Part shown: one piece after another, positions 1 through 64,000 of the stretch
How the letters are laid out: each line of letters begins with the position of its first letter
Numbering within the stretch: position 1 is the first letter of the stretch
From: a virus
Taxonomy: Duplodnaviria; Heunggongvirae; Uroviricota; Caudoviricetes
Length of the DNA: 64,000 bases
Virus record (IMG/VR): IMGVR_UViG_3300037189_028117
Location: 18,977 to 82,976 of that record
Direction: 5' to 3' (one strand)
Made by a program: the position numbers and the translations under genes
The notes under the pieces: generated by a model
The model's database searches: none
Seen by the model: the letters and a program-made list of their open reading frames with translations, nothing else
Told to the model about the DNA's origin: nothing

Positions 1-819
1 TTTGAACCTATGCTTGCTCATAAATGGTCTGATTTGAAAGATTCATTTTCGTTTCCAGTTTATACTCAACCAAAACTTGATGGTATGAGATGTGTAATTT
101 CTAAAAATGGTATGTTTTCTAGAAATGGAAAACCAATTATTTCTGCCCCTCATATCTTTGAATCTGTCAAAAAACTATTTGAAGAAGAACCTAATCTTGT
201 TTTGGATGGAGAATTATATAATCATCAATTAAAACATAACTTTAATAAGATTATATCTTTGGCAAAAAAATCAAAACCAAAACCTGAAGATTTATCTGAA
301 TCAAAAAATCTTATTCAATATTTCATTTACGACTGTTTCTTAAATGAAAAATTTGAAAAAAGATTCAAAAAAATATCAGAGATTTCAAATACTTATAGTG
401 ATTTCGTTAAACTTACAGAAACACATCTTGTTAATTCCAATTCTGAATTGGACATGTTATATGAAAGATGGATGGAAGAAGGTTACGAAGGACAAATGAT
501 AAGAATAAATTCTAAATATGAAAACAAAAGATCAAAGTTTTTAATAAAAAGAAAAGAATTTATTGATGAAGAATTTGAAATAATTGATATTCTTGATGGC
601 AAAGGAAATAGAGAAGGTTTGGCTACAAAAGTTATCTTTAAAAATAAAGACGGTTCAACTTTTGATACTGGAGTTATAGGTAATGATGAATATACTTCAT
701 CTTTATTAAGTAATAAACTTAAATATATTGGTAAAAAAGCTACAGTTGTTTATCAAAACTTAACTCCTGACGGAGCACCTAGGTTTGGTAAAATGAAAAT
801 AATAAGGGACTATGAGTAA
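1..819 (+). CDS. ATP-dependent DNA ligase (5' partial; ORF open to window start)
   Basis: Adenylation motif I KxDGxR seen as 'TQPKLDGMRC'; length/architecture of phage T4/T7-type ligase; frame open from nt 1. Confidence 0.8.
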   Translation, partial: FEPMLAHKWSDLKDSFSFPVYTQPKLDGMRCVISKNGMFSRNGKPIISAPHIFESVKKLFEEEPNLVLDGELYNHQLKHNFNKIISLAKKSKPKPEDLSESKNLIQYFIYDCFLNEKFEKRFKKISEISNTYSDFVKLTETHLVNSNSELDMLYERWMEEGYEGQMIRINSKYENKRSKFLIKRKEFIDEEFEIIDILDGKGNREGLATKVIFKNKDGSTFDTGVIGNDEYTSSLLSNKLKYIGKKATVVYQNLTPDGAPRFGKMKIIRDYE

Positions 820-1282
820 ATTGGTTTCAAAAGCTGCTTGTGTTTTAATTCAAAACAATCATCTTTATCTTGGAGTTTCAAGAAAAAACAATAAAAATGA
901 TTGGGGTTTGCCTGGTGGTAAATCTGAAGGGGAAGAAACTTTAAAATCTACAGCCGTTAGAGAATTATTTGAAGAAACTGGATTGATAATATCTGAAGAT
1001 AATTTAACCGAAATATTTTCCAGACAAGATGAAGAGTTTAATGTTGTTACATATTGTTTAAATATACCTTTTTCAAATTTAAATCAAGAACCAAAACAAT
1101 GCGAAGATGGATTAGTTAATTGGGTAACACAAGAAGATTTAATAGATGGTACATTTGGAATTTATAACAAATTATTATTTGAAAAAATATATAAACAAAG
1201 ACTTCATAATATGAAATCAAAATTTGGAGAAGATTATGTTAATAAGCAAATCTCAGAATATAGAATCGTCTACGAGGATTAA
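812..1282 (+). CDS. NUDIX hydrolase
   Basis: Nudix box 'GGKSEGEETLKSTAVRELFEETGL' (GX5EX7REUXEEXGU); start overlaps ligase stop. Confidence 0.8.
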   Translation: MSKLVSKAACVLIQNNHLYLGVSRKNNKNDWGLPGGKSEGEETLKSTAVRELFEETGLIISEDNLTEIFSRQDEEFNVVTYCLNIPFSNLNQEPKQCEDGLVNWVTQEDLIDGTFGIYNKLLFEKIYKQRLHNMKSKFGEDYVNKQISEYRIVYED

Positions 1283-1526
1283 AATAATATATGAAGGTTT
1301 ATCTTTCGTTTTTAATTCTGAAGATGAGTTAAGATTATGGGAAACAAAATTAAAATCAAATGATTTCTATATTGTTATAGAGGATGATGTTTGGGTTGAC
1401 TTAGAAGATATTGTAATTGAAAACACAATACCTTATAATGACAAACCTATTTGTCCTTATTGTAAAGTTGGACCTTCTTTGGAAGATGAAATTTGCCCCG
1501 TTTGCGAATCAAAAATAAATATATGA
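1224..1526 (+). CDS. hypothetical small protein with C-terminal zinc ribbon
   Basis: 'CPYCKV...CPVCESK' CxxC-x15-CxxC; start uncertain (overlaps Nudix 3' end). Confidence 0.35.
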   Translation: MEKIMLISKSQNIESSTRIKIIYEGLSFVFNSEDELRLWETKLKSNDFYIVIEDDVWVDLEDIVIENTIPYNDKPICPYCKVGPSLEDEICPVCESKINI

Positions 1527-2332
1527 TAAGTTTACAAGAAAGACAAGAGCATTATGAAGAATCTTATGATTATAAAATCATACCAAATCTTCCTATCGTG
1601 ATAAAATCTTCAATAAGAAATTTTGATGTTGTAACTAAAAATATCAAAAATCCTTATTCAAAAGAATTATATTCAATATTACAAAATTCACTTTTATATA
1701 CTGTAAAAGAAATTGATGGTGCGGTTTTCGCTTATGCTTATAATGGAGAATTTTCCATTGTAATAACAAATGATATTAATTCTAATAAAATATTTTGTAA
1801 AAACAAAATACAAGAAATAAGCTCTACCGTAAGTAGTTTACTTACATCTGCATTTAATAAATATTATTTTGCTTCAGATAACCCACCGGATATAATTGGT
1901 GATGTTATTTTTAAAACAAAATCATTTGCTTTGCCTTCTATAAATGAAACTGTTAATTATTTAATTTTAAAGCAAGGACAATGTAATTATCATAATATTT
2001 CTTATGTTTCATATTTTGAATTAATAAAGCATTTTTCAAAAGACAGAGTTAAAGAAATATTGGAATCAAAATCAACGGATGACAAGATAGATATAATAAA
2101 AGATTATTTAGATTTAGATATTTATGATAAATATGATCAGTTTTTCTTAAATGGATGGTCATGCTATAAGGCTCCACAAATAATCTCTAGTGGAGATCAA
2201 GAAATAACCAAAAAACGTTGGTTGTGTGATCTTGATTTTAATTATTTTGTTGACAATCGAGACGGATTGAGGCATATTCTGATGACCGGACAAGACGTAT
2301 TTGTTCCCGAAAGAGATATTATAAAAAAGTAA
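1493..2332 (+). CDS. Thg1-like (tRNA-His guanylyltransferase fold) protein, probably catalytically altered
   Basis: Colinear resemblance to Thg1 N-terminal half ('IVIKSSIRNF' vs 'VVVRLDGRNF'; 'AVFAYAYNGEFSIV' vs 'VIAYGQSDEYSFV'; 'QGQCNYHNISY' vs 'QADCHINNLYN') but metal-binding Asp positions are Ser/Gly; from memory, not searched. Confidence 0.4.
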   Translation: MPRLRIKNKYMISLQERQEHYEESYDYKIIPNLPIVIKSSIRNFDVVTKNIKNPYSKELYSILQNSLLYTVKEIDGAVFAYAYNGEFSIVITNDINSNKIFCKNKIQEISSTVSSLLTSAFNKYYFASDNPPDIIGDVIFKTKSFALPSINETVNYLILKQGQCNYHNISYVSYFELIKHFSKDRVKEILESKSTDDKIDIIKDYLDLDIYDKYDQFFLNGWSCYKAPQIISSGDQEITKKRWLCDLDFNYFVDNRDGLRHILMTGQDVFVPERDIIKK

Positions 2333-2336
2333 AACT

Positions 2337-2729
2337 ATGAAAAAACACAACTTAGATGTATGTTGGATTCAATATTCAGAAAAAGAATTAGAAGAGAATG
2401 CTAAATTATTCAGCCAAGCAGAGTGGAATTGGATTTCGAGCCGTCAGATTATATCTCAAAGATTTATTGAAAAATATTCAGATAAAATAGATTGGGGTTG
2501 GATTTCTGAACGTCAGAATTTATCTGAAGAATTTATGGAAAAACACCAAAATAAAATTAGTTGGTGTTATATTTCTCGATATCAAAAATTATCAGAAAAG
2601 TTTATAATAAAACATATAGATAAAATTGAGATTGATTGTTTAATTAATAATAGTTATATTTCTAGAAAATTAAAAAAACAAATAAAAAAAGAATATGAAC
2701 AATTAAAGTTATTGAAAGAAATTATATGA
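2337..2729 (+). CDS. 23-aa-repeat family protein (3 repeats)
   Basis: N-cap 'MKKHNLDV..YSEKELEEN', repeats 'ISxRQ.LSE.FIEKYSDKIDW', C-cap '..LKLLKEII'; ATGA overlap with next gene. Confidence 0.7.
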   Translation: MKKHNLDVCWIQYSEKELEENAKLFSQAEWNWISSRQIISQRFIEKYSDKIDWGWISERQNLSEEFMEKHQNKISWCYISRYQKLSEKFIIKHIDKIEIDCLINNSYISRKLKKQIKKEYEQLKLLKEII

Positions 2730-3046
2730 ATGACACTGATATTATTAATAAATATGTAAACTGGACAAGATTATCATGCGATGATTCTTTATCGGAAGAA
2801 TTTATCGAAAAATATCAAGATAAACTTAATTGGATGAACATATCTCAATATCAAAAATTATCAGAAAAATTTATTGAAAAACATTCAGATATAATTGATT
2901 GGGAACTTATTTCTGAATTTCAAGATTTATCCGAAGAATTTATAAAAAAACACTTAGATAAAATTGATATTTATTATTTAATGGACAATAGAAATATTCC
3001 AGAATATATTAAAAAAGAAATTGAAAATTTAAAAGAAATTATATGA
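2726..3046 (+). CDS. 23-aa-repeat family protein (3 repeats, divergent N-cap)
   Basis: 'LSEEFIEKYQDKLNW / LSEKFIEKHSDIIDW / LSEEFIKKHLDKIDI', ends 'NLKEII', ATGA junction. Confidence 0.7.
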   Translation: MNDTDIINKYVNWTRLSCDDSLSEEFIEKYQDKLNWMNISQYQKLSEKFIEKHSDIIDWELISEFQDLSEEFIKKHLDKIDIYYLMDNRNIPEYIKKEIENLKEII

Positions 3047-3352
3047 AAAAACATAATTTATTTTTAATATACAAGAAATACCCTGAAGAAGAATTAGAGG
3101 GAAATATTAACTTGTTTAATGAACAGGATTGGAATTATATTTCTTATTATCAAGATTTATCTGAAGATTTTATAGAGAAGCATTTAGATGAAGTTGATTG
3201 GGATAATATTTCTTTTAACCAAAAGTTATCAGAATCATTTATAAAAAAACATATTAATAAAATTAACTTTACTTTATTAATGAGAAATAAAAAAATTCTT
3301 TAAATTTGAAAGATAAAATTAAAAAAGAAATTGAATTATTGAAAGAAATTAT
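3043..3352 (+). pseudogene. 23-aa-repeat family member interrupted by a frameshift in an A7 run (ORF as called ends 3303; family C-cap '...KIKKEIELLKEII' continues in -1 frame to 3352)
   Basis: N-cap 'MKKHNLFLIYKKYPEEELEGNINLF', 2 repeats, stop after 'MRNKKIL'; downstream frame encodes 'NSLNLKDKIKKEIELLKEII*' with ATGA into next gene. Confidence 0.5.
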
Positions 3353-3790
3353 ATGAATCATAATTTAGATTTAGTAAACAAAACATATTCTGAAAAAACA
3401 TTAGAAAAATACATAGAATACTTTAATGATGAAGATTGGGAAGATATTTCTTATTGTCAAGATTTATCGGAATCATTTATTGAAAAATATTTTGATAAAG
3501 TTGATTGGTATTATATTTCTGGATATCAAATATTATCTGAAAAATTCATAGAAAAACATTTAGATAAACTTGATTGGGAATACATTTATAGCAACCAAAG
3601 GTTATCAGAATCTTTCATAGAAAGAAATTTGTATAAAGTTAATTGGATTGAAATATCTTGCTATCAAAAATTATCCGAAAAATTTGTTAAAAAACACTTA
3701 AATAAATTAGACGTTAAACAACTAATGTATAATGATAAAATTTCTAATAAAATAAAAAAAGAAATCTCAAAATTAATTGAAATCATATAG
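3353..3790 (+). CDS. 23-aa-repeat family protein (4 repeats)
   Basis: 'MNHNLDL..YSEKTLEKYIEYF', four 'xYQxLSExFIEKxxDKxxW' units, ends 'LIEII' (TAG stop). Confidence 0.7.
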   Translation: MNHNLDLVNKTYSEKTLEKYIEYFNDEDWEDISYCQDLSESFIEKYFDKVDWYYISGYQILSEKFIEKHLDKLDWEYIYSNQRLSESFIERNLYKVNWIEISCYQKLSEKFVKKHLNKLDVKQLMYNDKISNKIKKEISKLIEII

Positions 3791-3996
3791 CTCAAACGAT
3801 TATCTTTAAACCAAGAAAAAACTCAAAAAAAGATCATTTAGAAGTTGACTTCCTCGACCAACGTGCTAAAACCAGAGGGTCGAAACGGAGACGGAACAAC
3901 ACCAACCCCGTTCAAAAAAACTTACATCAAACTTAACAACTTAACACTTATTATAATTTATAAACAAAAACACACAACAATAATGGAGAATAATTA

Positions 3997-5310
3997 ATGC
4001 TAACTGACGTACATACAATTAATCAATCTAAGTTTAAGGAACTTCTCAAGGTTCATATTCAATGTGAAGAAAATCTTCTCGTTATCGGTCCTTCTGGCGG
4101 TGGAAAAACCGTAATTGCAAAATCTGTTGCTGACCAACTTGGTTGCGACTTGGTTTATGTAAACCTTGCGGTCATGGAAAGAACTGACTTTCAGGGTTTC
4201 CCAGTATTAGCTGATGATAAGCAATCAGTTGATTATGCAACGCCAACCTTCCTTTGCTTTACGGATACCGCTGCTTCTCAAGAAATTTCAAAGCTTGAAC
4301 GTAACCGTTCTGCCCTTGATGAAAGCAAGGATAAGAAAGCAATTGCAGCTCTTGATGCTAGAATCAAGACTCTTAAGAATCAGGAAGAGGAGCAAAAGCT
4401 TATTAACCTCTACAATTCTGGAATTAGAACTCCAGACTTGGAAGCAAAGGTTAAGGCTGCTCTTGAAGAAAGAAAGAAGTCTCGTCCAATTGTTTTCCTT
4501 TTCGACGAAGTTGATAAGGCTGCAACGGAAACAAACCAGACTCTTCTTGAACTTCTTCAGTTCAAGTCTATCAACGGTCGTCCACTCAATGTAAAGGCTT
4601 GTATTCTTACAGCTAACTTACCAGATGAGCATGCTCATTCTAACCAAATCAGCCATGCAATTTCAAAGCGTTGTTCAACTTATCGTTTAGATATTGAATT
4701 TGATATTTGGCGTGACTGGGCATTTAAGAACGATGTTCACACCCATATTATTCAGTTCTTATCTTCGCATGATAAGCTTCTGTATCAGCCAGCACCAGAT
4801 GGTGACGCAACGGCTTATGCTCTTCCTTCTCCTCGTACATGGGTATCTGCAAGTGATAAACTTAAGACGCTCGATGCAATGAATGTTCCTGATAAGGATA
4901 GTCTTATGACTGCAATTATTGCTGGTAACGTTGGAGAAACAGCAGCGATTAAGTTTGCAAGTTGGTATGAACATTACCGTAAGTGGGACAGCGCAATTGA
5001 AGATCTTGTAGAAAAGGGTAAGGCCCCAGATTTATCAAAGGCTGGAGCACAAGAAGTTCTTATCGTTGCAATTGCAGCTTGTAGCAAGGTTTACACTGAG
5101 CTTAAGCCAAACAATGACGCTCGTATCAAGAAGGTTGTAAAGAATGTTTACAAGTGGCTTGGTACTCAATCAAAGGATGTTCAACACGGAGCTATCCGAA
5201 TTTCATTCGGTGGAGATTTCCATACTGCATACCAATATGGTTTCTCTAAGATTGAGGAATCAATGAATATCTTCAATGATCTAAAGAAGGATTTCGAAAA
5301 GTACAAGTAA
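3997..5310 (+). CDS. MoxR-like AAA+ ATPase
   Basis: Walker A 'VIGPSGGGKTV', Walker B 'IVFLFDEVDKA'; strong RBS; gene pair with downstream VWA protein; locally higher GC than surroundings. Confidence 0.8.
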   Translation: MLTDVHTINQSKFKELLKVHIQCEENLLVIGPSGGGKTVIAKSVADQLGCDLVYVNLAVMERTDFQGFPVLADDKQSVDYATPTFLCFTDTAASQEISKLERNRSALDESKDKKAIAALDARIKTLKNQEEEQKLINLYNSGIRTPDLEAKVKAALEERKKSRPIVFLFDEVDKAATETNQTLLELLQFKSINGRPLNVKACILTANLPDEHAHSNQISHAISKRCSTYRLDIEFDIWRDWAFKNDVHTHIIQFLSSHDKLLYQPAPDGDATAYALPSPRTWVSASDKLKTLDAMNVPDKDSLMTAIIAGNVGETAAIKFASWYEHYRKWDSAIEDLVEKGKAPDLSKAGAQEVLIVAIAACSKVYTELKPNNDARIKKVVKNVYKWLGTQSKDVQHGAIRISFGGDFHTAYQYGFSKIEESMNIFNDLKKDFEKYK

Positions 5311-5326
5311 TTTTCGAAAAAACACA

Positions 5327-5349
5327 GGGGGTAGGTTTTTCCTACCCCC
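5327..5349 (+). other. GC-rich hairpin between MoxR and VWA genes (no U-tract)
   Basis: 'gggggtagg-ttttt-cctaccccc' 9-bp stem; flanked by two copies of palindrome TTTTCGAAAA. Confidence 0.45.
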
Positions 5350-5384
5350 ATTCCCCCAATTCTATATATATTTTAAGAGGTAAA

Positions 5385-6836
5385 ATGGCAAATCTTCTCA
5401 ATGACCCAAAGAACATCGCTTCAGATGATTTCGAAGAACTTAATGAAAAACTAAAAATTGCGCAAATGTTAATTTCGCGCTCACCTGATAAGAAAGGTTT
5501 TCCTTTCGTATATTGTTTTACTGCTCAGAAAGAGCATGTTTTGGAAGAAATTAAAATTCCAATTTTTACAGACGAAAATGGTAATGAAGAATATTTTTAT
5601 ACCGCAGCTACTGACGGTAAGAAATATTATTGGTCACCTCAATTAATTCGTGAAATGACCCCGAGAGCATTAGCTATCATTATGGCTCATGAAACTTACC
5701 ATGTTGTTTTGCAACATTGTATTCCTGCAAGAACCGGAGGAAAATTAAATTCAATCTGGAATATTGCAGTAGATTACGTTGTTAACGGAATGATTGAACA
5801 TGACGTTCGTCAAAGTTGGCCAGGAATGAATACAAATGAAAATTTCCGAGGAAAGGAACATCCTCTTTGGAAAGAAAAGCTTGGAAAGCCTCTTTATTTT
5901 GATGAACTTCTTGACTCCATCAAAGAGCAAACTAAGAAAAAGAAAGCTGAAAGAGCTGCTTCTAAAAATGGAAAAGCTCAGAAGCCACCTAAAGCTCAAA
6001 AGAAAAAGACTCCACCATCAAAAGATGATTTAAGGTTTTATGCCGATTATTCTTTGTATGGTAAATCTGCCGAAGAGATTTATGACCAAATCATCAAGGC
6101 TATGGAAGATCTTACCAATGAAGAAATGCAAGAAGCTCTTGAAGGCATGGGTATATCTATGGACGAACATATGGAACATGGTTTGTCAAAGGGTCAATTG
6201 TTTAAAGAAATCCTCGATGCTGCAAGAAATGCAAAAAAGCTTGCTGGAACCGTACCTGGATCAATTGAAGATCAAATTCTAAAGCTTCAAGAACCAAAAC
6301 TATCTGCTTTTGATATTATCAGAAATGTTATTAGCAAAAGAAGAGATGAAAAAGGTAGAATCAATGATTGGTCAAGATTTAAGAGAAGAGGATTATCTCT
6401 CGGTCTTTATCAACCAAAGAAAAAGGATGATTACATTCGTTGGTGCGCATTCCTAGATACGTCTGGGTCTATGAGTCAAGATGACCTTACATATGCCGTA
6501 AGTCAGCTAAAATGTTTGGATGGTCGTTCGGAAGGGATTGTTATTCCTAATGATGCCCAACCTTACTGGGATAAAGCAACTGACATTAAAAGAGTTGGTG
6601 ACTTACAAAGAACAAAGATTGTTGGTCGTGGCGGAACGGTATTCAAGCAAATCTTTGATGAATTTCCTAAGAAAATGAAAAAGCCAATTGATGTATTAAT
6701 TATTCTAACCGACGGTGGAATTTTTGATATGCCAGAATTAAAGAGACCAAATGTTAAGGTTGTTTGGATTTTAACAAACGATATGAAGGGATTTAACCCA
6801 CCTTTCGGTGAAGTTGCTCCCCTCAGAACATACTAA
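5385..6836 (+). CDS. VWA-domain protein with N-terminal zincin-like (HEXXH) domain, MoxR partner
   Basis: 'MAHETYHVVLQH' HEXXH; MIDAS 'FLDTSGSMS'; classic AAA(MoxR)+VWA operon; RBS 'aagagg'. Confidence 0.75.
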   Translation: MANLLNDPKNIASDDFEELNEKLKIAQMLISRSPDKKGFPFVYCFTAQKEHVLEEIKIPIFTDENGNEEYFYTAATDGKKYYWSPQLIREMTPRALAIIMAHETYHVVLQHCIPARTGGKLNSIWNIAVDYVVNGMIEHDVRQSWPGMNTNENFRGKEHPLWKEKLGKPLYFDELLDSIKEQTKKKKAERAASKNGKAQKPPKAQKKKTPPSKDDLRFYADYSLYGKSAEEIYDQIIKAMEDLTNEEMQEALEGMGISMDEHMEHGLSKGQLFKEILDAARNAKKLAGTVPGSIEDQILKLQEPKLSAFDIIRNVISKRRDEKGRINDWSRFKRRGLSLGLYQPKKKDDYIRWCAFLDTSGSMSQDDLTYAVSQLKCLDGRSEGIVIPNDAQPYWDKATDIKRVGDLQRTKIVGRGGTVFKQIFDEFPKKMKKPIDVLIILTDGGIFDMPELKRPNVKVVWILTNDMKGFNPPFGEVAPLRTY

Positions 6837-6851
6837 AAAGGAAAAATAAAT

Positions 6852-7082
6852 ATGTATGCGATTGATGTGTATTTAAACAGTGGTAAAAAGGTAGAAGCTC
6901 TTCTTTGGAGTTGGAAACCAAAAGAAGGATATTTTGAAGCTTTAGTTGAATCAACTGGAGCAATAAAGAAATATCAATTAAGAGAAGTTAGAGGAGGTAA
7001 ATTCTATTCGGATAGAATCCGTGAAGTATCTACCTCGGAAGATTTCCTTGAAAAAGCAAAAAGAGATGGTTTCGAAGGTTAA
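6852..7082 (+). CDS. hypothetical protein (76 aa)
   Basis: ORF with AT-biased codon use consistent with neighbours; no recognisable motif. Confidence 0.35.
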   Translation: MYAIDVYLNSGKKVEALLWSWKPKEGYFEALVESTGAIKKYQLREVRGGKFYSDRIREVSTSEDFLEKAKRDGFEG

Positions 7083-7305
7083 GCATTTCGAAGAGTTGTG
7101 GGAAGAAGCGGAATCTTTATCCTTTATGGATGAAGATTCCGTTTTCATTTCTATAATTGATGAAATCAATAATTTAAAAAAAAATCCTCAAAATATGGGT
7201 AAAGTTTTGCTATTATTGAGCTTTATATCAAAAAAATATAATATTGATGTTTATGATTTGTTGAAAAAAGAAATTGATCAAATTAAAATTGACAATTGGG
7301 AATGA
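7021..7305 (+). CDS. hypothetical protein (94 aa)
   Basis: ORF abutting repeat-family cluster; overlaps previous ORF, start uncertain. Confidence 0.3.
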   Translation: MKYLPRKISLKKQKEMVSKVKHFEELWEEAESLSFMDEDSVFISIIDEINNLKKNPQNMGKVLLLLSFISKKYNIDVYDLLKKEIDQIKIDNWE

Positions 7306-7692
7306 ATGCTTATGGGGCATAATTTGAAGTTAAAAACACAAAAATATTCTGAAAAAGAATTGGAAAATGATATTAATTTATTTGATGAACAGGATTGGGT
7401 TTATATTTTTAAATATCAAAATCTATCTGAATGGTTTATTGAAAAACACTATGATAAAATTGATTGGAGTGAGATTTCTTGGTCCAAAAAATTATCTGAA
7501 GAATTTATTGAAAAATATTCAGATAAAGTTGATTGGTATTATATTTCTGGATATCAAAAATTATCTGAAAAATTTATAAAAAAACATATAGATAAAATTG
7601 ATATTGATTGGTTAATGGAAAATAACAAAATTTCTGAAAAATTAAAAAATAAAATTAAAAAAGAAATTAATTTATTGAAAGAAATTATATGA
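7306..7692 (+). CDS. 23-aa-repeat family protein (3 repeats)
   Basis: 'KYSEKELENDINLFDEQDW', repeats, 'INLLKEII', ATGA junction. Confidence 0.7.
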   Translation: MLMGHNLKLKTQKYSEKELENDINLFDEQDWVYIFKYQNLSEWFIEKHYDKIDWSEISWSKKLSEEFIEKYSDKVDWYYISGYQKLSEKFIKKHIDKIDIDWLMENNKISEKLKNKIKKEINLLKEII

Positions 7693-8060
7693 AAAGACAT
7701 AATTTAGATTTAGGTAGAATAAAATATTCTGAAAAAGAATTAGAAAAAAATATTAAATTATTTGATTCAATTGATTGGTATAATATTTCTAAAAATCAAA
7801 AATTATCTGAAGAATTTATAGATAAATATTCAAAGATAGTTAGCTGGAGAGATATTTCTTGTTGTCAATATTTATCAGAAGAATTTATGGAAAAACACCA
7901 AAATAAAATTAGTTGGTGTTATATTTCTTGCTGCCAAAAATTATCTGAAAAATTTATAACAAAACATATAGATAAAATTGATTTTGAAGGGTTAATGGAA
8001 AATAAATATATTTCTCATAAAATTAAAGAAGAAATTAAAATATTGAAAGAAATTATATGA
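7689..8060 (+). CDS. 23-aa-repeat family protein (3 repeats)
   Basis: 'MKRHNLDL..KYSEKELEKNIKLF', Cys-containing repeat variants 'CCQYLSEEFMEKHQNKISW', 'KILKEII'. Confidence 0.7.
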   Translation: MKRHNLDLGRIKYSEKELEKNIKLFDSIDWYNISKNQKLSEEFIDKYSKIVSWRDISCCQYLSEEFMEKHQNKISWCYISCCQKLSEKFITKHIDKIDFEGLMENKYISHKIKEEIKILKEII

Positions 8061-8356
8061 AACATAATTTAGATTTAAGTAATACAAAATATTCAGAAGA
8101 AACGTTAGAAAAATATATTAATTCATTTTCTGGATGGGATTGGTATTATATTTCTTACTGTCAAGTTTTATCTGAAAAGTTTATAGAAAAACATTCGGAT
8201 AAATTAAATTGGTATGAAATTTCTTTTTATCAAAAATTATCCGAAGAATTTATGAAAAAACATATTGATAAAATTGATATTGGTTGTTTAACGGAGAACA
8301 AAAATATTTCTGAAAAAATCAAACAAGAAATTCAAACTTTGAAAGAAATAATTTAA
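8057..8356 (+). CDS. 23-aa-repeat family protein (2 repeats)
   Basis: 'MKHNLDLSNTKYSEETLEKYINSF', 'IQTLKEII'. Confidence 0.7.
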   Translation: MKHNLDLSNTKYSEETLEKYINSFSGWDWYYISYCQVLSEKFIEKHSDKLNWYEISFYQKLSEEFMKKHIDKIDIGCLTENKNISEKIKQEIQTLKEII

Positions 8357-8880
8357 GACATAGCTTGTTTTATTAGATACACAGAGGTTTCAAAATCATT
8401 AATTTGGCTCATTAACATATCGTCCAAACCTAATGACATTTCTCCAACAGCTTTAATTCGGTTGTAAACATCCTCCGCCATAATTATTAAATCTTGTTCA
8501 ACATCCAAAGAGTTTTTGAAAAAATTCTCAAAATGATACTTGCATAAGTTATTCATTTCAGGCAATTGATCTTCAATTACCAAAGAATCATTACCATATA
8601 AACCTATTATTTTTTCCGCAACGGAATCAATTTTATCACCAGCTTTTTCATAAATCTTTTGGAACATTTTATGATTCCCATAAAAATTTGGACCTTTACA
8701 TTTCCAATGAGAATGTTGATGAACAATATAAGAAACTCTAAGTAAAGCTAAATATTTATTTAATAAGTCTGGTCCAATAGAATCTTTTTTTTCTATTTTA
8801 GAAGAATCTGATGAATCATTTGCTAATTTAATTCTTCCAGATTTAATATCATCGTATATTTCTATTGGGTTTTTAACCAT
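8353..8880 (-). CDS. dps: Dps-like ferritin (DNA protection during starvation protein)
   Basis: 'LLRVSYIVHQHSHWKCKGPNFYGNHKMFQKIYEKAGDKIDSVAEKIIGLYG' matches Dps ferroxidase-site helix pair (HW.VKG..F...H..F...Y); SD 'gagga' upstream on minus strand; only minus-strand gene. Confidence 0.8.
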   Translation of the reverse strand: MVKNPIEIYDDIKSGRIKLANDSSDSSKIEKKDSIGPDLLNKYLALLRVSYIVHQHSHWKCKGPNFYGNHKMFQKIYEKAGDKIDSVAEKIIGLYGNDSLVIEDQLPEMNNLCKYHFENFFKNSLDVEQDLIIMAEDVYNRIKAVGEMSLGLDDMLMSQINDFETSVYLIKQAMS

Positions 8881-8930
8881 AAATCCTCAAATATAATGCA
8901 ACTTTATGCATTTCACTGAAAGGCAATAAT

Positions 8931-9650
8931 ATGAATATAATAAATGTTCCAAAAGGAACTCAAATACTCTTTGTTGGAGATATACACGAACACGATGATC
9001 AATTCTTTTCTTTAATGGAAAATTGGAAACCTTCTCTTGAAAGATGGGTCGTATCCCTGGGAGACGTGTGCGACAAGGGCAAGGGAGATGGAGCTTTCGA
9101 AAAGGTGTCTCATTTTTTGCAGGACGGCCACAGGCAGGGATGGGCAAGAGCAATCAAGGGAAACCACGAGCTGAAGCGTCTAAAAAATAGAAGACACAAT
9201 CTGAAAGATTATGACTTGTGGTGGAAAGAAAGACAAATTTCACTTTCATTTCAATTTTACAATTCAAATATTATAACTTGTGTTCATGCAGGAATTCCAC
9301 CCAAACTATCAAGCGATGATTTGAAAAAAAATCTTGATGTTTGTTATGTCAGAGACGTTGACGACCAAGGAATCATTCCATTAATTTGGAAACATGATGA
9401 AATAAATCCAAAGTTGGTCAAGGCTCGCGAAGGTGGGATTTCTTGGCATGAAATTTATGATGGACGTTTTGGTTATGTTATTTCCGGACATAATGCTCAA
9501 ACAGATGGCATTCCAAAGTTTTTTAATTATTCCTGCAATATAGATACAGGAGTATATGAAACTGGAATTTTAACTGGTCAAATTATTGATGAAAATGGAA
9601 AACTAGGAGAAACCTTACAAATTAAAGGTGAAGTTTTTAGAAGTAAATAA
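8931..9650 (+). CDS. calcineurin-like metallophosphoesterase (PPP family)
   Basis: 'LFVGDIHEHDD', 'SLGDVCDKG', 'GNHE' metallophosphatase motifs; contains a GC3-rich patch 9048-9182. Confidence 0.75.
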   Translation: MNIINVPKGTQILFVGDIHEHDDQFFSLMENWKPSLERWVVSLGDVCDKGKGDGAFEKVSHFLQDGHRQGWARAIKGNHELKRLKNRRHNLKDYDLWWKERQISLSFQFYNSNIITCVHAGIPPKLSSDDLKKNLDVCYVRDVDDQGIIPLIWKHDEINPKLVKAREGGISWHEIYDGRFGYVISGHNAQTDGIPKFFNYSCNIDTGVYETGILTGQIIDENGKLGETLQIKGEVFRSK

Positions 9651-9657
9651 GTTTTAA

Positions 9658-9770
9658 AAACTAAGTAAATATTATTTACTAAGTAAATATTACCTATAAT
9701 CTTGATTATAGGTAAATTTATTTACTAAGTAATATTTACTTAGTAAATAATATATATTATTTACTAACAA
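9658..9770. promoter_or_regulatory. array of 4-5 dyad-symmetric sites (ATTTAC-TAA-GTAAAT) plus 20-bp palindrome, candidate operator/iteron region
   Basis: direct copies at 9658-9674 and 9675-9692, perfect 13+3+13 palindrome 9720-9748, partial copy 9759-9769; hairpin 'cctataatcttgattatagg' 9693-9712. Confidence 0.6.
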
Positions 9771-9777
9771 AATATTA

Positions 9778-9804
9778 CGAAGTAATATTTTACTTCGTTT
9801 TTTG
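9778..9804 (+). terminator. intrinsic terminator
   Basis: 'cgaagtaa-tatt-ttacttcg' 8-bp stem + 'ttttttg'. Confidence 0.6.
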
Positions 9805-9807
9805 ATT

Positions 9808-9835
9808 TTGCAATTATTACAATATATGTTATAAT
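9808..9835 (+). promoter_or_regulatory. sigma70-like promoter with extended -10 (TTGCAA-16-TGtTATAAT), near-leaderless for ORF at 9843
   Basis: -35 9808-9813, -10 9830-9835 preceded by TG; ATG at 9843. Confidence 0.5.
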
Positions 9836-9842
9836 ATAATAA

Positions 9843-10199
9843 ATGGAAGATAAGTTAAATTTACCAGAATTAAATCCAAATTTATTCTCTTATTTAGAAG
9901 AAATAAAATTTAACAATCCAGTTAAATTAACAAATCAAGAAGAATTGCTTTTTAAATTAAAAGCTCACATTGATTTGCCTATGAATTTAATAGTCTTCAT
10001 TATAGAAGAATTTTTAAATGAAGCAAAATCGGCACTTATAATAGGAGATTCGATTGACATGAGGCCGATAGGTATGCTATACACGGACAAAGACTCTGAG
10101 ATTTCAAGGTTGGTCAAGTTAAAAAGACATAAAAATTTAAAACGTAGAATTATATATGGAAAAAAACATAAATATGAACATTTCAGAAGTTCCAAGTGA
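9843..10199 (+). CDS. hypothetical protein (118 aa)
   Basis: first ORF after promoter/operator region. Confidence 0.45.
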   Translation: MEDKLNLPELNPNLFSYLEEIKFNNPVKLTNQEELLFKLKAHIDLPMNLIVFIIEEFLNEAKSALIIGDSIDMRPIGMLYTDKDSEISRLVKLKRHKNLKRRIIYGKKHKYEHFRSSK

Positions 10200-10572
10200 A
10201 AGTTTAATTAATTATATTTCAAATTATCAAGTTACAAAAATAAATAAAGAATTATCTAAAAATTGTATGATTGAACTCTTAAGAAGAAGATCTGAAGGAG
10301 AAGATTTGGATTTTGAAAAATTAATTTCTGATAAAGTAAATTTATTAAAGTCTGTTGGTAAAGGTTATGTGGTAAAAATTGATCCTAGATTTGATTTAAA
10401 TAAATCTGTTGAAAAGATATATAATATATCTCCATGTATGATTTTTAATAGAACAGAAAATTTAATCCATGTTGGAATTCCAATTGATGAAAAAATTAAA
10501 CAAATATGTTCTTTAGAAGAATCAATTATGTTTGAAAGCGATAAAAACTACTTACATTTAAGTTTAGAGTAA
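10156..10572 (+). CDS. hypothetical protein (138 aa)
   Basis: ORF; start uncertain (overlap with previous). Confidence 0.4.
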   Translation: MEKNINMNISEVPSESLINYISNYQVTKINKELSKNCMIELLRRRSEGEDLDFEKLISDKVNLLKSVGKGYVVKIDPRFDLNKSVEKIYNISPCMIFNRTENLIHVGIPIDEKIKQICSLEESIMFESDKNYLHLSLE

Positions 10573-10575
10573 ATT

Positions 10576-11001
10576 ATGAATCATTTAGAATATATAATAT
10601 CAAATTACGATGAAGAAATAACTAGAATGGGTAATGGTGAAGGTTTTTCTAGTGATTATAATTTGGTATTTCAAGGTTTATCTATTGAAGATTTAATATA
10701 CCTGAAAGAAAAATTAAATCCTGATCCGTCTATTTGGTCTTGGTTTATACCATATGATAAATTGGAAAAAATATTTCCCAATTGTAAAAAATGTATTATA
10801 CATTATAAAAAATTGGGTTATAGACAAAAACAAACTTGGTCAATAGAAATTTATGATTATAAAAATTTAGTTACTTTCTATGATGATCGTGAAAATTCAG
10901 ATGTGATTGATTTACAATATGCGGATATTATAAAAATATTTAATGATAATGACATAGAAAAAGATATTAAAGAATATTTCCTTTTAAAGGACATTATATG
11001 A
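10576..11001 (+). CDS. hypothetical protein ending 'LLKDII', ATGA-coupled
   Basis: shares C-terminal motif and junction with repeat family but lacks repeats. Confidence 0.45.
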   Translation: MNHLEYIISNYDEEITRMGNGEGFSSDYNLVFQGLSIEDLIYLKEKLNPDPSIWSWFIPYDKLEKIFPNCKKCIIHYKKLGYRQKQTWSIEIYDYKNLVTFYDDRENSDVIDLQYADIIKIFNDNDIEKDIKEYFLLKDII

Positions 11002-11351
11002 AATATATTGTTGTTTCAATTTTTATACCCGAATCTGGAGATAAATCTATTTATATTGCAACAAAAATTAATAGTAAAGAATTAATTGAAGAACCAATAT
11101 TTGATTGGGAAAACCTTGAATTTATAAAACAAATCTTTAATATAAAATTGATAATTAAAAATAATAAAGTAGATATAAATGAATTTATTAAAATTCATAA
11201 TTTCATCTTTTTAGAAGAAGATTTGTGCAGAATCTGTAACAAAACAAGAATATTTATTCCTTTAAAAGATTCATTTTCTTCAATTGAAGATTTTGAATCA
11301 TATGTTAAAAATGAAATTGATAAATTTGAATTATTTAAGGAAATTATATGA
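10998..11351 (+). CDS. hypothetical protein ending 'LFKEII', ATGA-coupled
   Basis: as above. Confidence 0.45.
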   Translation: MKYIVVSIFIPESGDKSIYIATKINSKELIEEPIFDWENLEFIKQIFNIKLIIKNNKVDINEFIKIHNFIFLEEDLCRICNKTRIFIPLKDSFSSIEDFESYVKNEIDKFELFKEII

Positions 11352-11938
11352 ATAAAGATAAACTATTTTTAAAAACTAAAAGGTATCCACAAAAAGAATT
11401 AGAAAAATATATTAATCTTTTTAATTCAAAAGATTGGAATAACATTTCTAAATATCAATATTTGTCAGAAAAATTTATTGAAAAACATTCAGATAAAATT
11501 AATTGGAAATTAATTTCTGCTCATCAAACTTTATCCGAAAAATTTATAGAAAAACATTACAATAAAGTTGATTGGGTTTATATTTCTCGTTGTCAAAAAT
11601 TAACAGAATTTCTTATAGAAAAACATTCAAATAAAATATCTTGGGGTTTTATTTCTTATTATCAAACTTTATCAGAATCATTTATTGAAAAATATCAGGA
11701 TAAACTTCATTGGTATTGGATTTCTTGGGCCCAAAGTTTATCTGAAGATTTTATTGAAAAACATTCAGATAAAATCTATTGGGATTGTATATCTCGATAT
11801 CAAAACTTATCTAAAGAATTTATAAAAAAACACGTTAATAAAATTAATTTTTATTATTTAAAATATAATAAAAACATTTCGAAAGAATTAAGATTAAAAA
11901 TTAAAAAAGAAATTGAATTATTGAAAGAAATTATATGA
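11348..11938 (+). CDS. 23-aa-repeat family protein (6 repeats)
   Basis: six consecutive 'SxYQxLSExFIEKHSDKIxWxxI' units; 'IELLKEII'. Confidence 0.75.
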   Translation: MNKDKLFLKTKRYPQKELEKYINLFNSKDWNNISKYQYLSEKFIEKHSDKINWKLISAHQTLSEKFIEKHYNKVDWVYISRCQKLTEFLIEKHSNKISWGFISYYQTLSESFIEKYQDKLHWYWISWAQSLSEDFIEKHSDKIYWDCISRYQNLSKEFIKKHVNKINFYYLKYNKNISKELRLKIKKEIELLKEII

Positions 11939-12144
11939 AGTCAAAATTAGTATTTTTTATAATTGCACCAGAAATTTCAATAGAATCTGCAGCTTTAGCT
12001 TTTAAAGAGAAATATTCTGAGTTCTTTAAAACTCATAATTTTTTAAAATCATTAGAGCATAACTATTTTAGTTATAACGGTGATTCTTGCGAAGAAATGA
12101 TTGAAGAATATAAGAAATATTTGTTGTTACAGGAAATAATATGA
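11935..12144 (+). CDS. hypothetical small protein ending 'LLQEII'
   Basis: ATGA-coupled small ORF. Confidence 0.4.
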   Translation: MKSKLVFFIIAPEISIESAALAFKEKYSEFFKTHNFLKSLEHNYFSYNGDSCEEMIEEYKKYLLLQEII

Positions 12145-12329
12145 CTAACATTTTAAAAATATCAAAGTTTTTAATAAAAGAAAATATAAAATTTTTCACA
12201 ATAGGATATAAAGAAAATTATTTTGTTGTTTTCTATATATTCGGAAATAGAGATGAAAACTCAATTTTTGAGTTTGAAGATATTAAGTATAAATTTAGAA
12301 AGGTTAATTACCCACATTATGAAAATTGA
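12141..12329 (+). CDS. hypothetical small protein
   Basis: ATGA overlap (ATGAAAATTGA) with RNA ligase start. Confidence 0.35.
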   Translation: MTNILKISKFLIKENIKFFTIGYKENYFVVFYIFGNRDENSIFEFEDIKYKFRKVNYPHYEN

Positions 12330-13398
12330 TATATCAAAATACAACCTTGAAGATTTCAGAATATTAGAGACTAATATTGCTGGAGAAAAGTGTTATTTAA
12401 TTAATCCAAATCATATAAACACAAAATGGACAAAAGAAAATTTAATTTTCCGTTCATCTATGTGGAATTCGAATTGGGAATCAATATCTCTTTCGTTCAA
12501 AAAGTTTTTTAATTGGGAAGAACAAACAGAGATGATACCAAAGCCTAATTCATTAAAAGAAGCGAAGTGCATTGAAAAAATTGATGGTTCTACTCTAATT
12601 ATTTCAAAATACAAGGGTGAATTAATTATTCGCACAAGAGGAACTACTTCCGCTTATAATTTAGAAAATGGTAATGAAATTGATTTTCTAAAACAAAAAT
12701 ATCCAAATTGTTTTAATTTTACAAATGAAAATCAAACTTATATTTATGAATGGGTTTCTCCTGTAAATAAAATTGTAATAAATTATGGTAATGATCCTGA
12801 TATTTATTTAACTGCCGTTATCAATCATTCGGATTATAGCATGGTTAAACAATCTGAATTAGATAAAATTGCTTTAACTTTGGGTGTTAAAAGACCAAAG
12901 GTATTTTCTTTTAAATCAATTGATGACATGGTATACTTGATTGATAACTTAAAAGGTCAAGAGGGTATCTGTGTTTATTTTAAAAACGAACAAGAAATAA
13001 AAAAAGTAAAATCTGCTTGGTATCTAACTTTGCATAGGATGAAAACTGAACTTGGTTCCTTTGAAAGGGTTGTAGATTTATATTTTGTAATAAATAAGCC
13101 GGATTATAATACATACTACCAATATGTAGTTGATAATTTTGATTATGAGCTTGCAGAATCTTGTAAATCTCATATTTCAAGAATATGTGATGGAATGAAG
13201 GAAGTTAACAAAATAGTGAAAGCGATGAAAGAAAAAGCTGATGAAGTAAGAGGCTTGACAAGAAAGGAAGCTGCCGCTATAATTCTTTCTGATTACGGAG
13301 TTACAAACCGTTCTGGAATGGTATTTTCTTTATTAGATAATAAACCTTTACAGGATAAAGATTATAAAAGATTATTATTTCAAGTAACCAAAATGTAA
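12319..13398 (+). CDS. RNA ligase, T4 Rnl1-like
   Basis: motif I 'EKIDGSTLIISKYKGELIIRTRG' (T4 Rnl1 '[23 protein letters not shown]'); 'YEWVSPVNKIVINY', 'KVKSAWYLTLH' colinear with Rnl1; start taken at 'MKIDISKY'. Confidence 0.75.
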   Translation: MKIDISKYNLEDFRILETNIAGEKCYLINPNHINTKWTKENLIFRSSMWNSNWESISLSFKKFFNWEEQTEMIPKPNSLKEAKCIEKIDGSTLIISKYKGELIIRTRGTTSAYNLENGNEIDFLKQKYPNCFNFTNENQTYIYEWVSPVNKIVINYGNDPDIYLTAVINHSDYSMVKQSELDKIALTLGVKRPKVFSFKSIDDMVYLIDNLKGQEGICVYFKNEQEIKKVKSAWYLTLHRMKTELGSFERVVDLYFVINKPDYNTYYQYVVDNFDYELAESCKSHISRICDGMKEVNKIVKAMKEKADEVRGLTRKEAAAIILSDYGVTNRSGMVFSLLDNKPLQDKDYKRLLFQVTKM

Positions 13399-13399
13399 T

Positions 13400-13669
13400 A
13401 TGGAACAATTTTTTGGATATGTTGGTGCTCTATTTTTGGCAGTCAGTGGTATTCCGCAGGCTATAAAATCAATTATAGATGGTCATTCTAGAGGAGTTTC
13501 TCATGGAACCGTTTGGTTATGGTTTTGGGGAGAAGTTTTTATGACCATATATGTTCTATCAACATATTCAAATGATTATAAGTTGTTGGTTAATTATATA
13601 TTAAATTGTATAATTATTTCTATTGTTTTGAAATATAAATACTTTGAAAGAAAAAAGAATGACAAATAA
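13400..13669 (+). CDS. PQ-loop / SemiSWEET-like 3-TM membrane protein
   Basis: 89 aa, three hydrophobic helices, 'SGIPQAIKSI' PQ motif in TM1. Confidence 0.55.
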   Translation: MEQFFGYVGALFLAVSGIPQAIKSIIDGHSRGVSHGTVWLWFWGEVFMTIYVLSTYSNDYKLLVNYILNCIIISIVLKYKYFERKKNDK

Positions 13670-14156
13670 AAGCTCGTATTCATTAACAAAACAGCAAGAA
13701 GATGCAATACTGGAAATGTATCGTGTAGGTTTACATGATATGTTAAGAGTACGCTTAGATGATAATTTATATGAACTATCTTTCTTGGAAAGGCTTGTTT
13801 CATGTGCTTCTACAGTTTTGAATTCTTATATGTGGGGATGTATTTCAAACAATGAAAATTTAAGTTTAGACTTTATAAAATCTAATATTGATAATATAGA
13901 ATTATATGATTTAACATGCTTTGCAAATTTTTCTGAAAAGGAAATAGAAGAAATTTTAGAAATTTGTTATAAAAAACGACGTGATTATTTTGTGGCTTCT
14001 AATATTTGTAATCAAGCAAAAATGTCAAAAGAATTTATAATAAAAAATTATGAAAAGCTTAATGTAAGAGAAAATTTTCATTGGATACGTTGCAATGAAA
14101 ATATACCCGAAGATGTTAGAGAAGAATTGGAATGTTTGGAGGATATAATTAAATGA
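13644..14156 (+). CDS. hypothetical protein (170 aa), possibly very divergent repeat-family relative
   Basis: ends 'ELECLEDIIK'; weak 'NENLSLDFIKSNIDNIELYDL' repeat-like segments. Confidence 0.4.
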   Translation: MKEKRMTNKSSYSLTKQQEDAILEMYRVGLHDMLRVRLDDNLYELSFLERLVSCASTVLNSYMWGCISNNENLSLDFIKSNIDNIELYDLTCFANFSEKEIEEILEICYKKRRDYFVASNICNQAKMSKEFIIKNYEKLNVRENFHWIRCNENIPEDVREELECLEDIIK

Positions 14157-14491
14157 TACTAGTTTTAGTGGTTTTTTTATATTTTATAATTACATTAATT
14201 AGGTTTAATTTTAATACAAAAGATAGATGCGAAATAGTTATGTGTGATGATGGTAGTTATGCCATAAAATGGTATAATTTTCCACATATTAAATATCAAT
14301 ATAGGCATTTTTGGAAAAAAGTTTATAATACAGAAATGGAGGCTGTAGAAGGAATGTTGTTTGAGTCTCATCTTAAAATGATGGAAAAAGAAAGAGAATT
14401 AATAAAAATGGAAAAACAAAAACAATTTAAAAATAAGACTTTTTCAAAAGAAGAAATTGAAAATTTATTAACTACAAAAGATATAATATGA
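14153..14491 (+). CDS. hypothetical protein with N-terminal TM helix, ends 'LLTTKDII'
   Basis: ATGA-coupled. Confidence 0.4.
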   Translation: MILVLVVFLYFIITLIRFNFNTKDRCEIVMCDDGSYAIKWYNFPHIKYQYRHFWKKVYNTEMEAVEGMLFESHLKMMEKERELIKMEKQKQFKNKTFSKEEIENLLTTKDII

Positions 14492-14976
14492 TTCATAAAA
14501 ATTTAAAAAAAGAATTAATAAAGACAATATTTGGAACAATGGGGATAAGTTTCCCGCCAAATTTTGGTTTATCTGGAATTTCTACAAATGATTATATAAA
14601 CGATTATATTTCAATTACATATGAAGATTCCGATTTGTATAAATATCCAATTTATTGTGGAGAGACTTATGAATCAAAGTTAAGATTAAGGTTTATGTTT
14701 ATTGATTTATTTGATGAAAAAAATAAATTTCATGAATTTTATGGAATATATGTTTTGGATGATGGTTTAAAAAATTATAAGTTAATAAAATTAACATCTG
14801 ACGAAGATTTCAATTATTTATCATTTGACTCAAATAAATGGAGAGAATTTTCTTTGTTTGAAATGTTAAATTCATGTTCTACATTTGTAAGGATGATGGA
14901 TATTGGTTATACATGGAAGCCATGTAAAGAATTTGATGATCTAAAAGATAAACTTTTAGAATTCTTGGATAATTAA
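14488..14976 (+). CDS. hypothetical protein (162 aa)
   Basis: ORF. Confidence 0.4.
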   Translation: MIHKNLKKELIKTIFGTMGISFPPNFGLSGISTNDYINDYISITYEDSDLYKYPIYCGETYESKLRLRFMFIDLFDEKNKFHEFYGIYVLDDGLKNYKLIKLTSDEDFNYLSFDSNKWREFSLFEMLNSCSTFVRMMDIGYTWKPCKEFDDLKDKLLEFLDN

Positions 14977-14989
14977 AGAAAGGGTTGAT

Positions 14990-15484
14990 ATGGAAGAAAA
15001 AATTGATTTTTGCGAAAAATTTGTTTCAGATTGTATTAAATCAGGAATAACAAAACCTAATGATATTTGTGATTTAGCTCTCAAAAAGATAGAAGAGATA
15101 GATTTAGAAATAGAAAAAGCTAAAATTCTAAGATTGGAGAGAGATAAGTATCAATCTGTTTTGAGAAACTTTAATCATAAATCTATAAAAACAAGAGGTA
15201 GAAAACAAAATCCAACAATTGTCAATTTTGATGCTGATTCTGATATGGAAGAGTATGAAACTCTCATTGTTGATATTATTACACAATTTACTGATGTTAA
15301 TAATATGACCGTGGTTGACTTGGCCGGCCGAGTGGGGTATGGTGCTGGGACTGACCCCACCCCTTTATATACGGCGTTGAAGTGGCTTCAAGCTAAAAAT
15401 ATACTCTTTAGAGAGGTGGATAGGTCACTTTCTCGTGGCAGTAATTGGGATAATAGATTTAATTTTATAAAGAAAGAAGGCTGA
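14990..15484 (+). CDS. hypothetical protein (164 aa)
   Basis: RBS 'aaagggttgat'; contains GC3-rich patch 15306-15395. Confidence 0.45.
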   Translation: MEEKIDFCEKFVSDCIKSGITKPNDICDLALKKIEEIDLEIEKAKILRLERDKYQSVLRNFNHKSIKTRGRKQNPTIVNFDADSDMEEYETLIVDIITQFTDVNNMTVVDLAGRVGYGAGTDPTPLYTALKWLQAKNILFREVDRSLSRGSNWDNRFNFIKKEG

Positions 15485-15486
15485 TT

Positions 15487-16155
15487 ATGCGTTTTAAACA
15501 AGAAGATTTTTTTAACAATTTGGATTCTTTTCTTGAAGAAGTAAAGGTTAAAGAGAGTAAGAAAAAGAAAAAAACCTACAAAGGTACAATTAATGGTTTT
15601 GTAGGTAATTACGATTTTCTTTCAAATTTATTTTGTAGACCACAAACATCAATAATTTATTTTAATACCGTAAATGAAAAAGGTCAAGAAATGTTGACTT
15701 CAGTTATGGAAACTGCACCAACTCTAGAGCATCTATTTCAGATGTCTAAAACAATCAATCGTGAACAACAATTAAAGATTAAAGAAGCTCATACACCACT
15801 TCAAGCAAGAAGGTTAGGTTCAAAAGTGGATTTAATTAGTAATTGGGATGAGAAAAGGGTTCCAGTAATGAAGTCATTATTGGAGGATAAATTTTCTCAA
15901 CACTTTGATTTGAGATTAAAGCTTCTTGTAACTAATGGTTTTAAACTTGTAAATGAATCTCCATTAAACGAACCATTTTGGGCAACAAAAAATGGAAATG
16001 GAGAAAATATGTTGGGAAAACTTTTAGAAGAAGTTAGGAGTAGAATAATTAGAGATAGTGGTTCTCCAAAAGAAATTTTGCAAGCTTATTTGTCAAGGGA
16101 TGGTCTTGGTTTTATTTGCGATTGGTTTGAGGAAAATAAAATGAAAATTGTATGA
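15487..16155 (+). CDS. NADAR (YbiA-like, DUF1768) domain protein
   Basis: 'GNYDFLSNLF', 'EHLFQ', 'ARRLGSK', 'LKLLVTNGFKLVNESPLNEPFWATKNGNGENMLGKLLEEVRSRI' match the NADAR signature (LSNF...EHYFQ...ARK.GR...L.TG...L.E.S..D..WG.G.G.N.LG..LM..R). Confidence 0.7.
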   Translation: MRFKQEDFFNNLDSFLEEVKVKESKKKKKTYKGTINGFVGNYDFLSNLFCRPQTSIIYFNTVNEKGQEMLTSVMETAPTLEHLFQMSKTINREQQLKIKEAHTPLQARRLGSKVDLISNWDEKRVPVMKSLLEDKFSQHFDLRLKLLVTNGFKLVNESPLNEPFWATKNGNGENMLGKLLEEVRSRIIRDSGSPKEILQAYLSRDGLGFICDWFEENKMKIV

Positions 16156-16598
16156 AACATAATTTACATTTACAATCTAAAAAATATTCTGAAAAAGAAT
16201 TGGAAGATAATATTGGTTTATTTGATGAATATGATTGGCATGCAATTTGTTATGCACAGATTTTATCTGAAAAATTTATAGAAAAACACTCAGATAAAAT
16301 TAACTGGAATATTATAAGTTATTGCCAATTTTTATCCGAAAGGTTTATAGAAAAACATTGGAATAAAGTTGATTGGAAAACCATTGCAATTAAACAAGAA
16401 TTATCCGAAAAATTTATTGAAAAACACATGCTTCATATGGATAAAATTACTTGGAATTTTATTTCTAGATACCAAAAGCTATCAGAAGAATTCATTAAAA
16501 AACATATAAATAAACTTGAATTAAATAATTTATTTAATAATAAAAAAGTTTCAGAAGAAACCAAAAATGAAATAAAATTATTAAAAGAAGTTATATGA
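16152..16598 (+). CDS. 23-aa-repeat family protein (4 repeats)
   Basis: 'MKHNLHLQSKKYSEKELEDNIGLFDEYDW', 'EIKLLKEVI'. Confidence 0.7.
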   Translation: MKHNLHLQSKKYSEKELEDNIGLFDEYDWHAICYAQILSEKFIEKHSDKINWNIISYCQFLSERFIEKHWNKVDWKTIAIKQELSEKFIEKHMLHMDKITWNFISRYQKLSEEFIKKHINKLELNNLFNNKKVSEETKNEIKLLKEVI

Positions 16599-16893
16599 AA
16601 AGATACAATTTAAATATAATTAAATATAGTGAAAATTATTTACAACATAATTTTCATTCATTTGATTCAGTTGATTGGAGTTTAATATCTTCTTATCAGG
16701 TTTTATCGGAAGAATTTATTGAAAAAAAATTCACATAAAGTTAGTTGGAATGATATTTCTGCTAGTCAAAAATTGTCAGAAAAATTTATCAAAAAACATT
16801 TTAAATTACTTGATATAGATAGTTTGCTTTTAAATAAAAATATAAGTAAGAAAACAAAAGGGAAAATTCTATTATTAAAAGAAATAATATAAT
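16598..16893 (+). pseudogene. 23-aa-repeat family member split by frameshift in an A8 run (~16733)
   Basis: 'MKRYNLNIIKYSENYLQHNFHSFDSVDWSLISSYQVLSEEFIEKKFT*' then other frame 'KFTHKVSWNDISASQKLSEKFIKKHFKLLDIDSLLLNKNISKKTKGKILLLKEII*'. Confidence 0.55.
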
Positions 16894-17072
16894 GTACTCT
16901 ATACTATGTGAACTACTTTCACCTAAAAGTGAAGTCTTCCTATCTTTATTGAATAAAAAATATGATTTTTTGATTCAATAATCAAGGCTTTATATTCGGG
17001 CAGTTCCTGCCCTATTAACTTTATATTTTTTGTTGCATTGATATCCTTGTCATTAAGATATAGAATATATTG

Positions 17073-17102
17073 TTGACAAAACCTCACAAAAAGTAATATA
17101 AC
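17073..17102 (+). promoter_or_regulatory. candidate promoter TTGACA-18-TATAAC in 350-bp non-coding region with several hairpins
   Basis: -35 17073-17078; region 16894-17260 lacks ATG-initiated ORFs, has inverted repeats (tattgaat..attcaata; gggcag-ttc-ctgccc; cccttgcc-taaa-ggcaaggg). Confidence 0.35.
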
Positions 17103-17425
17103 AATAGGTACGAAAAATGTAAAAGAAAATTGTAAAAATTGTCAATTCATCCCTTGCCTAAAGGCAAGGGTCTTCTTGACTTTTTATATAAAAACGTTGA
17201 TGGGAAAAGAAAATATGTATCTTATCTTAAAGATTTTGATTTGTGGCCTTCATATGTAGGTGTCATGTTTACTGAAGATATAAATGATTCATATATTTTT
17301 GAAGCAGAAATGTTAAATTTTACATATATGGTAATTGATAATTATGATGATATAATTGAAGTCAAATTTAACACAAAAAAAGAACTGGATGATTTTATAA
17401 CTTTAGAAAATATTATTTAAAAATT

Positions 17426-17749
17426 ATGAAATATATCATATTAAATGCCAATATTAAATCTGATACAGTATATTTAGAGAAATGTAACTTTTTTCCAAAA
17501 AAAGTTTTTATTTCATCATTATTCTTATCAAATAATTGCTTACTATCCAAGTTAGATGTAGAAAGTTTATATAATGCATTATATAGGGTTGCAGGCGTAC
17601 GTTCGCACATGTATTCAAAAAATGGAATTACATATGTTAATTCAATGACTAAAAAAGTAACATATTCTTTTATTGTTTTTAAAGGAAAAAATATAAAAAC
17701 AATAAAAAATAATATAAAAAATTATCTTTTATTAAAGGATATTTTATGA
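17426..17749 (+). CDS. hypothetical protein ending 'LLKDIL'
   Basis: ATGA-coupled ORF. Confidence 0.4.
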   Translation: MKYIILNANIKSDTVYLEKCNFFPKKVFISSLFLSNNCLLSKLDVESLYNALYRVAGVRSHMYSKNGITYVNSMTKKVTYSFIVFKGKNIKTIKNNIKNYLLLKDIL

Positions 17750-18159
17750 AAAAATTTGATTTTTATAACAAAAAATATAAACAGAAATATATTGAAAAAA
17801 GATTATTATATCTTTCAAAAGAGGATTTCTACCCTCTTTTCTATTATCAAGGACTTAAACCAAGTTTTTTTATAGAAAATAAAGATTACTTATTATCTGT
17901 GGTAGATAAGAATTTTTTTTATAGTGGTTTGCTTAGATCTGGTGAATCCGAATTAATACCAGAAACTTTTCTAAATGAAAATTGGAAAGATATATTAGAA
18001 TATACACCTATAGCAAGTAGGTCTCTTATTATTCTTGATGAAGATTTTTTTATGAATCATATTCATGATTTTGATATGTACAATATATTAAAGTATAATT
18101 TTTCTATTTCAGAAAAAACAAAGAATGATATAAAAGATATTATTGAAATAATATGTTAA
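17746..18159 (+). CDS. degenerate repeat-family-like protein
   Basis: 'KKYKQKYIEKRLLYLSKEDFYPLFYYQGLKPSFFIENKDY', C-term 'ISEKTKNDIKDIIEII'. Confidence 0.45.
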   Translation: MKKFDFYNKKYKQKYIEKRLLYLSKEDFYPLFYYQGLKPSFFIENKDYLLSVVDKNFFYSGLLRSGESELIPETFLNENWKDILEYTPIASRSLIILDEDFFMNHIHDFDMYNILKYNFSISEKTKNDIKDIIEIIC

Positions 18160-18476
18160 ATAGAAATAAATCTAGATTTAGAAATAATATATCTAAAAAC
18201 ATAGTTAAAAAATCTGGTAGAGTTTTAACTAAACATAAGGTAGAAGAAGTTATTGCTTTGTTTTTAGAATTTATGTTATTAGATTTAATTGATTATAAAA
18301 TTGTATCTATAGAAAATTTTGGGTCTTTTTCTAGAGGTTTTAAGAAAATTAAGGACAAATATAGTATTGACTTTAAATTTCATCCATCGTATAACTTGAT
18401 GAAGAACTCTATAAAAAGAAGAGCTATAATGAGAAAACCAAAAAAGAAAGGTAAAATATATGGAAGAAGTAATTAA
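18153..18476 (+). CDS. HU/IHF-like DNA-binding protein (tentative)
   Basis: ~100 aa, 'VEEVIALFLEFMLLDLIDYKIVSIENFGSFS' resembles HU 'VDAVFDSITEALRKGDKVQLIGFGNFE' arm region, Lys/Arg-rich C-tail. Confidence 0.5.
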   Translation: MLNRNKSRFRNNISKNIVKKSGRVLTKHKVEEVIALFLEFMLLDLIDYKIVSIENFGSFSRGFKKIKDKYSIDFKFHPSYNLMKNSIKRRAIMRKPKKKGKIYGRSN

Positions 18477-18951
18477 ACGTAAGCGTGGAAGAAAAAAGAT
18501 AAGTGAGGGTGGAAAATCTTCTCAAAGAGAAATATATTGTTCTTGCGCTGCAATTGTTAATGGAAAATTAGTTTTTGAACAAATGAAGTCTGACTTGTCA
18601 AATATTTCTTCAAATGATGAAATTGTAAAAGAGTTAACTAAAAAATTTGAATTAAAATATAATGTTACACCGCAGATATCAAACCCTTGGCTTATAAGAG
18701 TTGGTGCATTTAATAAATCTTCCTTAAGAGATAAAACTGAGGAGCCTACAGTAGATATCAATTTTGATGAAATTGAGTTTTCTACAGAGGAGCCAATTCA
18801 AGCAACTTATAAAGATTGGAAAGTTTCCGCTCAAAAAATCTTAAATGAAGAAGATTGTTACTTTATAAGCTATAAACATCACTTAACTGATCAAAATAAA
18901 ACAAAACCACAAAGTAAAATTGTTAAATTAAATAGTTTACAGTTTTCTTAA
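18460..18951 (+). CDS. hypothetical protein (163 aa)
   Basis: ORF. Confidence 0.4.
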   Translation: MEEVIKRKRGRKKISEGGKSSQREIYCSCAAIVNGKLVFEQMKSDLSNISSNDEIVKELTKKFELKYNVTPQISNPWLIRVGAFNKSSLRDKTEEPTVDINFDEIEFSTEEPIQATYKDWKVSAQKILNEEDCYFISYKHHLTDQNKTKPQSKIVKLNSLQFS

Positions 18952-18962
18952 TATTTTAACAT

Positions 18963-19313
18963 ATGAAAATGAACAAAAAACATTTAGAAAAATTCAAGAT
19001 ACATTTTAATGAATGTATATCGAAAATTGATTCTGATATCAAAAAAGAGATTGAAATCGATATTTCTGGCGATGAAGTTGATGAAGCTTCAGGGGATTCT
19101 ATTGCAAAGGTAATGAAACAGCTTTCTGAAAGAAATCTTAGAAAAAAGAAATCTATCGAGAGCGCTCTTCTAAAAATAGAAGATGGTACATTTGGGGAAT
19201 GCGAAGAATGTGGATGCCAAATTGGAGAAAAACGTTTATTAGCAATACCAGATGCAAAACATTGCATTAATTGTGCAGAAGATTTAGAACATATCGCAAA
19301 GCAATTTGCTTAA
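18963..19313 (+). CDS. DksA/TraR-family C4 zinc-finger protein
   Basis: coiled-coil N-term then 'CEECGCQIGEKRLLAIPDAKHCINCAEDLE'. Confidence 0.75.
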   Translation: MKMNKKHLEKFKIHFNECISKIDSDIKKEIEIDISGDEVDEASGDSIAKVMKQLSERNLRKKKSIESALLKIEDGTFGECEECGCQIGEKRLLAIPDAKHCINCAEDLEHIAKQFA

Positions 19314-19327
19314 GAAAGGAATAAAAT

Positions 19328-19948
19328 ATGTCTCCATATATATATGAAAAAACAAAAGACGGAGAAATGATGTATGATGTTTTTTCAAGGTTGGTGAAGG
19401 ATAGAATAGTTTTCTTGTCCGGGGAAGTTAATACAGATATAGCTACAACAATATCCGCAACTCTTCTTTGGCTAGATAATCAAGACCATGATAAAGAAAT
19501 ATCTCTTTATTTAAATTCTCCTGGAGGTCTAGTACATTCTGGTTTATTTACTATAATTGATACTATGAATTATATTAAAGCTCCAGTTAAAACTGTATGT
19601 ATAGGTGAAGCTTATAGTGCAGCCGCTTTAATTCTTTCAAATGGAACAAAGGGTAGAAGGTTAGCTTTTGAAAATTCTAATATAATGATCCATGATATAC
19701 AAGCCGGAACAATAGGTTCTTTTACAAACATGGAAAAAGATATTAAAAGATTTAAGCATACAAATGATCGCTTGATGAATATTTTATCAAAAAATACAGG
19801 AAAAACAATATCCGAAATAAAAGAACAATCGAAAGAAGATTCTTATTTTACAGCAAAAGAAGCTTTGAAATTTGGTTTAATAGATAAAATTGTAAAATCA
19901 AATTCTTCTTTTAATCCAAAAGAAATAGATGATGAATTTAATATTTAA
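19328..19948 (+). CDS. clpP: ATP-dependent Clp protease proteolytic subunit ClpP
   Basis: 'LYLNSPGGLVHSG', 'CIGEAYSAAALIL' (Ser), 'IMIHD' (His), 'NDRLMNIL' (Asp); RBS 'aaggaataaaatATG'. Confidence 0.85.
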   Translation: MSPYIYEKTKDGEMMYDVFSRLVKDRIVFLSGEVNTDIATTISATLLWLDNQDHDKEISLYLNSPGGLVHSGLFTIIDTMNYIKAPVKTVCIGEAYSAAALILSNGTKGRRLAFENSNIMIHDIQAGTIGSFTNMEKDIKRFKHTNDRLMNILSKNTGKTISEIKEQSKEDSYFTAKEALKFGLIDKIVKSNSSFNPKEIDDEFNI

Positions 19949-19954
19949 TAGATT

Positions 19955-19980
19955 AAAGGGGGTTATGCCCCTTTTTCTAT
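19955..19980 (+). terminator. intrinsic terminator after clpP
   Basis: 'aaagggg-gttatg-ccccttt' + T-run. Confidence 0.6.
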
Positions 19981-19994
19981 TTTAGGGAGGAAAA

Positions 19995-20318
19995 TTGAGT
20001 TATTTAGATTCAAAATTAATTTTAAGAGAAAATTCAAAAAAATGCTCTTTGTGCAAAGTTGGTAATTTAAAATGTATAAAGAAAAACTTTGCATTCAGTT
20101 CAGTTAAATCAAAATTAATTATCGGTGGAAAAGTTTGGTCACGTCCATTAATTAAAAAATATAAATACATTGATGATTATTCAACCAGAAGCGCTCATGG
20201 TGTGAGAAGACCACATACGAATGTTCCTGTGTATTCTATGTATTTTTACTGCTCTTCTTGTGGAAATGTTCAAAGTTATGAAACTTTAGCTTCAGATCTA
20301 AGAGTAATCGACTCATAG
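19995..20318 (+). CDS. hypothetical Cys-rich protein, TTG start with strong SD 'agggagg'
   Basis: 'CSLCKVGNLKC...YCSSCGNV' possible zinc ribbon. Confidence 0.45.
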   Translation: MSYLDSKLILRENSKKCSLCKVGNLKCIKKNFAFSSVKSKLIIGGKVWSRPLIKKYKYIDDYSTRSAHGVRRPHTNVPVYSMYFYCSSCGNVQSYETLASDLRVIDS

Positions 20319-20320
20319 TT

Positions 20321-21694
20321 TTGCATATATTCATGGATAAAAAAGCTGATTCTAAAGATCCTTTGCAACAAAACCTTAGAAATTCTAAGAAAGAATGGAA
20401 TAAAGAGATGAGTGTATTGATCGCTCAGCTTATAGCTATGAAACAAGCCATAAACGGAAGGGGTAATGCAAAAGCTGGATTACCACCTTCTGATATAAAA
20501 AATCCATTTCCAAATGAGGTAGAATCTTATTTAGATAATATCATTAGTAATTTTAATTCAGTTTATTCTGATGCAAAATCCATAATTGATCAACAAGCTC
20601 ATTATTCAGAGAATAGAAGAAAACCAATACAAGCTTTTTATAATTATAAAATAAAAAAGACCGCAAGTAATCCTTTTACCAGAATGATTTCATATCTTTG
20701 GAAATCTCCATTTTCTGATGACGTCTTTAAACAAAAAACAAGATTATTAAGTTTAACAGCCGATTTTGAAAAGACAGTTAATGAAATTGAAGTTATTTTG
20801 ACTTCCGGTAGATCTGATGCAATAGCTCAATCTTTCTATAATTATATGGGTTTTGTTAAAGGAATGAAAACAATTTTTCATCCAAGGTTAAATGACTTAA
20901 TTTCAAAACAACTTAAATTATCCGTTTTAACTAAAAATATAAAAGAAAAAGATGATGAAGATGAACCAATTACTAATTTTGAGCAAGAAGCTATAAATGA
21001 TGAAAATATAAAATATTATATTTCGGATATAAATGATTATATTGATGAAATACATTATATTATATTTGTGGCTAAAAAGTATTTAGAAGAAGGTAAAATA
21101 AATACAACAAAAGAATATTTAAATGATCTAAAATATAAAGCTACAAATTTATTAAATGAAACAAACGAATATGATTTGAATGAAAAACTTATAGAAATTG
21201 TAGAAGAATTATCCAAAGTTTTTAATTTAGAAGCTGATAAATTATCAGAATTATACTACTCTGTATCAAAATTAAATAAACAAGCTTCTTTAAAATTTGC
21301 CAGAAAGAATATCCATAGAGCTTTAAATAGGTTAAAATTAAATATTTTACCAAATGAAGAAGAAAGATCTAGATTAGATACAGCCAATTCTTTAAATAAA
21401 CTATATGGGTTATTACAAGAACTTATGGATTTATTACAATCCAAAGAATCTTCTTTACAAGATATTTTAATAAAAGTTTCAGAAATATATCTAAACATAT
21501 CAAAAACATCCACTCTTTTTAGTTATTTAGGTGATTTATTTAATTTTTCAATTAAAAAAGAAAAACTTCAACATAACAAAGTAAAACATCCAATAATTTC
21601 AGAGACTTATATTAATTTCTTAAAAAATACAGCAACAAAAGAATTTGATGGTTTAGCAGCAAATATGGTTGAAAAAATTCAGGAGTTATCGTGA
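20321..21694 (+). CDS. hypothetical protein (457 aa), coiled-coil rich
   Basis: long ORF, no recognisable catalytic motif. Confidence 0.5.
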   Translation: MHIFMDKKADSKDPLQQNLRNSKKEWNKEMSVLIAQLIAMKQAINGRGNAKAGLPPSDIKNPFPNEVESYLDNIISNFNSVYSDAKSIIDQQAHYSENRRKPIQAFYNYKIKKTASNPFTRMISYLWKSPFSDDVFKQKTRLLSLTADFEKTVNEIEVILTSGRSDAIAQSFYNYMGFVKGMKTIFHPRLNDLISKQLKLSVLTKNIKEKDDEDEPITNFEQEAINDENIKYYISDINDYIDEIHYIIFVAKKYLEEGKINTTKEYLNDLKYKATNLLNETNEYDLNEKLIEIVEELSKVFNLEADKLSELYYSVSKLNKQASLKFARKNIHRALNRLKLNILPNEEERSRLDTANSLNKLYGLLQELMDLLQSKESSLQDILIKVSEIYLNISKTSTLFSYLGDLFNFSIKKEKLQHNKVKHPIISETYINFLKNTATKEFDGLAANMVEKIQELS

Positions 21695-22080
21695 ATTATG
21701 TAATCTTAAAAGATAAAATAATAAATACGGTACCAGCAATTACTGAAGATGAGCATATGACTGGATTGATGTTTAAAGATTCTGTTCCTGATTCAATGTC
21801 ATTTTTATTTACAAAAGCTTCAATAAATAAATTTTGGATGCACAATACAAAAATACCATTAGATATATTATTTTGCAATAATAACAAAATAATCGATATA
21901 TGTAGTGGAGTTCCTTACTCCAAAGAATATATTGGTCCAAATTTATATTCAAATTTGGTGGTGGAATTGCCTAAAGGATATTGTGAAAAAAACCAAATTA
22001 GAATTGGAGATAATGTTCGGGTCAAGTTGTCAATAAGCAAGCTTGCCGATTTTTTTGAAATTAAGTTGAAGAGGGCTTGA
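21691..22080 (+). CDS. DUF192 family protein
   Basis: 'TGLMFKDS...SMSFLF...FWMHNTKIPLDILF...VVELPKGY..IRIGDNV' fits the DUF192/COG1430 pattern. Confidence 0.6.
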   Translation: MNYVILKDKIINTVPAITEDEHMTGLMFKDSVPDSMSFLFTKASINKFWMHNTKIPLDILFCNNNKIIDICSGVPYSKEYIGPNLYSNLVVELPKGYCEKNQIRIGDNVRVKLSISKLADFFEIKLKRA

Positions 22081-22152
22081 CGCACCCGAAACATTATGTT
22101 ACAGTGAAGGCATTACACCGGACGGTCGGCCAGTCTGGAGAAAGCTTATTTA

Positions 22153-23157
22153 ATGGAAGACATTTTAAAATATAAAATGAATAAAGTTTTAACAAGTTTA
22201 AAACTGAATGCAAAATGTGTTCACGCAGAACAAAATAGACACTTAGCTTTTTTTGATCTTCAATTGGATAACTCAACAAGAGTTAGAAAGATTGAAATGT
22301 TCAATAGAGAGATTAGTCTTGGTTTAAAATCAAAAACTCAACCTATTATTCAAACCCTTTCAGATAAGGGAGTGGTGAGGGTTAAAGTTGCCATGGGTGA
22401 CTCCAAGGTTCTCCCCCTAGACCACCTACTCTCCAAAAATGTGATGCCTTCTGGCATTCTACCAACCCTCCTCGGAGAGACGGACACAGGAACACCATTA
22501 TGGATGGATATGTCAAAAAATCCACATTTATTAATTGCTGGAACTACTGGGTCTGGTAAATCAACCTTACTTCATGTAATTATAGAAAATCTTATAAATA
22601 GAGATGATACATTTCTTTATTTAATTGATCCAAAACAAGGAGTTGAGTTTGGTTTATATGAAAAATATAAAAATACAAAAGTTATATGCGAGTACAATGA
22701 TGTTCTTAAAAACTTGCAAGATTTAAAGAATTTGATGGAAAAAAGATTTTTAAAACTAAAACAATTAGGATTAAAATCAATTGAAGAAAACCCTTTTGTA
22801 TTCAATAAGTACATTGTAATAATTGATGAGGTTTCGGATATTATGTTAAATGATTCTTCTAGAAAGAATCCTAACAAAAATATGTTTGAAACATTACTTG
22901 TTGCTTTGGCTCAAAAAGCAAGAGCTGCTGGTATTTACTTAGTCTGTGCAACGCAAAGACCATCAGTTGATGTATTAACTGGTTTAATCAAGGCAAACTT
23001 CCCAGCAAGAATATCATGTAAGGTTAATTCTGCTGTAGATTCAAAGGTTATTTTAGATTCTGTTGGAGCAGAATCTCTATTAGGTAGAGGTGATGCAATC
23101 TTAAGTAATGTTACAAATGGTAACATTAGATTTCAATCAGCTTTTGTTAAAAGATAA
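22153..23157 (+). CDS. FtsK/SpoIIIE-family DNA-translocase-like ATPase
   Basis: Walker A 'LLIAGTTGSGKSTLL', Walker B 'YIVIIDEVSD', signature 'LVCATQRPSVDV'. Confidence 0.75.
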   Translation: MEDILKYKMNKVLTSLKLNAKCVHAEQNRHLAFFDLQLDNSTRVRKIEMFNREISLGLKSKTQPIIQTLSDKGVVRVKVAMGDSKVLPLDHLLSKNVMPSGILPTLLGETDTGTPLWMDMSKNPHLLIAGTTGSGKSTLLHVIIENLINRDDTFLYLIDPKQGVEFGLYEKYKNTKVICEYNDVLKNLQDLKNLMEKRFLKLKQLGLKSIEENPFVFNKYIVIIDEVSDIMLNDSSRKNPNKNMFETLLVALAQKARAAGIYLVCATQRPSVDVLTGLIKANFPARISCKVNSAVDSKVILDSVGAESLLGRGDAILSNVTNGNIRFQSAFVKR

Positions 23158-23165
23158 GAGGTTAA

Positions 23166-24581
23166 ATGGATATAGATAAAATAATTAAAGATAATATAGA
23201 TAAAATAGATGAGGACTTTATAAAGTCCAATTTAATAGATTTTTTTATAGAATCAGAAATTAAATATATAAGAAAAGAAGCCAGAAATTGCTATGGTGAT
23301 AATGATGTTGGATTACAATCATTTATAGAATCATTAAAAAATGAAATATTTACATCCTGTAAAAGTTTTATATTGACAAACGAATTTTGGAAAACAAGAA
23401 GCATAATACCTTTTATAAAGAAAGTTATTTCAAGACATTCACAGAATATTTCTAAAAGAGGAGTGGCGCATAAGGTGTATCTTATTTGCCCAGCTTGTAG
23501 ATTTTATGGGAAAAAAGGAGATGATTCATTTTTAAAATCTAAAAATGGAACTTGTTATTGTGAAAAATGCAAAGAGGAAATTTCAAAAATAGAAGATGAA
23601 ATTAAATTAAATAATAACTTTAAATTAAATATAAATAAAAAATTAAGATCTGTATTTGTTGAGCATTCAAGAAAAGGATATCAATGTCCAGATTGCAAAA
23701 GTTTTATTCCAGCTTCTTCAAAACATGAAGATAATTTAGTTTGTCCTTACCCAAATTGTTTCTTTGTTGGCAAAGAAAATGATTTAAAAATAATGAATCA
23801 TCCTTTGATTAGCTTGAAAGTCTCTAATATTTCTCTTGACCAAGATGTTAGCAAAGATGGTTTTAGAAAAATAACATTAGAAAATTTTATTTCTTCTCAA
23901 GAAACGGAAGGTTTTATTCTTGATGAAATAATAGATGATAAAATTAATTTATTAAATGAAATAATAGACGCACAAATATCTTTTATCAAAAGAACAGAGG
24001 ATAAATCAACAACATTAATTAAAATTATGATGTTTGATGCCTTTAAGAAAATATTGGAAAAAGATCCGCAAGATATGATTTCTTATTTATTTTTTGGAAA
24101 AAAACAAATAGGAAACCCAATTCAAGCAAGAATATTCCAAGAATTTTCAAGAAACATTGAATCCATGTTACCTTTTGAAATAACAAAAGCTGGTAAAAAG
24201 ATTCAAATAAATGATTTGTTAGATGAAAACATTTCTTTATTTGATGGTTTAAGCGAGTTTTCGGCAGAAGTTAAAGAGAATGGTATTATACCAAATAAAA
24301 CAAAAGAAATATATATTGGAGGTAATAATTTTAAAAATTACGGGCCTTGTTTTATTGGTTATTTAAAAGATGTAATAGATGAAGAAACTGGAAATTCTCT
24401 AATGAATTTAGTGACGGATTATAGTTTTTCTAAAATAAAATCAAAAATAGCATCTGGGAAAAAAGTAAAGGTAATTCATTATAGAATACCTTCCCATTAT
24501 GAAATGGGAACTCTTGTAACATTACAAAAAACAAGAAAAAAGATTACAGAAAACATAAACAAAAAAGAGAAAAATATATGA
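23166..24581 (+). CDS. hypothetical multi-zinc-ribbon protein (471 aa)
   Basis: 'CPACRFYG...CYCEKCKEE', 'CPDCKSF...CPYPNCFF'. Confidence 0.5.
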   Translation: MDIDKIIKDNIDKIDEDFIKSNLIDFFIESEIKYIRKEARNCYGDNDVGLQSFIESLKNEIFTSCKSFILTNEFWKTRSIIPFIKKVISRHSQNISKRGVAHKVYLICPACRFYGKKGDDSFLKSKNGTCYCEKCKEEISKIEDEIKLNNNFKLNINKKLRSVFVEHSRKGYQCPDCKSFIPASSKHEDNLVCPYPNCFFVGKENDLKIMNHPLISLKVSNISLDQDVSKDGFRKITLENFISSQETEGFILDEIIDDKINLLNEIIDAQISFIKRTEDKSTTLIKIMMFDAFKKILEKDPQDMISYLFFGKKQIGNPIQARIFQEFSRNIESMLPFEITKAGKKIQINDLLDENISLFDGLSEFSAEVKENGIIPNKTKEIYIGGNNFKNYGPCFIGYLKDVIDEETGNSLMNLVTDYSFSKIKSKIASGKKVKVIHYRIPSHYEMGTLVTLQKTRKKITENINKKEKNI

Positions 24582-25378
24582 GATTATTTTTAATTAGACA
24601 CGCAGAAAGTACAGCCAACACATTAAATGATGGCCAAAAAAGAGATTTGCCAGATCATTTAGTTCCTCTAACTGATAGAGGTATAGAACAAGCAAGGGAA
24701 TGTGGTAAATTTCTAAACTCCTATTTAGAGAAAAACAAACCTAATATTAATTTAAGTTTTACTGGAAATCCACAAGTAAGCAAAGCCGTTGAAGGTGTAC
24801 TTGGTCAGATTGGTGGAATTTTAAATGATAAAAATTTAGGAAAAGGTTTTAATGAAAATTTACAATCATTAAATAAAATGAAAATTTGGACTTCCCCATA
24901 TGTTAGAGCAAGAGATACTGCTTCAATTATAAGAACAAATTGTTTTGATAAAATAAAAGAAGTGGAGGAAAATCTTTTGCTTACCGAGCAACAATTTGGT
25001 TTATTTGATAACTTATCAAATAAGCAAAGAAAAGAAATGTACCCAAATGAATGGGAACAATATAATAATATTAAGAAGTTTAATGGGGAATTTTGGGCAA
25101 GATATCCTTATGGGGAATCCATGTATGATGTGTCGATAAGGGTTGAGAAGTTTTTTTCAATCTTAAAAAGTGAGAGCTTGACATCTTACAGTGGAGATGT
25201 TATAGTGGTTTGTCATGGAAACGTTATAAAAGCGTTTGCCAATCTTTGGGCAAAAAAGAAATTCGAATATATTGATGAAGAAAAGACAACGGGAAATTGT
25301 TCTATTCGTTTATTTGAAGATAATATTGACAAAGGTTTGATTTTTGGTGGTTTTAAGTATGGAGAAAAAGTTATATAG
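24578..25378 (+). CDS. histidine phosphatase (phosphoglycerate mutase-like) family protein
   Basis: 'LIRHAESTAN' RHG-type catalytic motif, later 'VCHGNVIKAF'. Confidence 0.7.
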   Translation: MRLFLIRHAESTANTLNDGQKRDLPDHLVPLTDRGIEQARECGKFLNSYLEKNKPNINLSFTGNPQVSKAVEGVLGQIGGILNDKNLGKGFNENLQSLNKMKIWTSPYVRARDTASIIRTNCFDKIKEVEENLLLTEQQFGLFDNLSNKQRKEMYPNEWEQYNNIKKFNGEFWARYPYGESMYDVSIRVEKFFSILKSESLTSYSGDVIVVCHGNVIKAFANLWAKKKFEYIDEEKTTGNCSIRLFEDNIDKGLIFGGFKYGEKVI

Positions 25379-25679
25379 CTAACAAAACAATACCAATAAT
25401 ACCTAATATGAGCGAATATGATATCTTAAAAAGACTTAATCTTAATTTGCTTGCAATTAAAGCAAGGCCAAAAATGTATGGAATAAACACATGTTCATAA
25501 GTTCAATTGTTTATTTCTGCATTTTTAGCAGGAGCCCAATATTATTCGCCAAATGAATTTGGCCATTACTTAGCAAAAGTAACTAAAAATGGAAATACTG
25601 CAGTTGATGATTTATCATTGGATAAAACAATTGATTATGCTTTGTTTTGTATTAATAATATTACTGTAGGAGACTTAAA

Positions 25680-26069
25680 GTGAAAGAACCGCAAAAACCA
25701 ATTGAACCAAGAAAACCACAAGAGTTTTTTGAAAAAACAGAAACAGTACATACATTATATTCTAGTGATTCTTTATCAAAAGAAGATATTTTAAATATTA
25801 ATTTCACATATCTTTATTCAGAATATAATGGTTATGAAGGCTCTTACGATGTAAAATTTATAAAAGTTATCAAAGTCAAAAATAAAAATTATAAAAAAGA
25901 ATATGAAAAATATATAAAAGAAAAAAATAAATTTGATTTATTAATGATTAAATATGAAAAAGAAATGATCGAATACAACAAATATCTTGAGCAAGAAAAA
26001 GATAAATTAAACGAAGAAAAAGAAAGAAAACTTTTTCTTAAACTAAAAAAGAAATTTGAAGGAAAATAA
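25680..26069 (+). CDS. hypothetical Lys/Glu-rich protein (GTG start)
   Basis: ORF. Confidence 0.35.
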   Translation: MKEPQKPIEPRKPQEFFEKTETVHTLYSSDSLSKEDILNINFTYLYSEYNGYEGSYDVKFIKVIKVKNKNYKKEYEKYIKEKNKFDLLMIKYEKEMIEYNKYLEQEKDKLNEEKERKLFLKLKKKFEGK

Positions 26070-26081
26070 AAAGTAAAAACA

Positions 26082-26465
26082 ATGAAAAAGACTCAATTAA
26101 ATTTTATTAAAATGGCTATAACAAAATTTGCCAACGAAGTTTACGGTAACACTTTATCTGATGGCGATACAGATTTAGATATCGCTGATGAAATAGTTTC
26201 AAGATTATCCAAATATTTTGATAAATCAAAAGTACCAGAATTATCAGATTCTGATTATCAAATATATTTACAGACGAGAACTTGTGATATGGAGGATTCC
26301 TATTTCTTAGGAATAGAAGAAAACAATAATTATTCTGAAAAAGAAAGAAAATTAAAAGAGAAAGAATTAAAAAGCTTAAATACATTTATAAATAAATTTT
26401 TCCCTAAAAAGCCTGAAAGGAAAATACTTTCCGCACCAAAAGCAAAGAAAGTTTTGAAAAAATGA
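26082..26465 (+). CDS. hypothetical protein (127 aa)
   Basis: ORF, ATGA to next. Confidence 0.4.
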   Translation: MKKTQLNFIKMAITKFANEVYGNTLSDGDTDLDIADEIVSRLSKYFDKSKVPELSDSDYQIYLQTRTCDMEDSYFLGIEENNNYSEKERKLKEKELKSLNTFINKFFPKKPERKILSAPKAKKVLKK

Positions 26466-26728
26466 AATTTTCAGATTTTGTTGAAGATGGCAAAGAACAT
26501 TTTATTTTATATAAATTTGATGGAATTGGATATGATTTTTTACACTCCTATTATAAATTAAGTAATATAATCATTAAGACCGGTTCTTACATGAATATTG
26601 AAGAGGCTTATATAGATTTGCCATATAATGATGGGGAATTGAAAGATTATAAAAAAATATTCTTTAAATCAAAGAAAGAACTAATTGACGAGTTTAATAA
26701 TTTAAAAATATTAAAAGAAATTATATGA
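26462..26728 (+). CDS. hypothetical protein ending 'LKILKEII'
   Basis: shared junction/C-tail, no repeats. Confidence 0.4.
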   Translation: MKFSDFVEDGKEHFILYKFDGIGYDFLHSYYKLSNIIIKTGSYMNIEEAYIDLPYNDGELKDYKKIFFKSKKELIDEFNNLKILKEII

Positions 26729-27258
26729 AAAAGCAAAAAGTTAAAAAAATTTTATCAAAAGAGCAAGAAGAGAATATATTAAATATTCTCTCAAATAATT
26801 TTTCAAATGGAGATCATTTTGATTTCTCTTTTAATTTTAAAAATTACAATTATTCAGAAGAGTTTATAGAAAAAGCTATTCCTTATTTAGACTCGAAAAC
26901 ACTAGGAAGTATTATTACTAATGATAATTGCAAGTATATATTTTTGTTATCTGAAAATTCTATTAAAAAAATTTTAAAATACAAATATGTTTGTTTACAG
27001 TTTTCATACTATGCAAATAGAATATTTAAAAAAAGACTCTTCTCTGAAGATTTTTTGCAAAGTTATATAAACAAATTTACTCGTAAGAATAGTTATTATT
27101 TTTCAAATAATATTTCTTTAATTTCTATATATCAAAATATGTCTGAAGATTTTATTATTAAAAATATAAAAATTTTAAATGTTGAATTCTTGATAAGAAA
27201 CAAAAATATAACAAAAGATGTAAAAAATAAAATTATTTCATTAAGAGAAATTATATGA
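26725..27258 (+). CDS. degenerate repeat-family-like protein (177 aa)
   Basis: 'NMSEDFIIKNIKILNVEFLIRNKNITKDVKNKIISLREII'. Confidence 0.5.
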   Translation: MKKQKVKKILSKEQEENILNILSNNFSNGDHFDFSFNFKNYNYSEEFIEKAIPYLDSKTLGSIITNDNCKYIFLLSENSIKKILKYKYVCLQFSYYANRIFKKRLFSEDFLQSYINKFTRKNSYYFSNNISLISIYQNMSEDFIIKNIKILNVEFLIRNKNITKDVKNKIISLREII

Positions 27259-27776
27259 AAAAACATAATTTGGATTTAAAATATAATAGATATTCAGAGC
27301 AAGAATTAAAAGATAAAATTCACTTATTTGATTTAAATGATTGGGATAATGTTTCTGAGCATCAAAATCTATCTAAAATTTTTATCAGAAAACATTCAGA
27401 CAAACTTTGTTGGGGTTGCATTTCTTACTTTCAAGAATTATCAGAAAAACTTATAGAAAAATATTCGGAAAAAGTTAATTGGCATTCGATTTCTTCTGAA
27501 CAAAAATTATCAGAAGAATTTATTGAAAAATACTCAGATAAAGTTGATTGGATTAATATTTCTTATTGTCAAAAATTATCTGAAAAATTTATAGATAAAT
27601 ACTCAAATAAACTTGATTGGTATTCTATTTCTGCTAGTCAAAAATTATCAGAAGAGTTTATAAAAAAATATATAAATAAAATTAATATTGGTTTTTTAAT
27701 GGAAAACCCAAACATTTCTGAAAAATTAAAAAAGAAAATAAAAAAAGAAATTAAATTATTAAAAGAAATCATATGA
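27255..27776 (+). CDS. 23-aa-repeat family protein (5 repeats)
   Basis: canonical caps and repeats. Confidence 0.75.
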   Translation: MKKHNLDLKYNRYSEQELKDKIHLFDLNDWDNVSEHQNLSKIFIRKHSDKLCWGCISYFQELSEKLIEKYSEKVNWHSISSEQKLSEEFIEKYSDKVDWINISYCQKLSEKFIDKYSNKLDWYSISASQKLSEEFIKKYINKINIGFLMENPNISEKLKKKIKKEIKLLKEII

Positions 27777-28156
27777 AAAAACATAATTTAGATTTATTAA
27801 GTAAAATATATTCCGAAGAAGAATTGGAAGAAAACATTATGTTATTTAAAAAACTTGATTGGCATACAATTTGTTATGCGCAGGTTTTGTCTGAAAATTT
27901 TATTGAAAAATACTCTGATAAAATTTATTGGGAATTGATTTCTGAATGTCAAAATTTATCCGAAGAATTTATTGAAAAACATTCAGATAAAGTTGACTGG
28001 GATTATATTGCTATAGAGCAAGTTTTATCAGAAAAATTTATAAGAAAACATATAGATAAAATTGATATTAATTATTTAATGGAAAACTATCATATAGATG
28101 AGAATGTAAAATCTAAAATTAAATTAGAAGTCGATTTATTAAAAGAAATTATATAA
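27773..28156 (+). CDS. 23-aa-repeat family protein (3 repeats)
   Basis: canonical caps, 'VDLLKEII'. Confidence 0.7.
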   Translation: MKKHNLDLLSKIYSEEELEENIMLFKKLDWHTICYAQVLSENFIEKYSDKIYWELISECQNLSEEFIEKHSDKVDWDYIAIEQVLSEKFIRKHIDKIDINYLMENYHIDENVKSKIKLEVDLLKEII

Positions 28157-28418
28157 ATAAAAACAATTATAAAAAGATTAAAATTAATAACGGTAAAGAA
28201 TATTATATTCTTTTTTCTAAAAGAAAAAAAGATCCAATTTTAAGCGTGCGGCCAATAATAAAATATTTCCCAGAAATAGAGTTTGAATATGAATGTGATA
28301 TAAAAACTCTTATGAGTGAAATTTTCGATTTTGATTATTCTTATTATTTGGAAGATATTTCAAATGAAGAATATGAATTAATATTGTTAAAAAAATTATA
28401 AATTAAGAAAGACAAAAA

Positions 28419-29312
28419 ATGGCATCAGTAATAGATAGGGTTTTTAGATTTAATTTAGCTTCTCCTCCACCTTGGTTGAGAACAAATGTTCATTACGAAG
28501 TTGTTATGGGATCTACCGCTTATGGTGTATCTTCTGATAATTCTGATATGGACATTTATGGATTTTGTATTCCTCCTAAAGAATATATATTCCCTCATTT
28601 ATCCGGTTACATCAATGGTTTTGGTAAAAAACCTCCAAATTTTGAAGTTTGGACAGAACATCATATAAAAGACAAAGATAAAAACAAAGAATACGATTTT
28701 TCTATTTATGGAATTGTTAAATTTTTTCAATTGTGTATGGACAATAACCCAAACATGATTGATTCTCTTTTTGTTCCACAAAACTGCGTTCTTCATCAAA
28801 CCAGAGTCGCTACAATGATTAGAGATAATAGAAAAATATTTCTTCATAAGGGATGCTATCATAAATTTAAAGGTTACTCATTTAGTCAATTACATAAAGC
28901 TGAAATTAAAAATCCACAAGAAGGTTCAAAAAGATATGAAGATATAAAAAATCATGGTTATGATTCAAAATTCTTGTACCACGTTGTTAGACTTTTAGAT
29001 GAATGTGAGCAAATTCTTACATTAGGTGACCTTGATTTACAGAGGTCGAAAGAGTATCTTAAGGCCATCCGTAGAGGAGAAGTTTCCGAAGAAGATGTAA
29101 AATCTTATTTTAACGAAAAAGAAAAATATTTAAACAAATGTTACGAAGAATCAAAGCTTCCTTATTCTCCAGATGAGGATAAAATAAAAACTCTTCTTTT
29201 GAATTGCTTGGAGGACCATTATGGTTCTTTGGAAAAAGCTTATTTTGATCCTGGCAAAGCTGAAAAGGCTTTGATGGAAATAAAGCAAATAATTGAAAGA
29301 AATGTAAAATGA
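28419..29312 (+). CDS. Pol-beta-superfamily nucleotidyltransferase-fold protein
   Basis: 'GSTAYGVSSDNSDMDIYGF' = GS-x9-DxD NTase motif. Confidence 0.55.
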   Translation: MASVIDRVFRFNLASPPPWLRTNVHYEVVMGSTAYGVSSDNSDMDIYGFCIPPKEYIFPHLSGYINGFGKKPPNFEVWTEHHIKDKDKNKEYDFSIYGIVKFFQLCMDNNPNMIDSLFVPQNCVLHQTRVATMIRDNRKIFLHKGCYHKFKGYSFSQLHKAEIKNPQEGSKRYEDIKNHGYDSKFLYHVVRLLDECEQILTLGDLDLQRSKEYLKAIRRGEVSEEDVKSYFNEKEKYLNKCYEESKLPYSPDEDKIKTLLLNCLEDHYGSLEKAYFDPGKAEKALMEIKQIIERNVK

Positions 29313-29677
29313 ATTTAATGAACAAAAAATATTCTGAAAAAGAATTGGAAGTGAATATTGATTCATTTAATGATATTGATTGGATGAACGTTTGTGAATT
29401 TCAGAATTTATCTGAAGAATTTATGGAAAAATATTATAATAAGTTGAATTGGCTTTATGTTTCTAAATGTCAAAAATTATCTGAAAATTTTATAGAAAAA
29501 TATTCAGATGAATTATATTGGGATTTGATTTCTCAATATCAAAAATTATCAGAGTTTTTTATTAAAAAACATATAAATAAAATTAGTTTTTATGATCTTA
29601 TGTTAAATAAAAACATTTCAAAACATTTGAAAGAAGAAATAAAAGAAGAATTAGAGTTGTTGAAAGAAGTTATATGA
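29309..29677 (+). CDS. 23-aa-repeat family protein (3 repeats)
   Basis: 'KKYSEKELEVNIDSFNDIDW', 'LELLKEVI'. Confidence 0.7.
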   Translation: MNLMNKKYSEKELEVNIDSFNDIDWMNVCEFQNLSEEFMEKYYNKLNWLYVSKCQKLSENFIEKYSDELYWDLISQYQKLSEFFIKKHINKISFYDLMLNKNISKHLKEEIKEELELLKEVI

Positions 29678-29973
29678 AACATAATTTAGATTTAGTGTAT
29701 AAAAAATATACCGAAGAAGAATTAGAAAATAACATTCATTTATTTGAATTCAATGATTTTCGTAGAATTTATACATATCAAAAATTATCAGAAAAGTTTA
29801 TAGAAAAACATTCAACTAATGTTGATTGGGGATATATTTCTCATTATCAATATTTATCTGAAGAATTTATAAAAAAACATATAAATAAAATTAGTATTTA
29901 TTATTTAATGATGAACAAAAAAATCTCTAAGAACATCAAACAAGAAATAAAAACATTAAAGTATATAATATGA
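29674..29973 (+). CDS. 23-aa-repeat family protein (2 repeats)
   Basis: 'MKHNLDLVYKKYTEEELENNIHLF', 'IKTLKYII'. Confidence 0.7.
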   Translation: MKHNLDLVYKKYTEEELENNIHLFEFNDFRRIYTYQKLSEKFIEKHSTNVDWGYISHYQYLSEEFIKKHINKISIYYLMMNKKISKNIKQEIKTLKYII

Positions 29974-30269
29974 AAAAACATAATTTAGATTTATTTAAGA
30001 AATGTTCTGAAAAAGAATTAGAAAAAAACATTGATTTATTTAATCAAATTGAGTGGAATATTATTTCTTATTCTCAAAAATTATCAGAGTCATTTATAGA
30101 AAAATATTCACATAAACTTGATTGGGGATGGATTTCAATTTATCAAGAATTATCTGAAAAATTTATAATGAAACATCTTGATAAGATTAGTGTTTTTTGG
30201 TTAATGGAAAATAAAAAAATCTCTAATAATATTAAAAAAGAAATAAAAACATTAAAAGATATAATATAA
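29970..30269 (+). CDS. 23-aa-repeat family protein (2 repeats)
   Basis: 'MKKHNLDLFKKCSEKELEKNIDLF', 'IKTLKDII'. Confidence 0.7.
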   Translation: MKKHNLDLFKKCSEKELEKNIDLFNQIEWNIISYSQKLSESFIEKYSHKLDWGWISIYQELSEKFIMKHLDKISVFWLMENKKISNNIKKEIKTLKDII

Positions 30270-30373
30270 TGACAAAGCAAGAAAAGATATATAAACTATG
30301 TTTAAAGTTCATAAAAGAAAATAAAATTGGTTGCTCGGAAACTATTTTTCAAACCGACATGGTTTCTGAATAG
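30269..30373 (+). CDS. possible 34-aa micro-ORF (TAATG overlap)
   Basis: 'MTKQEKIYKLCLKFIKENKIGCSETIFQTDMVSE*'. Confidence 0.25.
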   Translation: MTKQEKIYKLCLKFIKENKIGCSETIFQTDMVSE

Positions 30374-30433
30374 GCATTACCTTTTATTGAAGAAATTTGT
30401 CAAATTGTTGGTTACGATAGGAGCGAAAGTTAA

Positions 30434-30997
30434 ATGGAAAGTTTTTTTCAATGGTATAATTTAATTTACTATGCAAGTTTGTTTGTTGGCATAATTCTTT
30501 CTTCATTGTCAGCTTTGGATGTTGACTTGGATATGGATGATGTTCCAAGCTCATTTTTCCAAGCGTTTGGAATTGGGAAAATACCAATAATGATAACAAT
30601 TGTCATCATTTGTTTGGTTTTTGGCTTTTTCGGAAATGTTTTTAATTATGTTTTTAGTATAAACTCTTTATCAACTTCATTTGATTATATTAAAGTTTTT
30701 TTATTATCTTTTATAACTTCAATAATTTTTCATTCTTTTACTGCTTATTTGTTTAATAATATTTTCAAAGACAAGCCAAATAAAGAAAATAAAATAATTG
30801 GTTCAAATGGAGTATTGAGAACGAAAGTTTCAAAAGAAAATAAAAAAGGATTGGCTAATTTTTACGTCAATGGAGATGTTTTTCAACATCATGTATATTT
30901 TGAAGATCTTGATGTGGATTTAATTCCATTGACAGATATAACCGCGGTTGGTTACAATGAAGAAACCAAAGAATATTTGGTAGAAAGAAAGGTATAA
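30434..30997 (+). CDS. NfeD-like membrane protein (flotillin partner)
   Basis: N-terminal TM helices, soluble C-terminal beta domain, SD 'aggag', immediately upstream of SPFH gene. Confidence 0.55.
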   Translation: MESFFQWYNLIYYASLFVGIILSSLSALDVDLDMDDVPSSFFQAFGIGKIPIMITIVIICLVFGFFGNVFNYVFSINSLSTSFDYIKVFLLSFITSIIFHSFTAYLFNNIFKDKPNKENKIIGSNGVLRTKVSKENKKGLANFYVNGDVFQHHVYFEDLDVDLIPLTDITAVGYNEETKEYLVERKV

Positions 30998-31090
30998 TGT
31001 TATTTTTAAATTATTTAGTTTTGGGTGTATTTTCATCCATATTGTTTGTGTATTTTGTTAATAAGTTTTTAAAGAAAGGTAAAATGTAAT

Positions 31091-32932
31091 ATGAATATTT
31101 TTTTAGTAGTTTTAAGTTTAATTATGTTATTTTCACAAGTTCTTCTTGGTCTTGTTGGGATAACTTTAAGTCCAGTATCTAATATGATAATTTCTGGATT
31201 AGCCATTTTAGTTTTAATGGCAGTAACTTCAATTTTGGTAGTTACTAAACTATACGTAAGAGCAAAGCCGAATGCTGCCTTTGTAAGAACCGGTATGGGT
31301 GGCCTTAAGGTTGTAAAAGATGGTGGTGCATTAGTAATTCCAATTCTTCATCAAATTGTTTGGGTTAACCTAGAAACAATTAGACTAGAAGTCAACCGCT
31401 CAGGTAAAGATGCACTTATAGTAAAGGACATGCGCGCAGACATACAGGCAGAATTCTTCGTAAGAGTTCAACCAGACGAATCCTCTATTCAATCCGCAGC
31501 AAGATCTCTTGGAGATAAGAAAGATGCCACAAATTCAATTGCAGCTCTTTTGATTGATAAGCTTGTCTCTGCCTTACGTACGGCAGCAGCAGTTAAAACA
31601 TTGGCTCAACTAAACTCAGAAAGAGAAGAATTCGTAAAAGAAGTTACAAATCAAATTAAAGAAGATTTGGCTCATAACGGGTTTACGTTAGAAACGGTTA
31701 CAATTTCGGCACTTGACCAAACTGATGTTATTCATTTTAAAGCAACAAATACTTTTGATGCTCAAGGCTTGGCAAATATTGCCCAAATTACAGAATCAAA
31801 TTTAACCAAAAAGAATGAAGCGGAGAATCTAAATAAGAAAGCTCGTAAGGAACAGGATGTAAAAACTGCTCTTTCTGTTTTTGATTTAGAGAAAACTCAA
31901 GCTGAAGCTGCGGCAAAACAAAAAACTGAAATTGCAATTGTTACAGCTGAACAAGAAAAGCAAGCAAAAGAAAAAGTAATTGAAGCTGAAAGATCTGTAG
32001 ATTTAGCTAACGTTGAAAGAATGAAAACAATTGAAATTGCAAAACGTGAACAAGAAAAGGCTGCAGAAATCGCAGCTAAAGAAAAAGAACGTTCGATTGT
32101 TGATGCTGAAAAGTTGGTTGAAGTCGCTAAACGTTTGCAACAAGAAGCAATTGCTCAAGCTGAAGCTAAGAAAGCATTAGAAGAAGCAAAACAAGCTCAA
32201 GCGGAAGCTTCTAGAGCTGAAGAAAGACAAAAAATTCTAACAGTAGAAGAAGTTGCAAAGGCAAATCGTGATAAGACCGTAAATGTTACAAAAGCAGAAG
32301 CGGAAGCTCAACAAAACCTTGTTACAGCACAAAAACAAGCAGACGCAGATGCTTATAAAATTACAGCTCAAGCTGAGGCAAGAAAAGCATCAGCCGATGC
32401 TGACGCAGAAGCAATTAAAAAGAAGGCAGAAGCAGAAGCCGAAGCCGTAAAAAGAAAAGCTGAAGCAGACGCTTTCGCAAAGACAAATATGGCACAAGCA
32501 GAACGTTCTCAGTTGTTAGCTCTTGCAGAAGGTACAAAAGCTCAACAAATGGTTCCAGTGGAAGTTGCAGAAAAGCAAGTTGCCGTTGATAAATCAAGAG
32601 TTGAAGATGTTCTTAAACCAGAACTTGAGGCTCGTGAAAAGAGCGGTAAGGTTGCTCAAGAATTTGAGATTGAACAAATGAAAATAAAATATAATGCAGA
32701 AATAAGCGTTGCTTATGCTCAAGCATTAGGTTCAATGGCTGGTAAGTTTGAAGCAACACTATATGGAACTCCCGAGCAAGCTGCTGATATGTTTAGCAAG
32801 TTTGGTAAAGGGTTTGGTTTAGCTCAAACTTTAGAGGGTATGATTGATGGTTCTGGAGAAGGAACCAGAAATCTAATTCAAAAAGCTGGTGAGGCTGTTG
32901 AATCATTGCTACCTAAAAAAGAAGAAAAATAA
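31091..32932 (+). CDS. SPFH/band-7 flotillin-like protein (YqiK/FloA type)
   Basis: N-terminal TM, SPFH domain, long Ala/Glu-rich 'AEAEA' coiled coil. Confidence 0.8.
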   Translation: MNIFLVVLSLIMLFSQVLLGLVGITLSPVSNMIISGLAILVLMAVTSILVVTKLYVRAKPNAAFVRTGMGGLKVVKDGGALVIPILHQIVWVNLETIRLEVNRSGKDALIVKDMRADIQAEFFVRVQPDESSIQSAARSLGDKKDATNSIAALLIDKLVSALRTAAAVKTLAQLNSEREEFVKEVTNQIKEDLAHNGFTLETVTISALDQTDVIHFKATNTFDAQGLANIAQITESNLTKKNEAENLNKKARKEQDVKTALSVFDLEKTQAEAAAKQKTEIAIVTAEQEKQAKEKVIEAERSVDLANVERMKTIEIAKREQEKAAEIAAKEKERSIVDAEKLVEVAKRLQQEAIAQAEAKKALEEAKQAQAEASRAEERQKILTVEEVAKANRDKTVNVTKAEAEAQQNLVTAQKQADADAYKITAQAEARKASADADAEAIKKKAEAEAEAVKRKAEADAFAKTNMAQAERSQLLALAEGTKAQQMVPVEVAEKQVAVDKSRVEDVLKPELEAREKSGKVAQEFEIEQMKIKYNAEISVAYAQALGSMAGKFEATLYGTPEQAADMFSKFGKGFGLAQTLEGMIDGSGEGTRNLIQKAGEAVESLLPKKEEK

Positions 32933-32960
32933 GATTGACTAAACGGTCATCCTCATGGTA

Positions 32961-32998
32961 AAAGGAGGAGAGGTTAATTCCTCTCCTCCTTTTTATTT
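32961..32998 (+). terminator. strong intrinsic terminator after flotillin gene
   Basis: 'aaaggaggagagg-ttaatt-cctctcctccttt' + 'ttttatttg'. Confidence 0.8.
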
Positions 32999-33001
32999 GA
33001 T

Positions 33002-33382
33002 ATGAAACATAATTTAGATTTAATAAATAATAATTCTTCCGAAGAAGAATTAGAAAAATATATACACTTATTTGAATCGCTTGATTGGATATATATTTCT
33101 GCGTATCAAAAATTATCTGAAGAATTTATAGAAAATCATTCAGATGATGTTCGTTGGGATAAAATTTCTAAATACCAAATTTTATCAGAAAATTTTATTG
33201 AAAAATATTCAGATAAGCTTAGGTGGGATTATATTTCTTATTATCAAAAATTATCCGAAGAATTTATAAAAAAACATATCAATAAAATTGATGTTGAAGA
33301 GTTAATAGAAAACAATAAAATTTCTAAAAAGTTAAAAGAAAAAATTGAAAAAGAAATTAATTTATTGAAAGAAATTATATGA
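33002..33382 (+). CDS. 23-aa-repeat family protein (3 repeats)
   Basis: canonical caps. Confidence 0.7.
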   Translation: MKHNLDLINNNSSEEELEKYIHLFESLDWIYISAYQKLSEEFIENHSDDVRWDKISKYQILSENFIEKYSDKLRWDYISYYQKLSEEFIKKHINKIDVEELIENNKISKKLKEKIEKEINLLKEII

Positions 33383-33815
33383 AACATAATTTAAGTCTAA
33401 GTGATAAAAAATATTCGGAAAAAATTTTAGAAAAAAATATTAAATTATTTACGGAATGGGATTGGTTTTTCATTTCAAGATATCAAAATTTATCAGAACA
33501 ATTTACAGAAAAAAATGTAGATAAACTTCATTGGGGTTGCATTTCTTGCTTTAAAAAATTATCTGAATGTTTTTTATAAAATATTCAGATAAATTAAATT
33601 GGAACTTGATTTCTAGATATCAAAAGTTATCAGAAAATTTTATAAAAAAACATTCAGATAAAGTTAATTGGTATGAAATTTCTTATTATCAAAAATTATC
33701 CGGTAAATTTATAAAAAGAAATGTTAATAAAATTAATTTTACTTTGCTTATGATGAATAAAAACATTTCAGATGGAATAAAAAATGAAATACTGACTTTG
33801 AAAGAAATTATATGA
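33379..33815 (+). pseudogene. 23-aa-repeat family member split by frameshift in a T6 run (~33573); called as two ORFs 33379-33579 and 33567-33815
   Basis: '...CFKKLSECFL*' then other frame 'FIKYSDKLNWNLISRYQKLSE...'; one extra T would restore 'LSECFFIKYSDKLNW'. Confidence 0.55.
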
Positions 33816-34057
33816 AAAAACATAATTTAAATTTGGCCAGGAATAAATATTCAGAAAAAGAATTAGAAGATAATATTAACTTTTTTGATCTAATAGATTG
33901 GGGAGATATTGCTTATCATCAAGAATTATCCGAAGAATTTATAAAAAAACATATTAATAAAATTAGTATTTTTTTATTAATGAGAAACAAGAAAATTTCT
34001 AAAAAATTAAAAGAAAAAATTGAAAAAGAAATTAATTTATTGAAAGAAATTATATAA
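33812..34057 (+). CDS. 23-aa-repeat family protein (1 repeat)
   Basis: caps with single repeat. Confidence 0.65.
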   Translation: MKKHNLNLARNKYSEKELEDNINFFDLIDWGDIAYHQELSEEFIKKHINKISIFLLMRNKKISKKLKEKIEKEINLLKEII

Positions 34058-34350
34058 TGCTAAATGAATATATTTTAATTTACATACCAAATAAAAACAA
34101 TGAATTTTTTGATTTTTTTATTTCTTATGATAAAAATTATCAAAATAATGATGATCTTGGAAAATATTTCAAAAAATTTGAACCAAATACAATAGATATT
34201 GAATTGTTTTTAACAGAAATTGATAATGATTATTTATTTAAATTAAATAATAAAGTTAAAGAAGATGGTTTTTATTGTTATTTGAAATATAAGAAAAAAA
34301 CAATAAAACAAGATATAAAAAATTTGTTAACGATTAAGGATATTATATAA
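34057..34350 (+). CDS. hypothetical protein ending 'LLTIKDII'
   Basis: shared C-tail only. Confidence 0.4.
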   Translation: MLNEYILIYIPNKNNEFFDFFISYDKNYQNNDDLGKYFKKFEPNTIDIELFLTEIDNDYLFKLNNKVKEDGFYCYLKYKKKTIKQDIKNLLTIKDII

Positions 34351-34361
34351 AGGAAAATCGA

Positions 34362-35411
34362 ATGATAAAAAACACAATAGGAATACCAAAAGAAATAAAA
34401 AAATTTGAATTTAGAGTTGGAGCAACTCCAACTTGTGTAAAAGCTTACAAGAAAATTTGCGAATATGTTTTCGTTGAAGCTGGAGCTGGTATAGGTTCCG
34501 GCTTTTCTGACGATGAATATGCTGAAGCTGGAGCAACAATTGTATCCACAGCAAAAGAAGCTTGGAATGCTGAAATGGTTATAAAAGTAAAAGAACCTCA
34601 ACCTTCTGAATTTCAATATTTTGAAAAAGGTAAATTTCTTTATACTTACCTTCATTTAGCAGCTTTCCCAGATTTAACAGAAGCTTTGGTTCGCTCTGAG
34701 ATGAATTGCGTTGGATATGAAACAATCTCAGAAAACAATTCTTTAGTTTGTCTAGAACCAATGTCCATCATTGCTGGCAAGCTGGCTGCTCAGAAGGGGT
34801 CCGAGTACCTCCTAGCGCCACACGGTAGGGGCATTTTAATGGGGGGTCTTCCTGGAATTCCTCCAGCCAATGTAACCATTGTTGGTGGTGGTTCAGTCGG
34901 AACGGCCGCTGCAAGAGTATCTATTGGCATGGGAGCAAACGTTACCATACTTGATATTTCTCAAAAAAGATTATATGAATTAGAAAATATATTTGGAAAT
35001 TCAGTTAATTTATTATTATCAAATGATAAAAATATAAAATCAACATTAGTAAATACTGATCTTTTAATTGGTGCAGTTCTTATTCCTGGTAAAAAAGCTC
35101 CAAAATTATTTAATTCAATTTTACTTAATTTAATGAAAAGAAATTCTGTATTTGTTGATGTTGCCATAGATCAAGGTGGTTGTTCAGATACATCTGTGCC
35201 TACTACACATGATAATCCTATATATTATAAAGATAATATTTTGCATTATTGTGTAGCAAATATGCCTTCTGTATCAGCTAGAACATCAACTTTAGCCTTA
35301 ACTAATTCAACTTTAAAATATGGTTTAGATTTATTTTTAAATAAAGATAGAAAATGCGAAATAGATAAAGGTTGGCAAATTAATAAAAACGGAATGATAA
35401 TATCAATGTGA
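34362..35411 (+). CDS. ald: L-alanine dehydrogenase
   Basis: near-colinear with bacterial Ald: 'IGIPKEIKKFEFRV', 'AGAGIGSGF', 'AEMVIKVKEP', 'YTYLHLAA', 'VTIVGGGSVGTAAAR', 'VDVAIDQGG', 'HYCVANMP'; SD 'aaaggaaaatcg'. Confidence 0.85.
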   Translation: MIKNTIGIPKEIKKFEFRVGATPTCVKAYKKICEYVFVEAGAGIGSGFSDDEYAEAGATIVSTAKEAWNAEMVIKVKEPQPSEFQYFEKGKFLYTYLHLAAFPDLTEALVRSEMNCVGYETISENNSLVCLEPMSIIAGKLAAQKGSEYLLAPHGRGILMGGLPGIPPANVTIVGGGSVGTAAARVSIGMGANVTILDISQKRLYELENIFGNSVNLLLSNDKNIKSTLVNTDLLIGAVLIPGKKAPKLFNSILLNLMKRNSVFVDVAIDQGGCSDTSVPTTHDNPIYYKDNILHYCVANMPSVSARTSTLALTNSTLKYGLDLFLNKDRKCEIDKGWQINKNGMIISM

Positions 35412-35442
35412 AATTTTCACATCACTTGATATATATAAAAGT

Positions 35443-36273
35443 ATGTCTAAATGGCGACCAGCATCAGAATGTACATATGTAATTGGTGATATTCATGGTT
35501 ATAATGAACCTTTGAATTTAATATTAAAAAGAATATTGCCTTTAAGAAAAAATGATAAAATAATATTCTTAGGAGATTATGTTGATAGGGGGCCAGATTC
35601 CGCTGGAGTAATTGATACAATAATTTCTTTAAAAGAAGAATATGGAGATCAAATTATAGCTTTAATGGGTAATCATGAGTGGTTGTTTATGGCTTCCATG
35701 GGTAAGTTAAATAATAAAGTATACTATGATGACCCTTTACAAATTTGGTTTTCAAATGGAGCATATAATACTTTGTGGTCTTATGTAAGATCAAAGGGTG
35801 TATCAGAAAATGATATGCGACAAATGCCATTAGATAGATTTAATAATATAATTCCACAAAAACATTTTGATTTTTTAACTAATTTACCATATTTTTATGA
35901 AACAAATGATTATATATTTGTTCATGCAGGTTGTGATCCATATGAAAATATAAGTCTTCAAAATGAAAATGATTTAATTTGGGACAGATCCTTATTTAAT
36001 AAGGTGCTTTCATTAATAGCAAATGACAAAGAGGTTGATTTTCCAAAAACAATTGTAACTGGACATAATAGTCGAGGACCAGTTATTACAAGTAAGTTCA
36101 TGATGATAGATTGTAGCTCTTCAAAGAGAATAATGTGTCTAGAATTGAATTCTATGGAAGCATTTTTTGCTGAACCAGGAAATAAAAGACTAGTAAAATG
36201 TGATGTGCAGGAATCAAATAAAAAAGATTTAGGCATAAATAATATAAAACAAGCTGTATTTAAAAGATGTTAA
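35443..36273 (+). CDS. PPP-family Ser/Thr phosphatase / ApaH-like metallophosphoesterase
   Basis: 'VIGDIHGY', 'LGDYVDRGPDS', 'GNHE'. Confidence 0.75.
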   Translation: MSKWRPASECTYVIGDIHGYNEPLNLILKRILPLRKNDKIIFLGDYVDRGPDSAGVIDTIISLKEEYGDQIIALMGNHEWLFMASMGKLNNKVYYDDPLQIWFSNGAYNTLWSYVRSKGVSENDMRQMPLDRFNNIIPQKHFDFLTNLPYFYETNDYIFVHAGCDPYENISLQNENDLIWDRSLFNKVLSLIANDKEVDFPKTIVTGHNSRGPVITSKFMMIDCSSSKRIMCLELNSMEAFFAEPGNKRLVKCDVQESNKKDLGINNIKQAVFKRC

Positions 36274-38189
36274 AAAAAGAAAAAACTCTTATCATTGTAG
36301 AATCTCCAGGTAAAGTTAAAAAAATCCAAGAGTATCTTGGAAATAACTATCTTGTTACAGCATCTTATGGACATATAAGAGATTTGGATCATAGCGGACC
36401 CATGAATATGGGTGTAAATTTGCAAACATTTACTCCAACATATAAAATCATAGAAAATAAACGTGATAAAGTTTCTGCGATAATACATTTAGCTTCTTCT
36501 GTAAAAGAAATTTATTTAGCAACCGACCCTGATAGAGAAGGTGAAGCTATTGCTTGGCATTTGTATTTTTGTTTAGAGTCGGTTGGTTGCCCAATAAAAA
36601 GAGTAAAGTTTAACGAAATTACAAAAAAAGCTATACAGAAAGCTGTAAAGAATGCTCACGACTTAGATTATAAATTATTCGAATCACAACAATCAAGAAG
36701 AGTAATTGATAGAGTTGTTGGCTTTATGTCATCAGATTACTTAAGAAAGTATTATAATAAGAATTATTCTGCTGGAAGAGTGCAATCTGTTGCTGCTAAA
36801 TTAATTGTCGATCGAGAATCAGAAATTTCAAATTTTATTCCGGAAGAATATTGGAATGTTTCTGTTATTTTGCAAAAAAATAAAAAACAATTTGAGGCAA
36901 AATTAAATCAAAAACCAAAGAATAAAAAAGATGCAGTTGCAATCCAAACAAAATTAAATGGGGCAACTTTATCTGTTAAAAATATAAAATCCGAAAAGAA
37001 TTTTAGACAACCAAATCCACCATTTATTACTTCTTCATTACAACAATATTGCTCTCAAAAACTTAATGTAAAAGTTGGAGAAATAATGAAGCAAGCTCAA
37101 TCTTTATATGAAGCAGGTTTAATTACTTATATGAGAACTGATTCTACAAGATGTTCTGATGAATCAATAATATCGGCTAGAGAAGAAATAAAAAATTTAG
37201 GATTTAATGTACCAGTTAAATCAAATAATTTTTCAAAAGGAAAAGCTTCCCAAGACGCTCACGAAGCAATTCGTCCAACAAACCCTAATGTTAAACCAAA
37301 TGATGCATTTATAAGTGATGATATAAAAGACTTATATAATTTAATTTGGGAAAGATTCATTGCTTCTCAAATGGAACCGGCAGAGATAGATTCTACAATT
37401 ATAAATTTTAACTATAATGGAATAGAATTGAAGTCCATAGGTAAAACCATAAAAAACAAAGGTTGGTTAGGGTTTATAAAAGAAAATGAAGAATTAGAAG
37501 AACTTCCAAATATATCTGAAAAAGATTCTTTTGTTGTTTTAGATGTTAAATTGGAACAGAAATTTACACAACCACCAAGTAGATATACAGAAGCTTCTCT
37601 TGTAAAAGAACTAGAAAAACGTGGCATTGGAAGACCTTCCACATATGCATCAATTACAGAAACAGTTAAAGATAGAGGTTATGTTGGATTGGATGGAAAA
37701 AGCTATAAGCCAACCAGTGTAGGAATTGATATTATAAATAATTTATATAATAAATTTTCTTTTATGAAATATGATTATACTTCTAAGATAGAAGAAAAAC
37801 TTGATGATATTTCCGAAGGAAAATATAATTATAATGATATGATGGAAGAATTCTTTAAAGAATTTAGAGTAGAATATCGAGAAGCTACAAAAGATCCAGA
37901 CACTCATACTGAATATGAGTGTTACTTATGCGAATCACCTATGGTTTTGAAAAAAGGTAAATTTGGAGATTTCTTAGCTTGTAGCGATATGCCTTTTTGC
38001 AAAGCAACAATTGGTGTAAATATAGTTCATGGAATACCTATTCCAAATAATATAGTTGATAAAAACCCTTATATGGATTATAAATGTAAAAAATGCAATG
38101 ATTTTATGTATTTAGTTTATTTTGGAAAAATTAAAAGAGTCCATTGTATGGATGAAAGTTGTGGCGGATCATATATAATAGAAAGGTAA
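36267..38189 (+). CDS. topA: DNA topoisomerase I (type IA)
   Basis: TOPRIM 'LIIVESPGKVKKI', 'DPDREGEAI', catalytic Tyr context 'GLITYMRTDS', C-terminal Cys4 zinc ribbons. Confidence 0.9.
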   Translation: MLKKEKTLIIVESPGKVKKIQEYLGNNYLVTASYGHIRDLDHSGPMNMGVNLQTFTPTYKIIENKRDKVSAIIHLASSVKEIYLATDPDREGEAIAWHLYFCLESVGCPIKRVKFNEITKKAIQKAVKNAHDLDYKLFESQQSRRVIDRVVGFMSSDYLRKYYNKNYSAGRVQSVAAKLIVDRESEISNFIPEEYWNVSVILQKNKKQFEAKLNQKPKNKKDAVAIQTKLNGATLSVKNIKSEKNFRQPNPPFITSSLQQYCSQKLNVKVGEIMKQAQSLYEAGLITYMRTDSTRCSDESIISAREEIKNLGFNVPVKSNNFSKGKASQDAHEAIRPTNPNVKPNDAFISDDIKDLYNLIWERFIASQMEPAEIDSTIINFNYNGIELKSIGKTIKNKGWLGFIKENEELEELPNISEKDSFVVLDVKLEQKFTQPPSRYTEASLVKELEKRGIGRPSTYASITETVKDRGYVGLDGKSYKPTSVGIDIINNLYNKFSFMKYDYTSKIEEKLDDISEGKYNYNDMMEEFFKEFRVEYREATKDPDTHTEYECYLCESPMVLKKGKFGDFLACSDMPFCKATIGVNIVHGIPIPNNIVDKNPYMDYKCKKCNDFMYLVYFGKIKRVHCMDESCGGSYIIER

Positions 38190-38199
38190 AATATAAATA

Positions 38200-39501
38200 A
38201 TGACAACATTAACAGAACTAGACATTGAGAAACAAGAAGATTTATCTAAAAAAAGACTTAAGTCATTTACCCCGAAATATTCAAACTTAAATGATAGACC
38301 TGAATCAAATTTAATAGATTTAATGAATTGGGTTCAAAATACATTTAAAACTGAATTGAAAGATTCAAAACATTTAAGTAATGTCATTCACAATAAAATT
38401 GTAATTGATGGACCATTCGTTCAATTTTGCGAAGAAAATGAAATAAAAATAGAATGTTTATATAAAGATTCTTTTGCTTCTTGGAAGTCCGAAAATAACT
38501 TTGAAAGTTTCACATTTCAAGGTGTTTTTAAAATTTCAAAAGGAAATCTTGAATTTATACAATCTTCCTTATTTCATAAGGGCAATCAAAACGAAGATGA
38601 AGTTTCATATTTTATAGTTGTAAGCGATGATAAATTTCATCAATATACAAAATTAAGAAATGATTATGATAGTTGGTTAATTGCAAGAGACCGTGAAAAT
38701 CTTGAAATCCAAGTCATTGGAGGAGAGCCAATTCCATATGAAAGGAACCTTTCTTGGGATGATCTTTTCATGGAAGAATCTTTGAAAAAAGAAATAAAAG
38801 GTACGGTTGAAGGTTTTCTTAATGCAGAATCTCTTTATAAAGAACGTGGTATTCCATGGAAAAGAGGTGTTTTGTTTTTCGGGGAGCCAGGAAATGGAAA
38901 AACATCTGCAATAAGAACGATTATATCAGAATATAATTTTAAGCCAGTTACAGTTCAAAATAGCGCATCCACTAATGATGATACCATTACTGAAGCTTTT
39001 GTTTATGCAGAACAACAGGGGCCTTCATTATTATATTTTGAAGATCTAGATAGTTTGTTGCAACAAAATATTAGCTTAAGTCATTTTTTGAATTTAATGG
39101 ACGGCGTTGCATCTAAACAAGGAATTTTCATAATTGCTACAGCTAATGAACCAGGAATATTAAAGCAATCTATAACAGACAGACCTTCTAGATTTGATCG
39201 TAAATGGGAATTTAAATTACCAGATGAAAAGAGTTCTTTAGATTATTTAAAGAAGTGGTTTGGAACACAAATTAAAGAAGAATCTTTGAAAAAAGTTGCC
39301 GAAAAAACTGTAAAATATAAATTTTCTTTTTCATATTTGAAAGAATTATATATAACTGCGGCATATTCTGCAATTTCAAATAATAGAAAAACACCAAATA
39401 ATAAAGATTTATCAATTGCCTTGAAGCAATTGGTAGGAGATAAAACAAGAGCGCAAGATGGGTTTTATACAAATACAAGTGAGGAAATAGGAATAAGATG
39501 A
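38200..39501 (+). CDS. AAA family ATPase
   Basis: Walker A 'GEPGNGKTS', Walker B 'LLYFEDLD', sensor 'ATANEP'. Confidence 0.75.
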   Translation: MTTLTELDIEKQEDLSKKRLKSFTPKYSNLNDRPESNLIDLMNWVQNTFKTELKDSKHLSNVIHNKIVIDGPFVQFCEENEIKIECLYKDSFASWKSENNFESFTFQGVFKISKGNLEFIQSSLFHKGNQNEDEVSYFIVVSDDKFHQYTKLRNDYDSWLIARDRENLEIQVIGGEPIPYERNLSWDDLFMEESLKKEIKGTVEGFLNAESLYKERGIPWKRGVLFFGEPGNGKTSAIRTIISEYNFKPVTVQNSASTNDDTITEAFVYAEQQGPSLLYFEDLDSLLQQNISLSHFLNLMDGVASKQGIFIIATANEPGILKQSITDRPSRFDRKWEFKLPDEKSSLDYLKKWFGTQIKEESLKKVAEKTVKYKFSFSYLKELYITAAYSAISNNRKTPNNKDLSIALKQLVGDKTRAQDGFYTNTSEEIGIR

Positions 39502-39755
39502 GTAAAGCAACCAAAATACCAGCAACATTAGATCAAATGAGAAAGTTTTCGGCAATTGAAGCAAAACCAGCTTCTGATTCAAGAGAAGATTTTGAATATG
39601 CTTTGAGAATTTTTAAATCAATAGTTCAAAAGGAAAGAATTTTATCTCTTTATAAAGAAAAACAAAGATATGAAAAACCTTCCGTTAAAAAAAGAAGAAA
39701 GAAAATCGAAGCTTTGCAAAGAGCTAAAGAAGAAAAGGTAAAAGATGGAGAGTGA
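39498..39755 (+). CDS. rpsU: ribosomal protein bS21 homolog (with ~30-aa N-terminal extension)
   Basis: 'EDFEYALRIFKSIVQKERILSLYKEKQRYEKPSVKKRRKK' vs E. coli S21 '[40 protein letters not shown]'. Confidence 0.7.
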   Translation: MSKATKIPATLDQMRKFSAIEAKPASDSREDFEYALRIFKSIVQKERILSLYKEKQRYEKPSVKKRRKKIEALQRAKEEKVKDGE

Positions 39756-40137
39756 TAAAAAGGATTTGGTGGATCAAAAAAGGTCAAACCAAATCCCTTT
39801 TTCTGGATATAATACGGAAGTTTTATTTTCAGAAAGAGAGATTGACCCTAATGAAGAATCTTTTGAGGTAGATCAAATAACTGAACCACCTCCTCCAATA
39901 CCAGATTTTGTTGAGGAATTAACGGAAGAATCTAGCGAAGAAGATGATTTTTTATCTTTAAAATCTTTAAGTGATGGAATGTACTGTTTATTTTACGAAG
40001 ATCAACTGGTATTAAATGGAACAAAAGATAAGATAAAAAATTACTTATCAGAAGTAATATTAAATGATGTTCCCGTTGAATCATTTTCCGTTTTGAAAAA
40101 GGTAACTTTGAAAGTTGGTATTTCATTGGATGAATAA
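39745..40137 (+). CDS. hypothetical acidic protein
   Basis: ORF. Confidence 0.4.
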   Translation: MESDKKDLVDQKRSNQIPFSGYNTEVLFSEREIDPNEESFEVDQITEPPPPIPDFVEELTEESSEEDDFLSLKSLSDGMYCLFYEDQLVLNGTKDKIKNYLSEVILNDVPVESFSVLKKVTLKVGISLDE

Positions 40138-40793
40138 TGTCAAAAAAAATATCTGAAATAATAATTGAGTTGAATGATAAAACTGATAAAATTTTACAAA
40201 ATCTTGTAAATCAAGATTTATTGTTAAAAACAATCGTTAAAAGGTTGAATTCAATTTCATTATTATTAAACAATGACAAAATATCAAATAATATTTCAAA
40301 CGAAATATCTCAATTAACAGAAGAAATAAAATCAATACCATCAATTTTAACTACATCCACACACACGTACGTGGATGAAAAATCAAATGAAATTGAAGTA
40401 AAAGAAACAATACAAACCGACCCTAACCTTATTAGGGTTCCAGGAATGAAAGAAGGTATATTTCTTCATAAAGATACTGGAATTGTTCATAAAAAAACAA
40501 TTAGGGGTCAGCAATATGCTGTTCCCGTTCAACAAAAACTTTTGTATTCAGATGGAACTCCAATAACGATGGCAAATGTAGAATTATTGTCAGAAGAAAC
40601 TGGATCTTTAGTTTCTGTAAAAAAATTAAAAACAAATGCGACTGGAAAATGGACAACAAATATTCAACCAGGATCTTATGTTGTCAAAGTTTTTAAAAAC
40701 AAAAATCATAATAGAGAAGAAGTTAGGCATTTAGCGGATATAGTTGTTCCCGAAGATAAGTCAGGAACCCAATTACAGGATTTAATAATATGA
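40137..40793 (+). CDS. hypothetical coiled-coil protein
   Basis: ORF. Confidence 0.4.
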   Translation: MSKKISEIIIELNDKTDKILQNLVNQDLLLKTIVKRLNSISLLLNNDKISNNISNEISQLTEEIKSIPSILTTSTHTYVDEKSNEIEVKETIQTDPNLIRVPGMKEGIFLHKDTGIVHKKTIRGQQYAVPVQQKLLYSDGTPITMANVELLSEETGSLVSVKKLKTNATGKWTTNIQPGSYVVKVFKNKNHNREEVRHLADIVVPEDKSGTQLQDLII

Positions 40794-41185
40794 AAATATA
40801 TTTAGCTTCATATAAGGAAACTAATAATCATGGCTTTGGTAGGAAAATTTCTGTTGCTGAATCTAAACCTCCAGAATTAGATATAAAATTTATATATAAA
40901 GATTTTGTACCATCAAATGAAATAATAAATAATTATTATTTAAACAAAAATAAAAACCAAGATTTGGCAGCAAAAGCTTTTGAATTAGAGTTTTCTAAAC
41001 AATTAGATGAATTTAAAGGAAAATTATTAAAATTTTGCGAAAATAATAACAAAGAACCGAAAGAAGTTCTTCCTTTTAAAGATGGAGATACTTTATTGTC
41101 TTGGGAAAGGTTTGGTTATTCTAATTATAGAAAACCTATATCTAACCTTTTAGAATCTTTGGGTTATGAGGTGATTTTAAAATGA
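40790..41185 (+). CDS. hypothetical protein
   Basis: ORF. Confidence 0.4.
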   Translation: MKIYLASYKETNNHGFGRKISVAESKPPELDIKFIYKDFVPSNEIINNYYLNKNKNQDLAAKAFELEFSKQLDEFKGKLLKFCENNNKEPKEVLPFKDGDTLLSWERFGYSNYRKPISNLLESLGYEVILK

Positions 41186-41616
41186 GAAAAAACCCATGGA
41201 TAAAAAGAAAAGCAAAAATATTATATGGTGATTTGAATAAAAAAATAGAATCTGATGAAGAATATAGTAAACACTCTGATATTTTAAATAAAAAATCATT
41301 GGAGGCTGATGAGCTTGTTAATGATATTAATTTAATTAATGAAAAATTTATAAAAATTTCAGAAAAATTAAAAACAAAATCACCAGATCTTTTAATAGAA
41401 GCTTTGCCAATAGAAAATACAAAAGATTTTTATGATATAGAATATCATGGTAAATTAACAAAACCAACATATTCTGATTTTTCAGAATTAATAAAAACAG
41501 CCAAGGTTTTAGATAAAATATCGGTTCAAGTTGAAAAAACAGAGGAAGAAGAAAGAATCCTTAAAATTGAGCAATTAATATTAAAAATAAACAAAATATT
41601 AGAAATTAATAATTAA
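41182..41616 (+). CDS. hypothetical protein
   Basis: ORF. Confidence 0.4.
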   Translation: MRKNPWIKRKAKILYGDLNKKIESDEEYSKHSDILNKKSLEADELVNDINLINEKFIKISEKLKTKSPDLLIEALPIENTKDFYDIEYHGKLTKPTYSDFSELIKTAKVLDKISVQVEKTEEEERILKIEQLILKINKILEINN

Positions 41617-41629
41617 TTAGCATAAGTAT

Positions 41630-42067
41630 GTGATTAAAGAAGCTGAAAAACACTTTATAGATGCTTTGTTTATATTAGCTTCTGCTGGACCAAATGTTAT
41701 AATTGAGCCAGTAGAACCTATGGTACAAAAAGCTGTAGACATTTTAAAAAGAATGAATTCAAATTATTTTGATGGCATTAGTAAAATTAAAGCTAATTAT
41801 GGATCAAATGCATTTGGTTTTGTTGAATCTGGTAAAGATAAAGATCCAACAATACTGAATATTAATTTAAATAAATTAAAAGGTTTAACTGACCCTATTG
41901 AGATTTTATATCAAACAATAGTTACAATTGCTCATGAAGCAGCTCACGCCAAATCTTTTGATGAAAAATCTGGATTTGTTGGCGGAGAGTCGGTCGCAGA
42001 AGCTGAAGAAAGAAAAGTTGAACAATGGTTAAAAGCAAATATAAAACTTTTGCAGGATAATGTTTAA
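41630..42067 (+). CDS. small HEXXH (zincin-like) protein
   Basis: 'TIAHEAAHAKSF'. Confidence 0.4.
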   Translation: MIKEAEKHFIDALFILASAGPNVIIEPVEPMVQKAVDILKRMNSNYFDGISKIKANYGSNAFGFVESGKDKDPTILNINLNKLKGLTDPIEILYQTIVTIAHEAAHAKSFDEKSGFVGGESVAEAEERKVEQWLKANIKLLQDNV

Positions 42068-42433
42068 ATGTTTGAAAATATAGAACAATTATCAAAAATC
42101 TTTTATAAAGAAGCTCAAATTAAATCCATATTAATGGATAAAGATTTATTTGTTTTATTAAATGATATGATTTTTGGAACAAAACATAAATCAGAAATGA
42201 TATCAATTTTAATAAAAAATGATATTTTTCCAAAAAAAGTAAATGATAATATATATTTACTGTTTAAAACAAATGGTGTTATTTATAGAAATGTAATTTT
42301 AGACTCTTATGGTGGATATTTTATTAGATATAAAGATCCAATAGAAGTAAAAAAGCTTTATGATTCTTTGGAATTCAAAAATTTTGTTAACAACCAGGAA
42401 GCTTATGCATTATGGTCAGATAGAGTGGAATAA
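42068..42433 (+). CDS. hypothetical protein
   Basis: ORF. Confidence 0.4.
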   Translation: MFENIEQLSKIFYKEAQIKSILMDKDLFVLLNDMIFGTKHKSEMISILIKNDIFPKKVNDNIYLLFKTNGVIYRNVILDSYGGYFIRYKDPIEVKKLYDSLEFKNFVNNQEAYALWSDRVE

Positions 42434-42767
42434 CAGGGAAGATGACCCTCAGTTTAAAGAATGGTCTTTGGAAGTTAAAAAAAGAGATAATTTTACTTGT
42501 CAAATTTGTGGGATTAGAGGTGTTTACCTTGAGAGTCATCATTTAAATTCGTGGGATTGGTGCATAAAAGAAAGGTATGACATTGACAATGGCGTTAGTC
42601 TGTGCAAAGCTTGTCATCATGACAGATTTCATAAACAATATGGCTATGGCAAAAATACAAAATTTCAATATTTTGAATTCAAAAAATTAGTTGCCCTGTT
42701 CAAAACAGTAATAAAAAAAGAGATAGAGAGTTACGGCTTGAAAGTGAACAATAATAGTGATGACTGA
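42405..42767 (+). CDS. HNH endonuclease
   Basis: 'CQICG...ESHHLNSWDWC...CKACHHDRFH'. Confidence 0.7.
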   Translation: MHYGQIEWNNREDDPQFKEWSLEVKKRDNFTCQICGIRGVYLESHHLNSWDWCIKERYDIDNGVSLCKACHHDRFHKQYGYGKNTKFQYFEFKKLVALFKTVIKKEIESYGLKVNNNSDD

Positions 42768-43548
42768 TATACAAGAAATATTTAACACAATCAAAGAGCA
42801 AGAAAATTCAAAAAAGAAAATTATTGCATCAACTTCAAATAAAGTTGAAAATTTTACTTCAATTGAAGAAAAAGAAGAGAATATAAAAGTTTTCATGAAA
42901 AACATGAAAAATGATTTATTTAAAATCTTTGATGGATCAAATGGTGAAATTCAAATAGATCCATTTGATAATATTTCTTTTGTTATGGAAATTCAAGAAG
43001 ATTCAGTTCTTTCAAAAGAACACATGGAAATCACAAGATTAAGAGGTCATAAATATACAAACCTTGATGCAATTGATGGGGAAGCTGCTTTTGTATATTT
43101 AATGAACCCAATTCTTGAACACCTAAAGTTTAGTACCAGATTTTTATTGGATGGAAGATCATATAAAAATATGGGTGATAATGGAGATTTTAAATTTGGA
43201 TCTAAAAGATTAGACATAAAAACAAGACAAGTTAGATCTTCTAATTTTAGATCTAAAACAAATTTACTTATAAACGAAAGTACAATAAGTAAAAAGTTTA
43301 ATTATTATGGTCTAGTTCATAGAGAAGGAGATTCCTCTTTAGAAGGAAAACAAAGACGTTGTACATTTGTCGGAACTGCCACGCATGAAAAAGTTGTAGA
43401 AAATCCACCATTTATTATAGGTAATGGTGATGGAAGGAAAGATTTGGGTAAGAAATATGAAGTAAAAATAGATGAGTTAGATTCTCTATCTATTTTAATA
43501 GCTGATGTTTGTTTAGAATTATTCTACCGTGGGGGTAATAATCCATGA
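42757..43548 (+). CDS. hypothetical protein (263 aa)
   Basis: ORF. Confidence 0.45.
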   Translation: MMTDIQEIFNTIKEQENSKKKIIASTSNKVENFTSIEEKEENIKVFMKNMKNDLFKIFDGSNGEIQIDPFDNISFVMEIQEDSVLSKEHMEITRLRGHKYTNLDAIDGEAAFVYLMNPILEHLKFSTRFLLDGRSYKNMGDNGDFKFGSKRLDIKTRQVRSSNFRSKTNLLINESTISKKFNYYGLVHREGDSSLEGKQRRCTFVGTATHEKVVENPPFIIGNGDGRKDLGKKYEVKIDELDSLSILIADVCLELFYRGGNNP

Positions 43549-43823
43549 ATGAATATGATTTCGTAAATTTTTTAAATAATTTATTATTAATTGATGAAAA
43601 AGCTATTAGTAATTTGTTCTTACATAAAACAATAACTAATAATCAATTTGCTGATTTCGAAAATGTTTTTGTATTAGAAGATGAAAATAAAGATTGTCAT
43701 TGTTCAATTTTAGGAATTATAAATGGTTATTTAAAAAAGAATGGTTCAAAATCTATGATTACAGCTGTTTCTGCGGATGATTTGGTTATATATTTTGAAT
43801 TATCAAGTATAGATGAATTATAA
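43545..43823 (+). CDS. hypothetical protein
   Basis: ORF. Confidence 0.4.
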   Translation: MNEYDFVNFLNNLLLIDEKAISNLFLHKTITNNQFADFENVFVLEDENKDCHCSILGIINGYLKKNGSKSMITAVSADDLVIYFELSSIDEL

Positions 43824-43834
43824 GATATATTAAT

Positions 43835-44800
43835 ATGGATTGGAAAGCAAAAATTTTAATTATATTAGGTGTAGTTTTAGTTATAGCATCTTTAGGATTT
43901 ATAATAAAATACCAAAGAGATATTATAAATAAGCAATCAATTATTGAAAGTTCTTTAGTTGAGCAAAAGGAACTTGCAAATGGAATTTTGAGATCTCAAG
44001 GGTCTTATATTCTAAAAAAAGATTTAGATAATTATGCCAAATCACAAAATGTAGATTTAAAACCAATTAAAGAAGATTTAGAAAAAATAAAATCAGAAAT
44101 AAAAGGCATAAATACAATTAGGGTTATAACAAATGGTGTTAAATCAGATAATTTACCATCTGATTCTGTGATAAAAATACCGAATAATGTAAACATTACA
44201 GAAGATAAATTTAATTATTTAAAGACAACTCAAATAAAAGATATAAATGAAATATCTTCTGAACAAAAAATACCATTTGGTAAAGTTGGATTCTCTGCTT
44301 GGAAAGAAAAGCCTTGGTCAGAAGAATTGTATAAAAGAGAGTATTTTGTAACAAACACAATTTCTATAGATGAAGATGGAAGAAGTAATGTTTATAATAA
44401 GTTTTCTGTGAAGGTTGATGATAAATTTTATGATTTAAAAATAAATAAAGCTGATTATGTTGACGTTTTCCCGGAAGCAAAATTTCGCTTTTCTCCAAGG
44501 TTATATGCTGGTTTCAATGGCGGTGCTTATTTAAATCAAATTGCAGGTGAAGCTTCACCAAATTTAAAACTTTACCTATTTTCTTCAGGAAAAACAAAAG
44601 TAGATCCTAATTGGATATTTTTAGGTTTAGGTGGTGGGTATGGTGTTGTTGGGCAAAGTTTCTTGTTTAACATATCTCCTGTTGGTTATAATGTAGGGCA
44701 CCATTTACCTTTTGTAAACAACATTTTTGTTGAACCATCATTTGCTATTGATATAAATGGTAATTATGCCGTATTGGCTGGATTAGCATTTGGTTTATAA
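43835..44800 (+). CDS. membrane-anchored hypothetical protein, Gly/aromatic-rich C-terminal beta-like region
   Basis: N-terminal TM 'ILIILGVVLVIASLGFII'. Confidence 0.45.
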   Translation: MDWKAKILIILGVVLVIASLGFIIKYQRDIINKQSIIESSLVEQKELANGILRSQGSYILKKDLDNYAKSQNVDLKPIKEDLEKIKSEIKGINTIRVITNGVKSDNLPSDSVIKIPNNVNITEDKFNYLKTTQIKDINEISSEQKIPFGKVGFSAWKEKPWSEELYKREYFVTNTISIDEDGRSNVYNKFSVKVDDKFYDLKINKADYVDVFPEAKFRFSPRLYAGFNGGAYLNQIAGEASPNLKLYLFSSGKTKVDPNWIFLGLGGGYGVVGQSFLFNISPVGYNVGHHLPFVNNIFVEPSFAIDINGNYAVLAGLAFGL

Positions 44801-44817
44801 ATTATATAATTTTTTAA

Positions 44818-44846
44818 TTGAAAATGATATATAAGATAGAGATAAT
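44818..44846 (+). promoter_or_regulatory. promoter for infC (TTGAAA-17-GATAAT)
   Basis: -35 44818-44823, -10 44841-44846, SD 'taggag' 44855-44860. Confidence 0.5.
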
Positions 44847-44870
44847 TAATTAAATAGGAGAATAATAAGA

Positions 44871-45413
44871 TTGCAAAACTTTAAGAATAAAAGACCAAAT
44901 AAAATATATATACCTTATAATGATAGAATTAAAGCAACTCACGTTAGATGCATAGATTCTTCAAATGAAAATATAGGTGTCTTACCTATAATGGAAGCTA
45001 TAGATAAAGCTTTCTCTGAAGATTTAGATTTAGTTCAAATTTCTGAAGGAAAGGATGGTATACCAGTTTGTAAAATAACTGATTTTGGAAAGTTTAAATT
45101 TGAATTTCAAAAGAAACAAAAAGAGACTGCTAAGAAACAAAGAGAAGCAATTATCAAAGTAAAAGAAATAAAATTAAGACCTTCTACAGAAGATAATGAT
45201 TTAAAAATAAAAGCAGAAAAAGCTAATGAATTTATAAATGATGGTGATAAAGTAAAAATATTTATAGTATTTAGAGGAAGAGAAATGGCTCATAAAGAGT
45301 TGGGTTACGAAACTTTAAATAAATTTTTAAGTTTTATACCGGAGAAAAATGTTTATAATCAATCTTTTCAAGGGAAAATTCTATCAACAATGATAGAGAA
45401 GAAAGCAAAATGA
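44871..45413 (+). CDS. infC: translation initiation factor IF-3 (TTG start)
   Basis: 'IPVCKITDFGKFKFEFQKK..KKQ...IKVKEIKLRPSTEDNDLKIK...DGDKVKIFIVFRGREMAH' colinear with bacterial IF-3. Confidence 0.85.
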   Translation: MQNFKNKRPNKIYIPYNDRIKATHVRCIDSSNENIGVLPIMEAIDKAFSEDLDLVQISEGKDGIPVCKITDFGKFKFEFQKKQKETAKKQREAIIKVKEIKLRPSTEDNDLKIKAEKANEFINDGDKVKIFIVFRGREMAHKELGYETLNKFLSFIPEKNVYNQSFQGKILSTMIEKKAK

Positions 45414-45922
45414 TAATTACAGATATAGATAAGCTTTCGGTTTTATCAGAAGATGTAAGTCCGGAAGAAGCTCTTACTATAATTGACTTATTAGAAAAAG
45501 AATTAGAAAATTCTGCAAAGCAAGGTAGTCCAGGCATTGGATTAGCTGCGCCACAAATAGGTATAAATAAAAAGGTAGCTATAGTTAGAGTTGGTGACAA
45601 TAAAATAAATCTTGTTAATTCTAAAATAGTAGAAAAAATAATACCTTTCGAATTTGATGGTGAAGGATGTCTTTCATTCCCTGGAATGATTAAAAAAACT
45701 AAAAGGTACAAAGAAATAGTTGTAGAGAACGAAATTTATCCACACAAGTTTATTGCAACTGATTTGTTGGCAGTTGTAATTCAACACGAAATTGGTCATT
45801 GGAATAACGAACTTTTGCCTTATATAGAAGATCTTAATCCAAAAGTAAAACAGAAATTACGACCGAATGATCTATGTAATTGTGGTAGTGGTAAAAAATA
45901 TAAAAAATGTTGTGGAGCATAA
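45410..45922 (+). CDS. def: peptide deformylase with C-terminal SEC-C zinc motif
   Basis: PDF motifs 'GIGLAAPQIG', 'EGCLSFPG', 'QHEIGH'; C-terminus 'CNCGSGKKYKKCCG' = SecA-type SEC-C. Confidence 0.8.
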   Translation: MIITDIDKLSVLSEDVSPEEALTIIDLLEKELENSAKQGSPGIGLAAPQIGINKKVAIVRVGDNKINLVNSKIVEKIIPFEFDGEGCLSFPGMIKKTKRYKEIVVENEIYPHKFIATDLLAVVIQHEIGHWNNELLPYIEDLNPKVKQKLRPNDLCNCGSGKKYKKCCGA

Positions 45923-45924
45923 AT

Positions 45925-46128
45925 ATGAATGAAGAAGATGACAAAAAACTTAATAAAGACCAGATGTTAATGGTTGCTTTGATTAAAATTTCAGTGCTTG
46001 AAAAACTATTAATAGAATCTAATATAATTAGTGAAGAGGCTTATTCTAAGGCAATTAATGAATTTAGTGAAAAATTCAAATTGATTTTAGAAAGTTCGAT
46101 TCGAGAAAAGGTTTCTTCAAAACAATGA
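45925..46128 (+). CDS. hypothetical small protein
   Basis: ORF starting 'MNEEDD'. Confidence 0.35.
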   Translation: MNEEDDKKLNKDQMLMVALIKISVLEKLLIESNIISEEAYSKAINEFSEKFKLILESSIREKVSSKQ

Positions 46129-46134
46129 GGATAT

Positions 46135-46437
46135 ATGGAAAATTACAAAACAGATATTAATTTGAGTGAGGGAAAATTGGTTTTAAAATTTAATGCCGTA
46201 TGGTGCGGTGTTTGTAAATCTATGGAACCATTTATGGATAAAATGAATCAGGAATTTCCTGATATAAAAATTTACAATGTAGATATAGATGATTATCCAG
46301 AATTAACTCAAAAATTTTCTGTAAAAATGTTACCAACTCTTGTTTATTTGGAAAATGGTAATGAAACAAATAGAACAAATGGTAAAATTTTAATTAGTGC
46401 TTTGAGAAAAGCATTTAGAGATTTGCAAGAAAAATAA
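46135..46437 (+). CDS. thioredoxin
   Basis: 'VLKFNAVWCGVCK', 'MLPTLVYLENG'. Confidence 0.75.
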   Translation: MENYKTDINLSEGKLVLKFNAVWCGVCKSMEPFMDKMNQEFPDIKIYNVDIDDYPELTQKFSVKMLPTLVYLENGNETNRTNGKILISALRKAFRDLQEK

Positions 46438-46448
46438 AAGGATAAAGT

Positions 46449-46751
46449 ATGAGTCAGAAAGAAACAGACAAGCCAGTTCAAGAAAAAAGAAAATCAAAAG
46501 CAGAAATGATATGGGATAAAGTAAGCACAGTTTCGTTGGAATTGTTTTCTTTACCAAACCAATTAGTTAGTAAACATTTTGAAGTGGTATCTACTTCTGG
46601 AGATACAGTTTACTTAAAAAGTAAGACTTCAGCAGCATTTCCAGCTTTAGATGAAGCTTTAAATAGAACTTTTCCAAATAAATTTGAAGTTACTTTAAAT
46701 GGAGAAGGTTATATTTCTGTAAAAGAAAAAGAAACTGATTTTACATTGTAA
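46449..46751 (+). CDS. hypothetical protein
   Basis: ORF. Confidence 0.4.
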   Translation: MSQKETDKPVQEKRKSKAEMIWDKVSTVSLELFSLPNQLVSKHFEVVSTSGDTVYLKSKTSAAFPALDEALNRTFPNKFEVTLNGEGYISVKEKETDFTL

Positions 46752-47192
46752 GTGGAAAATAAAGAAAGCCCAGAATTATTATTAGTTTTAGGATGCTTTG
46801 GTTTAATAGAAGAGGGTTTTACACATTGTTCTTCATGTGAAAACAAAATTCTAAAAATAAACCAAAGTATCCAAAATTATTCTAATTTAATAGAATACTT
46901 AGATTCTTGTAGATTGTTTGATAAACCATTATATGATATGAATGGAGTTAAAAACGTCATTCAAAATATACATGTTAAATTTAATTTAAATAACTTCAAA
47001 AAACTTTGGCATCAAAAAGAAATAGATAATTATGAAAAATTCATTTCTTCTCATAAAAGATGCGGTCTTTATTTAAAATTAATTCTAGAAGAAACTCAAA
47101 TAAAACAAGAAACAACTGAAGTTCTTGAAAATATTCAAAATAATGAAGAAAATGTAATATTTATACCAAATAATAAAAGGAAAAAATGGTAA
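46752..47192 (+). CDS. hypothetical protein
   Basis: ORF. Confidence 0.4.
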   Translation: MENKESPELLLVLGCFGLIEEGFTHCSSCENKILKINQSIQNYSNLIEYLDSCRLFDKPLYDMNGVKNVIQNIHVKFNLNNFKKLWHQKEIDNYEKFISSHKRCGLYLKLILEETQIKQETTEVLENIQNNEENVIFIPNNKRKKW

Positions 47193-47602
47193 CGGTTAAA
47201 AGATTATCTGACGGAGAAATCGTTAATAAAAACAACGATTTAGACATTAAAAATTTTTTAGATGAAGATTCATTTAAGATTTTGTCAAAAGATTTGAATA
47301 AAAACATAAATTCTTTCTTAGTAAAGAATTTTCCTGGTTTCGATAATATGTATTATAAAACGGTTTCAAGCGAAATTTTGTCAATTTTTCAACTAGAATT
47401 TGATGATAAAATACAAAATTTATTAAATTTAATAAATGAAAATAAAAAATTACAAGATAACATGAAAACATTTAAGGAAGAGGCAGCGGTTTTAAACCCT
47501 GAAGACTCTTGTTTTGAAATACAAACGGTGTCTATTAATTCAGTTGATTATCTTGGAAATCCCGTTGATATCAACGATAGGTTTAAGCTTGGCAAAATTT
47601 AG
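47186..47602 (+). CDS. hypothetical protein
   Basis: ORF. Confidence 0.4.
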   Translation: MVTVKRLSDGEIVNKNNDLDIKNFLDEDSFKILSKDLNKNINSFLVKNFPGFDNMYYKTVSSEILSIFQLEFDDKIQNLLNLINENKKLQDNMKTFKEEAAVLNPEDSCFEIQTVSINSVDYLGNPVDINDRFKLGKI

Positions 47603-47780
47603 CGCATAATTTTGTATTTTTACATGGATCTTTCCAAAAGAAAAAGAATTTTAAGATATATTTTGTTAAATAAATTATTAAATAAAAAAACAAATATATC
47701 AAATAATTCTGCGAGGCCAGAATATATGAGTCCAGCAGATAGAAGTTCTTATAATTATGGTTATATGACATCTGCAGAAA

Positions 47781-48200
47781 TTGGTGCTGGAGAACCTAAC
47801 ATTTGGTGAAAATATGAGAACAATTAGCAAAAATCAATATGAGAGAATGATAGTTCAAGCTGAAGAAGCTGATTCTTTAGGTTTAACTAAAATTTCAGAA
47901 AATTTAACTAAACAAATAGAAAAAAACTCTATAAGAGAAGATGTAGAATCGTATACTTATGCATCTGAAGATTACATGAAAGACGTTGAAGAAAATTTAT
48001 GGAATATAATTGTTAGAACAGCTGATTTTCATGGTGTTTCAATAAATGCAGAAAATTCACAAAAGCTTGTTGAATATTTTTCTGAAAAAATATCAGAATC
48101 AATAAGAAAAGAATTAAAAGTAAAAACATCAATTGGTTCTTATGAACCAAAATTACCTGGCGAAGATGGTAATTTTACTTTGTTAGAAATAGAGGGTTAA
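47781..48200 (+). CDS. hypothetical protein
   Basis: ORF. Confidence 0.4.
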   Translation: MVLENLTFGENMRTISKNQYERMIVQAEEADSLGLTKISENLTKQIEKNSIREDVESYTYASEDYMKDVEENLWNIIVRTADFHGVSINAENSQKLVEYFSEKISESIRKELKVKTSIGSYEPKLPGEDGNFTLLEIEG

Positions 48201-48201
48201 T

Positions 48202-48651
48202 ATGGAAACCGAGAAAGTTAATTATAATGCATTTTTGGAAGAAACTGCAGAAGTTTCGAAAGTCAATCCCAATTTAAAAATTGGAAATCAAAAAAGTATG
48301 TTTAATAAAGAAAAAGAACCAACTCAGAATGATTTTGAGTCGGCAGTTTCTGATTATAAACATAATCATTTAAATATAATGAATAAAGTTAGTGAGCTTG
48401 GTGTTAAGTTTAAAAACTTCATTAATGATAAAACTTTAAAACAAAACAAAAGTCAAGCAAAAATTAACGAAGAAAAGTTAGTAATAAAAGAATTATCTGA
48501 TATTGCTGTATTATTAAATTCAGATCAAAATCAACCAGAAGGTATAGGTTCTGTTGGAATTTCTGTTTTGTTAATGCAATTAATTTTATTACAAAGAGAT
48601 AAAATTAATGAGCTTGAACATATTATAGAAAATAATTTGAAAGGAAGTTGA
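48202..48651 (+). CDS. hypothetical protein
   Basis: ORF. Confidence 0.4.
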   Translation: METEKVNYNAFLEETAEVSKVNPNLKIGNQKSMFNKEKEPTQNDFESAVSDYKHNHLNIMNKVSELGVKFKNFINDKTLKQNKSQAKINEEKLVIKELSDIAVLLNSDQNQPEGIGSVGISVLLMQLILLQRDKINELEHIIENNLKGS

Positions 48652-48848
48652 TGCTCAAAAATAGGACTCATTTTTCAGAAGAAGATATTTTAAAGCTCTT
48701 AACTGACGAGAAAGAGGATTATAATGAGTACATTAGGCTATGTACCAAGTACAAGATACAACCAGATCCAGTAGCGACAGCGAATTTTCTTTCGAAACAA
48801 GAAGTTCTGATGAAGATTTTGGATGGGAAATTGAACCAGATACAGTAA
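48648..48848 (+). CDS. hypothetical small protein (may be N-terminal part of primase-like gene via frameshift)
   Basis: two frames co-open over ~100 nt with next ORF. Confidence 0.3.
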   Translation: MMLKNRTHFSEEDILKLLTDEKEDYNEYIRLCTKYKIQPDPVATANFLSKQEVLMKILDGKLNQIQ

Positions 48849-49414
48849 AAATTACTAACAAAGAAGTTAGTGCTTTAAATCAATCTATTTCAATTTTAGA
48901 TTTTTTAAATTCATTTGGTGTAAAATGTGAAGAATTTTATTCTCCAAGCGGTTGGAGTCATAAAGCTTTATGTCCATTCCCAGATCACAAAGAAAGAACA
49001 CCTTCTTTTCATATAAATCCAGAAGAGAATAGATTTTGGTGTTTTGGTTGCCATAGAGGTGGTGGACCAGTTAATTTCCTTGCGTTTTACAAAAACATAA
49101 ACATTTATGAAGCAGCAGATGAGCTTTTGAAAAATTCAAATTTTGATTTTTCTGACATTATAGTAAATAAATCAATCTCAGAAGAGGTATTATATAACGA
49201 AATACTTCCTTTTTCTGAAAAGATAAATTATATGTTCAAAATATTTAAAGATGAAAAATCTTTTAAATTTATAAATAATATTTGTTATAGTTTGGATATC
49301 TTTCTTGAAAAGAATATATCTAAAAAATCTCTTAATTTAGATGATATAAAAGCTAGAGTTAGCATCTTAATAGAAAAGTTAAATAAATATGAGCAAGACA
49401 TTAATAATAGGTGA
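48740..49414 (+). CDS. DnaG-type primase zinc-binding (CHC2) domain protein
   Basis: 'CPFPDHKERTPSFHINPEENRFWCFGCHRGG'. Confidence 0.6.
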   Translation: MYQVQDTTRSSSDSEFSFETRSSDEDFGWEIEPDTVKITNKEVSALNQSISILDFLNSFGVKCEEFYSPSGWSHKALCPFPDHKERTPSFHINPEENRFWCFGCHRGGGPVNFLAFYKNINIYEAADELLKNSNFDFSDIIVNKSISEEVLYNEILPFSEKINYMFKIFKDEKSFKFINNICYSLDIFLEKNISKKSLNLDDIKARVSILIEKLNKYEQDINNR

Positions 49415-50564
49415 TTTACACTTAGGAAAAGGTATATCTATTGGAAAATCTGGTTCTGGATTAAACTCTAGAATTATAGATCAATTAAATATACTAAATT
49501 GGATTTTAGAAACAGCTATAGAAAAAAATGTTTCCAGATTTATATTTACTGGAGATTTTTTTGAAGAATTAAAACCAGATCATAATTTAGTTGTTCAATT
49601 TATAAATTGGCTCAGATCATGCTCTGATTATAATATAGAAATGCATTTAATTGCCGGAAATCATGATCTAAAAAGAGTTGGCACAAGATATAGCTCATCT
49701 CTTGATATGATAGAATCATCAAATATTCACAATTGTTTTGTTCATAATAATATTTATACAATAAATTGTAATAAAGCTTCTTTCACATTAATTCCATTTA
49801 GAGATAAAAGAAGCTTATTATGTTCTTCTATTGAAGAAGCAATAGATAAGCTAAAGGGTTTGATTTCATATGAAAATTTATTTTCTGAAAAGAAAATAAT
49901 TGTTGGACATTTAGCTATAGAAAAATCCTTTTATACAGATGAAGTAGATGATGTTTCTAATGAATTAATGTTACCCGTTAGCTTTTTTGATGGATGGGAT
50001 TATGTTTGGATGGGTCATGTTCATAGTCCACAAATAATGAATAAATCAAATCCACTAGTAGAACATGTCGGAAGTATGGATTTATCTGATTTTGGAGAGA
50101 CTAAACATAAAAAAATATTAATATTATACGATTCAGAAGTTGATTCGATTGAAAGAATTAATATACCAACAAGACCATTGGTTAGATTAAAATTTGAAAT
50201 AGATAAGGATTTTGATCCAACAGAATTTCTTCTAAATGAAATTGATGCTGCTCAATATGATGGAGGTTTAAAAAACTCTATAGTGAAACTGGAAGTTAAA
50301 ATACTTAATCCTGATGCAAAATCAATAAATAGAGATTTAATTTTAAATAAATTAAAAGAATTTGGAGTATTTCATGTTTCTTCTTTTTCTGAATCAAAAG
50401 CAATAACTGTTGTTCCTACAAACAAACTTCTAGTAACTGATAATGCGATTAACTCTAGAGATGCTGTAAAGCTCATTTCAGAGGTTTTAGAGCATGAGTC
50501 AGAGGAGGACAAGTTAGATTTTATAAACGCTTGTAATTCAATAATTGAAGAGGAAAAAATATGA
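49389..50564 (+). CDS. sbcD: SbcD/Mre11-like nuclease
   Basis: 'LIIGDLHLG', 'TGDFFE', 'IAGNHD', 'GHVH'. Confidence 0.8.
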   Translation: MSKTLIIGDLHLGKGISIGKSGSGLNSRIIDQLNILNWILETAIEKNVSRFIFTGDFFEELKPDHNLVVQFINWLRSCSDYNIEMHLIAGNHDLKRVGTRYSSSLDMIESSNIHNCFVHNNIYTINCNKASFTLIPFRDKRSLLCSSIEEAIDKLKGLISYENLFSEKKIIVGHLAIEKSFYTDEVDDVSNELMLPVSFFDGWDYVWMGHVHSPQIMNKSNPLVEHVGSMDLSDFGETKHKKILILYDSEVDSIERINIPTRPLVRLKFEIDKDFDPTEFLLNEIDAAQYDGGLKNSIVKLEVKILNPDAKSINRDLILNKLKEFGVFHVSSFSESKAITVVPTNKLLVTDNAINSRDAVKLISEVLEHESEEDKLDFINACNSIIEEEKI

Positions 50565-52723
50565 AGTTTGAACCGCTATATTTAGAAATAGAAAATTTTA
50601 TGAATCATTCTTTTAGCAAGATAGATTTTAATGATTTTAATTCTTGTTTAATTGTTGGAAAAGATAATGACAATTCCAGAAAATCAAACGGTGTAGGAAA
50701 ATCTACTATATATCACGCAATAGTGTTTGTTTTATTTAATGAAGTTCCAACAAAAACAATTGATAAAATAGTTAGAGAAGGGCAGAGTAAATGCCGTGTT
50801 TCTTTTGAGTTTTTGGTTGATGACCAGAAATACAAAATAACAAGAAAAAGAAGTAATGCTTCTAATAAAATGGAAGTTTTACTTGATAAATGGAATGGCT
50901 CATGGGTACAAGAAGATAATAGAACCAAATCTGATACAGAAAAAGATATTAAATCATTATTAAAAATAAATTATGAATCTTTTAAAAATTCAGTTTTATT
51001 TTCTCAAGGTGGATTTTCAGATTTATCTGAAGGAACAAATGCTCAAAAAATAAAAGTTTTAAAAGAACCATTAGATCTTTCAATTTATTCTAAATATGAA
51101 AAAAATGCAAAGAAAAAACTCTCATCAATAGAGATGGAGTATAATACAAATAATGAATTAATTAAATCTTTAGGTGATCCTTTAAAAGATATTGAATATT
51201 GCAATGTTTCTTTAAAAGAACTTTCGGATAAATTAAAGATATATAATGAAAATTTTATTCTTTTGAAAGAAAAAATAAATCTAAAAAGAGAAAAAATAAA
51301 CGAATTAAATAAATTATTAAATTCCGATGATGCCAAAAATTCCGAACAAATAATTCAAATATCAAATAATATTAATTCTTTATTAAAAGATTCAAATGAT
51401 TTAAATGATAAAATATCAAAGTTTAATATTAAAATTAAAGATTTAAAAGAAAAAGAAAATACATTTAATTTAAATTTAAAAAACGAAAAAGATAATCTTA
51501 AAAAATTAGAATCAGAAAAATTCCCAACAGAAAATGAATTGAATGAAAAAATAAAAGAATTATCAGAATCAGAAGTTCGTGGACACAAATATATTGCATC
51601 TTTGGAATCTAAAATAGAACATTATAGCAAACCTTTGCCAAAAGGATCTAGTTGTGAACATTGTTTTAATGAGTTGGATGATAATTATAGAGAAAAGATA
51701 TCAAAGACTCATCAAGAAAAACTAGCAGATGTAAAAATAGAACTTCAAAAATCAAAAATTAAGTTAGAAAACTTAATTGAAAAAAAGGAATTTTATTTAA
51801 ATAAAATAAAAGAATTGGCAAAAAATCAATTTGCAATTAAAACGAGCAAATCTTCAATTGCAAATATTGAATTGAATATAAAAAATAATAACGATCTAAT
51901 TATAGATATAGAAAAATCTATAAAAGAATCAAATGATAATAATTTAATAATTTTAAAGAAAGTTGATGATCTTAAGGAAAAAGAATCTTTCTTAAAAGAA
52001 AAAATATCGTCATTTGATTCAAAATCAATTAATGATGATATTATTCTCTTAAATAAAGAAATCGAAAAATCGACACAAGAAGAATCTTCTTTATTTAAAG
52101 AAATAAATTTAACAAATTCTCTTATAGGTCAAAACCAATCTAAATTAGATATGAGGTCTAAAGACTTAGAGAAACTTAATGAAATTTTAAATAAAAATGA
52201 ATCTGTAAGAAGAAATCTTAATATTTACAATAAGGTTGTAAAAGCATTCTCTTCTTCAGGAATACCTACATTGATAATTCATACCATTTTAGATGATCTT
52301 CAATTTGAGGCAAATAATATTCTTCAAGAAATTAGACCAGAGTTAGAAATACAATTTCTAATTCAAAAAGATGACAAAGAAATTCTTGATATTGTTTATA
52401 AGCTTAACGGGAAAGAAAGAGACTATAAACAATTATCTGGAGGACAAAGGACTTATATATCTTTCGCTTTAAAATTGGGATTATCCGTTATAATACAAAA
52501 GAGAATGGGAATAAATTATAAATTTCTTGCCTTAGATGAAGTTGATCAAGCTTTGGATGAAGATGGAAAAGATTCTTACGTTGAAATAATTAAGAAATTT
52601 CAAGATAAATATAAAATATTGGTAATTACACATGACGCAAGATTGCAAAGTAAGTTTCCATATATATTAAGTGTAGATAACGATAAGGATAATGGAGCAA
52701 CAATAAACGTAATAAAGGATTAA
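50561..52723 (+). CDS. sbcC: SbcC/Rad50-like ATPase
   Basis: Walker A 'NGVGKSTI', long coiled coil with central 'CEHC' zinc hook, signature 'LSGGQRTYISFAL', Walker B 'LALDEVDQALD'. Confidence 0.85.
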   Translation: MKFEPLYLEIENFMNHSFSKIDFNDFNSCLIVGKDNDNSRKSNGVGKSTIYHAIVFVLFNEVPTKTIDKIVREGQSKCRVSFEFLVDDQKYKITRKRSNASNKMEVLLDKWNGSWVQEDNRTKSDTEKDIKSLLKINYESFKNSVLFSQGGFSDLSEGTNAQKIKVLKEPLDLSIYSKYEKNAKKKLSSIEMEYNTNNELIKSLGDPLKDIEYCNVSLKELSDKLKIYNENFILLKEKINLKREKINELNKLLNSDDAKNSEQIIQISNNINSLLKDSNDLNDKISKFNIKIKDLKEKENTFNLNLKNEKDNLKKLESEKFPTENELNEKIKELSESEVRGHKYIASLESKIEHYSKPLPKGSSCEHCFNELDDNYREKISKTHQEKLADVKIELQKSKIKLENLIEKKEFYLNKIKELAKNQFAIKTSKSSIANIELNIKNNNDLIIDIEKSIKESNDNNLIILKKVDDLKEKESFLKEKISSFDSKSINDDIILLNKEIEKSTQEESSLFKEINLTNSLIGQNQSKLDMRSKDLEKLNEILNKNESVRRNLNIYNKVVKAFSSSGIPTLIIHTILDDLQFEANNILQEIRPELEIQFLIQKDDKEILDIVYKLNGKERDYKQLSGGQRTYISFALKLGLSVIIQKRMGINYKFLALDEVDQALDEDGKDSYVEIIKKFQDKYKILVITHDARLQSKFPYILSVDNDKDNGATINVIKD

Positions 52724-52724
52724 A

Positions 52725-53234
52725 ATGACAAAAGAACAAAATACAAATAATCAAATTTACAATAGTCCTACTGGTGATAGTTGGGATAAGGCAGCAGAAG
52801 ATTATTGGAATCTTATAAGCACTACCTCTACTGTTATAAATACTACCTCTACTTTATCAAACACAAATTCTACTGCGCCAATATGGGTCTATCCACCACA
52901 AACTCCAACCTATGTACCTATGAGTATAGGTACATCAGCAACTTCTGCTTATGTTCACCAAGCTCAATCTAAAATAAATTTAAATAATTGCTTCTTATTA
53001 AGAAAAGTTGGTGCTGGAAAATGGAAATGTTTTCAAGCTATACATTATACTGGTTATGATGTTCATTTTTTAGATGATGGAAAGATTAGCGTTTCTGGTC
53101 TTAATAAAAAAAATATAGTAGTCAATAAAGAAACAATTAATAAAGCAAAAGAAAAAGGAATAGAAATAATAGATTCTTGGCCTGAAGAATTATTGACTGA
53201 GGATGAAGAAAATATTAAGGATATTATAGAATAA
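52725..53234 (+). CDS. hypothetical Thr/Ser-rich protein
   Basis: ORF. Confidence 0.4.
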   Translation: MTKEQNTNNQIYNSPTGDSWDKAAEDYWNLISTTSTVINTTSTLSNTNSTAPIWVYPPQTPTYVPMSIGTSATSAYVHQAQSKINLNNCFLLRKVGAGKWKCFQAIHYTGYDVHFLDDGKISVSGLNKKNIVVNKETINKAKEKGIEIIDSWPEELLTEDEENIKDIIE

Positions 53235-53254
53235 TAATAATTTCGTATATTTGC

Positions 53255-53551
53255 ATGGTATCTAAGGACATAATTGATAGTTATGTAAAAAATTTTAAAA
53301 AAAAAGGAGAGTTTCTTTTTTTTGAATATATTTTTAAATTAGGTATATCAAATATACAGAAAATACCAAATATTGATACAGAATTCTTAGATATTGCAGA
53401 ATATTTTTTTTCTCTTTACAGAACTACTGGAAATAATAACTATTTTTTAATAGGTAGATGCTTTAGAAGGGCAGCTCATAGATTAAATAGATTTCTAATA
53501 AAAAACCATAAAAAAGAAAAAAATCTGCGCTTTTTAAGGCTTATTAAGTGA
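53255..53551 (+). CDS. hypothetical protein
   Basis: ORF. Confidence 0.35.
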   Translation: MVSKDIIDSYVKNFKKKGEFLFFEYIFKLGISNIQKIPNIDTEFLDIAEYFFSLYRTTGNNNYFLIGRCFRRAAHRLNRFLIKNHKKEKNLRFLRLIK

Positions 53552-53552
53552 C

Positions 53553-54527
53553 ATGCCTGTTTTAACAATTACTATTTCGGAAGATCCAATTCAAATCATA
53601 TCAGGAATACCAAGAAGTATATCTGTTGAAACAAATTTACCTTCAACCGTTTTCTACACTTTAGATGGTTCAGATCCAACTGTTGATTCAGATATATTAA
53701 TTGGATCATTAACTTTACCAACAAATTATCCATCAATTTTATTAAAATTGTTTGCTACAAATGGCGTTGATGATTCTGGAATAATTGAAATAGAATATAA
53801 AACCTCTTGGATAGGTGATAAAAGGCCAAGAGATAAAGTTATATCTGATGATAGCGGTTGTTCCAGTGGTTGCGTTGAACCATTCACTTCCTCCTACACA
53901 GGTCCAACAGCACAATATGGAAACATGGCCGGTGTTGTTGTGGACTCGGCCGGAACCGAAGGTATACCTAACGGTTACAGGGATGGATATGTAGTATCGG
54001 AAACTGATAAGCCATATCATAGATGGAATTATGATATAGTTTATGATACAACAAACTCTATAGGTTTAAGCGGTCCTTTTATTGGTAACTTGCCAGCGAA
54101 AGTTACTTATTATAAACCTCCAACTTATAATAAATCAAATAAAGTTAATAGTTTATTATTTAATCCAAAAGCAATGGTTATCGTGCAAGATGGTAGACAA
54201 GAAAATGAAGATCCAAATGTAACTTTTTTAAATAGAAATTATTTCTCACTAAAGCCTTCGAGAGATGATTTTAGTGACTATACAACACCAGCGAACGACG
54301 GAAATCCATTAAAGGGTTCTTTTATTAAATCTTTTTATAATCAAAAAGAAAACACTTATACATTTTATTATAGAGATTTTGCAACGGATAGATGGATAAT
54401 ATCAATTGAACCTGCCTCAAAAATAAAAACAAATCCAAAACCTGTTTTGAAAGATTTTATTGCCCCAGTTTCTTTTGCTAATAAAAAAGTTTTCCAATGG
54501 GTTCCATTTCATAGAAGATACATTTAA
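53553..54527 (+). CDS. hypothetical beta-rich protein (324 aa)
   Basis: ORF; contains GC3-rich patch 53853-53985. Confidence 0.45.
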   Translation: MPVLTITISEDPIQIISGIPRSISVETNLPSTVFYTLDGSDPTVDSDILIGSLTLPTNYPSILLKLFATNGVDDSGIIEIEYKTSWIGDKRPRDKVISDDSGCSSGCVEPFTSSYTGPTAQYGNMAGVVVDSAGTEGIPNGYRDGYVVSETDKPYHRWNYDIVYDTTNSIGLSGPFIGNLPAKVTYYKPPTYNKSNKVNSLLFNPKAMVIVQDGRQENEDPNVTFLNRNYFSLKPSRDDFSDYTTPANDGNPLKGSFIKSFYNQKENTYTFYYRDFATDRWIISIEPASKIKTNPKPVLKDFIAPVSFANKKVFQWVPFHRRYI

Positions 54528-54566
54528 TTCTCTATTTAGAATAGAGTTGTTATAGAGAAAGATATA

Positions 54567-55472
54567 ATGTCAGTTTTAAAAGGAAAGTTTTTGAAAGTTT
54601 TGCCAGAGAATTATTCTCAACATTTTAAACTTTCTGTATCTAAAATTAAAACATTTGAGTCATGTAAGGCTAAGTTTTATTTTTCATATATAAAATATAT
54701 TCAAAAGAAAGAATGGGAATTCCAAATATTTGGATCATTTTTACATGAAGTTTTAGAAAGATTTGAGGAGTTCATAAAAAACGGTGATTCTTCTGAAGAA
54801 AATGTAATTATGAAAAAAGCTTTCAATAATGCTTGGAAAGCTGTACCGTTTAAAAACGGTGAAAAGTTTACAAAATGGTCAGAAAAAGTTTCCGTAGAAC
54901 AGAAGAAAGAATGTTTAACTATATTAAACAGCTACCTATCTTTAAGAAAATCTTTGAAAGAAAATGGTAATGTATCTAAAACACTGGATACAGAAAAGAA
55001 GTTTAATATTTTATTGCAAGAAAATTTATTAATAAATGGTTTTATAGATTTGTTACAAGAAGATAGTGATGGTATTTTACATGTAATTGATTATAAATCA
55101 AGTTCACATACAAAATATTTAAAGAAAGATAAGTTTCAATTACAAACATATGCTTATGCTCTTTTTCTTGAAAACCCAGAATTACAAAAAATAAGAGGTT
55201 CTTATGTTATGTTAAAACATAATTTTGAAAAAATAACATTTGAATTTACAAGAGATCAAATTATGAAATGTGAGAAAGAATTCATAAAATATTATGAACA
55301 AATGCAAGAAGAAAAGCTTTATAGACCTGAACCTGGACCCCTTTGCAAATATTGTGACGCTTTAGATTTATGTGAAGAAGGGCAAAAAAGAGTTGAGGAA
55401 GACAAGCAACGAGAAGAGAAAAAAAAGGATTACTCAATACAAAACATTGTAGTTGGTGAAAGGGAATGGTAA
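54567..55472 (+). CDS. PD-(D/E)XK nuclease with 4-Cys cluster (Cas4/AddB-like)
   Basis: 'GFIDLL', 'ILHVIDYKSS' (D...E/D-x-K), Cys at 'ESCKAKFYF' and 'CKYCDALDLCEE'. Confidence 0.65.
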   Translation: MSVLKGKFLKVLPENYSQHFKLSVSKIKTFESCKAKFYFSYIKYIQKKEWEFQIFGSFLHEVLERFEEFIKNGDSSEENVIMKKAFNNAWKAVPFKNGEKFTKWSEKVSVEQKKECLTILNSYLSLRKSLKENGNVSKTLDTEKKFNILLQENLLINGFIDLLQEDSDGILHVIDYKSSSHTKYLKKDKFQLQTYAYALFLENPELQKIRGSYVMLKHNFEKITFEFTRDQIMKCEKEFIKYYEQMQEEKLYRPEPGPLCKYCDALDLCEEGQKRVEEDKQREEKKKDYSIQNIVVGEREW

Positions 55473-55473
55473 A

Positions 55474-56670
55474 ATGATTTCAGTACAAGATATAGAATAT
55501 TGCAAAGTTAAAGTTAATTACAAGGCTGATTTAGAAAAGATCAATTCAGTAAAAAATGATATTATTAAAAATTTTAGAAACATGAAAGTGCCAGGATTTA
55601 GAACTGGCAAAGCATCTGATCAAGCGGTTTTTTATCATTACAAATCGGAAATAAATAACGCTGTCAAAAATGAATTGATAAGTCAATCAAATGACGATAT
55701 TTTATTTGAAACTAAAATAAGACCAATAGGGCAACCACAAATCAAAAGTGTATTTTTTGATGGTAAAATATTCGAGTGTGAAATTGTCTATTCAAAAAAA
55801 CCAGATTTTGAATTAAAACAATATAAAGAACTTGAGGTTGTAGATCCACATATGGATTCTTCTGTAGAAGAAATTACAGAAAGCACAATTCAAGAATTAA
55901 GAAACCAATTTTCAGAAGTTAGAGCTTATGCCGATGAAGACTTTATACAAGATGGAGATAAAGTGACCTTATCATATAAGTTTGAGGATGGTACAGAAGA
56001 AGAAGGTACTTTATATACTGTTGGATCAAACGGGTTTCCTGGTTTCGACCAAAATATATATGGCATGTCTCCCGGAGACGAAAGAGATTTTCAAATTGAA
56101 TTAAATGGTAAAGTCCAAAAATGCCATGTTCAATTTCATATGGGTATGAAAAAATCTCCAGCTGAGCTAAATGATTCTTTGGCAATAAAAGTTGGTCTAC
56201 AAAATATAGATGAACTTTATGTTAATGTAAAGGCAATGTCTGAGCAACAATTTAAAGCACAAAAAGATGCAAAGATTGCAGATCAAATTATTAAAATCTT
56301 ATGTGATTCACATGAAATTGTATCTCCAGAATGGATTGTTGAGCTAGAAGCGCAACAATTAACATTAAAAGAAGGTCAAAAGTTTAGCGAACTTGATGAT
56401 AATGTAAAAAAACATTATTTAGAAAAAGCTGAAAAAAATGTTAAATTGGCATTTATTTTAGATTCTATTCAAATGGAAGAACCAGAATCTAAAATTTCAG
56501 AAAACGAAGCTCTTCAATTAATTCACCAAAACCTAACCCAAAGAGGTATTAAAGCGCAAGAATGGATGGAGAACGCTGCAAAAAATGGAATGTTGCAAGG
56601 TGTTCTAACAAAATTCAGAAATGATTTTACCATTCAATGGTTGGTGGATAATTGTAAAAAGATTTCCTAA
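55474..56670 (+). CDS. tig: trigger factor-like chaperone
   Basis: N-domain 'MKVPGFRTGKASDQAV' (TF 'GFRKGKVP'), PPIase-like 'FPGFDQNIYGMSPGDERDF' (TF 'IPGFEDGIKGHKAGEEF'); start taken at 'MISVQD'. Confidence 0.7.
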   Translation: MISVQDIEYCKVKVNYKADLEKINSVKNDIIKNFRNMKVPGFRTGKASDQAVFYHYKSEINNAVKNELISQSNDDILFETKIRPIGQPQIKSVFFDGKIFECEIVYSKKPDFELKQYKELEVVDPHMDSSVEEITESTIQELRNQFSEVRAYADEDFIQDGDKVTLSYKFEDGTEEEGTLYTVGSNGFPGFDQNIYGMSPGDERDFQIELNGKVQKCHVQFHMGMKKSPAELNDSLAIKVGLQNIDELYVNVKAMSEQQFKAQKDAKIADQIIKILCDSHEIVSPEWIVELEAQQLTLKEGQKFSELDDNVKKHYLEKAEKNVKLAFILDSIQMEEPESKISENEALQLIHQNLTQRGIKAQEWMENAAKNGMLQGVLTKFRNDFTIQWLVDNCKKIS

Positions 56671-56692
56671 TGGAAAAGAAAGGTAATTAGAA

Positions 56693-56998
56693 ATGAGAAA
56701 GCAAAAAAATGATAGTGGTGACTCTAAATTAGATGGCATCCCTAAGAAAATACAAAAAATTCTAGCAGATGATTTAGAATGGCTAGAAAAAGCACAACAG
56801 TTTAGCAAACAAGATATTGATAAAGAAATTGTAATTTGTAACGAAGTTATAGTTGATTTAGCAAAGGATATGGATGCTGATCAACATTTAAATGAAATAA
56901 AAGAACAAAAGAAAGAAGCCGAAGCTGTTTATAAGTCTGGTTTAAAGATTAATAACGCTAGAGTTGCTTACTTAGTTGCTCTAAAAAGATCAATGTAA
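56693..56998 (+). CDS. hypothetical protein
   Basis: ORF. Confidence 0.4.
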   Translation: MRKQKNDSGDSKLDGIPKKIQKILADDLEWLEKAQQFSKQDIDKEIVICNEVIVDLAKDMDADQHLNEIKEQKKEAEAVYKSGLKINNARVAYLVALKRSM

Positions 56999-57002
56999 AT
57001 TA

Positions 57003-57030
57003 ATGGCGGGAGGAAACTCCCGCCATTTTT
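57003..57030 (+). terminator. intrinsic terminator with GAAA tetraloop
   Basis: 'atggcgggag-gaaa-ctcccgccat' + 'ttttt'. Confidence 0.75.
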
Positions 57031-57040
57031 AAATAAACGC

Positions 57041-57385
57041 ATGAAAAACATACCATGTAGAATAAAAACACATTCATCAAATAAGAGTGAAAACTTCTTT
57101 GATTTTTATTCTTTTGTTTATGATATTTCTTTTGTCAGAGAAAACATTGATAAAATGAAACCTTATGATTGGTATATGATAAGTCACACTCACGAGTTAG
57201 ATATGGATTTCATTCAAACTTATGAAGACAAACTAGTTCTTGATGCTTTGTGTAGATTTCAAAATTTAAGCGAAGAATTTATAAGAAAAAATATATCATT
57301 AATAAATATTAATGATCTTAAAGTAAATAAGAATATTGATGAAAAAATAATTGAAGAAATTAAATTATTAAAAGATATTATATAG
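57041..57385 (+). CDS. 23-aa-repeat family protein (1 repeat, divergent N-term)
   Basis: 'CRFQNLSEEFIRKNISLININDLKVNKNIDEKIIEEIKLLKDII'. Confidence 0.6.
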   Translation: MKNIPCRIKTHSSNKSENFFDFYSFVYDISFVRENIDKMKPYDWYMISHTHELDMDFIQTYEDKLVLDALCRFQNLSEEFIRKNISLININDLKVNKNIDEKIIEEIKLLKDII

Positions 57386-57408
57386 CATTAATTATAAGAT
57401 ATTAAAAT

Positions 57409-57690
57409 ATGGTACAAAGAAAAACTGTAAAATCTTGCTGTGGTAAAGCTTCCGTCACTTTAGTTCTAACTAAACCTGCTAGAATAAGTCATGTTGAGTT
57501 ATTTAAACAAAATGGATTTCAAATTCCAGATGTTTATGTTAAAGCGGGAATTCTTTATGCAAAAAAAAATGGCTTGATTGCAACAGCCACTTTTGGTATA
57601 TGTACCGTCAACGTCCGCTGCTCAGGACCCAACTGTGATTCTTTAATTAATGAATTAGAAAAAGTATTTTCAATTATAGAAAACGAATAA
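57409..57690 (+). CDS. hypothetical protein
   Basis: ORF with GC-rich patch 57578-57645. Confidence 0.4.
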   Translation: MVQRKTVKSCCGKASVTLVLTKPARISHVELFKQNGFQIPDVYVKAGILYAKKNGLIATATFGICTVNVRCSGPNCDSLINELEKVFSIIENE

Positions 57691-57706
57691 TTTTAGAAAG
57701 AAAAAT

Positions 57707-60700
57707 ATGTCAGAAAGTTACCAAAAAATAGGTTATGTTTCACTACATAACCATACAACATTTTCTATATCCGATAGTTTAATATCTCCAAAAGATTTAA
57801 TTAAAAGAACTGCTGAATTAGGCCAAAAGGCAGTTGCTGTCACGGATCACGGATCTTTGGCTGGTCTTTGGGATGCTTTTCAAGAAGCAAAGAAAACCAA
57901 AGTAAAACTAATTCCAGGAATAGAAATGTATTTCATGGATGATCTCAACTCTGATACGGAGAGAATGAGGCATTTAATTTTGCTTTCTAAAAATGAAGTT
58001 GGTTACCGTAATTTGCTTTTATTAACTGCAGAATCTTTTGATAATAAAAAAATCGTTCATAAAAAAGTCGTACCAAGAGCTACATGGGAAACTTTAGAAA
58101 AATATAAAGAAGGTTTGATTTGTTCAACAGCTTGCGCAAATGGCATTCTTGGTTCATTAATTAATGAAAAGAAATATGACGAAGCTTTCAAAACAGCTGA
58201 AAGATTAAAAAGTATATTTGGTGATGATTTTGCGATTGAATTGCAAGCTCATGCTTTAAAAAGAAAAGCTACATCTTACTCTGGAGAAATTGATCAAGTT
58301 TCCACAAATAAAAGATTAAGAGAAATTGCCGAAAAACTTGATGTAAAATGTATTGTTACAACAAACGCACATTATGTTCACCCCGAACAACATGAAGCTC
58401 ATGATGTTTTGTTAGCTATAGCTTCTGGTCAACCAATTAATTCAGGCCAAAGGCTTAAATATGAAAATGTACCTCTACACATAAGAGATGAAGAAGATAT
58501 TTTCACAAAACTTTCAAGAATAACTTATGACAAAGAGTTTTCAAAAAAATGCATTGAAAACTCAAAATACTTTGCTGATAAATGTGAATTTCCAGAATGG
58601 ATTGATCCTAAATATTCAAATCCATCCGGAAAAGAACTTCCACACTTTCCAGTTAAAGACCAGGAAGATTATTCTGAATTTTTAGAATGGAATAAAGAAA
58701 ATCAAATAGAAGGAAAACAAGAAGATCACATGTATCTTAGATATAGATGTGAAATTGGTCTTAAAAAGAAAGTTCCTGAAGAAAAACACCAAATATACAA
58801 AGAAAGATTAGAATCTGAACTTTACGTATTAGAACATCACGATTTCTCATCATACATGTTAATCGTTATGGATTTTCTTGAATATGCAAGAAAAAATAAT
58901 ATGTCTGTTGGCGTTGGTCGTGGATCTGCTGGCGGAGTTTTAACTTGTTATTTGGTAGACATTCATATTTCAGACCCAATCAAATATGGTTTAATATTTG
59001 AAAGATTTCATAACATAGAAAAAGCTTCATTTCCCGATTTAGATTGTGACGTAGCTTCAGAATCTAAAGAGGCTGTTGAAAACTATTTAATTAAAAAATA
59101 TGGCAAAGATAACGTAGCAAATGTTTCCAATATTTCATCTTTAACTCCAAAAGTTTACATGAGATCAATTGCTAGAACATTTGTTTATGGAGGAGATAGA
59201 AAAACTGCAGTTTCAATAGGTACAAATCTTGCTGATGCTGTTCCGGCAGATCTTAAAGAAGCTCCAATAGATGATATTATCTCTTTGCCATTAATTTCGG
59301 AATATGTAAAGCCAAAAGAAGAAGGTGGGGCTGGGTATACTGAAGTAAGTAAATACGCTAAAGATTTAAGCAAGCAATATGCAGCTTGGTCAACTCATGC
59401 TGCTGGTTTGGTTATAGGTAAAAGGCCATTAAAAGGACTTGTTCCTTTAAGGAAGGATAAAGATAATAATATAGCTTTAGAATTTGAAAAAGAAAGAGCT
59501 GAAGCAAATGGTCTTGTAAAAATGGATATTCTTGGGTTATCAACTCTTGATGTTATTGACGAAACAAGAAGATTAATTAAATCTTTAGGAAAAGAAGTTC
59601 CAAAACCAATTTCTGAATTTGACTATGATGTTTATGATAAAAAAACATACGATTTGATTTCTGAAGGAAGAACTCTTTGCGTTTTTCAATTGGGAACCTC
59701 AGCTGGAACAATAGAGTTATGTAAAAGAATTAAACCAAAATCTATAGAAGATATTGCTGTAATAAATAGTTTGGCTAGACCTTCAGCTAGAGATTTTAGA
59801 GATACATTTATAAAAACAAGAGATGGTGAGTTGGAGATAAAGTTGCTACATCCTCTATTGGCAAATGCTTTGAATCCAACTTATGGTTTTCCTATTTATG
59901 AAGAAAGCTTGATGTTTATTACAAAAGACGTTGCAAATTTCAGTCTTCTTGATTCTGATAGATGTAGAAAAATAACAAAAGCAAAGGGTAAGGATAAGTC
60001 AAAATTAGAGGCTTTGAAAAAAGATTTTATTGACGGTGCGGCTAAAAATGGTGTTTCCGAAGAAAAAGCAAAAGAAATATTTGCTTTCATTGAGGGTTAT
60101 AGCGCATATGGATTTAATAAATCTCACGCAATTTTCTATTCTTACCTTGGGTTTTATACAGCTTATTTAAAAGCAAATTATCCTTTAGAATATTTAGTTT
60201 CGTGTTTAAAACACGAAGTCAATTCTAATGCAAAAATTGCAGAAGATAATATTGCAAAAATAAAAGAAGAAATTAGAGCAATGAAGGTTAAAATTGTTCC
60301 ACCTGATATTAATACATCAGATACTTCTTATAAAATAATTGACAGCAATACATTGATGACAGGTTTAGATGCAATAAAATTTATGGGCAAAGATGCAATG
60401 CCAGAGATTTTATCAAAAAGACCATTTTCTTCATTTGAAGATTTCTTAACTAGAATTGATGGGTCAAAGGTTCGTGCTCCAGCCATTCAAGCCCTTGCTG
60501 CTGCTGGATGTTTAGATTCCTTAGGAGTTTCGAGGAAAATGATTTTCTTGTATGCCTCTGATTATAAGAAAAAACTGGGAGCATTCCTTAAAAAGAAAGA
60601 AAAGTCTCCAAATAAATATACAGAATTTAATTATCCATGGCCTGAAGAGCCAGATTGGACAATTCCAGAAAAATGCGCTTTGGAAACTTTTTATATCGGA

Positions 60701-61306
60701 GAATATTTAGCTGGTGATAGAATTGCTGCGTATAATGGTTTCTTTATGAGGGGTTCTATGGCATTTTCTCATTTAGAGAAATTATTACCAAGACCACCAG
60801 AGAGTTTCTCGGAATCCGATTTAAAAAAGTATAATAAAAAAGTAAATCTATTACAAGGTGAAGTTAAGTCAATTTTTGAATTTAAAGTAAAGAAAGAAGA
60901 TTCAAAAATGAGAGGTCAATTAATGGCCAAGATAGCCATAGAAGATATTTATGGTTCTCAAATTGTTTTGACTTGTTTTCCGGATGGATGGGAAAATTTA
61001 AAAAAGAAATGTCTTAAAATGTCCGGTGGAAAGCAAAAATTTGATGTAGGTTGCGGTATTTACTTTAATGGCAATCTTAGTTGGTATAATGGGGAATTGG
61101 GTATAACTTATGAGGATGTGGTAAAACTTTGTTCTCCACCTCAATTGCCTGCGGATTTAAAGGCAAAGAAAATAAATATGAGAGATAAATCTTTAAAAGA
61201 AGAAACGGTTGTTTTTGATGAAGATGATCGAAATATTCTTCTGGAAGATATTGAACAAGAATTAATTGAAATGGGAAACTCTGGGTTTGAAGATGAAGAT
61301 CTTTAA
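57707..61306 (+). CDS. dnaE: DNA polymerase III alpha subunit (DnaE-type, PHP domain)
   Basis: PHP 'YVSLHNHTTFSISDS', 'AVTDHGSL', polymerase core colinear with DnaE, 1199 aa. Confidence 0.9.
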   Translation: MSESYQKIGYVSLHNHTTFSISDSLISPKDLIKRTAELGQKAVAVTDHGSLAGLWDAFQEAKKTKVKLIPGIEMYFMDDLNSDTERMRHLILLSKNEVGYRNLLLLTAESFDNKKIVHKKVVPRATWETLEKYKEGLICSTACANGILGSLINEKKYDEAFKTAERLKSIFGDDFAIELQAHALKRKATSYSGEIDQVSTNKRLREIAEKLDVKCIVTTNAHYVHPEQHEAHDVLLAIASGQPINSGQRLKYENVPLHIRDEEDIFTKLSRITYDKEFSKKCIENSKYFADKCEFPEWIDPKYSNPSGKELPHFPVKDQEDYSEFLEWNKENQIEGKQEDHMYLRYRCEIGLKKKVPEEKHQIYKERLESELYVLEHHDFSSYMLIVMDFLEYARKNNMSVGVGRGSAGGVLTCYLVDIHISDPIKYGLIFERFHNIEKASFPDLDCDVASESKEAVENYLIKKYGKDNVANVSNISSLTPKVYMRSIARTFVYGGDRKTAVSIGTNLADAVPADLKEAPIDDIISLPLISEYVKPKEEGGAGYTEVSKYAKDLSKQYAAWSTHAAGLVIGKRPLKGLVPLRKDKDNNIALEFEKERAEANGLVKMDILGLSTLDVIDETRRLIKSLGKEVPKPISEFDYDVYDKKTYDLISEGRTLCVFQLGTSAGTIELCKRIKPKSIEDIAVINSLARPSARDFRDTFIKTRDGELEIKLLHPLLANALNPTYGFPIYEESLMFITKDVANFSLLDSDRCRKITKAKGKDKSKLEALKKDFIDGAAKNGVSEEKAKEIFAFIEGYSAYGFNKSHAIFYSYLGFYTAYLKANYPLEYLVSCLKHEVNSNAKIAEDNIAKIKEEIRAMKVKIVPPDINTSDTSYKIIDSNTLMTGLDAIKFMGKDAMPEILSKRPFSSFEDFLTRIDGSKVRAPAIQALAAAGCLDSLGVSRKMIFLYASDYKKKLGAFLKKKEKSPNKYTEFNYPWPEEPDWTIPEKCALETFYIGEYLAGDRIAAYNGFFMRGSMAFSHLEKLLPRPPESFSESDLKKYNKKVNLLQGEVKSIFEFKVKKEDSKMRGQLMAKIAIEDIYGSQIVLTCFPDGWENLKKKCLKMSGGKQKFDVGCGIYFNGNLSWYNGELGITYEDVVKLCSPPQLPADLKAKKINMRDKSLKEETVVFDEDDRNILLEDIEQELIEMGNSGFEDEDL

Positions 61307-61763
61307 AAAACTTATAAAATATATACGTAAATCTAAATTAGATTTAATTGATAAAAAATACTCCGAAGAAGAGTTAGAAAAACATGCTGATTCATTTAAT
61401 GAATTGGATTGGTATTATATTTCTAAATATCAAAGTTTATCAGAATCATTTATAAAAAAATATTCACATAAATTTTGGTGGGGTGATATTTCTGCTTATC
61501 AAAGTTTATCCGAAAAATTTATTGAAAAATACTCAGATAAAGTTAATTGGACTTACATATCTAGATATCAAGAGTTATCTGAAACATTTGTAGAAAAATA
61601 TTTAGATAAAGTTAATTGGATTCACATTTCTTATTCTCAAAAATTATCCGAGCCATTTATAAAAAAATATTTTAATAAAATTGATGTTGATTGTTTAATG
61701 AATAATAAATATATCTCAAAAGAATTCAAAAATGAAATAAAAACATTAAAAGAAATAATATGA
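61293..61763 (+). CDS. 23-aa-repeat family protein (4 repeats)
   Basis: start overlaps dnaE 3' end; caps and repeats canonical. Confidence 0.7.
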   Translation: MKIFKKLIKYIRKSKLDLIDKKYSEEELEKHADSFNELDWYYISKYQSLSESFIKKYSHKFWWGDISAYQSLSEKFIEKYSDKVNWTYISRYQELSETFVEKYLDKVNWIHISYSQKLSEPFIKKYFNKIDVDCLMNNKYISKEFKNEIKTLKEII

Positions 61764-62062
61764 AAAAACATAATTTGCATTTGATGTATAAAAAGTATTC
61801 AGAAAAAGATTTGGAATATAATTGTCATTTATTTAATAATGATGATTGGTATCGTATTTCTTATTATCAAAATTTATCTGAAAAATTCATAGAAAAATAT
61901 TTAGATAAATTAGATTGGAAATGGATATCTAGATTTCAAAAACTATCAGAAGAATTTATCAAAAAACACGTAAATAAAATTGATATTGATTTTTTAATGA
62001 AAAACAATGATATTTCAGAAAAAACAAAAAAAGAAATAGAAACATTAAAAGAGATTATATGA
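61760..62062 (+). CDS. 23-aa-repeat family protein (2 repeats)
   Basis: canonical. Confidence 0.7.
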   Translation: MKKHNLHLMYKKYSEKDLEYNCHLFNNDDWYRISYYQNLSEKFIEKYLDKLDWKWISRFQKLSEEFIKKHVNKIDIDFLMKNNDISEKTKKEIETLKEII

Positions 62063-62499
62063 ATGAACAGAATGTAGACTTACATAATAAAAGATATTCT
62101 GAAGAAGAATTAGAAAATAATATTAATTTATTTGATCTTGATCATTGGTATATTTTATGTTATAGACAAAAACTATCCGAAAACTTTATAGAAAAATATT
62201 CAGATAAAATTCATTGGGAGGAAATTTCTTGGGCCCAAGATTTGTCAGAGTCATTTATTGAAAAATATTCAAATAAAGTTAAATGGTTTGAAATTAGCAT
62301 ATATCAGGAATTATCAGAACAATTTATAGAAAAACATTCAGATAAAGTTAATTGGAATGAAATTTCAAGATGCCAAAAGCTATCTGAAGGATTTATTAAA
62401 AAACATATAAATAAAATAAAAATATCTTCTTTAATAGATAATGAAAATATTTCAGAAAAAACTAAAGAAGAAATAAAAACATTGAAAGAAATTATATGA
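62059..62499 (+). CDS. 23-aa-repeat family protein (4 repeats)
   Basis: canonical. Confidence 0.7.
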   Translation: MNEQNVDLHNKRYSEEELENNINLFDLDHWYILCYRQKLSENFIEKYSDKIHWEEISWAQDLSESFIEKYSNKVKWFEISIYQELSEQFIEKHSDKVNWNEISRCQKLSEGFIKKHINKIKISSLIDNENISEKTKEEIKTLKEII

Positions 62500-62789
62500 A
62501 ATATTTTGTAATCATATTATTTAATGAGACTTGGGATTATGATATATCACTGGCAACAAAAAATCATAGCGACATAAATTGCGATTTTGTGTCAGAAGAA
62601 AACGTAGATGCTTTAACGTTTGAATATTTCGAAGCAAAAAATTTATATCATTATTGGAAGGATTGTGATGTAGAAAAAATCGTTCTTGATGTTTATTTGG
62701 TTGAAGCAAATAAAGATAATAAAGTAAAACAAATATTAAAAATAAAAGAAGAAATTGAAGAAATAAAAACGTTGAAAGAAATTATATGA
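62496..62789 (+). CDS. hypothetical protein ending 'IKTLKEII' (non-repeat cassette inside family cluster)
   Basis: junction and tail shared, body unrelated. Confidence 0.45.
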   Translation: MKYFVIILFNETWDYDISLATKNHSDINCDFVSEENVDALTFEYFEAKNLYHYWKDCDVEKIVLDVYLVEANKDNKVKQILKIKEEIEEIKTLKEII

Positions 62790-63100
62790 AAAAACATAAT
62801 TTAGATTTAATACGAAAAAAATATTCGGAAAAAGAATTGGAAGAATATATTAAATTCTTTAGTGATTATGATTTGGAGGTAATTTCTTATACTCAAAATT
62901 TATCCGAAGAATTCATTGAGAAATATTCAGATAAAGTTGATTGGTATTATATTTCTTCTCGACAAAATTTATCTGAAGAATTTATAAGAAAACATATAAA
63001 TAAAATTCATATTAGTTGGTTGATGAATAATAATTTTATTTCTAGAAAATTAAAAAATAAAATTAAAAAAGAAATAAAAACATTGAAAGAAATTATATGA
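62786..63100 (+). CDS. 23-aa-repeat family protein (2 repeats)
   Basis: canonical. Confidence 0.7.
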   Translation: MKKHNLDLIRKKYSEKELEEYIKFFSDYDLEVISYTQNLSEEFIEKYSDKVDWYYISSRQNLSEEFIRKHINKIHISWLMNNNFISRKLKNKIKKEIKTLKEII

Positions 63101-63465
63101 AACATAACTTAGATTTAAAATTTGAAATATATTCTGAAAAAGAATTAGAAAATAATATGCATTTATTTGATTTATATGATTGGGACTGCATTTGTAGGTA
63201 TCAGATGTTATCTGAAAGATTTATAGAAAAATATTCAGATGAAGTTAGTTGGGGTTTAATTTGTTTTTATCAAAATTTATCTGAAAAATTTATAGAAAAA
63301 TATTCAGATAAAGTTGATTGGTATTATATTTCTTATTCTCAAAAGTTATCTGAAAATTTTATAGAGAAACACATAAATGAAATTAATATTAATAAGTTAA
63401 TGCAAAACAAAAATATTTCAAAACAAATAATAGAAGAACTAAAAACTTTAAAAGATATAATATAG
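63097..63465 (+). CDS. 23-aa-repeat family protein (3 repeats)
   Basis: canonical, 'LKTLKDII' TAG stop. Confidence 0.7.
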   Translation: MKHNLDLKFEIYSEKELENNMHLFDLYDWDCICRYQMLSERFIEKYSDEVSWGLICFYQNLSEKFIEKYSDKVDWYYISYSQKLSENFIEKHINEININKLMQNKNISKQIIEELKTLKDII

Positions 63466-63467
63466 AA

Positions 63468-63905
63468 ATGATTTATACTAATGAAAATATTTTATATTCA
63501 AATTACCAATATATAGCCCATCAATGCAACTGCGTTTCGAAAAACTCTGCAGGTTTGGCCAAATCGATATTTGAAAAATATACTTACTCAAATATTTACC
63601 AAAATAGAGAAAAGAACGATTCTCCCGGAAATATAATAATTTCAGGAAATGGCGATGATCAAAGATATATAATTAATATGCTTTCTCAATTTTATCCAGG
63701 AACGCCAAAGTATGAAACATATGAACAAAGATTAGGTTGGTTTAAATCCTGTATACTTAAAATATCCGAAAGTAAAAATATTAACCAAATAGCTTTTCCG
63801 TTTAATATTGGTTGCGGTTTGGCCGGAGGAAAATGGGAAGATTATGAAAATTTAATATCTTTTCTTGATAATTATTGCGAAGTTTTCATATGCAAAATTC
63901 AATGA
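63468..63905 (+). CDS. TARG1/OARD1-like macro domain protein
   Basis: 'IAHQCNCVSKNSAGLAKSIFEKY' vs TARG1 '[23 protein letters not shown]'; 'FPFNIGCGLAGGKWEDYENL' vs 'MPRIGCGLDRLQWENV'. Confidence 0.6.
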   Translation: MIYTNENILYSNYQYIAHQCNCVSKNSAGLAKSIFEKYTYSNIYQNREKNDSPGNIIISGNGDDQRYIINMLSQFYPGTPKYETYEQRLGWFKSCILKISESKNINQIAFPFNIGCGLAGGKWEDYENLISFLDNYCEVFICKIQ

Positions 63906-63918
63906 TATATATCCGTTT

Positions 63919-64000
63919 ATGAAGTGTAGCAACTGCGGAGTTATAATTCCACCAGAATGGAAAAAAGTTATAGAAAAAAACACATGCCCAAATTGTGACA
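63919..64000 (+). CDS. zinc-ribbon protein, 3' partial at window end
   Basis: 'MKCSNCGVIIPPEWKKVIEKNTCPNCD'. Confidence 0.3.
   Translation, partial: MKCSNCGVIIPPEWKKVIEKNTCPNCD

Follow-up and report, generated by a model that had tools for sequence, protein, structure and literature searches.

The 192-base gap at positions 9651-9842 of the window (the whole 64,000-nucleotide stretch of DNA analyzed here) is the boundary between two same-strand transcription units in an uncultivated, AT-rich giant phage of at least ~200 kb, and the element that it holds is a terminator-promoter boundary cassette with a lineage-specific dyad array. The gap element is real, and as a control cassette probably an ordinary one. 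For the array itself we tentatively favor a role as a platform with several sites on which a dimeric phage protein would bind DNA sequence-specifically; this reading ranks first, with a structural role as RNA or cruciform close behind. To our knowledge almost nothing is known about the regulation and punctuation of the long one-directional gene arrays of uncultivated giant phages, and the locus provides a concrete and testable cis-element in which a dyad lattice peculiar to the lineage is combined with a terminator and a host-type promoter.

Elements of the gap and its neighbors

Apart from a 26-aa frame with a TTG start on the minus strand, the sole ORF of at least 20 aa inside it, the gap is non-coding, as the earlier note had stated for a stretch of ~190 bp here. 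The features on which the argument draws are the following.

8931-9650, plus strand: Metallophos (calcineurin-like, NinI-like) phosphatase, the upstream gene (PF00149, E = 1.5e-9; phrog_246)
9642-9765, strand not applicable: AT-rich quasi-palindrome of ~124 bp, center 9702/9703, capable of forming a hairpin or cruciform
9656-9670, plus strand: dyad site S0, AAAAACTAAGTAAAT, 3 mismatches, right half and center intact
9674-9688, plus strand: dyad site S1, perfect ATTTACT-A-AGTAAAT (7-1-7 dyad), within the 25-nt unit ATATTATTTACTAAGTAAATATTAC
9690-9715, strand not applicable: central hairpin TTACCTATAATC-TT-GATTATAGGTAA, 12-nt perfect arms 9690-9701 and 9704-9715
9720-9734, plus strand: dyad site S2, ATTTACTAAGTAATA, 2 mismatches, 1-bp overlap with S3
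9722-9802, strand not applicable: 81-bp module S2-S3-S4-terminator, which recurs 100% identical and inverted on a 31.8-kb contig
9734-9748, minus strand: dyad site S3, perfect 15-mer in a 25-nt unit identical to that of S1
9759-9773, plus strand: dyad site S4, ATTTACTAACAAAAT, 2 mismatches, flanks the same as those of S1 and S3
9777-9804, plus strand: predicted intrinsic terminator ACGAAGTAA-TATT-TTACTTCGT followed by T6, scoring on both strands
9808-9835, plus strand: predicted sigma-70-type extended -10 promoter (TTGCAA 9808-9813, 16-nt spacer, TG 9827-9828, TATAAT 9830-9835)
9843-10199, plus strand: HU/IHF-fold protein, first gene of the downstream unit (profile A2 against the PDB; PF00216 family matches)
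10156-10572, plus strand: conserved partner gene, overlapping the end of 9843 and fused to the HU-like protein in P0009

The phage is a large one with nearly all of its genes on one strand, and its replication genes (primase zinc ribbon, DnaE, topoisomerase and an SbcCD-like nuclease) lie downstream of the gap on the same strand. Judged by sequence, there is no cultured relative from which annotation could be borrowed; neither megablast of 8900-11400 nor tblastn of ORF 9843 gave a match among 50,697 GenBank phages, and the DnaE of the window is at most 33% identical to any found there. Pfam searches of ~55 window ORFs returned no recombinase, protelomerase, Rep protein or HTH regulator, and no transposase, invertase or terminase was seen in the ORFs scanned. 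An immunity region had been suggested, and it is disfavored by the Pfam results, which include no HTH repressor, integrase or antirepressor in the scanned ORFs. Rfam gave nothing above threshold, either for the region or for the whole window.

Where the earlier note had counted four to five dyad copies, the repetition is real and the tally becomes two perfect and three degenerate copies of ATTTACT-W-AGTAAAT in the gap (the perfect 15-mer ATTTACTAAGTAAAT at 9674-9688 on the plus and at 9734-9748 on the minus strand), together with one remnant with 4 mismatches at 9634-9648. S1 is the reverse complement of S3 over 25 nt, ATATTATTTACTAAGTAAATATTAC, asymmetric flanks included, so that the repeat unit exceeds 15 bp. 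S2 and S3 together form perfect 15-nt arms (9718-9732 and 9736-9750) around the 3-nt spacer TAT, and this is the palindrome that had been described as a perfect one of 29 bp: it exists, but with that different construction. S3 and S4 make a 14-0-14 palindrome centered at 9753/9754. Successive dyad centers are 18, 46, 14 and 25 bp apart, which are not whole helical turns, and the orientation of the sites is mixed. With at most 2 mismatches allowed, the window contains 9 strand-matches against 2.05 expected, a number that 0 of 100 shuffles reached, and two thirds of them (6/9) fall within 9674-9773; the cores TTACTAAGTAA and TTACTTAGTAA occur only in this gap within the 64 kb. The motif is therefore locus-specific in the window, and the earlier reading is not overturned by a motif frequent genome-wide. 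A widespread factor binding TTACTWAGTAA, considered on account of paired-site arrays in the unrelated L007, L008, L010 and L013, was rejected, since a composition-matched control palindrome was found more often in the paired-site scan (12 contigs vs 7). The one metagenome scan for copies of the motif, in collections that do not include the window's own contig, gave chance matches only.

The dyad sites and the central hairpin together constitute the quasi-palindrome, which folds as one long hairpin and whose outer left arm is overlapped by the final codons of the phosphatase ORF (8931-9650). In the core stem, 9660-9700 lies opposite 9705-9744 and forms 39 pairs, interrupted by three 1-nt bulges and including two G.U pairs on the sense strand; outer pairs are added by 9654-9656/9748-9750 and 9642-9650/9757-9765. 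Folded as RNA, 9642-9765 reaches -55.7 kcal/mol (z = -10.5; as DNA, z = -10.0), and the antisense RNA, at -47.5 kcal/mol, is weaker by 8 kcal/mol because both core-stem mismatches are G.U on the sense strand. This is the most structured 130-nt segment of the 64-kb window (GC-corrected z of -6.8 vs -4.9 for the next best) and its inverted 31-nt arms are 94% complementary; several alternative pairing registers are possible in the array. The central hairpin, whose sequence is unrelated to the S sites, forms the apex of the long hairpin. It had been reported as a hairpin of 20 bp and is indeed present, but longer than stated, given its 12-nt arms (9690-9701 and 9704-9715). It may loosely recall a Fur box, and a ferritin/Dps-like gene lies 800 bp off.

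The clean terminator that had been placed at 9778-9804 is borne out by the sequence at 9777-9804, where a 9-bp stem (9777-9798) with 3 G:C pairs and a 4-nt loop is followed by TTTTTT; the prediction scores on the minus strand too because the 5' side is A-rich. This stem repeats the S2/S3 hairpin CTAAGTAA-TAT-TTACTTAG in a GC-strengthened form in which a compensatory change has turned T:A into G:C. The element TTGCAA-16-TGtTATAAT, which was said to stand directly before the next ATG, is likewise present; the predicted promoter ends 7 nt before that codon (9827-9845 reads TGTTATAATATAATAAATG) and matches the sigma-70 consensus at 10 of 12 positions plus the TG. It is the sole TTG[AC][CA]A-spacer-TGnTATAAT combination in the non-coding DNA of the window, but consensus promoter matches taken as a whole show no enrichment in DNA so rich in AT (157 observed vs 134 expected). 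The start predicted at ~9842-9843 would yield a leaderless mRNA, and there is no Shine-Dalgarno sequence.

All dyads lie upstream of the terminator and none overlaps the -35 or -10. S4 (9759-9773) ends 35 bp before the -35 hexamer at 9808, with the terminator in between; the nearest site center (9766) is 42 bp upstream of the -35, and the sites overall are 42-180 bp upstream. The array therefore lies, in this phage, within the 3' untranslated part of the upstream transcript, and with the sites so far upstream and behind a terminator simple promoter occlusion is excluded. Operators overlapping promoter elements, as had been envisaged, are thus not what is found; the dimeric-site part of that proposal still leads, supported by the locus-specific dyad array.

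The family profile A2 of the ORF 9843 product matches HU (1riy and 1b8z, E = 1.6e-6) and IHF-alpha (1.2e-5) in the PDB, and PF00216 matches 10 of the 12 family members (best E = 6.5e-9), the protein of the window taken alone falling below the PF00216 threshold. It has an N-terminal extension of ~30 aa and a beta-arm ~15 residues shorter than that of HU; the alignment to 1riy carries a 15-residue deletion in the arm, so that the full-length beta-ribbon is lacking. A single-sequence structure model of ORF 9843 (pLDDT 43) was unusable. For ORF 10156 the model has a confident three-helix N-terminal domain, and Foldseek, PDB profile search and Pfam gave no match and no recognizable DNA-binding fold. 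As far as these profiles indicate, the ORF 9843 family is a previously unrecognized group of short-armed HU-fold proteins that has a conserved partner.

The slot in related phages and a second genomic context

Related giant phages share the gene order phosphatase / spacer / HU-like / partner / RNA ligase, with the phosphatase in the same position in L001, L064, L067 and L075. In five related lineages the slot holds several copies of a short perfect palindrome that differs from lineage to lineage.

L064 and L066 spacers: palindromes TATATAGATCTATATA and TAGATCATGATCTA
L067 spacer: 9 GATC sites in 93 bp
L069 spacer: repeated AAGATCTTAAGTT units
L001 spacer: ATACTTAAGTAT, two TACGTA and TATACGTATA

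All related spacers are strongly structured (z of -4.4 to -8). Neither spacer nor array is present in distant relatives, where translational coupling links the HU-like gene to the gene before it. Between L064 and L066 the flanking genes are ~3-6% divergent, and the 84-bp array of the two shows one TA indel and 0 substitutions, which might be taken as a weak sign of constraint; in their first hairpin the stem is kept and the loop is altered at 3 positions. The L064 palindromes lie downstream of a GC-rich terminator-like hairpin, and this places them in a promoter zone and not in a 3' UTR. Two candidates were set aside. GGCAGATTTTTG, as a phage-specific promoter, was found at this locus alone and in L064 and L067 only, not genome-wide. 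The RNA ligase, as a handle for related loci, retrieved 50 loci among which only a 458-kb contig shared the neighborhood; the ligase is shared horizontally.

The 81-bp module has one copy in the 64-kb window, and it recurs 30 nt behind the 97-aa ORF with which a baseplate and tail-fiber gene block ends, on a contig that came out of the sequencing run (ERR2848576) to which the window's own contigs also belong. The promoter is outside the shared segment and, as seen from the tail-fiber operon, the array is beyond the terminator. In the IMG, ENA and Logan assemblies alike, the paths part exactly where the terminator T-run ends (9802/9803), with overlaps of 81, 55 and 30 nt, and such a fork is compatible with a second copy and with a minority rearrangement alike. 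Exact 20-mer and 22-mer scans of IMG/VR returned chance single matches only, plus the L005 contig; just one other contig there has the 20-mer or the terminator 22-mer. The contigs of the relatives L065, L070 and L095 also break in this spacer, and the locus thus marks a systematic breakpoint in metagenomic assemblies of these phages.

Possible roles of the dyad array

We envisage that transcription of the phosphatase unit would run through the ~124-bp quasi-palindrome, with its five or six 15-bp dyads around a central hairpin, and would end at the intrinsic terminator, which is probably bidirectional; four bases on, the near-consensus extended -10 promoter would restart transcription, giving a leaderless mRNA for the HU-family protein and its conserved partner. 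The most economical binder of the array would be a product of the operon that it precedes, that is, the HU-like protein, its partner (the two are fused in some lineages) or both. Occupancy would then set the tightness of the boundary in terms of read-through, promoter firing and local DNA architecture, and cruciform or hairpin formation may be part of the mechanism or a by-product of symmetric dyad packing.

The sites look like dimer-binding sites because they are odd palindromes of the form 7-1-7 with a fixed internal geometry (S1 and S3), still recognizable in S0, S2 and S4, and with variable spacing between units. Confinement of the motif to this gap in 64 kb also favors binding. Spacer-less palindromes are poor hairpins and typical binding sites for protein dimers, and a conserved slot with a motif that changes by lineage is the pattern that co-evolving pairs of protein and site would give. 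The absence of spacer and array from the translationally coupled distant relatives ties the array to a separate promoter, and the downstream products are candidate binders because ORF 9843 has a DNA-binding fold and is fused to the second product in P0009. Should the lattice bind the 9843/10156 proteins, it would form with them a compact site-protein pair whose specificity changes between lineages; should it prove ordinary, it would merely be another intergenic control region.

Several observations weigh against binding. The 25-nt identity of S1 and S3, asymmetric flanks included, looks like a recent inverted duplication and not like selection for 15 bp; the site spacings are not whole helical turns; and the palindromic spacers, with folding far beyond that of shuffled sequence, mean that a structural role would explain the data about as well. 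Sense RNA, moreover, has an advantage of 8 kcal/mol over antisense RNA. The shortened HU arm and the absence of a recognizable DNA-binding fold in the partner speak against ORFs 9843 and 10156 as the binders, and reading 15-bp dyads is not the normal habit of HU and IHF.

It is possible, though we consider it more doubtful than the binding platform, that the array acts purely through structure at the end of a transcript, as a 39-51-bp RNA hairpin in the 3' UTR before the terminator. Such a hairpin could stabilize the upstream mRNA or could be an RNase III target that processes or retro-regulates it, in the manner of the T7 R sites and lambda sib, and with the terminator it would insulate the two units, the dyads being merely its building blocks. 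The array lies between stop codon and terminator and is hence transcribed; the sense strand folds better (-55.7 kcal/mol, z = -10.5, vs -47.5), with both core-stem mismatches G.U on that strand; the terminator stem copies the S2/S3 hairpin, G:C replacing T:A as a compensatory change; and the related spacers are all structured, the first hairpin of L064 and L066 keeping its stem while its loop differs at 3 positions. However, RNA hairpins have no need of palindromes that are perfect through the center, nor of the zero-spacer palindromes of the relatives, which fold weakly, and several pairing registers are needless where a single hairpin is selected. The L064 palindromes, moreover, occupy a promoter zone downstream of a terminator-like hairpin, and in the second context the array is beyond the terminator of the tail-fiber operon.

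That second context bears on an unlikely explanation, in which the module is a duplicated recombination or rearrangement cassette (PeSL- or MITE-like), present in at least two inverted places and used as an exchange site, with the regulatory parts traveling along. The exchange could be homologous or site-specific and might invert or shuffle a large segment. The 81 bp at 9722-9802 are 100% identical and inverted beside the 97-aa ORF that ends the tail-fiber block, in the same run; three assemblies fork after the T-run with overlaps of 81, 55 and 30 nt; the contigs of three relatives (L065, L070 and L095) break in the spacer, which comes and goes among relatives; and PeSL cassettes are documented recombination joints (PMC2839356, PMC4122927). 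Yet the module is single-copy in the 64-kb window with one other contig in IMG/VR, the scanned ORFs yielded no recombinase, transposase or invertase, the promoter is not in the shared segment and the fork fits a second copy or a minority rearrangement. Should the second copy stem from genuine rearrangement, genome plasticity mediated by cassettes, or else a structural recombination site, would be indicated beyond the T4 group.

Somewhat further down we place the view that only the terminator and promoter are functional and that the array has no dedicated function, the quasi-palindrome being a neutral by-product of template-switch or slippage duplication in an AT-rich spacer. The 25-nt identity of S1 and S3 with non-symmetric flanks and the 94% complementary 31-nt arms do look like a recent inverted duplication, slot motifs turn over completely between relatives, and some relatives do without the spacer. 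This is difficult to square with five lineages independently keeping multi-copy palindromes in the same slot, with a module that is 100% identical in two contexts, and with the persistence of a long palindrome, normally unstable, in a phage that encodes an SbcCD-like nuclease.

More speculative is the notion that the module, as two inverted copies within a single genome, at the start of the HU-like early operon and the end of the tail-fiber operon, is a cruciform site for programmed genome breakage, inversion or replication priming. Cutting by SbcCD or a resolvase could seed recombination-dependent replication, or a segment of tens of kilobases could be inverted, and the HU-like protein with its truncated arm might be a structure-specific factor; the exact fork at the terminator and the repeated contig breaks would then be explained.

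We regard a replication origin as improbable. Here the dyads would be initiator sites placed symmetrically about a central element that can be extruded or unwound, with the HU-like protein as architectural helper. Three sites flank the central hairpin symmetrically on either side, the GC content of the gap is 14.7%, the L067 spacer has an oriC-like GATC density (9 in 93 bp), and an HU-like gene is adjacent with replication genes downstream on the same strand. Nevertheless, cumulative GC skew, which had been recommended as a check, climbs steadily across the site with no inflection in the window; the gap is only the 10th most AT-rich of the window's 190-bp stretches; Pfam and PHROGs gave no initiator (Rep/DnaA-like) gene in the scanned ORFs, several neighboring ORFs carrying no annotation; and more distant relatives retain the neighboring genes but lack the spacer. 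The iteron form of this idea, raised in the earlier note, fares poorly, as the dyads are of mixed orientation and not phased direct repeats.

In phage P1, pac is a cluster of TGATC hexamers whose function depends on IHF or HU. A genome-end element, whether a hairpin-telomere resolution site (telRL type) or a pac-type packaging site, would explain the contig stops and fits a long palindrome in which several independent contigs end and an L067 spacer resembling P1 pac, but is very improbable given an imperfect center (..ATC-TT-GAT.., with a TT apex and bulged arms), flanks that do not repeat each other in inverted form, the absence of a protelomerase or terminase from the ORFs scanned, and contig ends that share no one physical end and agree with overlaps in a de Bruijn graph (30 and 55 nt, the k-1 and k values of widely used assemblers).

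Comparison with known systems

An iteron origin has direct repeats of ~17-22 bp in one orientation and in helical phase; the units here are palindromic and of mixed orientation, with centers 18, 46, 14 and 25 bp apart. Protelomerase targets of the telRL type differ as well, the center here not being a perfect palindrome and no protelomerase gene being present in the ORFs scanned. HSV-1 oriL and oriS and the SV40 core origin are AT-rich imperfect palindromes with short binding sites inverted around a central element. The quasi-palindrome shares this AT-rich imperfect symmetry and its inverted short repeats about a center, but neither an initiator gene in the ORFs scanned nor a skew signal was seen, and it sits between same-strand genes and is missing in distant relatives.

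The multi-operator regions of temperate phages (OR and OL of lambda, 434 and P22) have several dyad sites of ~15 bp with fixed internal geometry. The cassette resembles them in its repeated dyad sites, in a lineage-specific sequence at a conserved position and in a nearby promoter, and the leaderless mRNA predicted here recalls the cI mRNA from PRM of lambda. It differs in that the sites are off the -35 and -10 and are parted from the promoter by a terminator, that site copies are identical over 25 nt and not graded in affinity, and that there is no HTH repressor (Pfam, 8353-12329), divergent promoter pair or lysogeny genes; both flanking ORFs (phosphatase and HU-like) are on the plus strand.

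Palindromic elements of the Correia/MITE type (PMC3184786) may act as terminators or promoters and may be bound by IHF or HU. With these elements, and with the T7 RNase III sites and lambda sib, the locus has in common that it is AT-rich and ~100-150 bp long, with long inverted arms and a transcript hairpin. Dispersed copies, however, are absent from the window and from IMG/VR, and the flanking GTTTT is too simple for a target-site duplication.

The PeSL (promoter-early stem-loop) cassettes of T4-type phages combine a sigma-70-like promoter with a stem-loop terminator in a short intergenic space (PMC2839356; Arbiol et al. 2010), and there are ~50 per genome, clustered in hyperplastic regions (PMC2839356; PMC4122927, Comeau et al. 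2014). They are without a 15-bp dyad lattice or a 124-bp quasi-palindrome; here, instead of tens of dispersed cassettes, there is one copy in 64 kb plus one partial copy elsewhere, and the shared part is the array with the terminator, without the promoter. As with PeSLs, the element is a small intergenic composite in a large lytic-type phage, in which an AT-rich stretch, a terminator and a strong predicted promoter precede the next gene, and part of the cassette recurs elsewhere, at what may be a junction of otherwise unrelated sequences.

Dyad sites, predicted terminator and promoter

The gap at 9651-9842 is non-coding and lies between a Metallophos phosphatase gene (8931-9650) and ORF 9843-10199. 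Its elements are as follows.

9656-9670, + strand: dyad site S0, ATTTACTAAGTAAAT with 3 mismatches
9674-9688, + strand: dyad site S1, perfect copy of the 15-mer
9720-9734, + strand: dyad site S2, 2 mismatches
9734-9748, - strand: dyad site S3, perfect copy
9759-9773, + strand: dyad site S4, 2 mismatches
9777-9804: terminator
9808-9813, 9827-9828 and 9830-9835: promoter (TTGCAA, TG and TATAAT)

The repeated dyad array described in the earlier note is real, non-coding and local, but only two of the four to five copies counted there are perfect. Strand-matches with at most 2 mismatches number 9 in the window against 2.05 expected, a count reached in 0 of 100 shuffles, and a search for the dyad across the 64 kb showed that its 11-nt cores are unique to the gap. 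S1 is the reverse complement of S3 across ATATTATTTACTAAGTAAATATTAC; the repeat unit is ∼25 nt and directional rather than 15 bp, and what had been taken for a perfect 29-bp palindrome has 15-nt arms with a 3-nt spacer. The arms of the central hairpin are 12 nt and perfect.

As a single strand, 9642-9765 folds into one hairpin centered at 9702/9703, with a core of 39 pairs (9660-9700 with 9705-9744) including two G.U pairs and interrupted by three single-base bulges, and with 12 outer pairs that extend into the final codons of the phosphatase gene. The RNA energy is -55.7 kcal/mol, compared with -21.6 in shuffles (z = -10.5; DNA z = -10.0), and in a sliding 130-nt scan this segment ranks first in the window (GC-corrected z of -6.8 vs -4.9 for the runner-up). 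Palindromes are centered both on and between sites, the S3-S4 spacer AATATATATT is palindromic too, and the terminator stem CGAAGTAA-TATT-TTACTTCG reproduces the S2/S3 hairpin CTAAGTAA-TAT-TTACTTAG with a compensatory T:A to G:C change, so that we are dealing with a lattice of overlapping palindromes and not a simple operator row. The feature is genuine, with solid statistics behind it, and is re-described here as a palindromic lattice plus terminator and promoter.

Terminator and promoter match their earlier description. Every site is upstream of the terminator, with the end of S4 35 bp short of the -35 hexamer, and operators overlapping promoter elements, as had been proposed, are therefore not apparent. 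The promoter is the sole match to TTG[AC][CA]A-spacer-TGnTATAAT in non-coding DNA of the window. Because consensus promoters taken together show no enrichment in DNA this rich in AT (157 observed vs 134 expected) we infer its activity; the predicted terminator-promoter boundary is the firm part of the interpretation. Only 7 nt, with no Shine-Dalgarno sequence, separate the -10 hexamer from the ATG of ORF 9843. Alignment of the N-terminus with those of homologues shows that this start codon is correct, and the predicted mRNA would thus be leaderless.

The HU-like gene and its genome

ORF 9843 alone gives no Pfam match. Ten distant relatives emerged from an exhaustive HMMER search, and the resulting family profile matches HU (E = 1.6e-6) and IHF-alpha (E = 1.2e-5) among solved structures, with a 15-residue deletion in the beta-arm of the HU alignment; PF00216 matches 10 of the 12 family members. 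The next gene, 10156, is a conserved neighbor, joined with the HU-like protein into a single protein in P0009; its predicted model includes a three-helix N-domain of high confidence (pLDDT 80-94), for which structure and profile searches returned no match. A second, more canonical HU-like gene is found at 18153-18476 (PF00216 E = 6.8e-5), and two HU-family genes also occur in distant relatives L078 and L079.

The window (26% GC, nearly all ORFs on the + strand, with neither a tRNA nor an Rfam family) represents the early and DNA-metabolism portion of a very large uncultivated phage. Pfam identifies DNA ligase, RNA ligase, Thg1, RlaP, NADAR, topoisomerase IA, a DnaG zinc ribbon, SbcCD-like and PD-(D/E)XK nucleases and DnaE; IF3, peptide deformylase, trigger factor and ClpP; and NUDIX, a MoxR/VWA pair, a Dps/ferritin-like protein and an FtsK-like ATPase. 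No similar sequence exists among 50,697 GenBank phages, DnaE identity is 33% at most, and the ORF 9843 protein is on record from a 171,650-bp contig.

Several other features were observed. IF3, peptide deformylase with a SEC-C motif, trigger factor and a DksA/TraR-type zinc-finger protein are encoded at 44871-45413, 45410-45922, 55453-56670 and 18963-19313. Leaderless mRNAs are normally discriminated against by IF3, and a phage-encoded IF3 is curious beside the predicted leaderless start of ORF 9843. RNA-repair-like genes (Thg1-like, T4 Rnl1-type RNA ligase, NADAR, histidine phosphatase, RlaP) are dispersed at 1493-2332, 12223-13398, 15487-16155, 24578-25378 and 28419-29312; the ligase shares 43-58% identity with copies in many otherwise unrelated IMG/VR phages, indicating horizontal spread. 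A GC-rich island (3791-6000, 38.6% vs 26% background) carries a MoxR-type AAA ATPase and DUF2201/VWA pair behind a C/A-rich non-coding leader (3791-3996), and a GC-rich hairpin 3' of its ATPase gene (5327-5349) scores as a minus-strand terminator. Second among the most structured 130-nt segments is a hairpin with an 18-bp stem (GAAGCGGAATCTTTATCC...GGATGAAGATTCCGTTTT) at 7105-7145, within ORF 7021-7305. More than 20 paralogous small ORFs, made of ∼23-aa repeats (W..IS..Q.LSE.FIEKH.DK), all finish ...LLKEII with the stop codon overlapping the following ATG (AAAGAAATTATATGAAA); they occupy 2337-3046, 7306-8356, 11348-11938, 27255-28156, 33002-34057 and 61266-63100, with fragments at 3047-3356, 16599-16892 and 33383-33815. 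The identical junction ends unrelated ORFs 10998-11351, 26462-26728 and 62496-62789 and a 97-aa ORF of contig L005 (12674-12967), which suggests conservation of a gene-junction sequence with the potential to be a recombination joint.

Spacers in relatives and a second context

L001 (a 458-kb IMG/VR contig), L064 (a 90-kb Logan contig) and L066-L070 all preserve the gene order Dps-like (-), phosphatase, spacer, HU-like, partner, RNA ligase. Their spacers are 120-210 bp, each strongly structured (z of -4.4 to -8) and each with its own set of multi-copy short palindromes: TATATAGATCTATATA and TAGATCATGATCTA in L064 and L066; 9 GATC sites in 93 bp plus a palindrome with a 21-bp stem in L067; repeated AAGATCTTAAGTT units and four copies of TAAAGAGT in L069; two TACGTA, ATACTTAAGTAT and TATACGTATA in L001. 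The arrays of strains L064 and L066 differ by one TA indel and zero substitutions while flanking genes diverge by ∼3-6%, a near-invariance that hints at constraint. In the more distant L075-L079 the spacer is missing and the HU-like gene overlaps or directly adjoins its upstream neighbor. The cassette is thus confined to loci in which the HU-like gene has a predicted transcription start of its own, and is dispensable for the HU-like/partner pair.

GATC-containing palindromes crowd three of these spacers (L067 2827-2919; L064 3931-3975, at 16-bp spacing; L069 120-260), with densities that recall Dam-regulated sites, oriC and the P1 pac site; there are none in the window or L001 spacers. Tandem arrays containing TTACT(A/T)AGTAA are also present in unrelated IMG/VR phage contigs L007, L008, L010 (51% GC, about 10 copies) and L013 (five 25-bp repeats). 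That this core is common to unrelated phages is probably coincidence, a composition-matched control pattern being at least as frequent.

A 20-mer scan of IMG/VR yielded L005, a 31.8-kb contig whose final 81 bp are 100% identical to 9722-9802, inverted, and which parts from the window exactly past the terminator T-run. L005 encodes a baseplate-wedge homologue, ORFs of 2204 and 982 aa and the 97-aa ORF, whose C-terminal ...LLKEII is the signature of >20 window ORFs. The 97-aa protein is also found on a Logan contig of run ERR2848576, which yielded the window's own unitigs as well, and on a 31,763-bp ENA scaffold. Overlaps with the shared segment are 81, 55 and 30 nt in the three assemblies, the latter two equal to k and k-1 of common assemblers. 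The graph thus truly forks at 9802/9803, the terminator being followed on its right either by the HU-like promoter or by the tail-fiber block in reverse complement. Behind the fork is either a second, inverted copy of array and terminator or a rearranged subpopulation; IMG/VR holds no third context. It is a recurrent pattern in this phage group that independent metagenomic contigs start or stop in the spacer 5' of the HU-like gene (L065 1-84, L070 1-24, L095 1, and the ends of L005, L080, L081 and L002/L003), and L095 begins with a perfect 30-bp palindrome (GTTAGTAAATAATATATATTATTTACTAAC) differing from the window solely in its first base.

Role of the array and known systems

We tentatively predict that the array is a DNA-binding platform, the leading candidate among several. 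The fixed 7-1-7 geometry and locus-specific motif favor such a role, as do the relatives' zero-spacer perfect palindromes, which make poor hairpins, a motif that turns over within a conserved slot, the accompanying independent promoter and the DNA-binding fold encoded directly downstream. Close to this reading, if somewhat less probable, is a structural RNA or cruciform role, in keeping with the extreme folding scores, a sense strand that folds 8 kcal/mol better than the antisense, stem mismatches that are both G.U on the sense strand, a location in the 3' UTR and the compensatory change in the terminator copy of the S2/S3 hairpin. The inverted L005 copy with its fork, together with the PeSL precedent (promoter-early stem-loop cassettes of T4-type phages; PMC2839356, PMC4122927), would fit a recombination site or duplicated cassette, which we consider unlikely, and the S1/S3 identity across 25 nt would fit a neutral by-product of palindromic duplication, marginally less likely again. 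A replication origin is improbable, given no skew signal at the gap in the GC-skew check that had been proposed, no initiator gene among the ORFs scanned and no conservation; a telomere or pac site is very improbable, with an imperfect center, flanks that are not inverted and k-mer-sized contig overlaps.

The lineage carrying the cassette has no cultured members; worth following up are the short-arm HU family and the fork placed exactly at the terminator. The cassette works most like a PeSL-type terminator plus promoter cassette or an operator cluster, yet it is not multi-copy as PeSLs are, and its sites, unlike operators, do not overlap the promoter or accompany a repressor gene. Phased direct repeats, which distinguish iterons, are absent, and the ORFs scanned include no Rep gene, contrary to the iteron-origin reading; MITEs differ in having dispersed copies, and telRL in its perfect palindrome center and in its protelomerase, of which the scanned ORFs gave no example. 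Since it lacks defining features of each known system, we file the element under phage intergenic boundary/control cassettes.

Follow-up and report, generated by a model that had tools for sequence, protein, structure and literature searches.

Why should a phage-like genome carry the genes for a bacterial membrane scaffold, and what would such a scaffold do there? Many bacteria have flotillins with NfeD partners, yet the physiological role of these proteins is still debated, and their knockouts are often silent. The NfeD–flotillin operon is of a known bacterial kind, and the window, as we call the whole 64-kb stretch of DNA that was analyzed, adds an intact phage-borne copy in a genome of 27% GC. 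The original prediction read the locus as an NfeD-like gene followed by a YqiK/flotillin-like SPFH gene with an Ala/Glu coiled coil, and HMM searches, profile–profile comparison, BLASTP, and fold comparison all agree with it. We consider it rather probable that the pair is a functional, phage-maintained NfeD2–SPFH2 module, of the YqiJ/YqiK and YuaF/FloT type, that serves during infection as a scaffold for the integrity and quality control of the host inner membrane.

Genomic setting of the pair

The window appears to come from a huge phage. Coding sequence takes up 94% of it (around 93% under the standard code), all on one strand and with starts and stops that overlap, and a single PHROG paralog family makes up 25 of its 97 ORFs. 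Genes of a "cellular" type are numerous (DnaE, TopA, IF3, trigger factor, and AlaDH), and the window also encodes SbcCD, ClpP, peptide deformylase, and AAA ATPases (38200–39501 and 3997–5310) without an M41 domain. No capsid, terminase, portal, or tail gene was found within the 64 kb, nor any tRNA or ribosomal gene; the PHROG matches to a "head maturation protease" in the window are really to Clp protease of the ClpP type. With no hallmark structural gene in the window, the viral call rests on gene organization, PHROG content, and relatives in IMG/VR, and the label of a viral genome that the locus had been given finds support in gene content and organization. The pair itself lies among early or replication-type and host-takeover genes, with structural genes not nearby. 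A megablast search with an 8.5-kb region against GenBank phages gave no match, no PHROG family was found for ORF1 or ORF2, and an Rfam scan of positions 29500–33500 returned just a subthreshold match to a SAR11 sRNA, which we take as chance.

The pair is not a free-standing unit behind a promoter gap of its own but follows tightly on a paralog array upstream. A small ORF of 54 codons on the + strand (30269..30433) starts in overlap with the stop of the paralog before it (TAATG) and runs to a TAA that abuts the ATG of ORF1. It is intact in the sister strain L103 (MTKQEK...GYNRGES), with a dN/dS of about 0.3 between the two, and is interrupted in the window strain by an in-frame TAG at 30371. 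That codon raised the idea of stop-codon recoding, with TAG or TGA used as sense, which we rejected because coding density already reaches 93% under the standard code and read-through adds almost nothing; recoding not being seen in the window, the small ORF is probably truncated or a pseudogene in this strain. It fills the 164 nt 5′ of ORF1 and so leaves no free promoter gap, and it holds the Shine–Dalgarno site of ORF1 (AGGAG, 10 nt before the ATG). With AAAGG 11 nt before the ATG of ORF2, both genes have a Shine–Dalgarno site, in line with the original prediction. A scan for sigma-70 promoters found 20 sites against the 24 expected from shuffles, that is, fewer than chance, and we therefore claim no promoter.

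At its other end, the pair is followed on the + strand by an intrinsic-terminator-like element (32956..32998) that consists of an A-tract, a hairpin, and a U-rich tail, the next gene having its ATG at 33002. The hairpin (32960–32993) reads AAAAGGAGGAGAGG-TTAATT-CCTCTCCTCCTTTT, and the U-tract on its 3′ side reads TTTTTATTT. The original prediction had an intrinsic terminator here and put the stem at 11 bp; it has 14 perfect base pairs, made up of a 10-bp G+C-rich core and four A–U pairs, and closes a 6-nt loop. The hairpin folds with a minimum free energy of −30.9 kcal/mol (z = −5.5), which none of 200 shuffles equals, and only two strong + strand terminator hairpins, this one included, are present in the 64 kb. 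The stem is identical in L103, with three substitutions just upstream of it. A G+C-rich hairpin with a U-tract immediately after it, located where a gene ends, is the mark of an intrinsic (Rho-independent) terminator, and transcription would be expected to end here.

Identity of the two proteins

ORF1 (30434..30997, + strand), of 187 aa, was confirmed as a short NfeD2/YqiJ-type membrane protein. We recognized the short form of NfeD (NfeD2: YqiJ/YuaF) by a set of about three TM helices at the N-terminus, an OB-fold β-barrel at the C-terminus (PF01957/PF07290), and no ClpP domain. ORF1 has three TM helices (about residues 7–27, 52–77, and 84–112) and ends in an OB barrel of five strands (about residues 121–187); its acidic loop (DVDLDMDD) is short. 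Taken alone, it matches only YqiJ_N in Pfam (26.5 bits, cutoff 23), a model matched by 39 of the 39 family members; the NfeD model (PF01957), by which the gene was originally to be verified, is reached by 6 of the 39 relatives and not by ORF1 alone, and the companion check for Band_7 in ORF2 succeeded. Used as a profile, the family matches the OB domains of NfeD proteins (YuaF 2K14, E 2.4e-4; STOPP 3WWV, E 1e-3), and hhalign pairs the family with Escherichia coli YqiJ at 97% probability (E 4.5e-11), in an alignment that begins at the second TM helix and extends to the C-terminus. The three top PDB matches of the AF2 model (pLDDT 84; 94–98 in the barrel) in Foldseek are YbbJ in the QmcA–YbbJ complex (8Z5G), YuaF (2K14; TM-score 0.66 on target), and NfeD (3CP0). 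A search of a 5.8-billion-protein set with the single sequence returned only ORF1 itself, and relatives came with the family profile.

ORF2 (31091..32932, + strand) was confirmed as a full-length YqiK-type (SPFH2) flotillin of 613 aa. An N-terminal TM helical hairpin (residues 2–54; helices 2–21 and 28–54) leads into the SPFH/Band_7 domain (58–211; Pfam Band_7, PF01145, 45.7 bits, cutoff 23.6, E 1e-11), which is followed by two Ala/Glu/Lys helices of some 160 residues each (221–381 and 390–550; over 221–550, Ala 21.5%, Glu 15%, and Lys 13%) and a C-terminal helical tail. BLASTP aligns the protein with E. coli YqiK at 34% identity over 453 aa (E 3e-64); the best of its 1354 homologues are 50–54% identical over the full length, and the full-length homologues at about 50% identity are annotated at their source as flotillin or YqiK. 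Together with the NfeD2-type partner upstream, the membrane anchor, the SPFH domain, and the long Ala/Glu-rich helices are what characterizes a prokaryotic flotillin, a term that we further reserve for proteins that resemble flotillins more closely than they do stomatin, HflK/C, or prohibitin. In Foldseek, the best PDB match of the ORF2 model is a human flotillin complex, and stomatin, prohibitin, HflK/C, and QmcA come after flotillin-1/2, the SPFH–FtsH complexes 7WI3 and 9CZ2 included; in the PDB sequence search, the best match is flotillin-1. The original prediction would have been refuted had ORF2 been a structural coiled-coil protein of the phage and not of the Band_7 family, and this is not the case: SPFH-family and vault proteins account for all 47 PDB fold matches with E < 1e-3.

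The spacer between the two genes measures 93 nt and may hold a 30-codon TM mini-ORF (30997..31089, + strand; MLFLNYLVLGVFSSILFVYFVNKFLKKGKM). The candidate overlaps the stop of ORF1 (TAATG), ends 1 nt before the ATG of ORF2, and, going by sequence and hydropathy, would encode 30 aa with one TM segment and a basic tail. Its frame is open in L103, with two synonymous changes and one V-to-I; the chance of an open 30-codon frame at this site is a few percent, and no mini-ORF was found between the NfeD and flotillin genes of other loci.

In gene order, short spacer, and TM-plus-OB architecture, the pair resembles E. coli yqiJ–yqiK (NfeD2/SPFH2; YqiJ PF21001+PF07290). The two also differ: ORF1 has 187 aa against the 209 of YqiJ, with the acidic/His-rich loop almost deleted, and unlike YqiJ, it falls short of the YqiJ_OB Pfam model, whereas ORF2 is 60 aa longer than YqiK, with its helical region extended and its C-terminal tail different. 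The E. coli genes are chromosomal, whereas those of the window sit in a 27%-GC phage-like genome with the possible mini-ORF between them. The yuaF–floT(yuaG)–yuaI operon of Bacillus subtilis has a similar NfeD2 OB partner, and FloT and ORF2 both combine an SPFH domain with a long Ala/Glu-rich helix, but the window pair lacks the YuaI-like acetyltransferase. With 31.5 bits against a cutoff of 700, ORF2 is below the threshold of the FloT equivalog model (NCBIfam NF058507); it is a flotillin homologue and not a FloT orthologue.

Conservation and recurrence in phages

The pair is not a recent passenger but is maintained by the phage, since its GC3 (0.19) is like that of the other window genes, its dN/dS is low (0.016 for ORF2 and 0.19 for ORF1 against L103, at a dS of about 0.13), and ORF2 keeps every invariant column of a 34-sequence family alignment. 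A homologue of ORF1 stands directly upstream of the flotillin in 88 of 93 related loci, in agreement with the NfeD2–SPFH2 operons described earlier (PMC2636767). In a distance-based NJ tree, the window flotillin belongs to a 70-member clade (bootstrap 89/100), whose contexts are mostly huge-phage-like (12 of the 15 members inspected); chromosome-scale copies from Myxococcota fall outside it. The clade includes four IMG/VR loci, found by an alignment-based scan where a single-sequence scan found none, and other ORFan-rich contigs of 23–435 kb (for one protein, up to 659 kb), and genes on these contigs include Tad2, Acb5, tailspike, HNH, Thg1, and NUDIX.

That the element took up a host operon only recently and has no use for it, or that the window is a plasmid or cellular fragment, seems scarcely credible against these data. 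Sixty-four kilobases without a capsid, terminase, or tail gene, the many "cellular" genes (DnaE, TopA, trigger factor, IF3, and AlaDH), and the bacterial-looking context of one clade member (L005) could be read in this way. A passenger, however, would not be expected from a fully ameliorated GC3, from so low a dN/dS in ORF2, from the failure to find relatives in genomes with GC below 37%, or from a pair that is conserved among related phages; and a misassigned window fits poorly with dense one-strand coding, overlapping starts and stops, a paralog family of such size, the lack of tRNA and ribosomal genes, and closest relatives that lie on IMG/VR and ORFan-rich contigs.

A more distant pair occurs in a cultured phage. 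The 469-kb Sinorhizobium jumbo phage Phosso (PV764938) encodes a YqiJ-like protein and a flotillin (gp491–492) that lie outside the sampling of our tree: the first, annotated only as a hypothetical protein, matches the ORF1-family HMM with E 1e-29, and the second is 45% identical to ORF2 over the SPFH domain. The genes stand in the row NfeD–flotillin–XpaC–TelA. In the crAss-like csAssE-Sib, a TM protein is followed by a "flotillin family protein." None of the known phage-borne SPFH genes (those of Phosso, csAssE-Sib, RaK2-like phages, and Erwinia phages) comes from a genome as AT-rich as the window. SPFH genes in jumbo phages have been noted before, their function being called "poorly understood" (PMC7760394, PMC13239085); in the literature, we found passing annotations only on phage flotillin or NfeD function, and no study of the NfeD partner in Phosso. 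The Perkons paper concerns integration into the host gene floA and not a flotillin of a phage.

In Erwinia jumbo phages, SPFH-domain proteins have been detected by mass spectrometry in virion preparations (PMC7760394, PMC6034870), and those of RaK2-like phages are likewise reported from virion preparations; a flotillin might accordingly mark the sites of capsid or tail assembly or of DNA packaging, or be packaged itself. Neither the RaK2-like nor the Erwinia proteins were retrieved by tblastn with ORF2 at E ≤ 1e-5, however, and the Erwinia proteins are therefore probably of a different subfamily. Moreover, the pair lies in the replication and host-takeover region, away from structural genes, and to our knowledge every TM-anchored cage with an NfeD partner that has been studied is a device of the cell membrane. 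We judge a role in the virion or its assembly to be very improbable, and where the original prediction had offered assembly sites among the possible functions, the comparative data make us lean towards membrane integrity and quality control.

A proposed scaffold in the host membrane

In the membrane-integrity reading that we prefer, ORF2 would enter the host cytoplasmic membrane via its N-terminal helical hairpin, and its long helices would drive oligomerization, as in other SPFH proteins, with a ring or a dome-shaped cage forming on the cytoplasmic side. ORF1, with its three TM helices, would be made from the same transcript and could use its OB domain to dock onto the cage, much as YbbJ joins QmcA. 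The pair would maintain the inner membrane of the host and the proteins in it in a working state through the long infection of a huge phage, acting beside the phage ClpP, AAA ATPases, trigger factor, and peptide deformylase and not as a part of the virion. The cage, the topology, the co-transcription, and the physiological role are what we infer: the architecture is drawn from published structures (PMC13086221; PDB 8Z5G, 9BQ2, and 7WI3), and as the model of ORF2 is a monomer of moderate confidence (pLDDT 66, pTM 0.27), its oligomerization is proposed by analogy only. The structural precedents, namely QmcA–YbbJ (8Z5G), HflK/C–FtsH (7WI3), and the human flotillin-1/2 dome (9BQ2, 9L3G), share just 9–22% sequence identity with the window proteins; QmcA is of the stomatin type, HflK/C faces the periplasm, and flotillins of eukaryotes lack both the NfeD partner and the TM hairpin. 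Hints of membrane stress or quality control are seen in the XpaC–TelA row of Phosso, in an M41 neighbor in one phage lineage, and in the ClpP, trigger factor, peptide deformylase, and AAA ATPases of the window. In bacteria, the phenotypes of flotillin knockouts are often mild (PMC2636767, PMC13086221).

The M41 neighbor, an FtsH-like Peptidase_M41 gene directly downstream of the flotillin in an IMG/VR phage lineage (L009/L096), bears on another explanation, in which the pair regulates a membrane AAA protease, be it host FtsH or a phage-encoded one, or serves as its adaptor, and in the manner of HflK/C–FtsH and QmcA tunes the degradation of membrane or regulatory proteins. An AAA ATPase gene directly before the NfeD gene in another locus (L101), the AAA ATPases and ClpP of the window, and the SPFH–FtsH complexes among the fold matches (7WI3, 9CZ2) point the same way. 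Such adjacency is limited to single lineages, however, the AAA proteins of the window have no M41 domain, and ORF2 is of the flotillin (SPFH2) and not the HflK/C type, so we think the explanation unlikely; it overlaps with the membrane-integrity scaffold and does not exclude it. A conserved third partner was sought across the loci, and FtsH, AAA, TelA, and a downstream gene of 215 aa are each confined to a single sublineage and absent from the window. The neighbors of the pair differ between phages, and guilt by association is therefore weak.

A further explanation concerns defense. On several carrier contigs, known anti-defense genes occur near the pair (Acb5 in L007 and a Tad2-like gene in the P0065 contig), and these, the placement among early or replication-type rather than structural genes, and the strong purifying selection would suit a part in counterdefense or superinfection exclusion. 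The cage would then shield or reorganize the inner membrane against abortive-infection effectors, such as pore formers and the TM effectors of CBASS, Pycsar, and retron-type systems, or against the DNA-injection machinery of competitors. But the anti-defense genes lie kilobases from the pair and are in any case common among huge phages, the PADLOC defense models give no match for ORF2 and a single weak one for ORF1 (CARF_2M, E 0.003), and we found no report in the literature that ties SPFH proteins to phage defense or counterdefense. We regard this explanation, too, as having a low probability.

Returning to the membrane-integrity scaffold, the dN/dS of ORF2 and the recurrence of the module across huge phages of very different base composition suggest that it is advantageous in late infection. 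A bolder generalization is conceivable, if on the whole doubtful: pairs of the YqiJ/YqiK type might form a "core accessory" module that spans lineages of huge phages from the environment (27–65% GC), with a phage clade of its own, whose cage in the host membrane either shields the cell from abortive-infection effectors and premature lysis or organizes a membrane compartment or quality-control hub with phage proteases (FtsH-like, ClpP). Either, if true, would be a hitherto undescribed way for a virus to employ flotillin scaffolds. Phosso, as a cultured phage with the pair beside the TelA and XpaC genes, offers a tractable entry to the role of SPFH–NfeD cages in a stressed membrane. To the host-like functions of huge phages, the pair adds a membrane scaffold, alongside genes for translation, chaperones, and proteases.

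The flotillin and its short NfeD partner

The original prediction of an NfeD–flotillin operon placed both genes exactly: on the + strand, ORF1 (30434-30997) encodes 187 aa and ORF2 (31091-32932) 613 aa, and both are preceded by an SD, AGGAG lying 10 nt 5' of the ORF1 start codon and AAAGG 11 nt 5' of that of ORF2. Residues 58-211 of ORF2 match Pfam Band_7 (45.7 bits, cutoff 23.6, E 1e-11), and BLASTP aligns the protein to E. coli K-12 YqiK with 34% identity over 453 residues (E 3e-64). A search of a 5.8-billion-protein set returned 1,354 homologues, the best 120 of which are full length (about 590-660 aa), 44-54% identical and named 'flotillin' or 'membrane protein YqiK' at their source. The NCBIfam FloT equivalog cutoff is not reached (31.5 bits vs 700), and ORF2 is a YqiK-type homologue and no FloT orthologue. 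The AlphaFold model, of moderate confidence (pLDDT 66), predicts a pair of hydrophobic helices at the N terminus, an alpha/beta SPFH domain and two ~160-residue helices; the Ala/Glu coiled coil expected here is borne out by the composition of residues 221-550 (21.5% Ala, 15% Glu, 13% Lys). In Foldseek, the top PDB match of the model is the human flotillin-1/2 complex (9L3G, 9BQ2; E 4e-9, 400 aligned columns), and each of the 47 matches below E 1e-3 is either vault or an SPFH protein (stomatin, prohibitin, HflK/C, erlin, QmcA). The reading that had been named as fatal to the assignment, a phage structural coiled-coil protein, is ruled out by these fold matches, and ORF2 is a flotillin. A role of the pair in the virion or its assembly is a rival explanation at the level of function.

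Alone, ORF1 matches only YqiJ_N in Pfam (26.5 bits, cutoff 23), and a single-sequence database search with it found no match beyond ORF1 itself. We built its family from the genes upstream of flotillin in related loci and extended it by iterative search, in which an ORF1 homologue lies directly 5' of flotillin in 88 of 93 loci. The family alignment (A3) has 39 members, all of which match YqiJ_N and six NfeD (PF01957); its profile matches two NfeD OB domains of solved structure, that of YuaF from B. subtilis (2K14, E 2.4e-4) and that of the stomatin-operon partner protein from Pyrococcus (3WWV, E 1e-3), and hhalign pairs the family with E. coli YqiJ (97% probability, E 4.5e-11). Many of the 622 relatives from the profile search bear the NfeD COG name, 'membrane protein implicated in regulation of membrane protease activity'. 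Modelled well from the alignment of these relatives (pLDDT 84 overall, 94-98 in the barrel), ORF1 is predicted to fold into three TM helices and a barrel of five strands, the three best PDB matches being YbbJ in the QmcA-YbbJ cage (8Z5G), YuaF (2K14) and an NfeD soluble domain (3CP0); compared with relatives, it has lost nearly all of an Asp/His-rich loop. ORF1 is thus NfeD-like, as predicted, and of the short form; the pair belongs to the NfeD2-SPFH2 type of operon that Hinderhofer et al. (PMC2636767) defined.

Packing of the locus and its hairpin

In the sister strain L103 (JGI metagenome 3300043444), the 164 nt ahead of ORF1 hold an intact 54-codon ORF (30269-30433, +), whose start lies on the preceding paralog's stop and whose own TAA abuts the ORF1 ATG. 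The window's copy has an in-frame TAG at 30371, probably a nonsense mutation, as we found no sign of stop-codon recoding: the standard code gives 93% coding and TAG is the stop in 6 of 100 ORFs, and recoding was rejected. The region 5' of ORF1 is no empty promoter region; a sigma-70 scan found sites no more numerous than in shuffles, and an Rfam scan gave no credible match. Between the two genes lies a 30-codon mini-ORF (30997-31089, +), overlapping the ORF1 stop (TAATG), ending one base ahead of the ORF2 ATG and predicted to encode a single hydrophobic segment with a basic tail. Its frame is open in L103, with two synonymous changes and one V-to-I, but other loci have no mini-ORF between the genes and it is therefore only a candidate gene.

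The terminator claimed to follow ORF2 stands as a strong hairpin with a U-tract (32960-32998, +; AAAAGGAGGAGAGG-TTAATT-CCTCTCCTCCTTTT, then TATTTG), its predicted 11-bp stem being an undercount: folding gives a perfect 14-bp stem with a 10-bp G+C-rich core between A-tract and U-tract, at -30.9 kcal/mol (z = -5.5), and none of 200 dinucleotide shuffles folds equally well. The stem is identical in L103, with three substitutions just 5' of it. A whole-window scan with a custom script found only one other + strand hairpin of like quality, at 57002-57027 (AATGGCGGGAGGAAACTCCCGCCATT then TTT), 3' of the ORF at 56693-56998 and upstream of the DnaE gene. We infer that transcription terminates at the ORF2 hairpin; the next gene begins just 8 nt past it, however, implying either some read-through or a hairpin that serves mainly as a 3' stabiliser. 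The genes follow on from the upstream array without a gap, the hairpin being the first clear punctuation, and the NfeD–flotillin–hairpin locus is real, far beyond chance.

A probable huge-phage genome and a phage-enriched clade

The window has 27% GC and no tRNAs. Its + strand is 94% coding, in about 100 ORFs that are for the most part short and overlapping. phrog_3532, a PHROG family of unknown function, is matched by 25 of 97 ORFs (best E 6e-58); its members are tandem paralogs on both sides of the operon (27773-30269 and 33002-34057), with others scattered through the window. These + strand genes of about 80-130 aa share the repeat '...LSEEFIEKYSDK..W..IS.YQ.LSE.FI.KH..KI...', a conserved MKKHNLDL start and a conserved LKEII end; decayed copies lie at 33379-33815 (frameshift) and within the gap 16599-17138. 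Other genes are of kinds typical of huge phages: DnaE-type polymerase, SbcCD, ATP-dependent ligase, TopA, FtsK-like ATPase, a DnaG-type zinc-ribbon (primase-like) protein, PD-(D/E)XK nuclease, RNA ligase, RlaP, NUDIX and AAA ATPases. Equally typical of huge phages is a host-like translation and proteostasis set, with Thg1 (1493-2332), ClpP (19328-19948), alanine dehydrogenase (34362-35411), IF3 (44871-45413), peptide deformylase with a SEC-C motif (45410-45922) and trigger factor (55453-56670). Window proteins are also found on a 171,650-bp contig. The window very likely comes from a huge phage, and we rate this short of proven because capsid, terminase and tail genes are absent from the 64 kb; a 'head maturation protease' PHROG match was rejected as a plain Clp protease.

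Elsewhere in the window, the intergenic stretch 9634-9790 is dense with direct and inverted copies of TTTACTAAGTAAATA (e.g., a 31-nt arm pair, 94% complementary) and may be an origin or regulatory region. The locally G+C-rich stretch 3791-5384 (39% in the 4001-6000 bin vs 27% overall), with an AAA ATPase gene (3997-5310) and, 3' of it, a G+C-rich palindromic hairpin (5327-5349), may have been acquired more recently. A ferritin/Dps-like protein (Pfam Ferritin, E 2e-10) is the product of the window's only convincing minus-strand gene, at 8353-8880.

In GTDB, the family occurs mainly in Myxococcota (Polyangiales), Armatimonadota and Planctomycetota, with some short contigs binned as CPR bacteria; six family loci are in IMG/VR, on contigs of 31-424 kb. 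In a neighbour-joining tree of 196 sequences (595 columns, 100 bootstraps), ORF2 belongs to a clade of 70 members that has 89% support, though its placement inside that clade is unstable; chromosome-scale contigs (1-9 Mb) all lie outside the clade. Twelve of the 15 inspected contexts of the clade are phage-like (the window, L001, L004, L007, L009/L096, L010, L011, L014, L097, the 435-kb P0065 contig, L101 and L102), that is, rich in ORFans, with genes such as HNH, topoisomerase IB, PTH2, NUDIX, UDG, Thg1 and Tpt1, and further thymidylate synthase/DHFR, Acb5, Tad2-like and K1-lyase tailspike. One context is bacterial-looking (L005, with MurB and Ser/Thr kinases) and two are ambiguous (L015, L016); GC ranges from 27% to 65%, and NUDIX-NfeD-flotillin-X215 synteny is common to one sub-lineage. 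Flotillin–NfeD pairs also occur on 17-198 kb MAG contigs labelled Candidatus Magasanikbacteria or Uhrbacteria (L017, L037, L040, L045, L065), which may be either phage contigs assigned to the wrong bin or genuine CPR copies.

Phosso (PV764938), a Sinorhizobium phage of 469 kb that is in culture, has the same pair, annotated 'hypothetical protein' and 'SPFH domain-containing protein'; at 4290-8470 of its locus L098, its YqiJ-like, flotillin, XpaC-like (PF10112) and TelA genes stand in a row that looks like an envelope-stress cluster. In a crAss-like phage, a 'flotillin family protein' comes next after a TM protein.

Selection on the pair and its possible role

Passenger DNA is one rival explanation of the pair. 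Measured against L103 (dS about 0.13), ORF2 differs by 49 synonymous and three non-synonymous changes (dN/dS 0.016), the latter all within the TM hairpin, and keeps every invariant column of a 34-sequence family alignment; for ORF1 the counts are 14 and 11 (dN/dS 0.19). GC3 (0.19 in ORF2, 0.20 in ORF1) matches that of other window genes (0.14-0.21), and no relatives were found in genomes below 37% GC; the pair is therefore long resident in this phage-like genome. A membrane-anchored flotillin and its NfeD partner form a conserved pair, under selection in a phage-like genome.

By analogy with the cages of QmcA-YbbJ (26 heterodimers), HflK/C-FtsH and flotillin-1/2 known from the SPFH literature and structures, ORF2 would assemble into a ring- or dome-shaped cage on the cytoplasmic side of the host's inner membrane, and ORF1 would bind to it. 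S. aureus FloA-NfeD, as cited in PMC13086221, was reported to stabilise unfolded proteins under stress. We lean towards the pair being a scaffold for membrane integrity and quality control, one that would keep the host membrane functional during a long huge-phage infection, a reading that fits Phosso's envelope-stress neighbours, the window's chaperone and protease set and, in the phage locus L096 (= L009, IMG/VR UViG_3300037225_000673), a 642-aa FtsH-like protein (Peptidase_M41; 12055-13983) directly 3' of flotillin, an adjacency seen in that lineage only. The rival of AAA-protease regulation overlaps the membrane-integrity reading; counter-defence or superinfection exclusion is a further rival.

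Earlier papers mention SPFH genes of jumbo phages and call their function there poorly understood (PMC7760394, PMC6034870, PMC13239085). Our literature search for a phage YqiJ/YqiK-type pair found no study. NfeD–flotillin operons themselves are textbook bacterial units, and nothing here is categorically new. The annotation is solid and the lead testable, and the modestly new point is a comparative one, a phage-enriched flotillin clade under strong constraint.

Follow-up and report, generated by a model that had tools for sequence, protein, structure and literature searches.

Alanine dehydrogenases of bacteria and viruses

Bacterial L-alanine dehydrogenases (Ald, EC 1.4.1.1) have been solved from, among others, Thermus (2eez), Phormidium (1pjb), and M. 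tuberculosis (2voe/2vhx). The P. lapideum and M. tuberculosis structures are the source of the catalytic roles given below to residues R18, K77, and H98 of the phage protein, and R18, K77, H98, and D270 are the equivalents of R15, K74, H95, and D269/270 in the solved enzymes. Viral counterparts also exist. At least 35 viral Ald loci in about 17 lineages were found in IMG/VR, and the cultured cyanophage Synechococcus phage S-N03 carries another (QIN96688.1), annotated as "hypothetical protein"; the S-N03 protein and several of the IMG/VR copies pass the cutoff of the NCBIfam alaDH equivalog model TIGR00518. A full-text search of the literature found no paper on a viral Ald. The first-pass annotation of the locus described here had called such genes rarely reported, which holds for the searched literature but not for the databases, where viral Alds are many (IMG/VR, the family phrog_25893, and S-N03).

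The phage gene and its product

The window (the whole stretch of DNA analysed, 64,000 nucleotides) carries the Ald homologue on its plus strand at 34362..35411, as a 349-aa coding sequence with an ATG start. The NAD-binding motif quoted in the first-pass annotation, VTIVGGGSVGTAAAR, corresponds to residues 171–185 (nt 34872–34916), with the GxGxxG at G175–G180, so that both the reading frame and the motif are real. The gene also has, as had been proposed, a Shine–Dalgarno sequence of its own: the core AGGA was read directly from the sequence at 34351–34354 (plus strand), 7 nt 5' of the ATG and directly after the stop codon of the upstream ORF (34348–34350). Such a core precedes only 26% of the genes of the window and, because of this, gives no pointer to a spore-forming host; no sign supporting such a host or a role in sporulation, one of the functions suggested earlier, was found in the analysis. 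In an independent assembly (L001), the gene is identical, including the patch of G/C-ending codons described below, and an identical protein in a public collection (P0001) bears the JGI name "alanine dehydrogenase".

By HMM, sequence, and predicted fold, the product is a bacterial-type L-alanine dehydrogenase homologue. Its substrate-binding domain, AlaDh_PNT_N, spans residues 7–138 (34380..34775, plus strand; Pfam 1.2e-38) and holds R18 (codon at 34413–34415), K77 (34590–34592), and H98 (34653–34655), while the NAD-binding domain, AlaDh_PNT_C, covers residues 142–335 (34785..35366, plus strand; Pfam 3.2e-64) and holds the GxGxxG, D198, and D270 (35169–35171). The TIGR00518 model scored 417.2 bits (cutoff 391.85, E 5.5e-125), whereas the models for PntA, the transhydrogenase alpha subunit raised earlier as an alternative, reached 137.7 and 115.7 bits, far below their cutoffs of 383 and 444. 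The phrog_25893 HMM, whose function is listed as unknown, also matched (4.3e-93, residues 6–329 on profile positions 3–328/371). In a search of PDB sequences, the best matches were all AlaDH, with E values from 6e-104 (2eez) to 1e-83.

The structural comparison points the same way. The AF2/AlphaFold model has a pLDDT of 91.7, with residues 1–331 placed confidently on the AlaDH fold, and its best structural matches are the AlaDH entries 8hye, 1pjb, and 2voe (TM 0.88–0.91, rmsd 1.1–1.5 Å, over ~325 columns), whereas those of PntA dI follow further down the list (TM ~0.8, rmsd ~3 Å). Together with the TIGR00518 score, this identifies the protein as an Ald rather than a PntA- or saccharopine-type relative. 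In an alignment of 74 sequences, all 59 invariant columns are kept by the phage protein, R18, K77, H98, D270, and the glycines G175/G177/G180 among them, and the catalytic-domain motifs are intact, as had been read from the sequence. The Rossmann motif reads G175-G-G-S-V-G180, D198, within "TILD", is the acidic residue specifying NAD, and the substrate-binding residues R18, K77, H98, D270, Y96, M134, and L131 are those of the invariant Ald set. As to traits of PntA, no C-terminal membrane part was found in the 349-aa protein and no PntB among its neighbours.

A shortened C-terminus

The earlier description of the gene as full-length is approximately right up to residue ~325, where homology stops, but fails at the C-terminus. 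The TIGR00518 match ends at model position 324/370, and the last 24 residues (326–349; 35337..35408, plus strand) form a short divergent tail that does not align to the canonical Ald C-terminus and stands in place of about 45 residues. The phage protein, therefore, lacks the complete C-terminal segment (model positions ~325–370) that leads back to the substrate-binding domain, and residues 332–349 of its model have pLDDT values below 50 and are predicted to be disordered. What is lost corresponds to the final strands and the helix that complete the substrate-binding domain, and the loss may alter oligomer state or kinetics while leaving the catalytic residues untouched. Two PDB chains named alanine dehydrogenase, 9vae and 9wns (345–358 aa), show homology to the query that ends at the same point.

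Divergence is not confined to the tail. At positions conserved in at least 90% of sequences, 27 of 135 are changed in the phage Ald (including P129V, R140K, A187S, T217L, A325F, and G328K), compared with 17 of 135 in its nearest phage homologue, P0002; the branch of the phage Ald is also longer than that of P0002, and its share of FYMINK residues higher (33% vs 24%). Residues ~134–163 are unusually diverged.

Genomic neighbourhood

The first-pass annotation had placed the gene among replication genes, and this is correct on the downstream side only. Immediately 3' of it lies a NinI-like Ser/Thr phosphatase (Metallophos; 35443..36273), a marker gene that defines the phage clade, followed by a block (36267..39755) conserved and syntenic across the clade, consisting of Topoisomerase IA (36267–38189), an AAA ATPase (38200–39501), and ribosomal protein S21 (39498–39755), all on the plus strand, with SbcCD and DnaE further on. 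Immediately upstream, in contrast, there are an NfeD-like/SPFH pair, four small ORFs, paralogues within the "MKHNL...LKEII" family (33002–33382, 33379–33579, 33567–33815, and 33812–34057, plus strand), and a 97-aa ORF (34057–34350, plus strand) between these and the Ald gene; Pfam searches gave no match for any of the five. The "MKHNL...LKEII" paralogues number about 30 small genes, about 30% of the ORFs of the window.

After the SPFH gene, a strong hairpin resembling an intrinsic terminator (32960..32993, plus strand; a 14-bp stem and then a run of T) is likely where the transcription unit of the Ald gene has its upstream boundary. No terminator-like sites were found between this hairpin and the gene or directly after it, and promoter-like matches were at chance level only. 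The window yielded no partner gene that acts in alanine or pyruvate metabolism.

The phage clade and the distribution of the gene

The genes of the window lie on one strand, leave little space between them, and mostly lack Pfam matches, and PHROG matches were obtained for DnaE, SbcCD, the NinI-like phosphatase, and a T4-type RNA ligase. Bacterial-type genes are numerous (e.g., DnaE, IF3, and trigger factor), and the flanks (~10 kb downstream and ~5 kb upstream of the window) encode RecA, RuvC, DnaJ, primase, a sigma factor, ligase, and ClpP. Genes for capsid, portal, or terminase were seen neither in the 64 kb of the window nor in the roughly 15 kb flanking it. The gene order is common to the window and to IMG/VR viral contigs (UViGs) of 266–459 kb, and the window, itself very AT-rich, is part of a clade of huge phages. 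Megablast of positions 30000–42000 against cultured phages gave no match, and a single-protein scan of IMG/VR for close relatives found nothing.

One relative, L002, whose shared genes show about 66–70% nucleotide identity, has in the same slot an Ald (P0002; 355 aa, 453.6 bits on TIGR00518) that is 60% identical to the one described here. A neighbour-joining tree, a crude one built from Kimura-corrected p-distances and without support values, places the two Alds as sisters. In the more distant relatives L207 and L208, no Ald was found in the corresponding slot; the 366-aa and 313-aa proteins that occupy it were checked and are not diverged Alds. Its occurrence in the slot of L002 and absence from those of L207 and L208 therefore indicate an accessory gene, acquired once and then kept. 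A viral syntenic setting, a cellular origin, and variable presence among relatives, as far as they can be judged from sequence, would make it a viral auxiliary metabolic gene.

As for that origin, the nearest non-phage homologues are bacterial, at 55–59% identity, from metagenomes and of Bacillota type (Ruminococcus, Lachnospiraceae). When metagenomes and the species genomes of GTDB were scanned for a donor, the matches had only 46–56% identity and were spread over many phyla, and no specific bacterial sister appeared in the neighbour-joining tree, crude and without support values as it is. The donor can be named, from these sequences, only as of bacterial type, apparently slightly closest to Bacillota. 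A cluster of 376-aa proteins (P0004–P0015, 56% identity) was considered as a possible set of phage Alds and rejected, given its ordinary bacterial context. Homologues of the IF3 of the window are mostly unnamed and phage-like, the named bacterial ones being about 45–51% identical and scattered among Proteobacteria, so that IF3 gives no indication of the host.

Codon usage and patches of G/C-ending codons

Most of the Ald gene follows the codon usage of the phage, with a GC3 of 10% outside a single patch, below the genome mean of 14.6%. This full recoding to AT-rich phage usage implies that the capture is old and that the gene has been retained. The exception is a stretch of codons 134–161 (34761..34844, plus strand), encoding the inter-domain helix that directly precedes the Rossmann strand, where G or C is the last base in 17 of the 26 informative codons, compared with 10% in the remaining gene (binomial P 5e-9 for this stretch of codons). 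The homologue in L002 has no such patch.

Short patches of this kind were observed in seven genes of the window, the Ald gene included. An exact 24-mer from the Ald patch had 0 matches in metagenome and viral collections, and a blastn comparison of all seven with 288 loci revealed no donor. Their RNA folding z-scores are unremarkable (-0.74 for the Ald patch), except for the patch at 5075–5165 (-2.58). A one-off assembly artefact was ruled out as the source of the Ald patch by the identical sequence of the independent assembly, and this patch is unlikely to stem from conversion by a gene of a bacterial host, as its amino acids keep the features of the phage lineage.

Function and alternative explanations

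Our preferred explanation, to which we give a probability of roughly 0.7, is that the gene, an accessory metabolic one of host origin in a very AT-rich huge phage, encodes an NAD(H)-dependent L-alanine dehydrogenase, whose predicted reaction is L-Ala + NAD+ + H2O <-> pyruvate + NH4+ + NADH. The gene was captured a single time, in the common ancestor with the sampled relative, at a variable site flanked by RlaP and the phosphatase/Topo IA genes, and was later fully recoded to AT-rich phage codon usage. It is probably co-transcribed with the topoisomerase, AAA ATPase, and S21 genes in a replication-type unit, probably early or middle, starting after the terminator at 32960–32993. During infection, the enzyme would probably tie the pool of free alanine to pyruvate and ammonium and to the NADH/NAD+ ratio, either feeding alanine carbon and reducing power into phage replication or, in a host limited for oxygen or another electron acceptor, regenerating NAD+ by the reductive amination of pyruvate.

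The truncated and unalignable C-terminus with its low-pLDDT tail could also be read as the mark of a decaying or repurposed copy, catalytically impaired (e.g., without the native hexamer) and drifting towards loss or towards another role in NAD(H) or pyruvate binding. The 27 changes at 135 conserved positions, against 17 in P0002, fit this reading, as do the longer branch with 33% rather than 24% FYMINK residues and the lack of Ald in the more distant relatives. However, the frame is intact and 59 of 59 invariant residues have been kept under strong AT pressure, the curated equivalog cutoff is still passed, residues 1–331 are modelled with high confidence on the AlaDH fold, and 9vae and 9wns share the endpoint of homology, so that we regard decay as unlikely. 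The protein might also be an enzyme of the AlaDH/PNT superfamily that acts on another substrate or in another role, for instance as a dehydrogenase of some other amino acid or as an NAD(H)-binding subunit like transhydrogenase dI. The superfamily does span PntA and further dehydrogenases, the close structures 8hye and 8hyh were deposited merely as "amino acid dehydrogenase", and residues ~134–163 are those that diverge unusually; against this stand the substrate-site set R18, K77, H98, D270, Y96, M134, and L131, invariant in Ald, the PntA scores of 116–138 bits against cutoffs of 383–444, and the lack of a PntA C-terminal membrane part and of a nearby PntB, which make a change of substrate or role very improbable.

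A non-viral origin, in which the window would derive from a bacterium or plasmid or the Ald gene would be a chimeric insert created in assembly, might be argued from the many bacterial-type genes (DnaE, IF3, trigger factor) and from the lack of capsid, portal, and terminase genes in the 64 kb and ~15 kb of flanks, but we find it hardly credible: the clade is made up of IMG/VR viral contigs, the longest of 459 kb, that agree in gene order, the majority of ORFs match no Pfam family, a single small paralogous family accounts for some 30% of the ORFs, and the Ald gene is written in the extreme codon usage of the phage itself, is identical in an independent assembly, and occupies the corresponding position in a diverged relative.

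More speculative, and in our judgement doubtful, is a joint reading in which the short Ald would be adapted by the phage to shift the NAD+/NADH pool, by regenerating NAD+ in an anaerobic host or by parking NADH beyond NAD+-cleaving defence enzymes, and in which, separately, the seven G/C-codon patches would mark a genome-wide process undescribed in phages. That process may consist of programmed rare-codon pauses, in a phage that itself encodes S21, IF3, trigger factor, and DnaJ, or it may be short-tract gene conversion from unsampled relatives of higher GC content.

Returning to the accessory dehydrogenase, the gene is genuine but, as borrowed metabolic genes go, fairly ordinary, viral Alds not being unique, and taken alone it adds one further host-derived metabolic gene to those of large phages. 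If the enzyme is active, the balance of alanine, pyruvate, ammonium, and NADH would join the host pathways that huge phages can adjust, and the protein would offer a naturally C-terminally trimmed AlaDH for structure–function work. Viral Alds are, moreover, under-annotated, their PHROG family being listed as of "unknown function" and the S-N03 copy as a "hypothetical protein".

Comparison with known systems

The phage protein shares with the solved bacterial enzymes the two domains, the catalytic residues, the NAD motif, and the predicted fold, at 44–52% identity. It differs from bacterial Ald in its length (349 aa vs about 370), with the canonical C-terminal helix, hairpin, and helix missing or replaced, in a one-residue deletion before the GRG turn, in the change of G303 to S in the NMPG motif, common to P0002, and in being encoded in a phage genome at 10% GC3. 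P0002 resembles it in LAAQ, the deletion, NMPS, and a shortened C-terminus, although that of P0002 is longer (model positions up to 359/370) and its deviations are fewer. PntA domain I belongs to the same superfamily and fold (TM about 0.8, 22–30% identity), but PntA, unlike the phage Ald, has a membrane domain and a PntB partner. The other viral Alds are only 36–48% identical to it, and most of them have the full C-terminus; as they fall into ~17 separate lineages and none is its sister, they represent independent captures, and about 17 such captures suggest a repeated benefit to viruses that has apparently gone unexamined so far.

An alanine dehydrogenase homologue in the phage genome

The ORF at 34362..35411 (+ strand) starts with ATG and encodes a 349-aa protein, hereafter Ald, with the motif VTIVGGGSVGTAAAR at residues 171-185. 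An AGGA core (34351-34354) lies 7 nt before the ATG and directly follows the stop codon of a 97-aa ORF; thus, the gene and its own SD were found as the first-pass annotation had described them. Pfam assigned residues 7-138 to AlaDh_PNT_N (1.2e-38) and residues 142-335 to AlaDh_PNT_C (3.2e-64). The comparison with the transhydrogenase alpha subunit (PntA), which that annotation had named in advance as the one that could overturn its assignment, came out for alanine dehydrogenase: Ald scored 417.2 bits on the NCBIfam alaDH equivalog model TIGR00518 (curated cutoff 391.85), whereas two PntA models gave 137.7 bits (cutoff 383) and 115.7 bits (cutoff 444). The ten best PDB matches by sequence were all alanine dehydrogenases (from 2eez, 6e-104, down to 2e-57), with transhydrogenases appearing from 8e-30 onward.

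In a 74-sequence alignment, Ald kept all 59 invariant columns, including R18, K77, H98, and D270, the counterparts of R15, K74, H95, and D269/270 in enzymes of solved structure, with their roles taken from published structures. G175, G177, and G180 were also invariant, and D198, which ends the second Rossmann strand, was retained at a column conserved in >90% of sequences. An AlphaFold model built from this alignment (mean pLDDT 91.7) matched best the alanine dehydrogenases 8hye, 1pjb, and 2voe/2vhx (TM 0.88-0.91, rmsd 1.1-1.5 Å, ~325 columns); transhydrogenase domain I ranked next (TM ~0.8, rmsd ~3 Å). Ald is, therefore, a genuine phage-borne alanine dehydrogenase homologue. The comparisons show that a phage genome encodes an active site and an NAD(H) site of the Ald type, and the enzyme is probably active.

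Departures from canonical enzymes and alternative readings

The earlier description of the protein as full-length and motif-complete holds for this catalytic core, but not for the C-terminus. Homology ends at about residue 325 (position 324 of 370 of the model), and the ~45 C-terminal residues of canonical enzymes (helix, beta-hairpin, and terminal helix) are replaced by 24, LNKDRKCEIDKGWQINKNGMIISM, with pLDDT <50 at residues 332-349. As the next gene begins just 31 nt after Ald, no frameshifted remnant is hidden downstream. Such a short end is not unprecedented, since the match to PDB chains of 345-358 aa named alanine dehydrogenase (9vae and 9wns) stops at almost the same place, query residue 322. 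Ald also deviated from consensus at 27 of 135 positions conserved in at least 90% of 72 bacterial-type sequences (P129V, R140K, A187S, T217L, A325F, and G328K among them), FYMINK residues (AT-rich codons) made up 33% of it versus 24%, and its branch was longer than that of its phage relative P0002. With its shortened tail and numerous substitutions, Ald could also be a decaying or repurposed copy, a reading that we consider rather unlikely. Activity on a different substrate within the superfamily is disfavoured by the family-model scores and the conserved residues, and we regard it as improbable.

A non-viral origin of the gene, or an assembly chimera, is very improbable, as it would have to accommodate the synteny across a huge-phage clade, the phage-like codon usage of Ald, and an identical gene in the independent assembly L001. 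The longest recorded contig bearing this identical Ald is 171,650 bp.

Viral setting

GC content was 22-39% in 2-kb windows, mostly ~26%, with positive GC skew throughout and ~100 tightly packed, often overlapping ORFs, nearly all on the same strand; a tRNA search of the window found none. The decisive evidence that the window belongs to a huge-phage clade is an ordered gene block shared with IMG/VR viral contigs of 266, 409, 435, and 459 kb (FtsK-like, 471-aa protein, histidine phosphatase, RlaP, phosphatase, Topo IA, AAA, S21), which also includes IF3 where the relatives' loci extend far enough. For the phosphatase adjacent to Ald, homologues on large contigs number in the hundreds. Replication and repair genes of the region comprise a DnaE-type polymerase, SbcC/SbcD, a Cas4-like nuclease, Topo IA, AAA ATPases, and an FtsK-like ATPase; RNA-related ones, a T4-type RNA ligase, RlaP, and Thg1; others are a NinI-like phosphatase, a NADAR protein, and two ClpP homologues (one at 19328-19948, the other in locus L004, ~1.1 kb before the window begins). 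Most of the remaining ORFs matched no Pfam family, and virion genes were absent from the window and the flanks reached.

Genes for translation and protein folding, a set typical of huge phages, were S21 (39498-39755), IF3 (44871-45413), peptide deformylase with SEC-C (45410-45922), trigger factor (55453-56670), and DnaJ (6974-7942 of locus L003). Homologues of this IF3 include a family of unnamed, phage-like proteins (45-88% identity) on contigs of up to 130 kb. An RNA-repair or anti-defence-looking set (10-819, 1493-2332, 12223-13398, 15487-16155, and 28419-29312) contains two Thg1-like proteins, a T4 RNA ligase 1-like protein, a NADAR-domain protein, and the RlaP nucleotidyltransferase. The most GC-rich region of the window (36-39%), 3997-6836, pairs a MoxR-like AAA ATPase (3997-5310) with a DUF2201 metallopeptidase/VWA-like protein (5385-6836) and for that reason may have been acquired more recently. 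GC was also above its surroundings (~36%) at 30434-32993; this region encodes a YqiJ/NfeD-like membrane protein (30434-30997) and, downstream of it, a flotillin-like SPFH/Band-7 protein of 613 aa (31091-32932) that includes a long coiled region rich in KAEAEA.

History of the gene

A search of 5.8 billion clustered proteins turned up a single near relative of Ald, P0002 (60% identity, 355 aa), encoded on L002, a 46.8-kb phage contig with the same gene order as the window and 66-70% nucleotide identity in shared genes; other homologues, of the bacterial 369-376-aa type, reached at most 59%. In L002, the gene occupies the same slot, between RlaP and the phosphatase/Topo IA block. P0002 scored 453.6 bits on TIGR00518 and retains more of the C-terminus than Ald, and both lack one residue before the GRG turn and have LAAQ, NMPS for NMPG, and a shortened C-terminus, all specific to their lineage. 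In a neighbour-joining tree built on 230 sequences, the two paired on a long branch. In the more distant clade members L207 (239.7 kb) and L208 (130.6 kb), the slot holds other genes, and the unannotated proteins found there were rejected as Alds. Outside one small patch, GC3 of Ald was 10%, under the genome mean of 14.6%, so the gene has been resident long enough for full recoding. Taken together, the shared slot and features, the tree pairing, the absence from L207 and L208, and the recoding indicate that Ald was captured once, long ago, into a variable slot and kept in at least two diverged phages, and that it is accessory in the wider clade. Phylogeny, proposed earlier as a route to the donor lineage, yielded no nameable one, as the pair had no particular bacterial sister in the tree; named near matches were Ruminococcus, Lachnospiraceae, Oscillospiraceae, and assorted Bacillales (55-58%), and a species-genome scan gave 46-54% across many phyla among the matches listed.

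The patch in Ald (34734-34868) is one of seven, of 80-170 nt and all inside genes, in which G- or C-ending codons make up 50-68%, against a genome mean of 14.6%, and codons otherwise rare here are used; the six other genes have theirs at 5080-5160, 7021-7113, 9030-9203, 10041-10130, 15287-15397, and 22348-22494. Within codons 134-161 of Ald (34761-34844), 17 of 26 informative codons end in G or C (binomial P = 5e-9 for that codon window), including the genome's rare CTG, CTC, GCG, GGG, GGC, CAG, CAC, and AGG. This patch spans the inter-domain helix, where the protein sequence is unusually diverged. It is absent from the L002 homologue, none of the seven is conserved in L002, and no donor matched in the searched sequences. 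RNA structure was unremarkable at the Ald patch and gave no general signal over the seven.

Transcription context and possible role

A strong terminator-like hairpin with a 14-bp stem (32960-32993) closes the NfeD-like/SPFH pair. As no terminator separates Ald from the upstream small ORFs or from the downstream phosphatase, Topo IA, AAA, and S21, its position suggests that it is probably co-transcribed with replication-phase genes. GGAG/GAGG/AGGA cores preceded 26% of 98 gene starts at -20 to -4 versus 7.5% of random positions; many leaders are A-rich, and Ald belongs to the minority with a well-spaced AGGA. Together with the phage S21, these start-site features hint weakly at a phage not typical of those of low-GC Gram-positive bacteria; the IF3 homologues gave no host signal.

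Four of the small paralogous ORFs lie directly upstream of Ald. Their L(K/R)(E/D)II-type C-terminal pattern occurs in 31 of the 108 window ORFs (for example, at 2337-3303, 7306-8356, 26462-28156, 29309-30269, 33002-34350, and 61266-63465), most of which share the N-terminus MKKHNLDL..YSEKELE.NI.LF and carry W..IS.YQKLSE.FI repeats; no Pfam family matched them. An overlap with the next ATG (..ATTATATGA) is usual for these ORFs. In part, their common ending may reflect a DNA-level signal conserved for gene junctions or translational coupling.

During infection, Ald would interconvert alanine and pyruvate plus ammonium with NAD+/NADH, as expected from its enzyme family, and could either draw carbon and reducing power out of the alanine pool or regenerate NAD+ via reductive amination. 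No alanine or pyruvate pathway partners appeared among ~50 ORFs scanned, and no observation supported the sporulation or germination role initially suggested.

Other viral alanine dehydrogenases

The first-pass annotation had called Ald rarely reported in viruses, which stands for the literature, where full-text search found no paper discussing a virus-encoded alanine dehydrogenase, but not for the databases. The PHROGs family phrog_25893, labelled 'unknown function', matches Ald at 4.3e-93. The cultured T4-like cyanophage S-N03 (MT162466.1; 3989-5119 of our locus L200) encodes a 376-aa homologue annotated as 'hypothetical protein' (QIN96688.1), which passes the alaDH cutoff with 428.5 bits and receives no mention in the genome paper. 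Copies related to it are carried by about ten IMG/VR contigs of ~33% GC. A two-pattern scan of IMG/VR collected at least 35 Ald loci in ~17 separate tree lineages, including a ten-member virus-only clade (~33% GC) and a three-member clade of 350-aa proteins. Furthermore, a distant member of the huge-phage clade, the 266-kb contig IMGVR_UViG_3300028029_000007 (our loci L023 and L214), has a different and highly divergent Ald elsewhere in its gene order (L023 9169-10296), scoring 340 bits on TIGR00518, under the cutoff; this suggests more than one capture of Ald in the clade. This protein has insertions and an unrelated C-terminus, and its gene adjoins a NUDIX homologue. Viral Ald is, in conclusion, rare per contig yet recurrent, and the gene described here joins an existing, neglected set.
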